From Minutocellus sp. GHC0000111 (Eukaryota), in the NCBI GenBank assembly GCA_977018835.1, contig OZ361256.1, positions 496,001-560,000 of the forward strand: a stretch of 64,000 bases of DNA. Direction: 5' to 3'. This document shows positions 1 through 64,000 of this stretch, in pieces (the stretch's first letter is position 1; each line of letters begins with the position of its first letter). Position numbers and translations under genes: made by a program. Below the pieces are notes generated by a model, which did not search any database, was not told the origin of the DNA, and was given only the letters and a program-made list of their open reading frames with translations.

Positions 1-95
1 CACGTTTATATTCTGCAAAATTTACTCAGCTATTTGAAGCTATTGAAAATTGTTTGTCAACTCCTACGAAAAGTTCTGTACCAGTATGTCTCTTA

Positions 96-998
96 TCACC
101 ACTGGCCTGGAGTACACCCATCGGCATTGTCTCTAATGGGCGAATGTTCGCCACCAGCATCCTCCACCGGGCCACCGCCGATATCACCTCCTGCATGATC
201 AATCCCAGTGGCCGACGTTAGCCACGCCATGAATTCCTTCGAATTGAGCTCGTGGTCCTCTCCCCGAGCCTTTAGCCTGGCGAATGCTGCAGCATCTACA
301 CCCTTGGCACCGACTGAGTCGATAAAGTACGAGATTTCATCAACACTGATTCGATTATTGCGATTGAGATCGATCATCTTGAACAGATCTGGGCCATGTT
401 CGCCAGTCGAGAGAAATGCATCCCAAACCAAAACCTGCAAACCTCGACGAGCATCGACTATCTTGTCGCCGCCGGTCGCAGATGAAGATCCCTCTTCGTC
501 ATCGGAGGAATCCGAAGACGACGAATCGTCAAGATTGTCCAGAATTCCTTCCAAAGCCAGGTTGACACGACGAAGTTCGGTCCCCATGCACAGCCATCGC
601 TCGAATTCTTCGGCGTCGAGGGGATGGTCCTCACCGAGTTTCTGAAGCAGGCTCAATGCCTCATCAGACACATTGGCCTTGTCGACACTTTCCATAAAGT
701 AGTTGATCTCCTCCACGTTGATGGTACCGCTCTTGTTCAGATCGAGAGATTGGAAGACCGATTCTGACGAGATGCTACCGAGGAGGTAGGCGTCCCAGAT
801 GTTTCGCTGTTCGTCACGTCGGATGTCGACAATCTTTTTGTTTTCACAGGCGCTACCGGTGGAGAAGTTGCGGGCAATTGGTGCAGCCACACCCGTCGAT
901 CGAGAGCAGCTGGTCGCTGCGAGATTTTGGCCACACGTGCTGACTCGGGAGGTCGTCTTCGAAAGGATGTTGCGGAGCATTTGTCGGCGTGCGTTCAT
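96..998 (-). CDS. EF-hand calcium-binding protein with two internally repeated domains and a probable mitochondrial presequence
   Basis: Intact 300-aa ORF. Two homologous blocks (KIVDIRR...WDAYL...DLNKSGTINVEE...EFERWL and KIVDARR...WDAFL...DLNRNNRISVDE...EFMAWL) each carry a canonical EF loop. The N-terminus is R/S/T-rich and acid-free, ending ARNFST. Confidence 0.8.
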   Translation of the reverse strand: MNARRQMLRNILSKTTSRVSTCGQNLAATSCSRSTGVAAPIARNFSTGSACENKKIVDIRRDEQRNIWDAYLLGSISSESVFQSLDLNKSGTINVEEINYFMESVDKANVSDEALSLLQKLGEDHPLDAEEFERWLCMGTELRRVNLALEGILDNLDDSSSSDSSDDEEGSSSATGGDKIVDARRGLQVLVWDAFLSTGEHGPDLFKMIDLNRNNRISVDEISYFIDSVGAKGVDAAAFARLKARGEDHELNSKEFMAWLTSATGIDHAGGDIGGGPVEDAGGEHSPIRDNADGCTPGQW

Positions 999-1513
999 CT
1001 TACCAACCAGTTGGTTTCACCAGCTCATAGTCCGGCGAATACCGGTACTACCCAGTAGCTACGTAGTAGATGAGGTGCAGCAGTTCGAGTTCACGCCGGT
1101 GCGGTGCGGCCGCATGCGGTTTTCGCATCGCGTGGGCGCGCGCTGCTTAGCCCCCGTCGCGAGCAGTCAGAGTCGAGTCAGTCTCAAAGCAGCGACAGAA
1201 TGACATGAAAAGGAAACCAACTGCCTTTCCAAGTGGCGTACCTACTAGCTACTAGTACGTAGCTAGTAGCTACGTACGTAGAGGTACGAACTCGTACGCG
1301 CTATGGTACTACGTACGTAGTAATAGTCTAGCTACTACTACGTAGGCCTACTAGAGTAGTGCCTAGGTAGTAGCAGTACGCACAATTTGCAAATTAGATC
1401 TTTGGGTGGATCTTTGGCAAAAGGAACCTCTCGAAAAAAAGCGAAGCGCCTCTCTTCAATCTTTGCATATCTTCGCCATTTTGCATCAAATTCACCAATC
1501 AAATTCAAAGACA

Positions 1514-2617
1514 ATGTCGTCCGATAACGGTCCTCTCGAAACCGAAGCCTACGTCTGTGGTGGTAAAGGCGAGAAGCTCGTTCTCAAGACCATTACGCTG
1601 CCCGCCCTCAAGGCCACGCAGGTGGAAGTCGACGTGACTTACTGCGGCCTTTGCCACACCGACATCCACATGCGCGACAACGATTGGGGAATACCCAACT
1701 ACCCTCTTGTTCTTGGCCACGAGGGCATTGCCACTGTGCGGAAGGTCGGCGATTCCGTCCGCGTCCTCAAGGTCGGTGACACCGTCGGCATCTTTTGGTG
1801 CCGCGACTCTTGCCTCGGGTGCGACCAATGCTTCGCCGGTCGTGAAAACATCTGCCAGAAGGGACACCAAGGCACTTACCTTGGACCTGCCGCCGGATGC
1901 TGGGGTAAGAATCCCCACAACGAGCATGGGGGGTGCTTCTCCAAGGTGATGCGCCTTGAGGAGCGTTTCGCCATTAAGCTACCCGATAATCTCCCTCCCG
2001 AGATTGCCTGTCCCCTCATCTGTGGTGGAGGCACCGTCTTCGAGGCCGTCGTGGACTACGTCACATCCGGCACTCGCGTTGGCATTGCCTCTATTGGAGG
2101 CCTGGGCACTGCTGCCATTCACTTTGCCAAGCTCTTCGGCGGCCACGTCACCGCCCTGAGCCGGGGCGAGGCCAAGCGAGACAAGAGCCTTGGCGCTGGA
2201 GCTGACGCGTACGAGGGTTGCCTCGGTGACGCCGATGCCATGAACGCCCTGGCCGGAACATTCGATGTCATAATCGATACCTCCCCTGCCAATGCCGATG
2301 TCGCCGCCTATCTAGCGATGCTCAAGTTCGACGGCACCTACTGCCATGTCGGCATTCCAGCTGCCACCGACATGACTTTCAAGTACGATTACATTCCCCT
2401 CATCTTCACCCAGAAGAATATCGCCGGCTCAATTGTTACCGGCACTCGTCGCATGCATCGCATGCTCAAGCTCGCCAGCGAGGAATTGGACACCTTTGCC
2501 AAGGACAAGGAGGACTGGCACGCCGAGGTCGTCCCCTTCTCTGAGGTCAACGAAGTCATGGACAAGCTCCAGTCAGGCCAAAACGACAAGACTTACCGCT
2601 ATCTGTTCAAGTGGTAA
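1514..2617 (+). CDS. Zinc-dependent NADP(H) alcohol dehydrogenase (cinnamyl-alcohol dehydrogenase / Ahr-like MDR family)
   Basis: Motifs CGLCHTD, LGHEG, structural-zinc CxxCxxCx7C (CLGCDQC...NIC), CGGGT, IGGLG and SRGEAKR. Start placed at ATG 1514 rather than the upstream GTG. Confidence 0.93.
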   Translation: MSSDNGPLETEAYVCGGKGEKLVLKTITLPALKATQVEVDVTYCGLCHTDIHMRDNDWGIPNYPLVLGHEGIATVRKVGDSVRVLKVGDTVGIFWCRDSCLGCDQCFAGRENICQKGHQGTYLGPAAGCWGKNPHNEHGGCFSKVMRLEERFAIKLPDNLPPEIACPLICGGGTVFEAVVDYVTSGTRVGIASIGGLGTAAIHFAKLFGGHVTALSRGEAKRDKSLGAGADAYEGCLGDADAMNALAGTFDVIIDTSPANADVAAYLAMLKFDGTYCHVGIPAATDMTFKYDYIPLIFTQKNIAGSIVTGTRRMHRMLKLASEELDTFAKDKEDWHAEVVPFSEVNEVMDKLQSGQNDKTYRYLFKW

Positions 2618-3004
2618 ATGATTTTGAAGGTTGTTGTGGTTACCTGCGAGGTATATTCATTTTGGATAGATTTTCCCTTTAAAAATACATGTACACTTTT
2701 AAAGCATTGGCAGTAAGCAGTAAGACTGCTACCCAGGCTAGCTGCATACAAATGTGGCTCTGCAAAGTAAAACAACACTGCACTGAGGTATGCTGTAAAT
2801 GAAATTAAAAATCATTAGGCAGATACTACTTTGCAACTTTCCTTAACCTAATCGAAGTAAATGAGTTGCATGGATCCTTTAAAATACGGTGCATTGCCCA
2901 AATCTGCTACATGGCGCTTGTATGTTATGCAAGTCAGGCCATGACTGTCCCCAAATAAATCACCAACACGTGCTGATGAAATAGGCCTCGTGCGTGTAGT
3001 ACAA

Positions 3005-3837
3005 TTACCATCCTTTCTTCCTTTGCTTGGCATCATAGCTGGCAACCGCATGGCAAGCCGACGTTAATTGGAACACATTGACTATTTGCTTCACTGCACA
3101 CGCTGGGACACAGAATAGCAACAATCCATCTCCCAATGCCTTGAGGAAAACGTCATCCTCGGTAACATGCGCCAGCCCATACAGTGCCACATATGTAAAC
3201 TCGGCCCCGACACAGCAATAACCAAAGAAGTAGTAATAGTGATAGTACCATCTCACCAAGAAGAAACGCCCCTCATTGCCATCATCCGACTTGTGATGCT
3301 GCTGCAAAGATGCTGTGGAGTACATTTGGCACCAATGCGACGATATGTCGAGCAATATCAACGACAGGAATGTCTGGCGGAGAGCGACGGGTTTAGTTTA
3401 TAATGGGCGGAGGTAAGCAAGTAACAAAGCATGATATATTTTGTCGATCTCATAACAAACCTTTGCACATATACATAGCATTGCCATTATTTGTGTGCGT
3501 TCGTTCCACTCACCAATCTGTACAGACCAGCAACGTATGTCGACCCAACCAGTGTGGCGTCGTACTCCCCAGCCAAGATGAAGAGCAGACCGGCCGTGGC
3601 GCAACGATCGGTCACCATGTCGAGCAATCCACCGTACGTGCTGCACTGATCGAATTTGCGGGCCGCCAATCCATCGAACAAATCGCCAACGAAGGAGGCA
3701 ATGTACAGCCAAAGGGCCAGGAACCACCGGTTGGGATGGAAGATCATAAGGACGAAGCTGACGATGGTCAGAATGACTCGGCCGTAACCGATGAGGTTTG
3801 GTACGTACAGGAGGACATCTCGGGCTGTTGTTGCCAT
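3005..3837 (-). CDS. PIS1: CDP-diacylglycerol--inositol 3-phosphatidyltransferase (phosphatidylinositol synthase), 2 exons (3837-3514, 3373-3005)
   Basis: VLLYVPNLIGYGR, the CDP-alcohol phosphotransferase motif DLFDGLAARKFDQCSTYGGLLDMVTDR, then LDISSHW and KQIVNVFQL. GT-AG intron 3513-3374 joins the exons in frame. Confidence 0.93.
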
Positions 3838-4211
3838 GTTTGATCAGGTAGGTTGGGGAGCGGCAATACTGCTATTGGCGTGCAAGTACCGGAAGGCGGC
3901 AATTGCTGGGCTCATTTTTGTGGTGGTGGCGTGGGTGGGCAGTGGGCAGTATACGGGTACGTACGAAACGCGTAAGCTACGTACGGTCGGATTGATCGCT
4001 CGACTCATTCGACTTAGAATCGAATGTAAGAATCTGGATCGATCGCCAATTGTGGCGCTTGGCGAGATGTTGGAACAAAGTCAGAAGTGAAAGCCTTGCG
4101 CCAGTGGCGACAAGCTGCAGGTCGAGAAAGGAATAAATTACAAGAAGAGAGGAACTTCCTTCTGACCTTTTTCTGTGGTATCTTTGCTAGTCCAATCCAT
4201 CATCCAACGAA

Positions 4212-5788
4212 ATGATCTTTGGAAGCAAGGCACTCTCTGTGGCCGTCCTCGGTGCCCTCGTTTTTAGCGACGAGGCATCGGCGGCCAGCAAGCTCAAGCG
4301 CAAGCATGGCAACAAAGCTCTTCGAAAGGCCCAACGCAAGTTGAAGGGCAGCAAAGGAACGGGCATGGTGAGCTTTGCTTCTAGGCATGTTATTATTTGA
4401 AGCTTGTGATTCTCCTTCAATGTTCACTTTGACACCGAGTTGGCTCACATACTTTTGTCTTCATCTACTTTCAATGAACAACTCATATCACGCGGAAAGG
4501 GAGGAAGCGATGTCGGCATGGCAACAAGGGCTGGGTCCGATGAAACACTTACCATTCCTGGCATGCCTGCCATCGAGCCCAGGATGATCGACGTTCCCGA
4601 TGCCGGCGGTGATGGTGGCGACGAAGTCGAAGTGGATTCTCTCGTTCAAGCTGATGCCGCGGTTTCCTGGGAATGGATTCCTGATCCGTGTGAAATTAGT
4701 GTAAGTGTGTGCCTGCCTTTCAATTGCGCTCTCATGTTGTCTCATTGCAATATGAACGATATTCTCTCATCCTAAATCCTTATCTCCCAAACCATATCCA
4801 CACATTCAGATCGACTTCACCGACAATATGTGCATGGCGAAGTATAAGTATGCTGCAGTCTCGACTTACAACCCTGCTCGTGCTTGCGTCGATGCCCTGA
4901 AATGTTACGTGACTGGCGACACCACTCAGATGACGTTTAAATGAACTGCGACCACGGACTGTGCTGGAAGCTACGGCGATTGTTTCGCGTTTAGTGACAA
5001 GGCACAGGGAGGCCGAGTTTGGATTGTTGAGAATACCGACATGTTCCAGATGAAGCTGCCTAATGTCCCTGATCCTACGTACGACAATTTGAAGTGGCAT
5101 GTAGAGAACGACCTTAAAAATGTCATGCCAATGGGCAAAACACTCTACAATGATGTGGTCGGAGTCGGTGATGAGTTCTCCATTCCCCTAAATTCTCTCA
5201 ACGCTGGCCGCCCCGAGATTGCCTACATGGCCTTTGAAAAAAAACGGCAACCTGATTTCGTTCGTAACATTCAATCCTTACAGCTGTGGCGGTGGTGACT
5301 ACAGCATCGGTGGGAGAGTCGGCAATGTCGAGATTTCTTCCTTCAAGAGTACCGAATTCGGCACCGTCACTTCACAGGTGTACATTGACAAATATGTGTA
5401 CGACGTCAAGAGCAATTGCACTGATGTTGCCTATCGAAATGATGATGCAGTAGTGTACTCGCTCGATCGCACCTTCTGTACTAGTTCATGCGGGGAGGAT
5501 AAGTAGAATTGTCCCACAGCCGAGGGATACAATCCCTTTTCGTGTGTTGTGGGTGGAAAGACGCAGTTGGGATGCGAAAGGGCAAATCAAGGTGTGCCTA
5601 GTGATTCGACGAGTATTTCTCCTGACGGAGAGGCATCGTTCGAAGACAGCATCGACGGTAAGGGCCCGGTTGACCTTCTCACAACAAAGTTCCAGCTCAA
5701 TGTAGATGCAACGGTCAGGTATCCCGAGTACTGGATCGAAAGGTCCGCCAGTGCCACCAGCCCTGAAATTGCTGTTCTAGGGTGCTAG
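4212..5788 (+). pseudogene. Secreted protein of unknown function, multi-exon, apparently disrupted
   Basis: Signal peptide (MIFGSKALSVAVLGALVFSDEASA) followed by a basic linker. Intron donors near 4369, 4701 and 4845. Frame shift at the A-run near 5240 and an in-frame TAG at 5504-5506 with the same frame continuing to 5788. Confidence 0.5.
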
Positions 5789-6089
5789 CTTGCATTCTTC
5801 GAGCAAGGAAAGAGTTCCATCTCTCAAGGTCCTCCTGCATGTGTTGTAGAAAACTTCTTTTGATGGTAGACCTATTTGATTTAAAATCGTAGATCTATTG
5901 CATTTTACTTCATGTAATGAGACTTACTATTTTTATTGCACACAAGATACATGTGTAGGATACATGTAGGGAACACAAAAATAGCGCAAGCAAGAGAAAA
6001 GGGCTCCCCCCGACCAGCTTGATCAGGCGCGTGACGGATTTTTGACTCGCCCGACCGAAAATCGAATCTGAGATATCGCCAACAATTAA

Positions 6090-6106
6090 GAGGGCGCTGT
6101 CCATAA
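6090..6106 (+). repeat. Left TIR of Kolobok copy A
   Basis: GAGGGCGCTGTCCATAA, reverse complement of 10270-10286. Confidence 0.95.
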
Positions 6107-6554
6107 CTTTTAGGAAGCCCCCAAAAAGCGTGTTTTGTGCCGTTTTTTCTTCGCACCATCGCCAAAGTTAGCACTCCAACGTGACAATGGGCTCCTCATC
6201 GAAGGCCGCCGCTCTCCACAGTGGCGAAGAGTCATCGACGTTCCTTTCAGCATTAAGTCGGAAATCCCTCCAGGAACACTTGGTTCAGAGGAACTTCGAT
6301 GAATCAACTCTCCCTCAGAAACACAGCAGTCGACGCACACATCATCGTCGGATCGACCGAAATTAGTCTCGGCCGACGCATGACCAGCATTGGTGGTGCT
6401 GGTGGGAAGACATCTTGAAGTTTTGCTGTTGGGAGGTAAGGGGATATTTGTTTGGGGTATTTTTGCACGTCTCCCTCATTTGGGGTTCTTTTTGTAAGGT
6501 TCTCATCGAAAAGCGTGTCTTGCGCCAGAACCGACACAAAACAAAAAAACAACC

Positions 6555-8828
6555 ATGGAAACATCACGTGCTAACGCCAAGGAGGCAATCCTCTCACTCT
6601 TGCTCTCATTCCCAGACGACGTCAGATGTACTTACTACACCATTGATGAGCTTGTCCGCATCTTGATGCGCGGTGGCGCATCACCGAGCTTAGAGATCTC
6701 TCTTGTTCGATCATCTCTTCAACACGTCCCAACACGACACGAGGTCAACATCCAACGACGACGTCCAGAGAAAATATCAGGCCTTGACGTTGCAAAGCCC
6801 TTCTACCGCTTCTCCAGAATAGCCGATAACGCCAGCCCACACTCTCAACGCAATGGCAAGCGATCACTGCCGACCATGCCTGAAAATTGCTTCCAGGACG
6901 ATGAAAAGCATGGGCCCCATCTCAACGCGATGCTGAAACATTGTTCCGACAAGAGCTCTTCGGGCGGTCGGTCATCTACTCCCACCGCCAACGCTACCGA
7001 TCGTCCCAACATCACCGGCGTGCAGCTCAACGGCAAAAGAATTGTGGTTGAGATGAAGCAGCTGCATGATTTCGTACAGAGTCTCCACCGATCGTGCGGC
7101 AATCTGTGTCTCTCGGCCGAGCCAGTTCGGCGTGGATTCGGCGTTACATTTGAATGGCGATGCGATAGATGCAACCAACCTTTTTCTTTTTGCACTTGGA
7201 TCGGCCAGAGGTCAGAAGTTGTGTGCCCCGGCAGAAAGCATTCTAGAAGTCAGGCTGGAATGAACTTGGAGCTGATGGAGGCAGCGGAAGATGAGGCCAT
7301 GCACGCAAGTCGCTTCATGAATTCACGAAGGCCGACATCGTCCATCCGACCGAAAAGAATGCCCGACAGGTGGAAAAGAAATGCAGAGCAGCGGCTGTTG
7401 AAGCAGCTGATGAAATCATTGACGAGAATAGGGCAAAAGCATGTGCCGCTAGCAGCAAGACTGTTGAGTTTGAACAAGGCGGCGAGATGCACACGGCGGC
7501 GGTTTTTACGGTGGCCCAAGACGGCAGCGCCCTCAAACGCGACTACGGCCATTGCTACACTGGCTCTGCTGCAGCGGTATTTGCCGTAGACAAGGAAACT
7601 GGCCTTGTTGTTGACAAGGGAATCTCTCAGGCAAGCTGCCACTGTTGCGTGAGAGCCTGCAATGCAAGATTGAGGGAGAGGCGGGAAGCCGGCAATCCAA
7701 TAACGCCGAGTGAGCTCAAAAACATGAGCAAGGATGAGATACTGGCCCTGTACGACCATGATGGCTTCTGCTGTCGCAACTCTTCCCACTCCCCCGGTGT
7801 GGCAGAGGAGCATCTGGCCGAGAATGTTGGACGGAATCTTCTGGTCGACGATGAAGGAAGCGTGCAGGCGTGTCCTCTTTTCGTTGAGAAGCACGTTGCC
7901 GATGGCGATAGCAAAGGCATTACTAGGGCAGCAGCCGCTCAGGAAGACATAGTAGGTGATGAGTTGGCTTCTGGTGTTGAGCTTTGCCGTGACTTTAATT
8001 ATCTGAGCAATTCAATTGACTCAGGCTTTCGAAAAGCATGCAAAGGAGTTGAAAATTTTAATGCCATCCCCCGACCACGCATCAATCGGATGAAACAGGG
8101 CATTTCGAAGATTACTGATCGGTACAAGCACAGCGTTCTCGATCAGCCCGATGGTGCTGTGTCCGAGGAGGAAAAACAAAGTCATCTGGCCCTCCTTCAG
8201 AAAGAACTCCAGTCCGTCGTTCGTCACCAATGTGGCATTCACACTTTTTGCACCACCAACACGTGTGATTGGATTCGCCTCAGTATTGCTCATCCTGATT
8301 GGAGTGATGGCAAGCTCGATGAGGAATGGAGCTCGGGGAATCAATTCGATGGCGACATATTGGAGATTAGTGACGACACGATTCGCAAGATGACGCTTGA
8401 AATAACCAAGAGAATCAACAAGAATACTGCCGACTCCAACTGCAAGAAGGAATCTACCACCGAGCAAGAGCGACAGCAAGCGCCTTCGAGCAGCCTTGCG
8501 AAACAGAAGCGAGCAAGACGACAAGGACTATGTGTACAAGAAGAACAGGGCCCTAGCTGCTGGTAAGGCGAAACCAGCAAAGCCTGGCCGCAAGAAGAAG
8601 ATTGACCAGCAGTGTCAGAAATGCAAGCAGCTTGGCCACACTCGGGCTGAATGTCAATGCGACGATGCTGACGACGTTGTCGTTTACGCCGGAAAGAAGC
8701 GCAGAAGCCCAGGCAGCAACAAGAAATCTGCAAGAAATAATAAGAAAGCTAAGACAAACTTCGGTGTATCGGCAAATGATGTTAGCTCTTGGATGCCGGC
8801 GATACTGAGAGAAAATGGCAGCTTGTAA
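6555..8828 (+). pseudogene. DDE transposase of Kolobok copy A, disrupted
   Basis: Motifs VAQDGSALKR, ETGLVVD, HVADGDSKG, HQCGIHTFC and a C-terminal CCHC knuckle (CQKCKQLGHTRAEC). Relative to copy B there is a 4-bp deletion near 7325 and a 251-bp deletion at ~8462 that removes STTGVEQLNG, the likely catalytic E. Confidence 0.85.
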
Positions 8829-8932
8829 ACACGTGTAAAATATTTTATCACTGTAAATAAAAATGGATTTATTGTGTGCTGTTACTCACGTGCTACGCAC
8901 ATTCTTGTTATCTACATGTGTTGAGGTAATGA

Positions 8933-10162
8933 TTATGCATTTTCCTCTTCTTCTTCCTCTTCATCTTGATGACCAGGGATGAATCCAACATATCGTTCAC
9001 CTTTATCATTTGGATAAATGAACCTAATGCGAAAGACTAGACAGGTTGGCAAGGGCTTCCGATCAAGCCAACCTCTCACATGATACACCTCAGTTGCATA
9101 GTACCAATACAGCATGTTCCTCTTCAAATTATTTGCCATGGCTTCGACTGGCATGGTGGTTGCGTAGTATTTGTCAGCGATATCCTCCAGGTCCTCCTCC
9201 GTCGGCACCAGCATTTCTTCGCAGACGCATTTCTGAAAGAAGAGTGTGCCGTACATTGAGCAGCTTCGGTTGGCGGCAGTGCAGCAAGCAGGGGGTATTG
9301 GCGGCCTCTCTCTGATCTCGTCCCAATTACCGAATGTGTCTGCCTCCGGCGCTGCCGTCGGATCATCGTCGGCTTCCTCACAAACGGCCGCAACAAGAGC
9401 ATCCGTGTCCGATCTGATCGCTGCTGATGGCCCACCATCTACCTGCAGAAGTTGGCCCATTCCAACAATATCAAAATCAACTAGTCCAATCCCAGCAGTA
9501 GAGTGTATGTCATCATATGGAGCCACATGCCATCGGTGGAACTTTGTCAATTTGATCACATGGCCCTGTTGTAGACTTCGGGCCTTTTCGGTAATTGTCA
9601 GGGCAACACGAGCGACGATAAGCTTTCCGCTTCCATCAAGCAAAGTAAGCGATGTGGTGTTGAAAGGTCGGCCGTGCGCAGCAAGAGCCGATCCAATATC
9701 GATCCGTTTCCCATGAAGTTGAAATATAGGGAAGAATTCAGGTCCGGCGTCAAACATGGGATCTTGCAATTGATCGACGATGCCGACCGTCAGCCTCAAC
9801 TTCACATCAGCCACGGACAGGTTGGTAACTACGAGGCCGGGCCGCTCAGCAGCGACATCAATATCATCCCGAACATGATACTTATCAGCGCGAGCCTCGA
9901 CTGCTTTGACAAGATGTTGAAGTGCATGGCCGACGCCGGGATTGTTCCATAATTCTCGTCCTTGTCCGTTCGGGTCGTTCTCCAACGTGACGGCGAGGCC
10001 CTCCAGTATCTCGGTAACGGCGTCTTTCGCTTTGTCCTCCGCCTTCTCTTTCTTCTTGTCAACAGGCAAAATCGGGCGACCGGAGTTATCTGTCTTGAGT
10101 TTCCGCAACCGCGTATCTGCGTTGTGGGCCGGGCCGGCACTATTATCAGCGCTGCGCTTCAT
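8933..10162 (-). CDS. Kolobok accessory protein: RPA70N-like OB fold plus KolX/P2X7-intracellular-like C-terminal domain
   Basis: Intact 409-aa ORF inside the TIRs. The C-terminal KRNMLYWYY...RKPLPTCLVFRIRFIYP...YVGF matches the KolX/P2RX7 C-terminal pattern. Residues ~124-234 follow the RPA70 N-terminal OB pattern. Confidence 0.75.
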   Translation of the reverse strand: MKRSADNSAGPAHNADTRLRKLKTDNSGRPILPVDKKKEKAEDKAKDAVTEILEGLAVTLENDPNGQGRELWNNPGVGHALQHLVKAVEARADKYHVRDDIDVAAERPGLVVTNLSVADVKLRLTVGIVDQLQDPMFDAGPEFFPIFQLHGKRIDIGSALAAHGRPFNTTSLTLLDGSGKLIVARVALTITEKARSLQQGHVIKLTKFHRWHVAPYDDIHSTAGIGLVDFDIVGMGQLLQVDGGPSAAIRSDTDALVAAVCEEADDDPTAAPEADTFGNWDEIRERPPIPPACCTAANRSCSMYGTLFFQKCVCEEMLVPTEEDLEDIADKYYATTMPVEAMANNLKRNMLYWYYATEVYHVRGWLDRKPLPTCLVFRIRFIYPNDKGERYVGFIPGHQDEEEEEEENA

Positions 10163-10269
10163 CGTAATGAAGAGGGGGCAGAGCGGCGATTCTCATGGTG
10201 GGGTCGAGCTTTTGTCATGCTTCGCTCGTCATAAGAAATAAGAATAAGGGGGATTAAAAACGGGGAAAA

Positions 10270-10286
10270 TTATGGACAGCGCCCTC
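10270..10286 (-). repeat. Right TIR of Kolobok copy A
   Basis: TTATGGACAGCGCCCTC followed by TTAA. Confidence 0.95.
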
Positions 10287-10564
10287 TTAATATCGTGTAC
10301 CCGTAGGTACCTAGGTACGAGCTCGTACGTAGGAATCCTAGGCCTACGTAGCTCGCTTGCGCTCTCGAAACGACGCACGGCGCTAACGCCCAGCTAACGT
10401 ATTTTTCGAAATTTTTCGATCGGCCGCGAGCATACCGCCCCACTCATTCTCCGCCGCCGCCGCCACTCGTACTCTCGTGTTCTCCGGTGCGGAGCGGAGC
10501 CATACCCCACTAGCTAGAGGTACTACTCTGCCTCGCTTGAAAGGCAGGCAGGGCACCAGCACCA

Positions 10565-12126
10565 ATGAAGCGGTGTCATCTTGCATTTGTGGTGGCGTTG
10601 GCCACTGCTGCAGATTTTATCCCTTCATCACATGCTGGTTTTACAACCGCAGGTGGCGGCAAGACGGGACCTGCTCCCGCCAAGACAGAGACCGCACGAA
10701 ATAACAACGCAAGAAGGGCCACCGATGATATCGATTCAAGATGTAGCATTGGAATAATAAGTGCATCGTCGGAATCTGCTCTCTTCAACGACAACAGGAG
10801 CAGGCTGACTTCCGCCGCCGTCGCCGCAGCCGTTGTGGCAGCGACGGCCAATAAGGGCATCAACACACGTTCAAAATTCGACTTCCAAAATTTCAACGCC
10901 ATTTTCCAGGTTGTGGTTGGGCAAATTTCCCACTTCAAATCATCTCTTGCTGTGACTTGCAATGCAGCAGTGGCATTCCTCGCCGCTCAATATCTTAGCG
11001 CGATTTTGCTTTTTGGTGTCGCCGCCTCGTCGTCGTTGTCGTCATCGTCGGTGGCACCATTAGGCGCCGTCGGCCACTCTTATGATGGCAGTTTGCCGCC
11101 AATGGGTCCGGTGGCAGCTGTCATGCGCGTGGCTCCTGCCGGCGCAACTCCATCGGTTGTGAGCGCATATCCCGCTGCTTCCAACCCGAGGGCTACCAGT
11201 TTGGACGCGCTCCGCTTATGCACTGGCGCCGATACCGTGAAAACGGTAGCTGGTGTCTCTGCCGCTGTTGCCGGGGCCACCCTGGGTAGGAAATTCTTCT
11301 ACAAGCACATTGGCAACAGCGTAGCGGAAGACGAGCAGAACAAGGGAAAAGATGGTAGGATCAATTCAACCGACACAAATGTTCCGCCTACCGCACCAGC
11401 TATCAGAAGCAGCATATCATCATCAGCAGAGCCCGAGCCTTCCATGAACAGAGAAGTACTCCAGAACGCGCTGCCTTCTACCTCTGCCGACGTCACTAAA
11501 AATGAAATTTTCACAGATGAATCGGTTTGTTGTGAGGTAAGCCTCAAATAAATAATTATTGTGCGCCATTAGGCTTCCGCATTGGTTGCTAACATCTTTC
11601 AAGTGCCTGACTCATCCTATCTTCTCCTTTCCCCGAACTCTCTGCACCATCCACGGCACACTTTTATACCGCCAAGTCACAGACTGACCGCAGTCTTGCA
11701 AGCAAAGTCCTGGACGATCGCGGCTCTGCTCAAAGAGATTTCGAGCGTATGCGCCATTTGCTTGAGGCTCGACTTCAACTCGAAGCATCCAAACGCAAGA
11801 AGGCACATGAAGAGCAGGATAAGGAGCTCTTCCAAAGACGCCTTTTTGCGGCCCGAATTAGACAAGATGCCGTCGACAAAGCACTCAAGATTCGAAAACA
11901 GAAGGAGAGAGTCAGGGCCAACACGATTACTCCCGAATTGATGACGACAATCAAGATGCTGTCAGAACAGGAGGATTCCATTGATGCCCCTACCGATGAC
12001 GCCGCTGGAGGCAGCGGAGCTCTGAATACTAGCGCTGGCTCCACCTTTCTCCCGCTTCGGAGGAAGGGTTTTCGTTCTGCCCTGGCGTCAGTATCGGCGC
12101 TCTTTTCTTCTTCTGCAAGTGACTAA
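10565..12126 (+). CDS. Hypothetical protein with signal peptide and hydrophobic segments, 2 exons (10565-11536, 11683-12126)
   Basis: Hydrophobic N-terminus ending ...SSHAGF, resembling a bipartite targeting signal. GT-AG intron 11537-11682 joins the 328-aa ORF in frame to the charged 11749-12126 ORF. Confidence 0.65.
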
Positions 12127-12334
12127 GTCAAGCTTCTACAATTTCCACTTGCCGGTGACCAGAGCAAGTTCAACTTGGCTGGCCATCACTATTGTTTTGG
12201 ACGTGGCGCGCCGTCTTCAGGTCGCAGCCTGCCAACCAGTAAATAGATATAGACTAGACATAAATAAGAAAAATGTTGCTAGGCACAATATAATGTGTAC
12301 AGGCCATGTAAGCGATCATCGCATACTCTTTCAT

Positions 12335-15265
12335 TCAGGAACTGCCGCTGGATTGACTAGCGCCAGTATCGGGAGGAGGACTGCTTTCCATCGGCGGGGG
12401 GCTGTGACGACCAAGGAAACGATAAAAGTCCAACAAGGACACGAGGCCGTCGCCGTTGGTATCAAAGAGAGCGACCAGCTCTTCACAGTCTTCGTCGTCG
12501 ATCGTAGCAAATGCCCCACCGGCAGCAGCATTGGCGTCGGCGTCTGCATCGCTCGCGTCATTATCAATATCTCCACGCCCAAGGCGTCTCAGACCACGGC
12601 GGAAATCGGCAGCGTCGACGTATCCGTTGCCATCAGGATCTAAGATACGAAAGCTTTGCTCCAGACGTCTGCCTTCCTCTCGTTCCGCACGAAGGACTAT
12701 CTCACGCAACCTATCGGCTGCTTGGTGTGCATGGACAACCGAGCTCTGAGTAAGATCCATCCATCGAGGTGGGGATTGATTATTATTGCTTTCATTAACA
12801 TCTTCATCGGCATCACCTCCGCCTTCATCGTTGCTGTTAGATGGAGGCGGAGGGGAGGACCTTCCCATTGCTCGAAAGAATCCAAGCAGAGACATTGTGG
12901 GGCCTTCATGTTCTTCGTTGCTGTTGGTCCCATGCGTTCCTGACGATCCGATTGACGAACGGCTCCAGTATTCAATCAGTGCCGCGCAATCTTCCTCGGA
13001 GTAAGGCCCTAGCAGACCTAGGGCCTTTTGTAAATCAGTAGCCGAAATGCTGCCTGAATGATCCACATCGAGCTGACTGAATACCTCCTCTAAAGACATG
13101 TCAACAGCCTCTATCCGACGAATAAGGCGAATCAGCCCGTGTGATGCTCGCTCTAGTTCTGACTCGGAATGGAACGAGCTGGTGGTGGTATGGCCCGGTA
13201 GGATCCCAAGGCCTTCCGCCGGTAGATGGTGTTCATGTATGAGTGCGTTGTTGTCAGTTGCGTCAATGTCATCTGCAAAGTGAACAGCACTTGTACTGCC
13301 GGTGTTATTGTCGTCGCTAGCAGCATTGGTAGCGGCGGCGATTTGTTCGGACGCAACGATGCCGCCACTGTGAACAGAACCGGCCGCAGCGTGGTCTGTT
13401 TCCACCACGGCAACATCACGAAGAGCCGAGAAATGCACCACACGTCCAGAAGATGTGCGGTGGTACGTCGGTCTCTCTCCATCGGATGGTGTTCCGGGTG
13501 CATCCGAACCAGGAGGAGAATGGGGACCCTCAGGATCATTTGTTTCTGCGGTCCGGGCGCCGCCACTGGTGCCATTTCCTTCGCCTCCCCGATCCTGCCG
13601 CCGGAGCCGATCCGCCGCTTCTGCTATCAGCTCCGTCGTTTCATTGAATTGGATCGACCCCGAGCGCCGACTTCGTGATGATGCACTAAGCGGAGAGAGA
13701 CTGGGCTCGATGGCAGGAGAAGACAGGCCCGATCTTGTCGCAGGTGGAGTGGCCATCCCGTCTTTCTCATCCTCCCACGAGACTCCGCGATCAAATATCG
13801 GTGGTGGGGGCGACCGAGACCGTGACCTGGATCGACTCCTGGCAGCCCTTCCAACCCTTTCAGCAAGGGCGTTGGTTCGAGCTCGTGCCTGATTGCCATC
13901 CAACCCATCAGCGAGGAAGGAAACAGCCCGTGGGCCGCTCGAATCCAGGGCGTTGTCCTCCTCGCCTTCTCCACCGGTCGCATTTTGCAGTTGAAGAGAG
14001 GGACTCGGATTGATAGCAGAGAAGTGTACATGAGCACCTCCCGCCGATGACGATGTACTTGCATTTGTAGTACCAAGTCCTCCTCCTCCTGTCGCTGCTC
14101 CGAAAGCGGTATCGCTGGCAAAGGTGACGCTCGCGTTGCCGCCGGCGGCATTGCGACTTCCGCGGCTGGACCGGGAACCTCGCGAGAAGGCGCTCGCCAC
14201 ACTGGATTCATCTCCACTGGCGGTGGCTTCGCCGGCAGTGGGTGGGGCAGCGGTGGCGCCCCCGGCTCCGGCAGAGCGGCTCAGGGACATATCACCAACC
14301 TCGGCAGACGTTACCGACGACATACCGAGAGATTGCGCCGTGGGCGACCGCGATCGTCCCCGGCTGCCACCGTCGCCGCCGCCAGTGGTAGTGTGGCCTC
14401 GGGCATAGTGATACTCGTCCTGCAGGAGACTGGGGAAGGGAGGAGGGGGGGGACTGGCACTCCGGCCCCTTGTCCGTCTCATAGCTTCAAAATCCGACGT
14501 GCTGCCCTCCCCGTCGGCCTCGCCATCGTAGCCATACTCCTCGTTTGAGTCCCTCCGAGTCGCAGCAGCAGCCGCAGCGGCAGCGGCAGCCGACAATACA
14601 CCATCGGCCGGCTCATTATTCTGGTTCTGGCCCCGACCGATACCAACGCCGTCGTCGCCATCGTCCTCAACGTCCGGGACGGATATTGTGCTGAAAGTGA
14701 CTGTTTTAACCGGAGGTGCACCGGCACCGCTCAGGGATGCGCCCGATGCGCTCTGGTGAAGCTGCTGCTGCTGCGGACGAGATGTGCCGGTTACCGGGCC
14801 TCCACCCACATAAGCATTGGCGGATCCCGCTCCCGCTCCCGTCCCTGCGCCGGCAGCAAGACGCTCCAGGAGGACGTTCCGCACGACTCTGCGGGTCACC
14901 TCGTCCGTGCTGCCGCTGGTGGCGCTGGCGTTGGGGCCGACGTTTTGGCCGACGCCGGGATTGCTTGCACCGGAAGCAGCGGCATCCACCGCCAACGATG
15001 CCACACCTCGTTCCACCAGCGCAATCAGCTCCGGATTTTGCGATAACGAGGCCACGATGGCGTCGAGGGCGGCTGCATCGGGTGCCGCAGCAGCAGCAGA
15101 TGGTGCAAGGGAGCTCGTACTGGCAGCAGCAGCAGCGGGGGCAGAGGGTACAGCTGCAGCGGGGGCACCATCGATGTCTACTCTGCCACCATCGTCTTGT
15201 GGGCCCGTGCTTGATCTTGCTGACGGGGTCGCCGGCTGTTCTTCCTCGCCGTCGTTGCCGGCCAT
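12335..15265 (-). CDS. Large low-complexity protein with C-terminal EF-hands
   Basis: Long intact ORF, probable start MAGNDG at 15265. EF loops DVDHSGSISATD, DPDGNGYVDAAD and DTNGDGLVSLLD. Recurring short VHF/VTF/VSF motifs in a disordered region. Confidence 0.85.
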   Translation of the reverse strand: MAGNDGEEEQPATPSARSSTGPQDDGGRVDIDGAPAAAVPSAPAAAAASTSSLAPSAAAAAPDAAALDAIVASLSQNPELIALVERGVASLAVDAAASGASNPGVGQNVGPNASATSGSTDEVTRRVVRNVLLERLAAGAGTGAGAGSANAYVGGGPVTGTSRPQQQQLHQSASGASLSGAGAPPVKTVTFSTISVPDVEDDGDDGVGIGRGQNQNNEPADGVLSAAAAAAAAAATRRDSNEEYGYDGEADGEGSTSDFEAMRRTRGRSASPPPPPFPSLLQDEYHYARGHTTTGGGDGGSRGRSRSPTAQSLGMSSVTSAEVGDMSLSRSAGAGGATAAPPTAGEATASGDESSVASAFSRGSRSSRGSRNAAGGNASVTFASDTAFGAATGGGGLGTTNASTSSSAGGAHVHFSAINPSPSLQLQNATGGEGEEDNALDSSGPRAVSFLADGLDGNQARARTNALAERVGRAARSRSRSRSRSPPPPIFDRGVSWEDEKDGMATPPATRSGLSSPAIEPSLSPLSASSRSRRSGSIQFNETTELIAEAADRLRRQDRGGEGNGTSGGARTAETNDPEGPHSPPGSDAPGTPSDGERPTYHRTSSGRVVHFSALRDVAVVETDHAAAGSVHSGGIVASEQIAAATNAASDDNNTGSTSAVHFADDIDATDNNALIHEHHLPAEGLGILPGHTTTSSFHSESELERASHGLIRLIRRIEAVDMSLEEVFSQLDVDHSGSISATDLQKALGLLGPYSEEDCAALIEYWSRSSIGSSGTHGTNSNEEHEGPTMSLLGFFRAMGRSSPPPPSNSNDEGGGDADEDVNESNNNQSPPRWMDLTQSSVVHAHQAADRLREIVLRAEREEGRRLEQSFRILDPDGNGYVDAADFRRGLRRLGRGDIDNDASDADADANAAAGGAFATIDDEDCEELVALFDTNGDGLVSLLDFYRFLGRHSPPPMESSPPPDTGASQSSGSS

Positions 15266-15710
15266 GGTTACATTGAAAGATGGCGTACTAGCTAGTGCTA
15301 TCTCGAGCAAAGAGCAAAGAGCAGCAAAGATTTGGACCATGAGCAACGAGGGGCCGCCATCGCCATGCTCGCGATCGCAGCATGATTTGCCCCGACAGCG
15401 AGGCCCCGATAGAGATGATTCAGGGATTGGCCCCGATTGGCCCCCTTTTTAAAGAAAGTTGTGCCGCTCTGGTGCTAGCTCTAGAGTAGGGCTCTGGTGC
15501 GATCGCGAATTGCTCCTACGTGACGTAGTCTAACTCTAGAGTAGCTACTACTGTAGTACATGTACGTAGCTCTAGCTAGTTAGATCTACGTACCATTGAT
15601 ACATGACATACCGGTACAAAGTCTAGAGTCTAGCTAGATCTAGATCTACAGAAGAACGACATGGAGCTAGTTAGAGAATAGATCTATGCGCATGCGCAGT
15701 CTAACTAGAT

Positions 15711-17827
15711 CTAAATCACCGATGCCCCACAACTGTAGGACGAACACCGGTCCAAGAGCTCTGGTTTTACGACTGAGAGGAGAGCCGCTCTTGGTCGTCC
15801 TCTGCATAGAGTGCAGGACGAAAATTGACGCCGGCGATGTTTGATGAACTGGTAGCCATTGCAACCCTCTCTATCCAGACGACAATGCTTTTGACATGAC
15901 TTGAGTGACGATGCTCTGAGTTTCCTCATTCCTCTGCCAGCATTGCTGTCACATGGTCTGCCGCGGTAATTTGCAAAGCTTTTGGACAATGATGACGCTC
16001 CTTTGCGACTTCTAATTTCAACCTTGTGTCCTGTGGTGCTGTGCAATGTTTAGAGCAGCCGAAGTATGCCCTTCCCTTCCGTTTGGCAACATAAGTAGGC
16101 CTTCCGTAAATTTCTTCTACTCGTTTCGCGCCGTCATAGTTGCAGTCAAGATAGTGCTGACGGTCCAAAAACTGCACAACGTCATCACTTCGAGTTGACT
16201 TATCAAAGTTAAAGATAATGCGGTCGCCAGATGAATAGTCATCGGAGCATATTCAATGCCAGAAATCCATGGAAGTATAATTGAATGCTTCTCGTCTCCC
16301 AACGAAAAGACTTGCTCCATAGAGCGACCAAAGGGACTGGCAATAGACAGTAATTTGGTTCCACCCCTGCCATAAATCGAAACATTTGTGCTGCTACGGC
16401 CGCTGTTGTCGAGCACAATCAGCTTGTACTCATCGGTGTCAGATATTGTAACTACTTCCTCTACCACTTGACGTTTGGATGTGCGGCTCTTGTAGGTTCC
16501 TATTGGCAAATCTTTGGCAATCATACCATCTCGGGTTCTCCTTATTATGAACCCAATTTGCTCAGGATTGTCGTCAAGTTCAATTTGAACGATTATAGCA
16601 ACGGACCTTTTGTAGTCACCGCTCAAATTGTTTCCAGGCTCGTCGCTCTGACCCGAGAGCCTTGCGTTGTTGACATTGTCACAATCAAAGTGTTCTGGAA
16701 CATCATCAGATGGCTGACTTAGGCTGCACACAGCAGCTTTGATCCAGCTGGTCTGTGAAGCCACATTCATATTGACGGCTGGAATCCCTGATTTTGCGCA
16801 ACCCCATCCCCAAGATGTGATAGCTAACTGAAGATCATTGTTGGAATTCTTGCCTTTGATAATGACGGGACCGCCTGAGTCGCCCTGACAAGAGTCGGCG
16901 CCTCTTTTATAATGGCACAAACTCTCCTTCCCAACCTGGACTACCTAGGTACACTAAGGGGATCTTCTTCTTCAAAGACCGCCGTATCATACGCTGTGAA
17001 GCAACGACATGCACGCAATGCCAATCATATGGTAAAAAATATCTCGGGGTGAGGGATGCAGCACCTACTTCGTAGAAAAGGATGAACGGATCAAAAGTCA
17101 AGAGAAACTTACCCGTCTCGCACATTGCTCTGCTAACGTAGTTCACTTCAACCTCTCGCAAAACATTTCCCTTTTCTTTCTCCTCATCATCACCTGTACT
17201 TCCCCAGCCGACAAGAGTCAAGGGATCACCATGTCGCATATTCACATCATCAAAGTTTAGATGCACAGGGCGATATTTGCTCTGCCCATAGATTTTGATG
17301 ATTTTGAAATCATAATGGATTTTTCCAGGGATGGGTTCGTCGTATGCAGGGTGTATTACCTGAGTTTCTATCACGTGAGTTTCGACTGCGTCTGCATCAG
17401 GTACAAAGCTTTCCGTGTCAACTTCGAAGCGCCCAATCTGTGTGGTTTCACCAATGAGCTCTGTCCCATCGCCACTTACTGTGCAATGGCCTGCCGTCAA
17501 TAGTATATTTCTTGTGGTGAGCGTTGCTCCACACTGGTGTGTGCCTTTAGTAGTGAGAGATGCCATGTACGGATATCGGCCGGGTTCGGCGGGGACCCCA
17601 CCGATGACATAAGGCGTGAGCTCGGCATCGAGAATGGTTGACAAAGAAGATGGATCTTCTGGAGACATGGCATCAATTATTAGCTTTTCTGCCTCCTTGA
17701 CATCGTTTTCACTTGATGCGAGGATGGCATCGAGGCTTCCTGTGTCAAATGCGATCTTGCTGTCTTTCTGAGCAATGGTGAGAGACATGGCGCAGAAGAG
17801 GGAAGTTGCGACTCTCGATCTCATCAT
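15711..17827 (-). CDS. Secreted trypsin-like (S1) serine protease with C-terminal extension; multi-exon, apparent 1-bp frameshift near 16945
   Basis: Signal peptide, VIGG activation site, TAGHC, HYDFKI, GWG, DSCQGDSGGP and SWGWGCA. Intron 17112-16994. The 3' exon structure is uncertain. Confidence 0.8.
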
Positions 17828-18302
17828 GTTTGCTCATGCCCAGTTGTGCGATGTGGAGCAGCGGCAGAAGCTGGCTGGCTGGCCTTCAGGTCGTCATTAC
17901 GATCTCAATATCTACATACCTACTGCTCGAGTAGGTGGGCCCGGGTGCCCTCTTTTGTTGTGTTGATGCTCTGCACGCCCGTAACATGGCTCAGTGCCGT
18001 GCCGCACATTCCCACAATGGCAATAGGAGGACCTCTACTAAAGATAAAATGAACCCAGAGTATGTGTAGATCTAGCTAGGGCTAGCTAGACTTCCGCAGA
18101 GATCGCAGAGTGGCGCTAAAAATGTACCGGTACCGGCACGATACCGACGGTAGATCTACATGTACATTCATTAGAGTCAACACAGCAAGGTACGACGGAG
18201 GGACTGCCATTTTGCCCTTTGTTATTTATTGCACTGACTCGACTCGACTCACTCGACTCGCCTGTGCGTCGCCTCTCGTCTCCTGCTCATCAATCTACTG
18301 TG

Positions 18303-21300
18303 CCTTTCGAGTTCAGAGGATTTGAAAGTGACGTGATGATGACGTATTAGAAACACGACCACACCAGACCAAAAATCCAAGCTCACTTTTTCTAACTCCG
18401 AGGAATAAATGACGGCCAAGATGGAAGTCGGGGCAAGAACCAAGTTATGGTCACCAACTTCTACATATAGTCGAGAGATATTGTGCACCAGAACCAATAA
18501 ATGTACATTATGTGATGATTTTTTTCGACATTTGCATTCCTCACCCCGGGAAAAAATACATTTTTGGAAGCACCAAATCAAAATGTAATGAATAGAAATG
18601 GACATGCTATGATAAGTTATAGCAAATCAATGACTCCATCGTCTTCATCATTTTCATCTATGTCGTCCTCAATGTCATCATCTTCGCCGGGAGCATCAAT
18701 TGGCCAGAGTGGTTCACCATCCTCTTCAGCTTCTTCCTCGGCAATTTTTGCGAGACCAGCCTTTCCCCGTCTGGTCTCCACAAGATTGTTACCGCCACGA
18801 CTTCTCTTGATGTTGTTATATATCACTGGAAGTTTTCCAAATACATTGAGAAAGGCCTCTTTTGATGCGACATTGGCCCATACTTTCATCACAGTCTTGT
18901 CAAGAGCATTCGCATCATTCTTCTGACCGCGATGCTCCTTTTCGACGGCCGACTGCAAAGACATCCAGATGCCGAGATCAAGAACATTTGTCTCGGGCGA
19001 CCGAGGAACCTGCTGGATTATCTCAATCTTATATTTGTTTTTGAGGTCCTCGGTGTACTTCTCAACTGCTTCATTGGACCCATGACCGCCGGCATTGTCC
19101 ATCATAAGTAAGACACACAACATCAGACTCCTGAATATTTTGTGGATCCCACTTCACCCAATGATGTGCGTCTCGAATCGCCTTCCCGACCTCATTCATA
19201 GTCTCCAACATCCATTTGGAGTCGCAGCTACAGTCCTTGGTAACCTTATCGCCCCGTTGATGCCGCACCCCGAGCTCAAGGTCGTCGATCTCAACCTTCA
19301 CCTTCTCTCCATTGCTGTGCTATCAGGAGTGTGTCGCTTGAGACTCGAGATCTTTTGATTGTAGCCAACAGCGGCATGCTTGCGACTTTTTGCCTGACCG
19401 TCGGATTTATAGTCCTCGTATTGAAGTTCCAATCGCTCTGTAACAAACTCAGAAAGGCCGTAGATTTCGGCAATGTGGTCGCAAAGATGGCCGGCGGTCA
19501 TGTCAGCATTCTCGTCGTCGTCGTAAATGTCGCGCCAATCTTTGTCATTTTTTAGCGCATCGTTGACCTTAGCATCTGGAGAGAAATTCTGATTACGCGT
19601 AAGCTTTTCCACCTTCTGCTCCCTGGCGACTCTCTTGATCATGATGCGCCCATTGAAATCAATGTCTTTGGTTTCATCCTTCATTGGTCGGCCAACAACT
19701 CCAAGATGCATAACTTTGACAGGGTGTCTTCTGGATCGAATTTTCGGGCTTGCCTCGGAAGCATGGATAGACGCGAGGTTCGGACTGCTTAGTTCTTCGT
19801 CAGAAAGTGGCAACATCTTGATCTTTCGTCGCCGAGTAGCAGTGTAAAACCACTTTTCATCAAGACACGCTACAGGAATGTTGGGATCGGTCGTAATGTC
19901 CTCCCACTTTTCGATCCAATCAAGTCGCTTCCTACAATGTTCGGGGGTGAGCCTCGGCTTCTCGATCGACGACTTCTCCTTACCGCCTTGCTTTTTCCAA
20001 GAGCGAAAAAGCTGAAGACGATGGAGACTAATTGTCAGCCTGTCTTCATCTGGAGCAGCTGATTTTGCGCTCATACAGTCAGCTAGCTCCTTAAAGGTTG
20101 CCATCGCACCCTTCATCCGAGTGGCATGCCGACACAGCTCGCGGAGATGTCCTGGCTCCTTCTCCTCGATCATGTCCGTGCATGCCTTCCTTCCACGAAC
20201 CTCCTTTCTGCCGATGGGATTGCCGATGCCATCAGTAAGGCTTTTGTAGAGCTGGTCTCTCCACTTGTAAAGCTGAGAACCACCGGTTGACTTGGCATAA
20301 CCGTGATCGTACGCAACTTGCCGAGACACGCGGCAGTTGCAATTTGTTGCCGGTCTTCATGCGTGCGAGTTGGGTCGCCGTGTCCCCACCAATCCGCGAG
20401 AGCCACGGCGCTGAACCGCATTCTTTCATTCGCCTGCTTTTCTTTTCTGATTGGTGTTGGTTCGGTGACGGTTGCATTGGGACGAGGAGGACGGAGCATG
20501 TCATCGTTGGCCATCCGAACAACAAAGTCGAGGCCGAGAGCGACCTTTACCTGTTCATCAATGTCACTGGAGGTGGCACAGACAACGGAAGCATCGGCTC
20601 CTCCTAAACCTTCATCATTGGGGGAGGCTGCAGCTGCTTCAGTGGCGGAAGTGTCACCAGTTCGCTTCAGCATGCTGAGGAGACTTGCTGGCATCCAACC
20701 CAGTTTCTTGGCCTCGTCGACTAGTGATTTTACTCTTGCTTCGCAATGCGCTGACTGTGCCTCCTTTCTGTGAGCTGACAACCTCTCACCTAGCTTAGTA
20801 GCTAAGACAGTCGAGCGCCCAGAGAACAGAACTTCATCGGGATTTCTTTTCTCGTGCACCTTCTGTCCCTCCGGTCCAGAGAATTTTGGGTGGTTGTCCT
20901 CCTTCTTTTTACGCAACCTGTGAGCACAAACACAAAGCGCCCTGCGTCTTGTCTTCCCTCTCGGCCGATGCGTCGACAAGTGCAACTTCAAACTACAATG
21001 CTCCTTGAGATGTTGCTGCACATCCTTCCATTTTTCCTCGTTGTGCTGTAGCTCATATACTTTCCTCCACCGACGGACTTGGAACGCAACAAGTCGGCCT
21101 CGATGAAAGCAGGGAGGACGTCTTCCCATTTCTGCCGAGAACCAACACAAATGTCGTCTTCTTTGCCGCAGGAATCGGGGGTTACTCTCCACCACAGATC
21201 CTTACCAGCCCTTCGAATGACATCTGCTGCAAAAGGAGAAAGGCCATGGGGATAGGAGGAGGGGCCGTCCTCTTCTTCGCCGACGACGGTGACGGTTTGG

Positions 21301-21771
21301 CGGGCGAATTTGACCGTGGTGGCCGCTTCTTCGTCGACGCGTTTGCGCTCGGCGATGGTGTTTTCGGCTCAGCTGCCGCCTTTGCCGCCTTCCTGGATGC
21401 CTTGGTGTTGCCTCTCTTGCTCCCTGAGAACGAAGTTCTGCTGCGTTTGTGTTTTTTGGGCGTGGTCTGGTTGGTCGTCGTCATCGTCACAAAATTTGCG
21501 GGGGTTGCGGTGAGGGTGTGCGGGGGACCAAAAAATGTATGTGATCCTGCCAGAATCTACTGGACCTGCGAATTCAGTGGATACTACTGGTCGGTGGCAA
21601 CCTACTGAATGAGCAGGTCCAGTAGACATCCACGAGTTGAGGAGCATTTGCGTTCCTCCCGAAGAGAACATCGACTAACAAAACACGTGGTGGGAAATGA
21701 GAAATGGGTGCAAGAATGACCCTTTTAGGGGTTATTGGCATGCCCTCTACAAATCCTCTGAAACCGAAAGG
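18303..21771 (-). mobile_element. IS630/Tc1/mariner-superfamily transposon, DD39D type (3469 bp), defective
   Basis: 22-bp TIRs with 2 mismatches (CCTTTCGAGTTCAGAGGATTTG at 18303; reverse complement of CCTTTCGGTTTCAGAGGATTTG ending at 21771). TA at 21772-21773 and TG at 18301-18302. Internal transposase. Confidence 0.88.
18617..21484 (-). pseudogene. DD39D mariner-like transposase, multiply frameshifted
   Basis: LDEKWFY, KVMHLGVVGRP, MDNAGGHG and QVPRSPETNVLDLGIW, with 39 residues between the second and third D. Split over at least 5 ORFs. Confidence 0.88.
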
Positions 21772-22221
21772 TAAGACAGACAGTCGTCACCGCTTGGAGG
21801 GTGGGCGCGGCCCATCTTAGCAACAAGAGGGTGTGAGTTTTTTTTTGTTGCAACAAACTAGGTCGACGAAGAAACACATGTTCCACGCTTATTTCTGTCG
21901 ATTTTGGCGCTGCTTGCTCTCTCTCGTGTTATCATCGCAGTAGAGAAACATCTGCAAAAAACACAGGCGATGCTAACTTGCTTGAACGGCTGTGGCAGGC
22001 AGATCGTGTTTCAGATTTTAGAAAAGCAAGCCAGCATTCGGAACAAAGATCTCACAAGTGAAGTGAAAGCAAGCCAGCATTCGGAACAATGATCTCACAA
22101 GTGGAAGCAGGTACTCCCCGTCGTGGGGAAAGTTTGGATTTGATAGGGAGTGGCCAGCATGTCAAATCGGCCTCATCAAATCCGCAGCATGTCAAAACAA
22201 CCAGTGCAATAGATCGGTAAT

Positions 22222-22331
22222 GGTAGACTGAGTTAGGTCTACAGTTCTACTGGATCAAGAGATCCAGCTCATTAAAGGTAGACTGAGTTAGGTCTACAGT
22301 TCTACTGGATCAAGAGATCCAGCTCATTAAA
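22222..22331 (+). repeat. Perfect tandem duplication, 2 x 55 bp
   Basis: GGTAGACTGAGTTAGGTCTACAG...CAGCTCATTAAA at 22222-22276 and 22277-22331. Confidence 0.95.
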
Positions 22332-23029
22332 CTCACCGAGCCAGCAGCCCGCCTGCTTGGCTCGAGCTAGCATTTCTCTCTCTCTCCTCACTCGATCTCT
22401 CACACGCAGGTGCTGTTAGTCGATCCAGTCACAAGGAGATGACTTGATGGACCGGGACGGGACCATCACGTTCCGGGACACCCCGATGTTTCTAAGCGCG
22501 ATGACTCTGTGCGCGCGACACGATGCAGGAAGGACAGAAAGTGGAGATTGAGGCTGGCTGTAAGTGGCCTCGCACAAAAGGGGACGAATTAGCGCAGCGC
22601 TTGACGCGCTGATCGACAGCTTTGTGCCGGCCATCTGCCCAGAGATAAAATTGAACAGGCCACAAAGCACAGTCTGGTCCCTCTCTCCGCAGGGTGCTTC
22701 ATTGAAAAGTTCCGTGGGAGCCCGAATCTTGGCTGAGACGTGTGGAACACCGCGGAACGAAAGCAGCAGCAAAAGACGGCATTGAATGCCGCTTCATTTT
22801 TGATCTTTCTTGATCATTTTGAGTCGCTTCTGACTCGCATTTCATTCGGAGAAAAACAAGCAGGCGAAGCAAGTGTTCCCTTGCTTCTCCTGCATGAAGA
22901 GAGAGGAGGTGCTTTAGCTCATAATTTTCAGAATTGGATTTTTGCGAAGGCAAACTCCAAGATAATTTTTGGTAAGCAAATTTGGCATCAATTGCTGAGT
23001 AACTTTATTGTCTATCGCAGGCAATAGTC

Positions 23030-23560
23030 CAGCATATTGCAACCAGCACATCAAGCCGCAGCAGCAATCAAACCGCAGCGGCACATCAAACCATCATGCT
23101 CACCACCCGCAGCATGTCAAAACGTTCAGCGTGTCGAACCGCAGCAAATCAATTCTACCCGCATGTCATCAAATGTCAAGAAATCGACCAGCACATCAAA
23201 ACGCCAAGCACAGACCAGCATGTCTAAAAACGTCCAGCATGTCAAGCCGCAGCATTAATCAAACCACAGCGGCAGCGGCAGCGGCAGCACATCAAACCTC
23301 ATCAACCGCGGCAGCATGTCAAAACCTCCAGCATGTCAAGCCGCAGCACTAATCAAACCGCCAGCAGCACATCAAACCTCATCAGCCGCGGCAGCACATC
23401 AGACCACCCGCAGCATGTCAAGACGTTCAGCACATCACACTGCAAGTGCAGCACACATCAAATCGCAGAAGCAGCGGCAGCGGCAGTTATCAAACTGCCA
23501 GCAGCAAATCAATCTATCCGCGCATCTTGTCACACATGTCATCTAAAAACGACCAGCATG
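23030..23560 (+). repeat. Degenerate minisatellite of GCAGCA(TG/CA)TCAAA-type units
   Basis: Many irregularly spaced units alternating CAGCATGTCAA and CAGCACATCAA. Related units also occur near 22157-22200 and 24540-24610. Confidence 0.75.
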
Positions 23561-23771
23561 CCAACAACAGCATTGGGCGCATTGCTTCACTGAAAGCATT
23601 CCCCACACACAAGAACATTCAGTTGTCAAAACAGACTTTCATGTTTCCCAACCATCCTCAATCACCTTAACAAACAAGAGTGTGAAAATAGTCCAAAGCA
23701 ATGGCTCTTCCCCATGAAAATTACCACCCGAAGAAAAAGCTTCGTCTTTGCAGCAAACCAAACAACAATAT

Positions 23772-24335
23772 TCATGTCACCGCGTTCGGGACGCTGCCTG
23801 ATTCGTCCATCACATATTTTAGCACTTTTTTGGTGCCAATAGAAGCATTCCATTTATGCCAAACGAGTCGAATGTGTCTCCGAATCGAATTCGCGATTGC
23901 ATTCCGCACAACGTGTTCCATCGTCAAACATGCGGAAAATGCTTCCCTCGACGTTGAGAGATCGGCAATGATCTCAGCAGCTTCGACTGCCTCTAACACC
24001 TCGACAATGCCGACTGAAAAATCCTCAGCCGATTCACTCTGCCAACTCGACGCCGTCGAAGACTGACTGGCATCACTTCTCGAGGATTCAACGCTCGAGT
24101 CGAGCATCAAGCACTGCTCACTCAATTCATCAAACACTTCATCCCATTCCACTTCATCCTCCATGTCGACTATGCCCGTGTCAGGAAAATGCCTTTCCAA
24201 CTCGTCGTTACTCAACGAAATGTGAAACTCATTCCAGTTCTCAGCAGCGTCATCGTCTCCATTAGATGGAGACATCGACAGAGCCGAAACTTGCACCCCT
24301 TCCCCTCGACACAGTGTAGAACTTACAATGCCCAT
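23772..24335 (-). pseudogene. Possible decayed ORF (acidic, unknown family) within repeat-like DNA
   Basis: 187-aa frame with protein-like composition, no recognisable motif and a single Tyr. Confidence 0.25.
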
Positions 24336-25366
24336 GATAATTGGCGTCTCTTCCGAGAGGTAATGATAGGTGAATCTGAATGCATGACGAATCTTGCATG
24401 ATTCATCACCGTCAGCGTGTCAACATTTTCAGCATGTCATTCATTTTTGACATGCTGCTACACCACTCCTCTATGTGAATCTTTAAATTTTTTAAACTAA
24501 TTGAAACTATGTTCAAGAGTGCAATCGGATCGGTGCGCCGCCGCAGCAGCAGCATGTCTTCCAACAACCAGCACGTCAAACGGCCAACCAGCACATCAAA
24601 ACGTCCAGCGCATCGCTTCCATTCCACAACCAAAGTGCTCCCCGCGTAAAGACACGCGCGAACACAGTGGCACGAAGTGCCGTAGCATTTCCCAAAGAAA
24701 ACTAGCACGAAGTGCCACAGCATTTTGAAACTACCTTCTAAAACCACTACATGTAGATCTACACATGTTAAAAACACACCTGTTGCTTAGACTTTAATAA
24801 CAACATGCTTCTGCTCACATTCAACTCATCGGGGCACCCGGGCCATCTGCTGTAGCGCAACTGTCCACACGAATCTGACTACTAGGTGCGTGCCGGAACA
24901 AAGGAAATCTAGCAAACTATCTCTACATGCGCGCAGATGGGTGCCCCCTCCCTGAGCTTGCGTTAGCCACTAGAACATCACCGCATCAGCACTAAACACG
25001 CATTGAACGCGTGCTCAGGCTTTTTATAGGCCTCTACATGGGCGCCAAAAAGATGGCGGCATAAATAAAAATATTGCAAATCCTAAGGTCATTGGTTTTT
25101 ATTTTATTTTGCTTGCAGCAGCTTTCTCCCAACAACCCGCTCCCAACGCACGCCAAAAAGCTGTTATCAAGAGGCGTCCAAGCAGAAGATTACAATTCAA
25201 TAAACGTTGACGTAGATTGTACTAGTATTTATACATGGCATGTAGAGTCTACCGGTAGTACGTAGAGTATAGACATCTAGATCTACGTGTAGATCTACAT
25301 GTGCCGGCATTGATGCTTGACGTCCACGTCCTGAGAAGGGGCGGCGTCGTCGTCGTAACGGTAGAT

Positions 25367-26796
25367 CTAGATGGCACTGCCATCTGCGGCTCCACCAGAA
25401 GAATGGTGATGCATGTGCTCCATGCTGTTATGATCTTCCACTTCAATAGGTGCAGGATTTAGAAATTCATTTGCGACACCAGGATTCAGATTCGAGGGCA
25501 TGAGCACCACTTGATTTGCTTGCGTAGAGGTGCCGGTGGTAGATCTAGTGGTCGACAGGTCCGGCGTTTGTGGCTTCTCGGCAACTACGCCTGTGACCGT
25601 TTGCTGCGATGCAGTCTCTATGGCGGTCGCTTCCTTTATGACTGGTGGTGATGATGTTAATGTGCTCGACGATCTGGTGCTTCCGCCGTCGTTCTCAATC
25701 CGATCAATGCACAGCATGTCGACGAATTCATTTTCGTCACTGTGCTTATCGCGGAGTTCCAGCATAATGCGAAGAGCTAGATCAGTCTGTTCGTCGGTAT
25801 ACAGCCTATCATCAGACTCTGCCAAGACTGCGTACTGTGCCACAACACCCCCGGCATTGATGACCTTGTTCCAAGTACAGGCAACCTCCTTCTCAGGCAG
25901 AGCAAACTCCCCACCTACCTCGACCTTATCCTTGACATAAGAGTTGATTCGTTTGGCAATCGCTGGGCCCTTTCTTTTATCCACCAACTCTTCGTGGCTA
26001 AAAAGTAAGCGCTTTTCGGGATAAATACGAGCCAAAAGGCTGCAAAGTTCTTCCATTCCTGCATCTGGCGCGCAAAGTGTTCATCTCTCCACGCCTCCCA
26101 GTCTTCTCGGGGTGCCCTTCGCTCCTCTTTCGTCGTCTTTCCAGCGGCCGTCAGCGCCTCACCATTCCAGTGCTCAAAGATGTGCTGGTGATAGTTGGGC
26201 AGCGCCGACATTGGGTTGCGAATAGCAATGATGCCATGGTGGTAGTCGTAATCATTGTCCAATTTCTTGCTGCTAACATGAGGATAATGAGTGACGACAG
26301 TAAATCATCGTGGATCGATGGGGTCGACGGAGTGTTCTTCGGCCGCCGCCAACCCAGAGAGGCATTGCGTCAGCTTGGAAATCACATTGCCTCTATCGGT
26401 CCCAGGGAAGGTGGCCAAGAAAGTGGGCGTTGTCGGCTCGAGGCTGAGATCTGGAGTGCGGAGGGTGCAGTCGCCAGCCACAGAGTCATTTTCGTCGTCC
26501 TTCGACGATGTCGCAAAGGGAAAGATGCCCCAGAGCGCTCTCGAAGCCGTGTTGATTCTCCGCAAGCCTGCTCCCTCTGGATCCGAGTGGTACAGAGCAA
26601 ACAGACCTACGAATAGTAGGTTCCTCGGTGATAGGCATTTTCGCACCCGGCTTTTCTCCTGGCGGCGCTTTTGCCTCCCCTCTGTCGAAGAAGACGTGGT
26701 GCCACCGCTGCTAATGGTGCTAGCGTCTGACAAGTAATCGCCCTCGTCGACCGCCACAGAGGGGGGCGATAGAGCATAAGCAGCGAGACTCAACAT
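25367..26796 (-). pseudogene. Type II membrane sulfotransferase-like (WSCD-related) gene with a premature stop and a frameshift
   Basis: Transmembrane segment, then FLATFPGT, VVTHYP, IRNPMSALP, RAPREDWEAWRDEHF, RLLFSHEELVD and CTWNKV. In-frame TGA at 26307-26305 and a frameshift near 26030. Confidence 0.65.
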
Positions 26797-27012
26797 AATG
26801 ACGGGCTACTGCACTTTGGGGTACTGCCAAGTAAGCCCATGCAAGTTCTCTTGATACTACAAAATTGGTTGGGGTGGTCCATACCGCCTTGGGGTGGTCG
26901 ATGACCGAAACGATGACCGAGTTTTCAGCGCTATGACCAAAAAGGAGTTGTTGTGTACGAGGCTTGCACACGTCGTGTCTCGCCGCGCGCGGTCGCCGTC
27001 GGTCCGACAACG

Positions 27013-27899
27013 ATGACAAAATGCGAGCAGAGAGTCCCAACGAGGAGTTCCTTTTCGATGGAAGGCCACACAGAATCGGTCCTGCAGACGAACGGCGGCG
27101 GGCGGCGGCGGCGTCCCTATCAGATTGAATTCGACAAATTGCTGCTTACTACTGGTGCTACTATGAGCCGCTCGTTTGCCAATGGCGATGACGCAACTGA
27201 CAAAGTTTCTCCACAGCCCGTCATGCCCGCGAGAGCTACGGAACAACCAAAATCAACAGCATCGTCACCATTAAAATCCAATTTGGAGCTGCTGTCGTCG
27301 ACGCCTTTGATATCGTCTACCTTCGCTGCCACCGCCAACAATCAAGAAGGAGGCGGTGGAGACGTCCAAACAACCTGCAGCACTACACGCAAGGCTCTCG
27401 GCGACTTTCACATTCGATCGCGACCACCATCGCCCCCACGTCGAAAAGTAGCAGACCCTCAGTCCCATCTTCTCTCAAGGAAGCCACCGACGAAGCTGCC
27501 ATCGCACGCCGTCGATCTTCGTCGTCACGATCGCCCAAAGCAGAACTGAAGCGAAACTCACCTATTTTGGGCGCTCGGCCTCATCCTCACAATCGATCGC
27601 ATCGAGAAAACTTTCTAATCTTTACCAGGATATTGTTCAAATGTCTCAGCGATCACCCCAGTGCTAAGGTTCGAGTCGAAGCGAAGCAGATTATAGTGGA
27701 CTGCACCAAGCGCAATCGTCTTGGTGAGCCTGGCTTCCATCCTCTCATCAACGCCATTGAAGTTCGATTGCGACACGTCATCGGTGACATTCATTGGCAC
27801 AGGGCCGAGCAATATTTGGGACATTACATGACCTTCCGAAGAAAGGGTGGAGCGGACGCTAATGCGCTGATGATGGGAGGGACAAAGATCCAGCTGTGA
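27013..27899 (+). CDS. Hypothetical protein with a diatom-type C-terminal helical domain; apparent frameshift before ~27480
   Basis: C-terminal RENFLIFTRILFKCL...AKQIIVDCTKRNRLG...LRHVIGDIHWHRA, a pattern I recognise from diatom hypothetical proteins. The N-terminal ORF is in a different frame. Confidence 0.55.
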
Positions 27900-28926
27900 G
27901 TTGCCATTAGATCTATAGATCTAGACAGACTGTTGACTACATGCACGCACCGGCACATGCACGTACAAGTACACGTAGAGTCTAAAATCTACATGTAAAA
28001 CGTTTATCTGGAGAGATGAGCAATAAGCACACATGTACACAAATAATTTCTTTCCAATTTCTAGACTCTCTAAGAGACGAGAGGGTTTTGATTCAAAAAA
28101 GAGATTTTCGGGCCACAAGGGCCTGATGCGGAAACCCAGATTTTGAGAGAACCGCTGGATTCTACTTAAAACTGTGCAGTCATCATGCTGTGGGAATCCT
28201 GCATGTAGATCTTGATCAAGATCTGCTGGTGCTAGGTCTACATGTAGCAGAGCAAATGTCTAATTAAGAAATTGAAAATAGAAAATGCTACAAGCACACG
28301 AGCATTCGTTGAATCGTCGCAAACGGCACGGTTTTGGACAGCTCTTGATGAGTGCATGCAGATCAAGAGAAAATTTTGAACTGCTGCGGAAAAATTCCAT
28401 GTCGTCGACGAGTTTTGTGGTGCTTCGATTTTTCAACATCGCCGGACGATTTCTAAATCTACCCGAAACACTAACTTCACCGTGTAAAAGCATTGCTAGT
28501 AGAAGCTAGCAGGTGGCGTGCTGTGAACGAACTTGAACTTGCAAAAACGCGCGCACACAACTTTCCCCAGGCCATCCTCAGATGTTCCAAAAACTCACTG
28601 GAGCTCCTCTCGACGAGCTGAATCCAGCGAGCCATCAAACGAGCACTCAAACGCCACCCAGATCTGGACACCCCATTTCTTAATCATGCGCCCATTTCTT
28701 AACAACAAATGAATGAGAGACAAACTTTTGCTTTTTAGTGCGTGTGTGTGTGTGCCACCCTCCTCAGTCTTCTTGTTGTTCTTCTTGGGCATGGGTAGTT
28801 TGTGACTCTAGGTCCCCTCACTCCTGGTCTCTACCTCCTTTCCTGATCACTTTAGTTCAGCAGCCATGCAGCTCCTCATCTCTTGTTAAAAAATCCCTGA
28901 TCCCTGAAGGTTGCTTCTCAGAAATT

Positions 28927-29316
28927 CCTGATCTCTAAAAAAATCCTTCTAAAAAAAAATGACGGACGAACAAACAAGAAGAGAACAACATCGGGGCAGG
29001 TTTTGTTTTTTTAGGGGGGGGTGAGACTTTTTTGTGCGTGAAGAAAGTGGAATTAATTTTTGTTAAGCCAAGTTGTCCCACTCAAGAATGTTCAAGTGAA
29101 GCAAGCTCAGGTCTAGCTAGGGAGAGAGTGGACTCGACGTGACGAACACAAAGAAGGGGAGGCTCACGTCTAGGGAGAGTGGACTGGTCTGTCGTAATTT
29201 CTCTCAGCTGGCCTGTCTGTCCTGATCTCAGCTGGTGGTCTGTCCTGATCTCTAAAAAAAAATCCCTCTCTAAAAATGACGGACGGACGTGACGGACGAA
29301 CAAACAAGACGAGAAC
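28927..29316 (+). repeat. Degenerate direct repeat (~60-70 bp at 28927-28986 and 29244-29316)
   Basis: CCTGATCTCTAAAAAAA...CTAAAAA(n)TGACGGACG...AACAAACAAGAnGAGAAC occurs twice. Confidence 0.7.
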
Positions 29317-29894
29317 GTGTGTGCAGCGTGAACCTTTCTCTTTTTTTAGTTGTTTGGGAAGTGGCTCGCGCATCGATCTAACTACATAGCTACCATTTGT
29401 AGAGCTCTGATGTAGTAGCTACATGTAGATCTGGCATGGGGCCGCGTGTTCGAAGATGCACACAGTCACGCACGGCAGCACGTGTGGTGCTGGCTGGCTG
29501 CTTGGTGGTGGTGGTTTCTTCAGTGGGTGTTGGCTCCTTGATTTCTTCATGACGACAAGAAGAAACTTTTGAAGCATCCACGACTTGAAAGCCTGCCGGC
29601 ATCAAACGCCATCATCGCACCGAAAACCACCGAAGCCGCACCGAGCTTCTCGGCCTCTCGAGCCGTCTCAGCGCCCGTCAATCAACGCCGCCAACCATCT
29701 GAGCATATTCATTCAAAAGATCTGCCAAAAATTATTATCCGCACCTGGGATTGTCTCACGCCGATTCTATCATTTTGATTCGTCGACACACGTTGCATAT
29801 CTCTCATCCACGCAAATATTTCCAATCCTTCTATATCATCGGCTTATCTTTTGTCGCAGACCCGCCACAGAAGAAAAACGAACTCCAATCAATC

Positions 29895-32800
29895 ATGACT
29901 GAAACATCTGAAGCTGCAGCGCTCGTGTCAAAGGAGGAGGCGGTTTCCTCCGACCCCCCAGAGCCAACGAAGGTAAAGGACACGCTGCCCAGTGGTGCCA
30001 CTGACGACAGTGCAGCTTCTGCTGGCGACGACGAGAAAAGGGCCGAGAAAGCTAAAGAACCTTCGTCGACAAGCAACACGACCGCCCACGCTCGATCGAC
30101 TACTGCGTCGGCGGCTTCCTCTGTCCCGCCCATTATTCCACAGCGATCAATCCTGCGCAAGCCATCCCGTGAGTATCAGCAGCCGGATGATTTTGCCGGC
30201 GGCATGGCCGCTCGCAAGCGTTACTACGACTACCCCCCACCGCCGCAGCACGGAGCGTATCATCCATTCGCTCATCAATATCCACGACCGCCGCCGCCTG
30301 CCATGATGGCCACGAATATGCGTCCTGGCGCCGGCAGAGGTGGTGGTGATGCGCCGTACGCCTCCCACCCACCACCCTTCCGGCCCTTTGGTTATTCCTC
30401 CTCTGGTCGTCATCCTCACGCACATCATGCTTATTCCCAGCACGCCGCAGCGGCGGCGGCAGAGCACTACCAGTACCATCAGCGGTACGCCGCGGCTGCT
30501 GCGGCTGCCCAGTACCGTGAGGGACAATCGCCTCGCATCGCCATGGGACCCGGCCGAGGACCACCACCTCCATGGCTCGGTGGCCCGGGTGGAACAGTCA
30601 GTCCTCTCCGTCCTCCGTCCGGAAGGGCTTCCTTCAAGCCCGAAACCTACGGTCGTGTTGGTAGTCGCCTTGCTCTGGCCGAGGAGGCCGACGACAACAA
30701 CGACACCAGCGCCAAAAGCACCGCCAATATCACTGCCGCCGACGGCGAGGAAGACGGCCAGGGTCCCAACGGAAAGATGAGTCAATCCAAGCGAGACAGC
30801 AAGTACGACGATGCCCTCCTTTTGGCAGAAGTGTCCAAGATTGCCGAGACCGAGGCTCATCATCGCAAGGAGGCCGAAGCGGAGGCCAACAGCAGCAGCG
30901 GGTGCAGTGCCGCATCCGCCGATGGAGATGCCGCCGGTGGCATCCAACAACAGCAAGTCGACCCGCAGGAGCAGGGAGAGATGTCACCGACTTCCAACAA
31001 GAACAAGAACGAGCATGTTGGTGCTCGTGAGACTCCGACCAGCACGAAGCCGGAAGAAGTTGATGAGGCACCCTCGCCCTCTCTTTCCACAGGTGACAAT
31101 AATGCCAAGGACGACATCGAAAGTGCTCGCCGTCGCTTCTCTGATCAAGCCAAAAGGGGTTCCTTGGCAAGTCCAGTTGTTCGTTCCGTCAAGGCTCCTG
31201 CACGTACTAGTAACGACCAAGAGGCAGAGACTGACAAGGAAGAAGGCAACCAAGGCGGCGGCAAGAAGCAGGCTCGTTCACCACCTCCGATGGAGCTCAG
31301 CCGCCCGCCGGCTTCCCAGCAAGGCCATGGCCTTCGTTACCCCCCCAACTACGAAGAGCAGTACGCAGAGTACTACTATCCCCCAGCGACGTCGTACCCT
31401 ATGCCACACATGTCGCTTCGGATGCAGGCTGGCCGTGATCATCATCGCCGTGGACATTCGGGCGAGATCTTCTACTCTCCGGGAGGTCCGTATCCTATTT
31501 CTGCTGGGGGTCGCCATCCTGTTGCTGTCTACCGCCATAGGGAGTATGAGGAGGGTGAACCTTCCGGTGGTGTTACCGGAAGTGATCGGCAGGAGCAACT
31601 CTCTCGACCGCCTCCGGAATACACGCCCCCGTCGGCCTACTTCAATCGCAATGCTCCGCGTCAGCCCAGCAAGCACGTTGAGGTAACACCCAACAGCCAC
31701 GAAGAGTCGCCTCTATCGCGTTCCAAGAGGCCTCATGCTGAGACCCAGGAGGGCGATGCCGCAGATGAGGGTGGATCAGGTGAGAGTCCCGAGCCTGGTG
31801 CTGTTAGATCCACTCAACGCCGCGCCAGATTCGACGAATCTACCGAGCGAGACAAAGAGGATCGAGATCGACGTCGCGCAGCTGCCGCAGCTGAGGCAGC
31901 TGCGAAGGGATCTGGTGCCTCCAAGACATCTGCAATACCGCCTTTTCCTTCTCCTCGCTGGGGTGCTAGTGTGTCTGCAGCTGATAAAAAGGTTTCGGGT
32001 TGCCAGACCAAGCCTTATCTCCCACCTCCGCGCCCCTCCACTGGAAGTCGCTTCCCCTACCAAGACGACGAGTCGAGGCTCGCGAGCGAGTATGTTCCTA
32101 CAGTGACACCGCGAGGAGAAGAGACTTCAAAGCCGATGCACACTTTTAGCAGCGCCCGCCCTGCACCAACTCCTCCTCCAGAGGAGCAGCAGGTCGAAGG
32201 ACCCGGCTGGAGTCCCTACCCATTGAATCATCACAGGCGTTTACCTTCTGGTGGCTTTGAATTCACCATTCGCCCTCGTGACTTTGGGACTTCTAGCGGT
32301 TTGGAACCAAGCATTGTCAGCACTTGGGGCAAGTCAGCCTCTTGGGACAACGAAGAAGGCACGACCGACCAGGGAACTCCTCCGACGCCCTCTACGCCCA
32401 GCAAGGTTCCTCGCACACCCCAGAAGGGACACCGAAAGAGCCTGCCCAGCGTGTCCATGGACTACAGTGACTCGCCTCCGGGAAATGTCGTCTTTACGCC
32501 TAGATCCTCCTTCAATCCCATGGCCGAGAGCCACCGCTTTCTACCCCCTACGCCAGGTGGCTTCTTCAACGATCCCGCTGAGTATCTCGACTACGGTGAC
32601 TACCAGTACGCCGAGTCGTCGGTACCTCCGTCTGCATATGCCTCCTCGGCTACCCTTCCCCCGCCGCGGATGATGCTGCCTCGCCGTCAACAGGCGCCGC
32701 ATCAGCAGGGTGCACCATTCCATCCGGGATCACCCCAAGGTCTTGCGCCAAGGCAGTTTGCCACGCCCAGCAACTCGGGTGGGAGCAAGTACCCGCCTTT

Positions 32801-33635
32801 GAGCGCCTTCCAGCCCGATGGAACGCCTGGAGGGTACTACGGAGGGTACGCTGGCAAGACGATAATTCGGCGAAAATGTCCCTGGAAGAATTTCCCAGAG
32901 GTACGTACTATCTAGCTCATGTGAAGAAAGACGGGTAAAGACCCCTCTATTTGTCTCGTTTCGAAAGCCTGAATGATTTTGTGGAAGATGGAAAATATTC
33001 GCTTTCCTTCTCTCCTTCTTCTCACCTTTATATTATTTCGTTCCTTCATACCCTGCTGTGCTCCATGCATTGACAATCTTCAAACTGTGCAGCTCGAGGA
33101 CTTTCTCATTGCCAATCGAGATGAATACCTGCGGCATTCGGCGATGAATTATACCAGCCAACAGAGGCAGTATAATAATCGTCTAACTGAGAGGCTTCTT
33201 GAGCTTGCAGCTCGGCATGGATACGTGTTCGATGAAGAAGATTTCGGTGAGTACCAAGGTATTTGCGTTCCAATCTTTTCTTGCGCCGCCCTGAGCAGCC
33301 CTCTAGCTACGTACATGTAGCTACTATATCCGCTTGAAGATTGGGGTGCCTTTTAATTCATTGGCATCAATGGCGTTTGTACATGTACATGTATGTATCC
33401 TACCATGACTTCGACTAACAAAAAAAGTCTTTTCCTCCTTTGTTAATGAATTCATTATTTTCCTTTCGCAGACTTTGTCACTGTGCGAGATAGGATCCGA
33501 TGCTACTACAAATCGTATGTCCAGTCCAAGAGAAAGAAGGGCATCAAAGTGGGATATGCTCCAGATAGAAAGAGGGCAAGGAAAGAGGAGGCTGAATCAG
33601 GAGAATCAGTGGTGGCGGCAGCTGCAACCTCATAG
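29895..33635 (+). CDS. Large P/S/Y-rich disordered protein with a conserved C-terminal helical domain (possible transcription regulator), 3 exons (29895-32900, 33093-33246, 33472-33635)
   Basis: Two GT-AG introns splice to IRRKCPWKNFPE|LEDFLIANRDEYLRHSAMNYT...YVFDEEDF|DFVTVRDRIRCYYKSYVQS, ending at TAG 33633-33635. Confidence 0.85.
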
Positions 33636-34059
33636 GACCAAAGCAATGGCCTTCTCTTCTTTATTATTTTGATGATCTTGTGCATGTGGTCATGTTGATT
33701 TAGACTATCTACATACATGTATTAATTCATATTAGTAATGATATCAATAGCACTACCAGTAAAGCATCATCTTACGATTGTAGATCTACTAAAATACGAA
33801 ATTAACGATCTGTCTAAGATCTACTACATGTACATGTGTATCTCTAGATCTACATGTAGCTAGATCTAGATCTACCAGTGATGTGATTCAACAGCTGATC
33901 GAGCATTGAAGAGGCGAGAGCCATTGGCCCAGTGGTTCTACAAAAAAGATTGAGGGGTGAGAGGGCGGACTTTCTAACGACAGCCCAAACGCGCGACGCT
34001 GGCAAAAAGGTTCAAGTCAGTGCGCGGCCAGCAAGGCCAAGGCCGCGCGCGCGGTCGCC

Positions 34060-34777
34060 ATGAATAAATGTGCCGAAGCTCGCGCAGGACTGACTCGACT
34101 CTATTCAAAAATGTCTTTAATAGGCTCTAAAATGGAAAAAAATAGAAAGTCACATGGGGATCCCTTACATGTACGAAACATTTATGCGCATTAGAAAGCC
34201 GAAGAATCGAGACACGCGGGAACGAGGCCTGCAAACTAACAATACTTATGTGATTTCAGAAATTGCATCCGCGGGAGCCTTCAAAAGCCTGGAAAGCAAG
34301 ATGTCACTTTGCTCTTCCTTTTTCATCGCCTGATTGATTGTGTTGATTTGAGCATGATGTAGATCTAGTTTTTTGTAGAAATTCTAAAATTTGTCATGCA
34401 TGACTACGTGTAGAGATCTACATGTTAGATCTTGAATCTACGCAGTGCGTCCACATCAGGGAGCATGCGCACTTTGTCACCCATCAGATACGTAGACGTA
34501 CTCACATCAGGTACCAATGGTACCGGTACCGGTAAGGTTGCCGGCGCGGTGGGCCTGCCTCATGAATAAAAGTGCCGGAGCTTTTCACGACTGCTCTGTT
34601 CAGAAATGTCATTCACAGGCCAATATATCAACAGAAAGTCACATAATGAAACATATTTATGCGCCTTGGAGAACCGAAGAATTGAGACACGCGGGAACGA
34701 GGCCTAAAAAGTAACAATACTTATGTAATTCAGAAACTTTTTTGCGATAGGTATCGGCCTCGAAAGCAAGATGTCAC
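34060..34777 (+). repeat. Diverged direct repeat (34060-34307 and 34562-34777)
   Basis: Shared blocks ATGAATAAA.GTGCCG, AGAAAGTCACA, GAGACACGCGGGAACGAGGCCT, TAACAATACTTATGT and GAAAGCAAGATGTCAC occur in the same order. Confidence 0.8.
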
Positions 34778-35137
34778 AAATTGACAAAAATCACCTCCTG
34801 CGAAGCTCCTCGAACAACTTTTTGGGCGGCCAAAGATGGCTCCCGGAAGAAACGGCAACGAAACGACAAGACCTTTCATGTAATTCCTGCTTTAAGCTCC
34901 CATCATTTATAATCCAGACCCATCTATTTTTCACCAGACAGGCCGGAAAAAGCGAACACTGCCATCACGACGAATATAACATCGAATCGAGCACGGCAGC
35001 AGCAAGAAAATTCCACTTTTTGTTGCTCAGGTTCTCACAATATCACTTGTTCCTCGCCACCAAATCAGGTATGTTGTTGATTTTGAGATAGTATTCCTTC
35101 CCTTCCAGGATTGTTAATTCGATCTACTGCCTAGGCA

Positions 35138-38136
35138 CCTTTCGAGTTCAGAGGATTTGAAAAACACGTGATGATGACGTATTAGAAACACGACCACACC
35201 AGACCAAAAATCCAAGCTCACTTTTTCTAACTCCGAGGAATTAATGACGGCCAAGATGGAAGTCGGGGCAAGAACCAAGTTATGGTCACCAACTTCTACA
35301 TATAGTCGAGAGATATTGTGCACCAGAACCAATAAATGTACATTATGTGATGATTTTTTTCGACATTTGCATTCCTCACCCCGGGAAAAAATACATTTTT
35401 GGAAGCACCAAAAATCAAAATGCAATGAATAGAAATGGACATGCTATGATAAGTTATAGCAAATCAATGACTCCATCGTCTTCATCATTTTCATCTATGT
35501 CGTCCTCAATGTCATCATCTTCGCCGGGAGCATCAATTGGCCAGAGTGGTTCACCATCCTCTTCAGCTTCTTCCTCGGCAATTTTTGCGAGAGAGACCAG
35601 CCTTTCCCCGTCTGGTCTCCACAAGATTGTTACCGCCACGACTTCTCTTGATGTTGTTATATATCACTGGAAGTTTTCCAAATACATTGAGAAAGGCCTC
35701 TTTTGATGCGACATTGGCAAATGCTTTCATCACAGTCTTGTCAAGAGCATTCGCATCATTCTTCTGACCGCGATGCTCCTTTTCGACGGCCGACTGCAAA
35801 GACATCCAGATGCCGAGATCAAGAACATTTGTCTCGGGCGACCGAGGAACCTGCTGGATTATCTCAATCTTATATTTGTTTTTGAGGTCCTCGGTGTGCT
35901 TCTCAACTGCTTCATTGGACCCATGACCGCCGGCATTGTCCATCATAAGTAAGACACACAACATCAGACTCCTGAATATTTTGTGGATCCCACTTCACCC
36001 AATGATGTGCGTCTCGAATCGCCTTCCCGACCTCATTCATAGTCTCCAACATCCATTTGGAGTCGCAGCTACAGTCCTTGGTAACCTTATCGCCCCGTTG
36101 ATGCCGCACCCCGAGCTCAAGGTCGTCGATCTCAACCTTCACCTTCTCTCCATTGCTGTGCTATCAGGAGTGTGTCGCTTGAGACTCGAGATCTTTTGAT
36201 TGTAGCCAACAGCGGCATGCTTGCGACTTTTTGCCTGACCGTCGGATTTATAGTCCTCGTATTGAAGTTCCAATCGACAAGTGCAACTTCAAACTACAAT
36301 GCTGTGTCGGCATGCCACTCGGATGAAGGGTGCGATGGCAACCTTTAAGGAGCTAGCTGACTGCATGAGCGCAAAATCAGCTACTCCAGATGAAGACAGG
36401 CTGACAATTAGTCTCCATCGTCTTCAGCTTTTTCGCTGGTGGAAAAAGCAAGGTGGTAAGGAGAAGTCGTCGATCGAGAAGCCGAGGCTCACCCCCGAAT
36501 GTTGTAGGAAGCGCCTTGATTGGATCGAAAAGTGGGAGGACATTACGACCGATCCCAACATTCCTGTAGCGTGTCTTGATGAAAAGTGGTTTTACACTGC
36601 TACTCGGCGACGAAAGATCAAGATGTTGCCACTTTCTGACGAAGAACTAAGCAGTCCGAACCTCGCGTCTATCCATGCTTCCGAGGCAAGCCCGAAAATT
36701 CGATCCAGAAGACACCCTGTCAAAGTTATGCATCTTGGAGTTGTTGGCCGACCAATGAAGGATGAAACCAAAGACGTTGATTTCAATGGGCGCATCATGA
36801 TCAAGAGAGTCGCCAGGGAGCAGAAGGTGGAAAAGCTTACGCGTAATCAGAATTTCTCTCCAGATGCTAAGGTCAACGATGCGCTAAAAAATGACAAAGA
36901 TTGGCGCGACATTTACGACGAGAATGCTGACATGACCGCCGGCCATCTTTGCGACCACATTGCCGAAATCTACGGCCTTTCTGAGTTTGTTACAGAGCGA
37001 TTGGAACTTCAATACGAGGACTATAAATCCGACGGTCAGGCAAAAAGTCGCAAGCATGCCGCTGTTGGCTACAATCAAAAGATCTCGAGTCTCAAGCGAC
37101 ACACTCCTGATAGCACAGCAATGGAGAGAAGGTGAAGGTTGAGATCGACGACCTTGAGCTCGGGGTGCGGCATCAACGGGGCGATAAGGTTACCAAGGAC
37201 TGTAGCTGCGACTCCAAATGGATGTTGGAGACTATGAATGAGGTCGGGAAGGCGATTCGAGACGCACATCATTGGGTGAAGTGGGATCCACAAAATATTC
37301 AGGAGTCTGATGTTGTGTGTCTTACTTATGATGGACAATGCCGGCGGTCATGGGTCCAATGAAGCAGTTGAGAAGCACACCGAGGACCTCAAAAACAAAT
37401 ATAAGATTGAGATAATCCAGCAGGTTCCTCGGTCGCCCGAGACAAATGTTCTTGATCTCGGCATCTGGATGTCTTTGCAGTCGGCCGTCGAAAAGGAGCA
37501 TCGCGGTCAGAAGAATGATGCGAATGCTCTTGACAAGACTGTGATGAAAGCATTTGCCAATGTCGCATCAAAAGAGGCCTTTCTCAATGTATTTGGAAAA
37601 CTTCCAGTGATATATAACAACATCAAGAGAAGTCGTGGCGGCAACAATCTTGTGGAGACCAGACGGGGAAAGGCTGGTCTCTCTCGCAAAAATTGCCGAG
37701 GAAGAAGCTGAAGAGGATGGTGAACCACTCTGGCCAATTGATGCTCCCGGCGAAGATGATGACATTGAGGACGACATAGATGAAAATGATGAAGACGATG
37801 GAGTCATTGATTTGCTATAACTTATCATAGCATGTCCATTTCTATTCATTGCATTTTGATTTTTGGTGCTTCCAAAAATGTATTTTTTCCCGGGGTGAGG
37901 AATGCAAATGTCGAAAAAAATCATCACATAATGTACATTTATTGGTTCTGGTGCACAATATCTCTCGACTATATGTAGAAGTTGGTGACCATAACTTGGT
38001 TCTTGCCCCGACTTCCATCTTGGCCGTCATTAATTCCTCGGAGTTAGAAAAAGTGAGCTTGGATTTTTGGTCTGGTGTGGTCGTGTTTCTAATACGTCAT
38101 CATCACGTCACTTTCAAATCCTCTGAACTCGAAAGG
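35138..38136. mobile_element. Fold-back derivative of the DD39D element: two 3' ends in inverted orientation
   Basis: 1139-bp inverted arms (35138-36276, 36998-38136), both starting with the TIR CCTTTCG. The spacer is transposase sequence. Flanks are CA on the left and TG on the right. Confidence 0.9.
36301..37820 (+). pseudogene. 5'-truncated, frameshifted DD39D transposase
   Basis: Same DEKWFY, MDNAGGHG and SPETNVLDLG motifs and the same frameshifts as the 18-21 kb copy, plus a 2-bp insertion near 37680. Confidence 0.85.
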
Positions 38137-38687
38137 TGCGCCCACCACCACGCAGAAAAAATGCAAACTACCTGGCCAGAAAGCCGAAGTCAGCTGATTT
38201 CTGAAAAAATCAGCTGATTAAGAGGGCGCTGTCCATAACTTTTAGGAAGCCCCCAAAATGCGTGTTTTGTGCCGTTTTTTCTTCGCACCATCGCCAAAGT
38301 TAGCACTCCAACGTGACAATGGGCTCCTCATCGAAGGCCGCCGCTCTCCACAGTGGCGAAGAGTCATCGACGTTCCTTTCAGCATTAAGTCGGAAATCCC
38401 TCCAGGAACACTTGGTTCAGAGGAACTTCGATGAATCAACTCTCCCTCAGAAACACAACAGTCGACGCACACATCATCGTCGGATCGACCGAAATTAGTC
38501 TCGGCCGACGCATGACCAGCATTGGTGGTGCTGGTGGGAAGACATCTTGAAGTTTTGCTGTTGGGAGGTAAGGGGATATTTGTTTGGGGTATTTTTGCAC
38601 GTCTCCCTCATTTGGGGTTCTTTTTGTAAGGTTCTCATTGAAAAGCGTGTCTTGCGCCAGAACCGACACAAAACAAAAAAAACAACC

Positions 38688-41001
38688 ATGGAAACATCAC
38701 GTGCTAACGCCAAGGAGGCAATCCTCTCACTCTTGCTCTCATTCCCAGACGACGTCAGATGTGCTTGCTACACTGTTGATGAGCTTGTCCGTATCTTGAT
38801 GCGCGGTGGCGCATCGCCGAGCTTAGAGATCTCTCTTGTTCGATCATCTCTTCAACACGTCCCAACACGACACGAGGTCAACATCCAACGACGACGTCCA
38901 GAGAAAATATCAGGCCTTGACGTTGCAAAGCCCTTCTACCGCTTCTCCAGAACAGCCGATAACGCCAGCCCACGCTCTCAACGCAATGACAAGCGATCAC
39001 TGCCGACCACACCTGAAAATTACTTCCAGGACGATGAAAAGCATGGGCCCCATCTCAACGCGATGCTGAAACATTGTTCCGACAAGAACTCTTCGGGCGG
39101 TCGGTCATCTGCTCCCACCGCCAACGCTACCGATCGTCCCAACATCACCGGCGTGCAGCTCAACGGCAAAAGAATTGTGGTTGAGATGAAGCAGCTGTGT
39201 GATTTCGCACAGAGTCTCCACCGATCGTGCGGCAATCTGTGTCTCTCGGCCGAGCCAGTTCGGCGTGGATTCGGCGTTACATTTGAATGGCGATGCGATA
39301 GATGCAACCAACCTTTTTCTTTTTGCACTTGGATCGGCCAGAGGTCAGAAGTTGTGTGCCCCGGCAGAAAGCATTCTAGAAGTCAGGCTGGAATGAACTT
39401 GGAGCTGATGGAGGCAGCGGAAGATGAGGCCATGTGCGCAAGTCGCTTCATGAATTTCTGCACGAAGGCCGACATCGTCCATCCGACCGAAAAGAATGCC
39501 CGACAGGTGGAAAAGAAATGCAGAGCAGCGGCCATTGAAGCAGCTGATGAAATCATTGACGAGAATAGGGCAAAAGCATGTGCCGCTAGCAGCAAGACTG
39601 TTGAGTTTGAACAAGGCGGCGAGATGCACACGGCGGCGGTGGTTGCGGTGGCCCAAGACGGCAGCGCCCTCAAACGCGACTACGGCCATTGCTACACTGG
39701 CTCTGCTGCAGCGGTATTTGCCGTAGACAAGGAAACTGGCCTTGTTGTTGACAAGGGAATCTCTCAGGCAAGCTGCCACTATTGCGTGAGAGCCTGCAAT
39801 GCAAGATTGAGGGAGAGGCGGGAAGCCGGCAATCCAATAACGCCGAGTGAGCTCAAAAACATGAGCAAGGATGAGATGCTGGCCCTGTACGACCATGATG
39901 GCTTCTGCTATCGCAACTCTTCCTACTCCCCCGGTGTGGCAGAGGAGCATCTGGCCGAGAATGTTGGGAGTTGAAAATTTTAATGCCATCCCCCGACCAC
40001 GCATCAATCGGATGAAACAGGACATTTCGAAGATTACTGATCGGTACAAGCACAGCGTTCTCGATCAGCCCGATGGTGCTGTGTCCGAGGAGGAAAAACA
40101 AAGTCGTCTGGCCCTCCTTCAGAAAGAACTCCAGTCCGTCGTTCGTCACCAATGTGGCATTCACACTTTTTGCACCACCAACACGTGTGATTGGATTCGC
40201 CTCAGCATTGCTCATCCTGATTGGAGTGATGGCAAGCTCGATGAGGAATGGAGCTCGGGGAATCAATTCGATGGCGACATATTGGAGATTAGTGACGACA
40301 CGATTCGCAAGATGACGCTTGAAATAACCAAGAGAATCAACAAGAATACTGCCGACTCCAACTGCAAGAAGGAATCTACCACCGGCGTCGAACAGCTCAA
40401 CGGGATGGTGACGAAGTTCACGATGGGGAAAAGGCCGAATTTGACTGCTTCAGACGCCTACCCAAATGCAACAAGTAGAGCCGCTGGCCACAAGTCACTG
40501 GGTACGGAATTCAATGAGCGAGTTCTTGGAAAGTTGGGATCGAGGGATTCTCCTACCCGAAAAGATGGATTCGATGCAATTGACCGGAAGCTCGAGGGCG
40601 ACCTTGCGCGTAAGCGCACCGATGAGTACAAAAAGAGCAAGAGCGACAGCAAGCGCCTTCGAGCAGCCTTGCGAAACAGAAGCGAGAAAGACGACAAGGA
40701 CTATGTGTACAAGAAGAACAGGGCCCTAGCTGCTGGTAAGGCGAAACCAGCAAAGCCTGGCCGCAAGAAGAAGATTGACCAGCAGTGTCAGAAATGCAAG
40801 CAGCTTGGCCACACTCGGGCTGAATGTCAATGCGACGATGCTGACGACGTTGTCGTTTACGCCGGAAAGAAGCGCAGAAGCCCAGGCAGCAACAAGAAAT
40901 CTGCAAGAAATAATGAGAAAGCTAAGACAAACTTCGGTGTATCGGCAAATGATGTTAGCTCTTGGATGCCGGCGATACTGAGAGAAAATGGCAGCTTGTA
41001 A
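38688..41001 (+). pseudogene. DDE transposase of Kolobok copy B, disrupted
   Basis: A 215-bp deletion at ~39967 (copy A 7831-8045) removes HVADGDSKG and shifts the frame. STTGVEQLNG is retained. Confidence 0.85.
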
Positions 41002-41105
41002 ACACGTGTAAAATATTTTATCACTGTAAATAAAAATGGATTTATTGTGTGCTGTTACTCACGTGCTACGCACATTCTTGTTATCTACATGTGTTGAGGT
41101 AATGA

Positions 41106-42335
41106 TTATGCATTTTCCTCTTCTTCTTCCTCTTCATCTTGATGACCAGGGATGAATCCAACATATCGTTCACCTTTATCATTTGGATAAATGAACCTAA
41201 TGCAAAAGACTAGACAGGTTGGCAAGGGCTTCCGATCAAGCCAACCTCTCACATGATACACCTCAGTTGCATAGTACCAATACAGCATGTTCCTCTTCAA
41301 ATTATTTGCCATGGCTTCGACTGGCATGGTGGTTGCGTAGTATTTGTCAGCGATATCCTCCAGGTCCTCCTCCGTCGGCACCAGCATTTCTTCGCAGACG
41401 CATTTCTGAAAGAAGAGTGTGCCGTACATTGAGCAGCTTCGGTTGGCGGCAGTGCAGCAAGCAGGGGGTATTGGCGGCCTCTCTCTGGTCTCGTCCCAAT
41501 TACCGAATGTGTCTGCCTCCGGCGCTGCCGTCGGATCATCGTCGGCTTCCTCACAAACGGCCGCAACAAGAGCATCCGTGTCCGATCTGATCGCTGCTGA
41601 TGGCCAACCATCTACCTGCAGAAGTTGGCCCATTCCAACAATATCAAAATCAACTAGTCCAATCCCAGCAGTAGAGTGTATGTCATCATATGGAGCCACA
41701 TGCCATCGGTGGAACTTTGTCAATTTGATCACATGGCCCTGTTGTAGACTTCGGGCCTTTTCGGTAATTTTCAGGGCAACACGAGCGACGATAAGCTTTC
41801 CGCTTCCATCAAGCAAAGTAAGCGATGTGGTGTTGAAAGGTCGGCCGTGCGCAGCAAGAGCCGATCCAATATCGATCCGTTTCCCATGAAGTTGAAATAT
41901 AGGGAAGAATTCAGGTCCGGCGTCAAACATGGGATCTTGCAATTGATCGACGATGCCGACCGTCAGCCTCAACTTCACATCAGCCACGGACAGGTTGGTA
42001 ACTACGAGGCCGGGCCGCTCAGCAGCGACATCAATATCATCCCGAACATGATACTTATCAGCGCGAGCCTCGACTGCTTTGACAAGATGTTGAAGTGCAT
42101 GGCCGACGCCGGGATTGTTCCATAATTCTCGTCCTTGTCCGTTCGGGTCGTTCTCCAACGTGACGGCGAGGCCCCCCAGTATCTCGGGAACGGCGTCTTT
42201 CGCTTTGTCCTCCGCCTTCTCTTTCTTCTTGTCAACAGGCAAAATCGGGCGACCGGAGTTATCTGTCTTGAGTTTCCGCAACCGCGTATCTGCGTTGTGG
42301 GCCGGGCCGGCACTATTATCAGCGCTGCGCTTCAT
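41106..42335 (-). CDS. Kolobok accessory protein (OB fold + KolX-like), copy B
   Basis: Intact 409-aa ORF with 6 amino-acid differences from copy A. Confidence 0.75.
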   Translation of the reverse strand: MKRSADNSAGPAHNADTRLRKLKTDNSGRPILPVDKKKEKAEDKAKDAVPEILGGLAVTLENDPNGQGRELWNNPGVGHALQHLVKAVEARADKYHVRDDIDVAAERPGLVVTNLSVADVKLRLTVGIVDQLQDPMFDAGPEFFPIFQLHGKRIDIGSALAAHGRPFNTTSLTLLDGSGKLIVARVALKITEKARSLQQGHVIKLTKFHRWHVAPYDDIHSTAGIGLVDFDIVGMGQLLQVDGWPSAAIRSDTDALVAAVCEEADDDPTAAPEADTFGNWDETRERPPIPPACCTAANRSCSMYGTLFFQKCVCEEMLVPTEEDLEDIADKYYATTMPVEAMANNLKRNMLYWYYATEVYHVRGWLDRKPLPTCLVFCIRFIYPNDKGERYVGFIPGHQDEEEEEEENA

Positions 42336-42638
42336 CGTAATGAAGAGGGGGCAGAGCGGCGATTCTCATGGTGGGGTCGAGTTTTTGTCATGCTTCGCTC
42401 GTCATAAGAAATAAGAATAAGGGGGATTAAAAACGGGGAAAATTATGGACAGCGCCCTCTTAATCAGCCGACCGACAACGCGGGCGAAGCAAGCGAAACG
42501 GTACTAGTACCCATGACCCAAGAATCGGCTGATTGAAATCGACACCGTCACTCCCGCGTCTGCAACCCGCACGCGTACGCGCGAGCTCCAAAAAAGCAAA
42601 AAGAGCACAACACAATAGTCGCTACTTGTAGGCACCCG

Positions 42639-43616
42639 ATGTCCTCTTCTCCTCGTCGATCCGCGCCTGTTGGTCGCGTCGACAACCGCAACGTGCGTCA
42701 GCACGCCCGTCCCATTCGCGCCAACATCCTTCGTGACACGGACGCCGTCGTAAAGTGTCTCGAGCGAGCCGTCCCGGACGTCGAGTTCTCTTTGAGCGGG
42801 AGCAAGAAGAAGAAAAATAATACCTTTGACTTCGATGCAATGGTAAAGGACGTCAACAACCTTCGCGACCGGCACGGAACGTCCAAGATGGAAGACTATC
42901 GGGAGGATGCGCTGAAGCGCATCCCGAAACACCTCCTCCGTGATCCGTCCGATTCAGGTGGTGGCACCAACGAGGGCCCAGTACTGGGCTGGTTCGCATT
43001 CTTTGACCCGAGCAATCCGGTCCGGCTCATCTACGCCAAGACCGCAGCGCAAGCTGAGGAGCTCCGCCAAAAGAACTACCATGAATTCACTGAGGGGCTG
43101 TGCTACAATGACCCCTCTGCATCTTTCCCTCCGGCGGGGGACCTTCCTGCGGCCGCGGCCGCTACTGCCGGCACTGCAGCGCCAGTGGCGGAGGATCCGG
43201 AACCGCCGCCTCTGCATGAGCAGGAACCACCGGCAGCTCTGTGGCAGCCCAATGGATATGTTCCAAAAATTAGAAAAGAGGGTGACGGAAGCAACAGAGC
43301 AAAATATATTGAGTATTTTGAGGAAAAGGTTGTCTGTGAGGAAACGGAGCAGGTGTACTCTCCTATGAGACGCTGGGACAAAAGCAAGTTTTCGAAGGAC
43401 TCTACTTTCAATTCTCGGCTTCTGCAGTACTATGTGGCCAAAAATGATCTTCGTATCCCCGGTGGCAAAGACAGTCTTGACAATATTAAAAAAGTAGGCA
43501 GGGCACATGCAAAGGATAAATATGGTGGTGAGGAAAAGTTTACTCGAGGCGGCCAACTGTCGTATTTTGAAATATGCCTCTCCCTTTACGAAGACGGTCT
43601 ATCGGCAGACGCATAG
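42639..43616 (+). CDS. Intronless hypothetical protein convergent with the tyrosine recombinase gene
   Basis: Intact 325-aa ATG-initiated ORF with globular-looking N- and C-terminal parts separated by an A/P-rich linker. No family recognised. Confidence 0.65.
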   Translation: MSSSPRRSAPVGRVDNRNVRQHARPIRANILRDTDAVVKCLERAVPDVEFSLSGSKKKKNNTFDFDAMVKDVNNLRDRHGTSKMEDYREDALKRIPKHLLRDPSDSGGGTNEGPVLGWFAFFDPSNPVRLIYAKTAAQAEELRQKNYHEFTEGLCYNDPSASFPPAGDLPAAAAATAGTAAPVAEDPEPPPLHEQEPPAALWQPNGYVPKIRKEGDGSNRAKYIEYFEEKVVCEETEQVYSPMRRWDKSKFSKDSTFNSRLLQYYVAKNDLRIPGGKDSLDNIKKVGRAHAKDKYGGEEKFTRGGQLSYFEICLSLYEDGLSADA

Positions 43617-43758
43617 ATCCAAAATAAATAATAATAACAAATTATGTATGTATGTGCTAGCGGCATTCTTTGCTACAAATATATTGTACATGTACAATGC
43701 ATAAGTCTAGATCTAAAAAATATAAGTAGATCTACTTATGTATTTTTACTAAGCAGAT

Positions 43759-44649
43759 CTACGCCGGCCCTCCCCTCCCCTCCTGCCAAGCCTTGGTCGC
43801 CTCCGTCTTGAACACCCAAAACTTCAGGACCGGGTCCTTGCCATCCTCGTCCAACTCAATATCATCTTCTCCCTCTCCTAGATAAGTTTTGAGCTGGTTC
43901 CAATCCTTCCACCGGCCCACCTCGAGCAGAATCCTGTCGCTAGCTCCACACCTACGGGCCCATCGAGCGGCAGAACGTCGAATGGAATGGCTGGATATGT
44001 ACAGAAATCGATCATCATTGTATGCATTGGCAACCCACTTGAACACCTTCTTCAGAATCTTTTGATACTTACTAGAATTCATCGTCCAAATTGGCTTTGT
44101 TGGGTCGTACCTTCGGGACTTCTTCAACACAGCAATGTGATGCATCGTCCAGAACACAACGTCGTACCAAGCGTCGATCTGGTTTGAATACATCTTCAAT
44201 GGATATTTGGTCCTCGCGGACCGCCCCTTCCAGCCAGTCCAAGAAATCTTCACACTCGACGGTAAAGAGTCACTCAAGTAGTCATTGGCGCTCTTCGGAA
44301 ATTCAACATCCTCCAAGAGAGGGCAGTAGTCGCCGGTAACGTCTGATGCTCTGCCAAGAGAGTTCATGTCGACTAGAAGCATGTGCCACAACTCTCTCCT
44401 TTCGTCGTCCGACAGCCCAGGCATCGAAAATACTCCATCCCTAATCTTTGGCGGGGGCCTGATCGTGAAGTCCTGGATTTTTCTTCCACTCATCCTCCCA
44501 TCCTCCCAGCAATTCGGCCATTGGGGCTCGTGGAATGTACCCAAGTCCAAATTGCCAGTAGGTTGCCACCGACCAGTAGTATCCATCCACTGAATTCGCA
44601 GGTCCAGTAGATTCTGGCAGGAACACATATGTTTTTTGGTCCCCCGCAC
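43759..44649 (-). CDS. Tyrosine recombinase (Crypton/DIRS-like catalytic domain), probably 5'-truncated
   Basis: Catalytic set in order: GRASD (R), WKGR (K), SHSIRRSAA (HxxR), GRWK (W) and KTY (Y). The first ~30 codons overlap a mariner-derived fragment. Confidence 0.8.
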   Translation of the reverse strand: MRGTKKHMCSCQNLLDLRIQWMDTTGRWQPTGNLDLGTFHEPQWPNCWEDGRMSGRKIQDFTIRPPPKIRDGVFSMPGLSDDERRELWHMLLVDMNSLGRASDVTGDYCPLLEDVEFPKSANDYLSDSLPSSVKISWTGWKGRSARTKYPLKMYSNQIDAWYDVVFWTMHHIAVLKKSRRYDPTKPIWTMNSSKYQKILKKVFKWVANAYNDDRFLYISSHSIRRSAARWARRCGASDRILLEVGRWKDWNQLKTYLGEGEDDIELDEDGKDPVLKFWVFKTEATKAWQEGRGGPA

Positions 44650-45011
44650 ACCCCCTCACCGCAACACCCGCAAATTTTGTGACGATGACGACGACCAACC
44701 AGACCACGCCCAAAAAATACAAACGCAGCAGAACTTCGTTCTCAGGGAGCAAGAGAGGCAACACCAAGGCATCCAGGAAGGCGGCAGCTGAGCCGAAAAC
44801 ACCATCGCCGAGCGCAAACACGTCGAAGAAGCGGCCACGGTCAAAAATTCGCCCGCCAAACCGTCACCGTCGTCGGCGAAGAAGAGGACGGCCCCTCCTC
44901 CTATCCCCATGGCCTTTCTCCTTGCAGCAGATGTCATTCGAAGGGCTGCTGGTAAGGATCTGTGGTGGAGAGTAACCCCCGATTCCTGCGGCAAAGATGA
45001 CATTTGTGTTG
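44556..45011 (+). mobile_element. Internal fragment homologous to the 5' part of the DD39D element
   Basis: Inverted match to 21143-21607 with several small indels. It includes the MTTTNQTTPKK start of the transposase and no TIR. Confidence 0.85.
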
Positions 45012-45378
45012 TATGTGTGGCTCAAAAAGTGGAGCAGGCACTGCTACTCGGAGGAACCAAACCCCTGTCAACATCCATCTGTCCAACCAAACAAATCCCG
45101 ATTCCAAGATTGAAAAGCGAGAATGACATTTGCAAAGTATGGCTTGCGACACATCGGCATGATCGGCCAGACGAGACACGTCGATTGCCAGTATGTTCAA
45201 AACGCGATCAGCCGAAAATCAGCCGTTTCCGGGTACCTTTTGGCATTCTAGCTCAGCTAGTTTTTCTTTTGCGTTGTCAAAAAAAAAACATGCACACGCC
45301 TGATCGATCAGACAATAATCGAATCAATCTTCATCAATCCAAAATCCAAACCGAATCATCGAGCGAATCTTGACTGCG

Positions 45379-46776
45379 ATGGTGCTGCTTTCCAAGAAAA
45401 ATGTTGGTGCAACAGCTGACAACAGCACAAAACATTCTCCCACGATGCAACAATCAGACCCTTTTGAAGTGGGGGCGAACAGAATATATCATAGAAAAGA
45501 CTCCTATGCCGCTACATATGGTTCTCATGCAGCCGTCGTCTGCTCCACAGCGGCACCAGATGCGGACCGGCGTCCGTGCCAACGCATTCGTGCGAGATCT
45601 GCCAGTTACTCTGGACCACCAGCGTCTGGGTCTCCTTTCTTTTCAACATCTACCGATGCTATCCACAACAATCTAAGATCTTCTTCTTATAGCGGAGCAT
45701 TTGTAAGTACATGTAGCAGTTTGGCTCTGAGCTCCTTCTTTCACTGCACCACCAGCGGCCCTGGTGCTGTACCCCTGACGCCCTCAAATAGCACGATGCC
45801 ATCGTCTGGCAGTATTTCTTTGACCACGCCCTCCGACCCATCACGGGCAGCGTATCCCCAGTCAGGTAGTGAGACCATGAGGCATGCAGCTGCCAAGCGA
45901 CGTAAGAAGCAACTCGATGATACCTCTCTCGGTAGGCGACTTTTTGAGAAGGTCCCTCTCAGTCATGATGAAAGAATGAATTGGTCAAATCACGCGCTCC
46001 CCGCCTCGAGCATACACCATCTGACCCTGACCGATTCCGAAAGAAATGTCCTCGGAGAAGCCATTCGAGCAGAGCTAAAGGAGGACGAAAAGAGACCGAA
46101 CAAACATTTGCGTTTTGGGCACGTGTATATACGAGAGTATCAGATCATACTTGGTGATAATCCGTCGTGCCTGGGAGCGCCTCTGAGCATAGGTTGGGAA
46201 TGGTGGGTCCCTCCTGTTACTCGTGGATGTGCTGTTGGAGATGGTAGACACAACATTGGAGTTCGCAGCAGTCAAGGAACATCTTCTACATGTTCACCTT
46301 TGGCCGAGAGCAAGCATCAACAAGATTTTATGCAAAGCGATCGAGACTCTAAAGACATGGAAAACCATTGTGTAGAGAGGACAGTTGACGAATACGAAAA
46401 GCGCCGGGGGCTGCGTTTGCGGGGCAATCAGTTGAAACTTTCGCCTTTCGCTCGTGAAGCTTTGTTGAGACGGATAGGAGTGTCTCAAAGCGAGATAAAT
46501 GATGCCTCTCGAGCAAATTATTTCGCCCAAATTGAAAGGAGCAAAACGATTGAAGCCTTCTCGAGAGAGCACGGAAAAATGAGCATGTTTACCACTGGAT
46601 TGCAGGATATGTTTGGAGGGTTCGTAAAGATGTTTGGCCGACGGACAAACAATAGCAAAGGAGTGGGCGTGGGCAGAGGAAATGGAACTGGCCATGAGAA
46701 GGGAGTCACAGACATACGCCGCCTGAGGAGAACCTGGAGTGAACCCATCCTCGGTGGTGGCTCCGAAGCTCGATGA
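45379..46776 (+). CDS. Hypothetical protein with a diatom-type 'F..V.IREY...LGDNPSC..G.PLSIGW' domain
   Basis: Intact ORF with LRFGHVYIREYQIILGDNPSCLGAPLSIGWEW...TVDEYEKRR...REALLRRIGVSQSEI. Confidence 0.75.
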   Translation: MVLLSKKNVGATADNSTKHSPTMQQSDPFEVGANRIYHRKDSYAATYGSHAAVVCSTAAPDADRRPCQRIRARSASYSGPPASGSPFFSTSTDAIHNNLRSSSYSGAFVSTCSSLALSSFFHCTTSGPGAVPLTPSNSTMPSSGSISLTTPSDPSRAAYPQSGSETMRHAAAKRRKKQLDDTSLGRRLFEKVPLSHDERMNWSNHALPASSIHHLTLTDSERNVLGEAIRAELKEDEKRPNKHLRFGHVYIREYQIILGDNPSCLGAPLSIGWEWWVPPVTRGCAVGDGRHNIGVRSSQGTSSTCSPLAESKHQQDFMQSDRDSKDMENHCVERTVDEYEKRRGLRLRGNQLKLSPFAREALLRRIGVSQSEINDASRANYFAQIERSKTIEAFSREHGKMSMFTTGLQDMFGGFVKMFGRRTNNSKGVGVGRGNGTGHEKGVTDIRRLRRTWSEPILGGGSEAR

Positions 46777-47326
46777 GCGCTTGCCTGGGTACGACGTATA
46801 TGTAATGTACGTCGATCTAGAGCTATGGATGTTTGATCTAGTAGAGATACTTTGCAGGTAAACTTAGACACGAAACCTCAAGATTTTTCTATCTTGAGGG
46901 CCAGCAACCAATTCATTTTGGTAGATCTAGAGATCTATCTAAGTCAGTTTGCAAGGAAGCTGTACAAGAGATCACGACTGCATTTTGTTCAAAGCTCGAG
47001 AGGAGAGCCAGCTAGCTAGGGTCGCTGAGGAGGCAAAGAATCATTTTGAGACTGGCAGGTGCTCTGATAGTGACGGATTCTCGGCTCGTCATTCGAGTCG
47101 AGAACATGGTTACTACGAGCAGTTTAGAGGCTTCAGAAGTGGACCTGAACGGCGCTATGAGTAATTGTTTGCGGTTGCCTTTGCTGGTTCTACTTTCTTC
47201 ACTTCTCATTGACTGACTATGTCGATCCTATAAACGTCTACGTAGAAAATTGTCATGCATGTACCGGTAGATCTAGAGGTCTGGGCGAAGGACATCCTTA
47301 TTTGTTGGTCATGTCAGTAGTCCATG

Positions 47327-48875
47327 TTATCTGTAGAAATGACAGAGAAAATATACCCAAATCCGTGGAGATTTGTCAATGTCAATGTCGTGCGTTTTCT
47401 CCGTGATGTTTGTGCGTACGTCAACTTTGCCGCCGTAGGTCCCTCTACTGCCCTTGGCACCAAATATCTCAGGGGCCATGTAGGTGGACGTCCCAATGTT
47501 CATCGTCTCACCACCGGCATTACCCTCATACTCCTTGCTAAGGCCAAAGTCAATGACAACAGCGGTACCAGGATCCTCCTTGTCTTGGAGAGTGATGCTA
47601 GTAGCATCATGGTCGAAGGGTCGCAAAGAAAGGAAGGAAGGAAGGAAGTGTTAGATGGACGTAGATGGAAAATAACAATACCAGTGCTTCGATGGGGCTT
47701 ACTTGTCGGGTTTGAGATCGCGATGCAGCGTGTTCATGGCATCCATGTACTGGACAGCGGCAGCGAGTTGTTTCGCTACCTTCGGAAGTTGCTCAATGCG
47801 GGTCTCTAGGCTCGTGGTATCAATGTAATCCCTAAGAGTTCCGCCTTCGATGTATTCCTGCGCGATGAAAGGGAGGGCGGGGTCAAAACTATACGAATAC
47901 AAAGCAGGGAAAAGACGGCTGACAGAGAACTTCTTCATCACGATGATTTCATTGCATGCCATATTGAACCATTTGCCCTGATCCATTTGCTTATCAGTCC
48001 GAAAGATCTTGATCGCAATTTTGGCTGGGGTGCCAGGTGGGGCATCTGCCTTTGCCACGGCTGGAAAGAATTGGCCAAAGCCTCCTCCTTTCGCAAGTTT
48101 GTGTTCAGTCTGGAGGTTGAAGACGTCACAAAGCAAAATAAAGGGTATCATCCCCGACACGACCGTCCCAAACACCTCCCTCAGATGGTCAGCGACAGTA
48201 TCATCTATCTCGTCCGCACAACTGAACAAAGCAGCGAGCTGGAGGCAAATAAATCGGGACTCGAACTTGGGAAGTTTGGGAAGTTGAAATTCGGACACAG
48301 AAAATGAAAACGAACGAACTGCATTGCTCATTCTCGGGGTCTTGATCTCACGCCCCTCGGCCTCCTTGGCGGCTTTCCCGGAAGCTTGCTTGAACATGCC
48401 ATCGATATTTTCGACAATAGAGTCAAATTGTCCAAGATGTTCTTCGGGTAGATACTGACGAATTTTGTCGGCGTTATCCTGGACATGAAAGAGCATTTGG
48501 GGAACATCTTTGTTGGTGCTTGGGTTACTAGTAGACTCAATCTCGATTGCTTTGTCCTGTATGTATAACCAATTGATGGCAGTGGCAAAGATACCTTTGT
48601 GGGATTCCTTCGGGGCGCTTCTCAGACAATTCAGCCAGTGCTTTTTGCCACTTGAGATCCACTTGTTTCCATTTTTTTATTTCATACTTCTCCAACTTGA
48701 GAATGGCGATGCGGGCGGATGAGATCCTTGAAGCGCTGGCCGCATCAAGGGTGTTGTTGAAAAAGAAATCAAATCGACTTGTGGGTGAGTTGGCGTCAAG
48801 GATGGTAAAAATTGTCGATATCGGCATTGAACTGGAAGGATTAAAAATAAACATACTCGATGATGTCCAATGCAC
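47327..48875 (-). pseudogene. Ser/Thr protein kinase, multi-exon; ends uncertain and probably disrupted
   Basis: LAKGGGFG, IAIK, EYIEGGTL and HRDLKPD|NI across an intron (~47702-47598), then IDFGLSK and GTSTYMAPE. No clean subdomain X-XI exon found, and the 5' ORFs are out of frame. Confidence 0.7.
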
Positions 48876-50082
48876 GATGGGAGTAGTGGAGACGCCCGAT
48901 AATTCCCCTTCGGCTCAAAATCGCATCGATCGGGATTGACGTCCAACCTTGCATGTAGAAAGTAGCCGACGACGAGGACAAATCGACATCGATCCGACAA
49001 AAGGCCGCACGAGGAGAGGGCAGGAATACGAAAAGGTGCTTACCGTTTGGTTCGAAGATTGCAATAACTAAACTGCGTTGGGGAGTCTGAACTTTGGACT
49101 TGCCGAGGTTCGACTGTACTGAACGGTCGGCTCGAGCGGTGAGCGAGACGAGACAACTGCGAGTTGGAGTGAATGCAAATAAATGATGAGGAAGGAAGGA
49201 TGGAATCGAGTGGTGTGAGATTATGAGTATACATGATAAATGGCCACCATTTGCCGCCGTCCGTCACTACCATCGCCACGGTGGCCACCACCAATACCAT
49301 TTTCATCGTCGTCATTGGTTCGGTCCGAACCGTCCAAACCAATGGCCGAGCTACTAGTCATCATCTTGCAATGCAAAGATTTGGAATTCCGACCCGAGAT
49401 GACATCACCGATCGCCACAATCAATGGATAGTCATCATCAACACCGCCGCCATCGACTCACTACCATCCCCTGCTTTGATCTCCGACCTCTGACCCCCGA
49501 CCTCCAACCTCTCACGTCCGTCCAACAAATAAATGATAAAGCAACATTCCATCACCTATAATAATGTACAGATCCCAGCCCACACTCGAGGGGTACCATC
49601 CGTTGCCGCCATCGTTACCGACAACATCACCACCCGTCATGGCTAACAGTGGCAGACACGACCACACGGACCATACGGACGAACGGACGGGACCAAAGGC
49701 TGAGGGTCACCGCCTCGACCGGCTGGACTTGGAACCGCCATGACCGTTGCCTGCCTGCTCCCCCACCCCCGGCCACCGCCCGGCCCGGCCGACCATCCCG
49801 CTACAAAATGCCGACCTATGACGTACCGGCACCGATAAAAATTGGCGAAAAAGGAAACGAACTCACCTCCTCCGATAAGTAAGTGTCCACGACGGGGGAA
49901 TTTTTTGTTATGGAGTGACCGGTTCGTCGGTTGGTAGGCAGCCGTTGCAAGAGCGACGTCGGCACTTCAGACAGGCGTTCTTGCCGATCAATACCACACA
50001 ACAGTAAAGGGGTGGCGTACGTAACGACAAGCCGGAGTGGGCGCGAATGGTGGGGTATTCGGCACCTCCGGCGGTGGAACTT

Positions 50083-50145
50083 GTGGAGCTGGAGCTGGCG
50101 CTGGAGACTGGAGCTGGAGCTGGCGCTGGAGACTGGAGCTGGCGC
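50083..50145 (+). repeat. Short tandem repeat (25-bp unit built from CTGGAG/CTGGCG)
   Basis: CTGGAGCTGGAGCTGGCGCTGGAGA repeated about 2.5 times. Confidence 0.8.
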
Positions 50146-52339
50146 TCTGCTGGCCTCCGATATTGGACCCGATCGACTCAATAAACCGCAGTCCTTCATG
50201 AATTCTCCGCCATCCAAATCGACCGATGACATCCCAAGCGTTGCTCTCGCCAAGCGTTGCTCTCGCATGGCCGGTCTCCGGTCTCGCTACCCCTATCCAC
50301 GCACCAGTACATGCACCAGTACATATCGCCCTACCCATGGCATGGCTCTCTCCGCCTCGGTACATGCTGCAGTCCGTGGATGTCCACTCCCGTTCGCGTC
50401 GCGTCGTCCGATCACTCCTGCGGGCGATCGATGCCAAAGAGTTGCAAACGAAGACGTCATGATGTATATGTAGGTCCACCGCCGTAATGTTGCCAAAGCC
50501 CCATTATTCAAAGGCATGCAGTCCTCGTCGGGATAGGCGGACGAAGATAGATAGATAATTCGACCGACGGTAGTAGCGCATGTGTGATGTGTGCATGTAC
50601 GCATTCTCTCTGCAGTTCTCTCCGCACACTGGAGAGACGAGCGGCTGCCGCTGCTGACGATAACGGCAGAGGCGCCCATCGCACATAGCACCCGTCGTCA
50701 TCGCATCACTGATCAACGATACGAGGAAAGGCAATGATGGGCTGTGGACATAGTTGGGGACGAATGAGCGGCAAATCAATATCGTGCGGACCAAGGAGTG
50801 ATGAGATGCGCTGCATGTTCCATTTGTGACAACGCAATGGTGTGGGTGCGGTCCCATGGCAGATCACCGCGAGAAGGACATCACGTCGATCCAAGCTGCC
50901 AATTGTCAAATGACTTGCTCGGCATGGGGTTGGGCCGAGACAGACGGATGACACACGGAGATCAAGGAAATGGAAGCCTGCATGCCACGTAGGAGGAGGA
51001 AGAACACCGTGGGCAGAGATGGCGGCGACGAGCGACACAATGGTCTTGCTGTTGATAACAATGATGGAACGACGATGGTGAATATATATGGCCGAAAGAC
51101 CAAACGAAGCCGAAGGCCGCATTGGTCCTACCCGCACATGATCCTTGAGCCAGCCGGAGGTGGGATGCCATTCAACAAGGATGTTCCCAACGACCGAAAC
51201 ATTTGTGCGTGATTGGATCGTCCCCACGAGCACGGGGAATTCCACTGCAATATCGGAGAAGAAAATTGCACTTTTTGACTCTTTGTGGCGAGCAGTGGTG
51301 ACGGCTTGGCCAAGAATGAGATGGCGCCTCTCCCCACCATAGCTAGCCACACCGCATACGAAGGCGCTGTAATGAGCACCTATTCTCGTGCTTGAGGAGA
51401 CCAATTGCCCATGGTGAGATGGCGGACGATTCTTTGTCAAGTTTTTTTTTCTACGATGATTTGTTCGTCAAAACGATGCTCCCACGGCCACTCCATCTCA
51501 TGTTCATTTGCATTCTCATCGCTTTTTTCGGTACTTTGGCCTCTCGGTCTGTCCGAGATCTTTCGCGGGTGCGGGAGATTTTCAGCAGTTGAAGCAGTCG
51601 GACAAGTCTGTTGGCTGTCGTCAGTGCAAACTGAGTGCAAAAACCCACTCTGGGCGATGTGGAGGGCTCTACATGTAATGTACCGGTCGGTAGTATCGAG
51701 AAGCCAAAGACATGGCCATACCCAAGGCGACGCTCTATGCAGACCGGCACATGTGCCGGTACATGTATAATGTATGTGCGCACGTAGATCTACCGGTAGA
51801 TCTACACGCAGATCTAGATCTACGTAGAATCTACCGGTCGTCCGGTACAACATGTACCTGTCTTGCAAAAACAGATTTTTTACTGATATCATTATTTTTA
51901 CAATCAATCATCACCTACTAGCTACGTAGTACTTTTGGCTACACTCACGCTGAATGATTGCATCGATGATGAAGCGGCAGAGAATCGGAATCCAATTTTT
52001 ACGATGAGCGCGCTGCTTTCCTTGTCTCTTGCCAGATACATTGTAGTATAGATCTAGCTCAGATCATAGCCCACCTTACATGTTCGATCCCTTCTTGTGA
52101 TATGATTTATTCCTTAACCGAGATTCGATTGGATCACTTCGGCGCTTGCTCAATTCTTATTGGCCCCAAAGAGCGGTAGCATGTATTAACCCTCCCCAAG
52201 AAGGCTGTAGGTACGTAGCCAAGTGCTAGATACTAGTCTGGTCAACTTCCAGCCCAGTCCAAGACGACACACATCGAATGTTCGGTCGATCAAAATGTAT
52301 CAGCTTACAAGTTTCGGGGCCCGGCAACTCAATCTCTAT

Positions 52340-52425
52340 GATTTCTATCCCCGCGGACTTTGTCCTGAAGGTGTCTTCCTCACTCTTCTTGCTGAGTCCA
52401 AAGTCGATAAGAACTGCACTCCCAA
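52340..52425 (-). pseudogene. Possible protein kinase fragment (DFG region)
   Basis: AVLIDFGLSKK resembles AVVIDFGLSKE of the 47.5-kb kinase. No other subdomains recognised. Confidence 0.35.
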
Positions 52426-53555
52426 ACCACCAGCAACCATTTGCCCCAACGCCAGCTCCTCGGAGAAGGATACTGCCAGCAAAACGAAAGAAGCAGTGCA
52501 TGAGGAGGAAGAGTTGGTTTGCGAATGTGTCTTTTAAAGAGAGCGATCTCGTGTATGCAAAGAGATTTCGTCTTCAAACGTCGCGTCGTTTTGCTGTGCG
52601 GTATGTTCCTCGGGATTCACGAACGAGGCCATCAGAGGGCTGACCCTTCCAGTTCGGCCTTGTAGAGCTGGCCCTCCTCGACAAGGTGACGAAAATCGGT
52701 GAAGGGGACGGCATATGTCTCGGTCGTATTGTCCTTTGAATCGGCGAGAAGCTCCTCGTACTTCTTCTCGTCCAACATACCGGGCGACAAACTGGCATAC
52801 GAGCTCGTACGGTAGCCAATGAACCGGGTGCTCTCCTACTATACCTTCCGTACCATTGTGTGTGGCTTTGACTTCGGCAATCACACCGCCATCGGCGTCA
52901 GCACTAATACCACCAGCCCTGCCGCTGTTGCCGGCCGCAGGGGCGTCACGGGGCGAGTTCGAATAATTCTTGCTGGGACAACATGGTCGGGCCGGTACTT
53001 TTGTGGCTTGTGGCAAGCAAATGCAAATTATCGTCTGGCCGCCTCCCTTTCCTTCGTTCGCGCGCTGTGCCTCTCATTCTTTTTGCCCAGCTGCTGCCCA
53101 GCACGCTGCTGCGCTGCTGCTGCCGTGCCCGGCCCACGGCCTCGCCGCCCGTCGCTCTGCGCCGCTGCTGACCGGCTGCGACGCAGTTCGGGCTGCCGCT
53201 GTACGCCGTAACGCCATGGCATTACTGCTGAACGAGGCCATGCCCGCCTATCACAACGCCGTGGCCGATGCCGTCTTACCGCAAGCCAAGAATACGGAAC
53301 AATTGCGTCAGTCCAGCCGTCAGCCGCAATGTTACCGAATTCCCGGTATGTCGCCGCCAGCATGGCCGAGACGCTCGCCGAGGTGTTAATGACATCGCCA
53401 GGTCTACTGACGGCTAGATTTTGCCAGTCTAAAGTTGCGCATCTTCTGGCGCATTAAGGGCACCATGCTAGAATGCTATTACATCCCGTGGCGAGGTGGA
53501 GATGCTGTGTCCCGATGGTGGCAGTTCAGCAAAGGAACTGGTGGTTGCGAAACCA

Positions 53556-53640
53556 TTTCTTTTATCTGGTCATCACGACAACGTCGGCGGTGGGCTATGG
53601 GGACATTTCCCCTGTAACTCTACTCGAGACCATCACTCTT
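53556..53640 (+). pseudogene. Potassium-channel pore-loop fragment
   Basis: FFYLVITTTSAVGYGDISPVT matches the pore helix plus GYGD selectivity filter. No flanking transmembrane helices in frame. Confidence 0.65.
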
Positions 53641-53744
53641 CGGCCTTTGGTCGTTCCGTCAAGGGGTAACCCGGACTTGATCCGCGGTACCACCATGGCG
53701 GCCCTGGTGAACGAAACTCCTTGCCAGGAGTAGCCGACTCATCA

Positions 53745-54376
53745 AAGAAGACCAGGTATATCCGGCCGCCGACTCCGTGGGAACCACCTCGATGGCATGG
53801 GGAAAGGCAGCAATCATGTTGTACATGGTAGGTTCAGCACCATCGGCCTCGACGACAAAGCCCTTGTCCCAGTTGGCCACGTTGACGTTGTTCTCGGGGT
53901 CCCAGTCGGAATCGCCCAGACAGCGCTTGAGGGTCTTGACCTCGGCGGGAGTGAGGTCACCATCGGGGCCAGTCAGATACCCGAGCGATCCAGGACGGAC
54001 ATCGACATTCCAGGAAGCATCGGCATCGCTGGAATCGGCCAGAACCTTGACGGTAAGGCCCTCGCAGCGGGTGGGGAAGTAGTCCTTGGCCTCGCCGTTA
54101 ACGGTGGTGGCAACGCCCATGGTAATCTCGCCGTGGCCAAAGGGATGGCCGGTACTGGCGTCGATAATGGTGGAACGCTTGCCGTCCAGATGCTCGAGGA
54201 TCCCAATCTCCTTGAGGAGACCAGGATTGCCGAGGAACTTGAGCTCGTACTCGATGTCATGGTTGGTATCCACAACAGTCTGGGCGCACTCAATGTCGGG
54301 GACGACGCCGTTGGGCAGAGCCTTCAAGGCGGCAACGACGTAGTCGCAATGGTCGACGCCATCAATCACACCGGTG
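53745..54376 (-). pseudogene. Internal fragment of a SIG1/tubular mastigoneme-like protein
   Basis: ALKALPNGVV, LKFLGNPGLLK, LDGKRST, DYFPTRCEG, LKRCLGDSD...NNVNVANWDKG and FPHAI. Strong codon bias. Preceded by an intron-like segment (~54477-54377). Both ends of the protein are missing. Confidence 0.65.
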
Positions 54377-55174
54377 CTGTCGATACAACAATTGGCTGGT
54401 TGGAAGGAAGGAAATGGACCAGCGGTGCGTGGCAAGAATGAGGGCAACTGCACCGCACGTACCGAGTACGTACTTACGCACATCGTACGTACAGCGACTC
54501 ACTCGACTCACAATGGCTTGACGTCAGGCACGTCTTGTGTTGTAATCTCAAAGATGTCCGACCGATAGCGCCGATTCTTCCCGTACCTTTATTGATCGCA
54601 TGATTGCTGTTGGGTGGTGCCACGTTGCTGATTGCTAAAACGACATTTGATTTTCTCGTTTCGCGAGGCTTCCCCTCAAGAAATCGAATTGTGTCGTTTT
54701 GGATGAGAAGATTGAGCCTGCCTTGAAGGAATTGAATGCTTAGATCTCTGCCGACTAGCTAGTTACTGGTAACTGCTGCGAAGTAGTTGCTGTCAATCTC
54801 TACATGCCAGTTCTAACGCTGTTGGCACCTTTCCGTGGAACTACACCTTTCCGTGGACCACCATTATCTGAATATTGTAACAATGGCATTGCTTTGCGGA
54901 TGCCAACTTGAATACCTAGATCTCAATAGTTTGTGATGCGATGTGTGGTTGCGTGATCTATACTAATTAAAATACACACTGTATCGGTGCAACGATATTG
55001 AGTCATTACTGAACTTGTAGGAAAGTCTGAAAGAGTACCAATGTAGGCCTGTCATTTACCACGCTGGCTGCGGCGCTACGCTGGTCTACCAACCATCAAA
55101 CAAACCTTTGCCAATCTCGTCTTCCTTTGGCGGGTCTGTTGACACACCAGCATCTCCCTCTACTGCGCCACCAT

Positions 55175-55600
55175 CTACCTAGGTACACCATCACCACTAG
55201 ATCCATCTTCCCTGCTCATTGCACTGGCAGTATCACTTCCGCTCTCCACTTTCTTCTCCACCATGGGCGGGAGTTCCAATCCTCTCTCCTTGGCAGTTTC
55301 CATGGCCGCCTTGGCCCTATCACCCCGTTCCTGCGCTCGAATTCGTTCCAAGTCTCCGGCCGCGATGGCCATCTCTCCACCGACTCCGCCCAAGGCCGCA
55401 ACTCCACGCATAACCTCCACCTTGACCTGGCCTTCATCGCAAGACTTTTGAGGAGCAAGCTGAAGGCCGACCGGACCCAGTCGACCGGTGTGGAAGTCCT
55501 GCAATATTTTCCTCGCGGCGTCTTCCGGACTGCCGCGGCATTTGGCATCGGCAACGCGGAACATCATGTCCTCACCGGTCAGAAGACGATCTTCGGCAGC
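55175..55600 (-). pseudogene. C-terminal fragment of an RbgA/YlqF/Mtg1-family ribosome-biogenesis GTPase
   Basis: GEDMMFRVADAKCRGSPEDAARKILQDFHTGRLGPVGLQ. No G motifs upstream. Confidence 0.6.
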
Positions 55601-57865
55601 ATCGTCCAGACATGACACATGCCTCTTTTCTTCACCACATGGCAATTTCAAACGCCCTCACACATGCAGCTATCTGATGTAACCGATAGATGAACCAAAA
55701 GAGTCTCGGCATTGATGTCATCGGTACTGATAGGTCCAATTTGGAGGCAAAATCCAATATCCACCAGCACAAAATTTTACCGCATCGACGTGCATCAACG
55801 AAATTGGTGTCCTTCTCCATAATAGATTGCTTTGTTACCACCACATACATCCATATGATGAATCCAAAGAGTAAAATCGGCAGTTGGGTTGATTTTCAAG
55901 ACAACGAACCACCTCCACCCCCCACTGGTACAACCCCTCCAGACCCCTCCCCGTAGAGGACCATTGGCGAGGAACAGGGGCACCAGAACATGTCGTGGAG
56001 GCCTATCCAACGAGCCGAAACCATTCCTATATATACCAACGGGCAAATGAGACTCTACGAAAGGTAACCACGACGGCACATCACCTCATTCTCCACGATC
56101 CAGCTCCTGGTAGCACACTTCATGAAATTCGATATCGAGTCATGTTCGTGGAGAGCAAATGTGCAGGAAGTGCAGAGGTCGGGCCGACTCGACGGGCAAG
56201 AAATGGCATCTATGCATGTCAATGACCATGTGTGCCCATCCAGTCGCTCTTCACTGGTGATTCAACCGTCTCAAATCACCATCGTCCACCACCGGGTGGG
56301 GACCGTCGAAATCGAAGATGTCTGATGAGAAGAACTTCCCGTTTTAGATTTCGCAAAAGACATGCGAAGAAATATCTAAATTCTAAAATAGCGAGTCGAG
56401 ACTGGTAATCCAAAGGGCCCAAACGCTTCTTTCAGCCTTCAACTAACATATCAGAGCGTTTGGTCGGTCTCCACGCGGGTGGAAGCTGGCGCTTTTCCAC
56501 AGGCGGCAGCGGCAGATCGCCGTCATTTTTTGCTGCCGAAATGTGGAAATGACGAAATGACCGAAAAGAAACCCGGAGCTGAAAAGGATCATCGGCATCC
56601 TCCGAGCCGTAGCCTTCACAACAACCGAATTGCATTGCTTGGTACCACTCCCATCAGCAGCATCGTTCCAAGTCAAATCAACTCCTCCGCCCCCCCCCCA
56701 AACAAAAGCAAAGCAGGTGAGTCTCTTTTCTTTGTCGGACCTTCGCTCGTTTCCACGTGGGTCGGTGACTCCCATCGTTGGCGCTGTGAGTGTCGGCGCA
56801 CCCAAGGGGCGCACCTCCCGTCTCGGCGTTTGATCTTTTTTGGCCAGGCGGACCCTTCGAGCATATCTCGTGGCACCTCTCTCCTCCTGGCGGTCCTGTT
56901 TTACACGAGGGATGACGATCCGTCTTGGCCGGGCCGTGTTCCGGGCCTCGTCCCACGGTCGTAATCTTCGTGATCGGCCGATCGGCCGGCCGGCCGCCGA
57001 TTGACGGAAAAGGCAACCTGGTTGTTCTGGCCGTCCTCGTCGTAATTATCATCCGCGGACGACCCCCCCATCATCATCACCCCGAGCTCGACGCCTTCTA
57101 CCATACTATCGTCGTCGTCTTTGTAGCGGCCATCGCCGCCTTCACGACCGATCTATGAAGAGTCCGTCCTATCCTACTCTAGTACGAGCGGCATCATCCT
57201 CCAGTCCGCGACGAGTGAGTCGACGATCGTCGAGCCGGCCGACCAACTCAACTCGGCACTGGCCTTGCTTGGCCCGGATCGGCGGCCATCTGCCCTTCGA
57301 CGAGCCCATTCGCCATCCGAGGAGGAGTTCTCTGCCCACCGTACGCGCAATCATCCGCCCTCTGTATGTACAATCGTCTCGGCCGTCCCACGTCCGTCAA
57401 GTGCCAATGCCGAGAGGGGGGGAGAGGGCGGATGGAGGAGGACTGCCGGCCACTGCCATATATAGCAACCATCATCGCCGCCATGTCGTCAATTCAGCAT
57501 CTCATATCGCTACCTTGTGCCAAATCAAAAGGTTCTGGAATTGGAGGCGAGGGAGTGGCCATCCAAGCAATCGATCGGTGTGTTGGATCGTCAGTTGACC
57601 CGTACGACCGATGGAGGTGAATAAATATATCAAATGGGTATGCATGTTTGGGCAATATTACTACATAGGTTCAGATGAGAGATGGGATGCGATACGGAGC
57701 AGGGGCTGTTAAGATGGGTGCCGTCTGCCTTTTCTCCAATATCAATGCCTTCTCACGTCTCACCACGCATGTGTTCCATTCCAACTCCACTCCAAATCCG
57801 ACCAACTTTGCCTTTAGGGTAGATTCATTGCCGTAGTACCGAACCCACCTCCCAAATCAGTTAAG

Positions 57866-59200
57866 ATGAACGAACAAACCCTTCCAGACGACGCCAAACT
57901 CCTCCAGGAGCTAGTCCAGTCGCTCCGCGGCAAGATCGATACTCTCCAATACACCAACGATCAGCTCGCTGGTGTGTTCGAGACCGAGAGGTCCGGTCTC
58001 CTTGCCCAAATCGCCACTCTACAAGCCCAGCTCCCTCCTGCTGAAGGAAATGTCCAGCCAGCCCAACTCACTCACAATGCCTTCAACCAAATGTTCGAGG
58101 AGAGGAACACCGCTAGAACGGAACGGGGCGATGCCCTGTCTCGTCTCGCCAAGAGGAATGGAGAGTACCAAACCCTCCTCATCGAGAGGGACAACCTTAA
58201 AACTCAGCTCAGCAACCTTCAACTCCAATTCCGAGACGAGTATGGTAACCTCAATGACCATGCCGTTGCATCCACCGCCGCGCTTCAATCCCAGCTCGGC
58301 GCTTGTGCAAAGTGCTGCTCCGAGTGTTCGCAGCACAAGGCGAGGCTTGAAGACGTAGCCAAGGACGAGATCGCTCGCCTCACTCGGGATACTCAGCGCC
58401 TCGCATCGGAACGAGACGCCGCAAACCAGCTCAATGCCCTCCTCGGGAAGCAGGCACAGCAGCTCCAGCAGGAGAAGGATGCCATGGCCGAGGACTTTGC
58501 TGCCGCCAACTTTGAAATAGCCAACCTCGGAGGGCAAATGCAGGATCTCCAGCAAGAGAAGAATGCCATGGCCGAGGAGCTTGCTGCTGCCAATATGGAA
58601 ATAGCCAACCTCGGAGGGCAAATGCAGGATCTCCAGCAGGTCAAGGATGCCATGGCCGAGGAGCTTTCCTCCGCCAACGCCGACAGGGTCGACCTCAAGA
58701 TGGAGAAGCAGGGTCTCCAGCAGGAGAAGGATGCCATGGCCGAGGAGCTTGCTGCTGCCAATATGGAAATAGCCAACCTCGGAGGGCAAATGCAGGATCT
58801 CCAGCAGGTCAAGGATGCCATGGCCGAGGAGCTTTCCTCCGCCAACGCCGACAAGGCCCGCCTCAATGGTGAAATCTTTAGTTTCACTTGGACGCTGAAG
58901 GATGTCACCAAAGAAAGAGATGCCGCAGTCAAGCTAAACGCACGCAACCGAGGAACCATTCTTCGCAAGAACGAGGAGATCACAAGGCTCTCCAACAACA
59001 TGGCCGCTGCCATCGATGAGAAAGATACCATGGCCGAGGAGCTTGCCTCCGCCAAGGAGAAGAACGCTCGTCTCCAGGAGAGCTTGGCCAACAAGCAGAG
59101 TGCCGGAGATGGAGACGGATCGGAAAAATCGCCGGAGTGCCTCCATTTGGATGCTTGTGGAATGTCGCTGAGCGTGACAGAGCGGGAGTGGTCGTGGTAA
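57866..59200 (+). CDS. Coiled-coil protein with 28-aa (84-bp) internal tandem repeats
   Basis: Intact 444-aa ORF with five LQQ(E/V)K(D/N)AMAE units at 84-bp spacing (~58463-58850). Confidence 0.75.
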   Translation: MNEQTLPDDAKLLQELVQSLRGKIDTLQYTNDQLAGVFETERSGLLAQIATLQAQLPPAEGNVQPAQLTHNAFNQMFEERNTARTERGDALSRLAKRNGEYQTLLIERDNLKTQLSNLQLQFRDEYGNLNDHAVASTAALQSQLGACAKCCSECSQHKARLEDVAKDEIARLTRDTQRLASERDAANQLNALLGKQAQQLQQEKDAMAEDFAAANFEIANLGGQMQDLQQEKNAMAEELAAANMEIANLGGQMQDLQQVKDAMAEELSSANADRVDLKMEKQGLQQEKDAMAEELAAANMEIANLGGQMQDLQQVKDAMAEELSSANADKARLNGEIFSFTWTLKDVTKERDAAVKLNARNRGTILRKNEEITRLSNNMAAAIDEKDTMAEELASAKEKNARLQESLANKQSAGDGDGSEKSPECLHLDACGMSLSVTEREWSW

Positions 59201-60479
59201 GTTGTTACCTATTGCGATCGTATCAGATCTTTGTTAGAATCTCGGCTCTTTGGGTGCCATTCCCCAACAGGATTGAACAAAGGTCCACAGGATAGAATAG
59301 AGCTTCTGCGATGGTGGCAACATCCAGTATACATGCATGTGAGCAAGAAAGAAAATACTCATTGGAAAATAAAGTCGTAGTAAAGAAGATTACAACAAAT
59401 GATATGATTAGCAGCTACGAACCCGTCAAGACGGACTACGTTCCACGTGTCTACTAGGGTAATCTATAAATCCCTCACACCAAGAACGAGTACTAGACGT
59501 CGTGGCCTTGCCATTTCTAACGGTAGATCGATCGGCGGTGCACACTTCGTCTGAAGTCGATTCAACCATTTCAACGGTGGCTCCTTGCCATCGGAGGTAT
59601 ACCCGGAACATGCGTATAATTTGGAGAGCGAGCTCACACATCAGGGTATTCCACAGAGCAAGCTCCGCCCTATGAAAGTGGGTCACTGCGCCAACGGTGC
59701 CAGGGCACATCCCGCCGAGACAATCTCGAACCATCGCCATCGAGCCATCGAGCCATCGACACCAAGCAATGATCAAGGCCGGATCATCTCGTTTTGGGCC
59801 GCTGTCCCCAAGCGCAAAGGATCCGGCGATGATGCCTGGGGATGCGACGACAATGAAGGCAGCAGCGAGGGTAGTGAATCAGAAGACGAGGACAAAACGA
59901 CTGCATCACGTAGTGCATGTGACAGTCTGCTCTCCATCAATTAAAAAGAAGGCGATCAAAGTGGACGGGTGCTCAATCCACATGATATTCCGCCATCAGT
60001 GTGCGCAATCCGATCCCACAGATTCTTCGATGATGAAGTAAGTAGGAGTTTATTTATTTGTAGTACAGTTTGTAGGACTCTCGTCACGTAAGCGTAAGCG
60101 CAGGCCAGCGTGAATCACGACGGGTGGGAACCTTCGTGCATGACACTGCACTTTCAATTAATTGTAGTGCACTACATGTGTGAGCACGGGCCGAAGAGTG
60201 CCGTGCAGACAACTGGCAAACTCAACTCTTTGTGCAAAGATAGAGCGAGCCGTGAAAAATGCTGCTGGCATGAATGTTGGATTGGATCGCCATGTGCGAC
60301 ATTTGCCTCGCTGATTTATTTGCAGATTAGAGTCAGGCGTTGCACATGCTACGAAAGCTACTATTTTACTTGTGCATTGGTCGTTCAAATTCGAGACCCT
60401 CTCCGGCTCCTTCATGGCGACCTGCTGTATGGGATTTTCAGCACTTTCAACTCGCCAAAGAAGTTGGCGCTGGCGCTGC

Positions 60480-60810
60480 GAAGCTTGACAATTGGCAATC
60501 TGTGGAAATACCGAAAGAAGAATTACAATCGGATTGCAGCTCGGGGCCACGATCCGGTATTGGTGAAGACGATTTTCATAGACGCTGCCAAAAGTCTGGA
60601 TGCAATGTCCAACCGAAAATAGACTCACACAGAGTGCCACCCCTCGACATCACGCCAATCCTACAAACAACTTTATGCGTACGGCGGTAGGATTTGATAT
60701 CCAGCAACTTATAGTTGCCCTCTCTCGACCTCCGAATCTGAGAGATCACCTGACACAAGGCCGCCTCCACCAGGCTCAAGGTAGAGAGGTTTCTACTCAC
60801 CTCCTACCTC
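60480..60810 (+). mobile_element. Decayed C-terminal fragment of a Penelope-like retroelement ORF
   Basis: Across frameshifts: LTIGNLWKY, ARGHDPVLVKTIFIDAA, ECHP/DIT and LIVALSRPPNLRDHLT...GREVS, a motif order I associate with the region after the RT domain in PLEs. Confidence 0.5.
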
Positions 60811-61969
60811 CCACAACATCAACAACTAACGTAGGCGGCCACGATCTTCGATATTGACCTATAGCAGTCACTACCCTATGCAACAGTCATCGCAGCTTAC
60901 ATACATCCTTATCCTTATCCTTGTCTGGTTCTCTAATTGATCGACCCGACCAATGGGACGACTGGGATCCGACAACTCCTAGAATTCGGGATGCGTTGTA
61001 AACGGTAGCGACCGCTTGCAACCACCTGCATCTGTCCGATCTCTACCTCTCCCTGGCCTATCTGCAGAAACTTCTGCGCGATCCCGTAATACGCAGCCTA
61101 CACACATACATACCTGCATGTCGGGTTGGGTCGGGTAGAGTTGGCTGTGTGAGTGGTTCGGAATCACAGCCTCTCTAAAACCTGAACGGCTTGAGAGGGG
61201 CGACGTGGTCCTTCCAGAAGGCCACGAATTGCTCCCTCGTGACGACCTTCATCGTAACACCGTTGCTGTCCTCTTTGTCAGAGCTCTCCATCGCGTCGAT
61301 GTCAGCCTGATCATTGGTTGGGTTGAGTCGGTCGTTCAGAGTCCCGCCCTCACTCACGTCGCCGGCAACCTGCACGTACAAGGCCTCCCTGTTGGCATAC
61401 TTGACGTGGCCAGCATGGGCGAAACTTTTGGTACCAAGGCAGTGGTCGTACGCCCTGTTGGCCTTTTCTTCTTCTTCGGGGCGGACCTCCATCGTGAGAT
61501 GATCGTGCCGGGAGATGTGGGCCTCCTACGTACATGTTTGTGGGCATAGGAGCGCGTGATGTGAGCAGCTGGGCTGGTTATGTATGAAATCGATTTTGTT
61601 CTCCATCAGCAACCTGAAACCGAATCATGTGAATGCTTCTTCGCCGCCAGCGGCGAGGCGCGAAAGGTTGAGGAGATAGTCGAGCACGTCAAGCAGGTCA
61701 TTGTCAACGGCCAGCCCGGCCATTGCATCGGCTGCAGCGGCGGCGTCGTCCTGGTTCATGGTGACGAAAAAAATGGAGCGGCAAAGAGGCGGAAAGAAAA
61801 GATGCGAGACAGCGAGCCGGCCGTGCCGCTGGAATTCTTGGGAGGGCAGGCTCGCAGCGTTTTCTCCTCGCTTCTTTCAGCTTCTATTTTCTGCTTTCAT
61901 ATCATCTTTCATCGAGCCGACGAACGTCTCCTGTCTGCTGCAATTGCTGCAATACTTTGCCTTTTCACC

Positions 61970-64000
61970 ATGGCCGATCGGCACCAGCACGTCCTGGATG
62001 ACGAGCTCATAAAGATGGTTAAAAATGTGGTGGACTTGCGTGACAATAACATCGATTACATCGTCGCCCCGTTCAAATTCCAGTTTGGCGCCGACGCTTC
62101 TCTGCCAGAACCGTATCAAGGATTCGGGTTCCACCACAAGAACCACATGCACCTCATCAGCAGCGGCATTGCAACCGCCGACTATGGATTAGTCGTCGGA
62201 AGCGGAAGTTTCGGGGTGGTTGTGGTCGGCAAGCATCGGCGATCACAGCGTGTCGTCGCGGTGAAGATATCCGAGGCCGCCAAGGAGGCAGATCTGAAGG
62301 AAGCCCGCCTCATGAGGGAGCTCGGACACCACCCGAATATTGTGCACGTTGAGGATTGCTACTATGAGGAATCGAGCCGGCGGCTCTTTGTGGTCATGGA
62401 GCTGATGCAAGGCAACCTCCGAGCGTTGGTGGAGTCCAGGGAGGACCAGAAGCTGTCCGAGACGGAGCTGAAAGTGCTGACCCGTGGCCTCGCTTCTGGG
62501 CTACAGCACATGCACAACCACGACAAAAACGGCGTCGTAAGTATCTACTGCTCGATTTCAATATGTGTAGGGCTTGCATGCAACTTCTCCCACGTACGTG
62601 GCATATGTAGTGCCCATCATCATATCATCATTATCATCATCATCATCTAATCACACTTGTTTCACCGTGCATGCCACACCCGCCACAGATGCATCGCGAT
62701 ATCAAGCCCTCCAACCTCCTCATTACATGGGGAGTTGACAACCAGCTCGTAGTAAAGCTCGCCGATTTTGGTACTGCCAAGCCTTTACCCGATAACACCA
62801 GCGAACCCCAAACCTTCACCGGGACGCTTGGGTTCCAACCCAGGGAGATGAAAGCGGGTGAGGCATACGACAAGTCCTGTGACATATGGAGCGCCGGTGT
62901 TACCGTGGCAGCGTGTGGCGCTGGCAGAGGATATATCGGCGGCGCCAACTCCTCGACGGAAGCTGGCGCAAGTGGAAATCCGGTTGTGGCCGAGCTTCTA
63001 AAAAAGCACAAGGACGCCGCCATTGTCCAGCGTATGGCAATGGCCGAACGCAACCTGAGGCCCACCGCCGAAGATATTCTCAAGGACGACTGGGTAGCCG
63101 ACAGCCCCAACGAAGATGCGGTTAGTACCGAAGAGCTCGAGAAAGCTCAGGGCCGTGTCGCTGAAGTCGAGATGCTGCTCGCTTCAAAGGAGGCCGAGCA
63201 GAAGGAGGCAGTACAGAAGAAGGAGCATGAGTACAGCGAGCTAGAGGCTAGAATGATGAAGGCGGACGCCGAGATTGTCGAGCTCAGAGAAAGGCTTGCT
63301 GCCTGCGGTAGTGCAGAAGCTCAGGCAAATGGGAACGAGGGGGTTTCGGCGAGCAATGATGCGGGCGGAAGTAAGGTGAGCAACAATACTAATTTCTCAT
63401 TTGTATGTATTTTTCTGGCACCACTGATGGCGAAGGGTGCAGTGTTGAATTTTTCGGTGGTGTCGCTCCTTTTACTTGCATCTCTAACACTTTGAGATAC
63501 TGCTACCCCTGTTTACTTTGTGCAAAAGCAGGACGAGGTCCGGCGCAGTGCGCGTTTGCGTTCTTCAACTCGTGGAATTCGATGTGATGATGATGGTAGT
63601 GATGACCACGATGGAACGCTTGCGTCTCAGCAACGCGCAAGTCCTACTCCAGGCTCCTCACCGCGCAACGGAGAGGACGGCTTCGATGTAGAAGGTGCCT
63701 CCCCATCCACCTCCTCGGCCTTAGCCTCGACACAGGCCCCTGCTTACTCCGACACCGTCATTTCGAGCCTCATTGAGGATCGTGGCTACAGCGAACCTTT
63801 GGCGGAAAAGATACGCGGACTACATGGGGTCGTAAATGCGGGGAAAACGGATTGCCACAAGTTTCTCCAGTCATACAGTCCAACTGACCTGGAACGCAAG
63901 GTGTGGGAAGATTTTCGACAGCAGTGCGTCAGCGCCAACTCGTCGAATGGCATTGTCTATGCCATCCTCACCGGTCCCTTCCTCGTCGCCGCCATCGAAA
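61970..64000 (+). CDS. Ser/Thr protein kinase with coiled-coil tail; at least 3 exons (61970-62536, 62689-63375, 63532 to window end)
   Basis: GSGSFGVV, VAVK, HPNIV, FVVMELM, V|MHRDIKPSNLL, KLADFG, GTLGF and DIWSAG. GT-AG introns preserve the frame, which stays open to the window end. Confidence 0.88.

Follow-up and report, generated by a model that had tools for sequence, protein, structure and literature searches.

Judged against related transposases, the copies of a Kolobok-type DNA transposon in the 64-kb window (the whole stretch of DNA analysed here) have been changed from TA to TG or CA, a direction opposite to that of RIP and of CpG decay. The changes fall on both strands, mostly before a pyrimidine, and probably reflect adenine deamination by a host enzyme acting on the DNA of selected mobile stretches. 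Their load falls from 5′ to 3′ along the transposase gene and is near zero in the second gene of the element (ORF2), in which a few copies carry near-saturating, all-or-none bursts.

The element is about 4.2 kb long and occurs twice in the window, with 17-bp inverted ends and TTAA duplications. Copy A (6090..10286, forward strand) has its TTAA flanks at 6086-6089 and 10287-10290, and its terminal inverted repeats start with GA and end with TC; copy B, likewise TTAA-flanked, lies at 38222..42459 on the same strand, and both copies have 5′-RR...YY-3′ termini. The transposase (gene at 6555..8828, forward strand, in copy A) matches the profile PF20700 above the cut-off, and ORF2 runs convergently to it in both copies (8933..10162, 409 amino acids, in copy A and 41106..42335 in copy B, both on the reverse strand). 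The hallmarks of Kolobok given in PMC9587614 are TTAA duplication, 5′-RR...YY-3′ ends and a DxxH motif, and Kol0-like Kolobok are described there as two-gene elements with a diatom example. Because the TTAA sites, inverted ends, PF20700 match and second ORF fit these features, we assign the element to Kolobok; with the Kol0-like elements it shares TTAA, RR...YY ends, DxxH and a second gene. ORF2 of copy A is without a Pfam or PDB match; as a candidate for KolX, the second gene of Kol0, it has no PDB match better than E 0.74, and its nearest named relative in a protein similarity look-up is a Minutocellus protein. In an 842-aa transposase copy (P0013), the motifs QDGS, DGD, DFNH and TTGVE are all present and are the putative catalytic motifs of a DDE transposase with C/DxxH.

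Both transposases in the window are broken by indels. That of copy A is frameshifted, with losses of 4 and 251 nt, and that of copy B lacks the 215 nt corresponding to 7830-8044, a deletion that removes two of the putative catalytic motifs, DGD and DFNH. The deletion type is a large non-autonomous subfamily, with a depth of 4762 in run X1 as against 4221 for the intact form. In the same run, the long contigs of the element have a depth of about 11,000 and the flanks one of 145, a contrast that suggests some tens of Kolobok copies, depth being no copy number. A second Kolobok-like family is represented by P0179, whose ORF2 is 52% identical and retains 15 Tyr; its contig is as long as those of members of the first family. 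The window DNA is intron-poor, and its ADH gene has its nearest named homologues in Helicotheca, Coscinodiscus, Grammatophora, Licmophora and Skeletonema; together with the Minutocellus relative of ORF2, these make a diatom the likely host.

We compared the two copies by a global alignment of 6090-10286 with 38222-42459, calling a site TA-class if it holds a TA/TG, TA/CA or CA/TG pair. Across 6555-8828 there are 33 substituted columns, which make 27 sites when the six double changes (CA/TG at five, GG/TT at one) are each scored once; 19 of the 27 sites (24 columns) are TA-class, comprising 9 TA/TG, 5 TA/CA and 5 CA/TG. This is exactly the count given in a first, sequence-only reading of this DNA, and the alignment also contains all four of the variant pairs quoted there, the five sites with CA in one copy and TG in the other, and 0 substitutions that make a stop. 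Its caveat that the CA/TG sites could stem from CpG decay can be dropped, as 0.008 such doubles are expected and 5 were found. TA-class changes account for 24 of the 30 transitions, against 20% expected (binomial P = 3e-12), and 19 of 56 visible TA sites in the transposase vary as against 3 of 132 CG sites. The TA sites that differ number 17 of 35 visible in 6555-7829, 2 of 21 in 7830-8828 and 0 of 59 in 8829-10291. Contigs (as distinct from raw reads) from 3 studies, covering 4 public runs, bear the same transposase variants, so the variants are not assembly errors; at 7740-7741, where the window has TA, CA and TG alleles are both found as well in runs X5 and X11. As a separate observation, GG-to-TT (CC-to-AA) doubles occur at 7504-7505 and 18878-18879, with a TA-class site 3 nt away in both cases, and at the latter the proteins P0169 and P0170 suggest that the TA change preceded the double.

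The direction of change was read from a family set of 17 sequences (15 listed of 170 cluster-member proteins and the two window copies), with the protein relatives P0001 (86% identity) and P0004 (57%) as outgroups; a search of metagenome contigs for a DNA-level relative of the element gave 596 pattern matches, 0 of them confirmed. P0015, which is the copy A ORF, and frameshifted tails below 70% local identity were left out. The family counts are protein-based, registering non-synonymous changes with codons borrowed from the window copies. Among the 17 sequences, 45 TA-class sites vary; the outgroups are TA-compatible at 32, contrary at 3 and uninformative at 10, and at 21 of the 32 the outgroup residue fits TA alone. 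Because related transposases keep TA at 32 of 35 informative sites, we read the direction as TA to TG or CA. An outgroup with CG, CA or TG at the variable sites had been named beforehand as contrary evidence; at the protein level it was met with at only 3 of 35, aa 42, 365 and 484, where the outgroup has CA. At three further sites P0001 needs TA and the family is fixed for another state; at one fixed site the reverse holds. The set of ancestral TA sites, which is partly defined by variation itself, omits aa 42, 365 and 484, and codon 320 is lost to the outgroup table through a neighbouring double change.

The proposal that restoring TA gives Tyr in sensible contexts is borne out by P0001, which reads ENYFQ, QLYD, NLYL, AMYA and CYRNSSYSP, several of these Tyr being retained in P0004. 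The expected turnover of Tyr to His or Cys is likewise found, 16 of the 18 Tyr of P0001 being His or Cys in some or all family copies, with changes of Ile, Thr and Val seen besides. Both TG and CA states occur at 14 sites among the 17 sequences, which agrees with the earlier view that copies were hit independently. Of 519 character pairs, 254 are incompatible under the four-gamete test. Copies thus recombine or take repeated hits, and recombination between them may make the hits look more numerous than they were.

In the family transposases, changes have occurred at 51 of 75 TAY strand-sites as against 8 of 38 TAR (P = 3e-6), and the two strands are hit alike (129/463 cells on the coding strand, 79/274 on the template strand); together with the TA-compatible outgroups, this upholds a change from TA to TG or CA on either strand. 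For ORF2 the counts register amino-acid changes only, and the codons used are those of the window copies. In 49 of 52 distinct ORF2 records, TA changes amount together to 4 in 2036 cells and ordinary changes to 61, and the ORF2 of copy B has 0 TA-class changes relative to the family majority. The other three are hypermutated, with 25/56 (P0025), 14/38 (P0197) and 5/17 (P0205) TA cells changed; P0197 and P0205, which cover different halves of ORF2 and come from contigs of equal length, probably represent a single copy. The changes in the three hypermutated records take in 43 of 81 TAY cells, 1 of 30 TAR cells and 2 of 656 non-TA adenines, with AAN cells changed at 1 of 197, and TAC (22/40) and TAT (21/41) are both affected. 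At TA lie 44 of the 46 A:T-to-G:C changes and 0 transversions. Cases of an adjacent adenine altered along with a TA ("bystander" changes) are few. P0025 has 10 of its 11 Tyr codons altered, with the strands in mixed order (12 runs versus 13 expected). The same TA is often changed on opposite strands in P0025 and in P0197/P0205, and the events in these copies are therefore independent.

Along the transposase, the proportion of TAY cells changed is 38, 27, 17 and 4% for aa 1-250, 251-430, 431-600 and 601-842, respectively. TA singletons number 8 in 284 cells in aa 431-842 versus 1 in 840 in ORF2 (P = 1e-4). The sequence-only reading had suggested a possible "reverse RIP" defence, which, taken as RIP-like, would have repetition as its trigger. 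This part is not supported, because ORF2 is as repeated as the transposase gene and is spared in 49 of 52 records; repetition alone is thus no trigger and, for the same reason, homology sensing is not indicated.

The contrast between the 5′ half of the transposase and ORF2 could also arise from selection, or from exchange with a few saturated copies, under one and the same process. As an account of the gradient only, this is a serious possibility, although the lesser one. Tyr residues common to both outgroups (aa 332, 336, 408 and 413) are mostly kept, and Tyr 298 and 370 are almost all gone from the family copies; homoplasy is heavy in the family, and saturated donor copies exist, as seen for ORF2. 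Three observations weigh on the other side. First, six copies resembling the 215-nt-deletion type lack DGD and DFNH and yet show 23 TA-class differences (25 rows minus 2 other changes). Second, the transposases of copies A and B are both broken, yet their 3′ half has 0 of 59 TA differences. Third, the singletons themselves differ between aa 431-842 and ORF2. Selection may contribute to the gradient, and we rank targeting ahead of it as the likelier cause. More speculatively, and with less claim to belief than selection, an adenine editor of diatoms might be aimed at the transposase transcription unit, loading near its 5′ end, fading over about 2 kb in the manner of antibody hypermutation, sparing the neighbouring gene and separately saturating copies in silenced domains.

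TA-class changes make up 1 of the 16 transitions listed in low-depth DNA, as against 24 of 30 in the transposases (P = 1e-6) and 5 of 8 listed in short high-depth repeats outside them; the low-copy control consists of the best 40 of 124 rows by support plus 6 flank rows. In this small sample from one window, TA changes are confined to repeats, as had been supposed. At one short high-depth repeat (47105..47217), 3 of 4 listed transitions are TA-class. Composition points the same way for RTAY, whose observed/expected ratio is 0.24-0.33 in the transposase 5′ half versus 0.79-0.94 in gene-rich stretches; synonymous TA in the transposase 5′ half and in host genes (15/79 versus 159/623) does not differ significantly (P = 0.27). 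TA as a whole has a ratio of 0.59 across the window, and CG one near 1 in the elements. Background mutation in P. tricornutum is GC-to-AT biased (PMC6604790). Surviving RTAY and YTAR number 1 versus 28 in 28000-29700 and 4 versus 21 in 22000-24500, the reverse of the gene-rich stretch 1-6000 (80 versus 39), and these two blocks are likely older, saturated hypermutated DNA.

The TA-class signature appears also in a second, mariner-like family. An element at 18303..21607 (reverse strand), which has no Pfam match and which we take from its motifs to be a Mariner/Tc1-like DDE element, has 8 of its 10 transitions relative to the copy at 36301-38136 in the TA class. Its 42 differences from the relative P0166 comprise 11 residues with TA in P0166 and TG or CA here, 1 reverse case and 30 others. 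At 35135..38139 lies a palindromic derivative of the family, with two 1142-bp arms (99.65%) from one mariner-like end. Site 37642 is the single internal difference between the arms: the second arm reads TG there and both the sister arm and the copy at 18791 read TA, so that three copies give the direction. Kolobok copy B is inserted 80 bp beyond this palindrome.

Some other features of the window are recorded here in their own right. Between the stretches 21143-21607 and 44556-45011 (reverse strand) there are 7 substitutions and 9 indels, the indels measuring 2-9 nt and being interpreted as tandem duplications, and duplications of AA, GAGA and TCGTCG likewise separate the 18-kb and 35-38-kb mariner-like copies; staggered-break fill-in and slippage are candidate readings of such small duplications. 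Two ORFs at 42639-44649, one of them with a weak tyrosine-recombinase match (PF00589, E 0.002, below the cut-off), possibly represent a Crypton-like element split by a mariner-like fragment. A coiled-coil ORF at 57866-59200 carries an 84-bp tandem repeat.

We favor an enzyme that makes a miscoding base, because the restriction to transitions, the saturation, the two-sided context and the bursts all fit such an activity. The putative host enzyme would deaminate adenine in DNA within selected transposon stretches to hypoxanthine, which would then be read as guanine on copying. A change on either strand of a TA would remove the target on the other, so that some copies would be left with CA and others with TG. 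Targeting would depend on chromatin or transcription state rather than on homology sensing, and the process would be of the same kind as in Bigelowiella natans (see below). Loss of DNMT5a de-represses young diatom transposons (PMC9998398), and DNMT5-linked silencing is a candidate targeting route. A Pfam profile scan of 26 ORFs in the 64-kb window found no deaminase.

Several other mechanisms could, in principle, produce some of these features. Sequence reads an A-to-G change and a T-to-C change of the partner base alike, and strand symmetry makes A-to-G in TAY identical to T-to-C in 5′-RTA-3′. A repeat-directed thymine modification of the 5-hydroxymethyl- or 5-formyluracil type that pairs with G could thus leave the same, purely transitional, signature, and in dinoflagellates 5hmU is enriched in repeats. 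We consider this unlikely, as a literature search gave, among the papers listed, no sign of such a base in diatoms and the near-saturation seen in P0025 (10/11 Tyr codons) demands a strongly miscoding lesion. Still less probable is that, when methylated or broken copies are repaired, transposon DNA is resynthesised by an error-prone, Pol eta-like polymerase with a WA hotspot. Mutations by Pol eta extend to AA and include transversions, whereas in the burst copies AA is nearly spared (1/197 AAN cells) and transversions at TA number 0. What speaks for such a polymerase is that WA is a known A/T hotspot of somatic hypermutation (PMC6423074), that both strands are changed, that the 5′-to-3′ gradient resembles transcription-linked targeting, and that small tandem duplications and GG-to-TT doubles are present in the same repeats. 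Two further routes were set aside. AMT1-type 6mA at ApT marks active genes (PMC12695648), yet TAC and TAT are changed about equally; and RNA editing with back-copying disagrees with template-strand hits equal to those on the coding strand, in an element without an RNA stage.

A genome-wide TA mutation bias, unselected in dead transposons, is very improbable: TA has an observed/expected ratio of 0.59 over the window and synonymous TA is similar in host genes, but the listed low-copy transitions (1/16 TA-class versus 24/30) and the all-or-none spread among ORF2 records already contradict it in the present sample. Ordinary C-to-T change read backwards (RIP-like CpA to TpA plus CpG decay) has almost nothing left to commend it, since some CG-to-CA/TG changes (3/132 CG sites) and outgroup CA at 3 sites stand against CA/TG doubles at more than chance, elements that are TA-depleted rather than enriched, a CG ratio near 1 and an outgroup polarity (TA at 32/35) that refutes it unless both relatives are themselves derived.

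Any putative defence effect of the TA changes would be leaky, because stops cannot arise and derived states are common to many copies; the Kolobok family has stayed abundant. The preference for TAY, the use of both strands and the restriction to transitions provide a fingerprint for an enzyme hunt, and a natural DNA adenine deaminase, if true, would matter to genome-defence biology and to base editing. As a practical warning, consensus sequences, ages and dN/dS of diatom transposons may be skewed at TA sites.

Among known systems, RIP of ascomycetes has in common with the process described here dinucleotide-specific transitions, action on both strands, bursts and mobile DNA as its target; in contrast, RIP is C-to-T and creates TpA and stops, whereas the process in the window removes TpA without stops. 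In laboratory TadA adenine base editors, a tRNA deaminase fold acts on DNA A, and the substrate of bacterial TadA is UAC. Amphioxus ADAT2/3 provides a precedent for such a fold turning A to I in DNA, although BjADAT2, a natural DNA A-deaminase, prefers GAA rather than TAY and deaminates C as well (PMC10354150).

The sequence-only reading knew of no described pathway of this kind. A 2026 preprint by Mettrop et al. (bioRxiv 10.64898/2026.01.13.699255) describes one, reporting TpA-to-TpG/CpA change in integrated NCLDV and virophage DNA of Bigelowiella natans, active in some lineages but not in others, restricted to foreign or mobile DNA and, measured per generation in mutation-accumulation lines, about 1000-fold over background. 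The process is attributed there, as a proposal, to an ADAT2-like DNA deaminase, and transposons are suspected, from composition, to be further targets. A literature search, with subscription journals outside it, found no paper in which TpA hypermutation is brought together with diatoms and transposons. The two cases have in common that changes are almost only A:T-to-G:C at TpA (here 44/46 in the burst copies and 24/30 between copies A and B), that TpG and CpA products both occur (here 14 dual-state sites, with the strands equal), and that mobile or foreign DNA alone is affected (here, in a small sample from one window, 1/16 listed in low-depth DNA versus 5/8 in short repeats and 24/30 in the transposases). 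The on/off behavior of Bigelowiella lineages may find an analogy in the copies studied here, 3 of 52 ORF2 records being hit and 49 spared. They differ in that Bigelowiella is a rhizarian whose single-copy viral regions span 25-186 kb, and ours is likely a diatom, with multi-copy DNA transposons; because the target there is single-copy, that case too argues against repetition as the trigger. Rates were measured there in mutation-accumulation lines, and direction is inferred here from outgroups. The 3′-pyrimidine preference is seen here, and the word "trinucleotide" is absent from the main text of the preprint, whose supplements may hold flanking-base data; the difference in load between the two genes within a single 4-kb element is also unlike the account given in that main text. 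The window case is thus a further instance of a recently described TpA process, not a new kind, to which it adds polarised multi-copy evidence from a young family, all-or-none bursts and the 5′-to-3′ gradient in the transposase. The TpA mutator has so far been described in print from a single rhizarian alga; its likely occurrence in another SAR lineage, where young DNA transposons give direct and polarised evidence, suggests that this way of mutating mobile DNA is widespread among algae.
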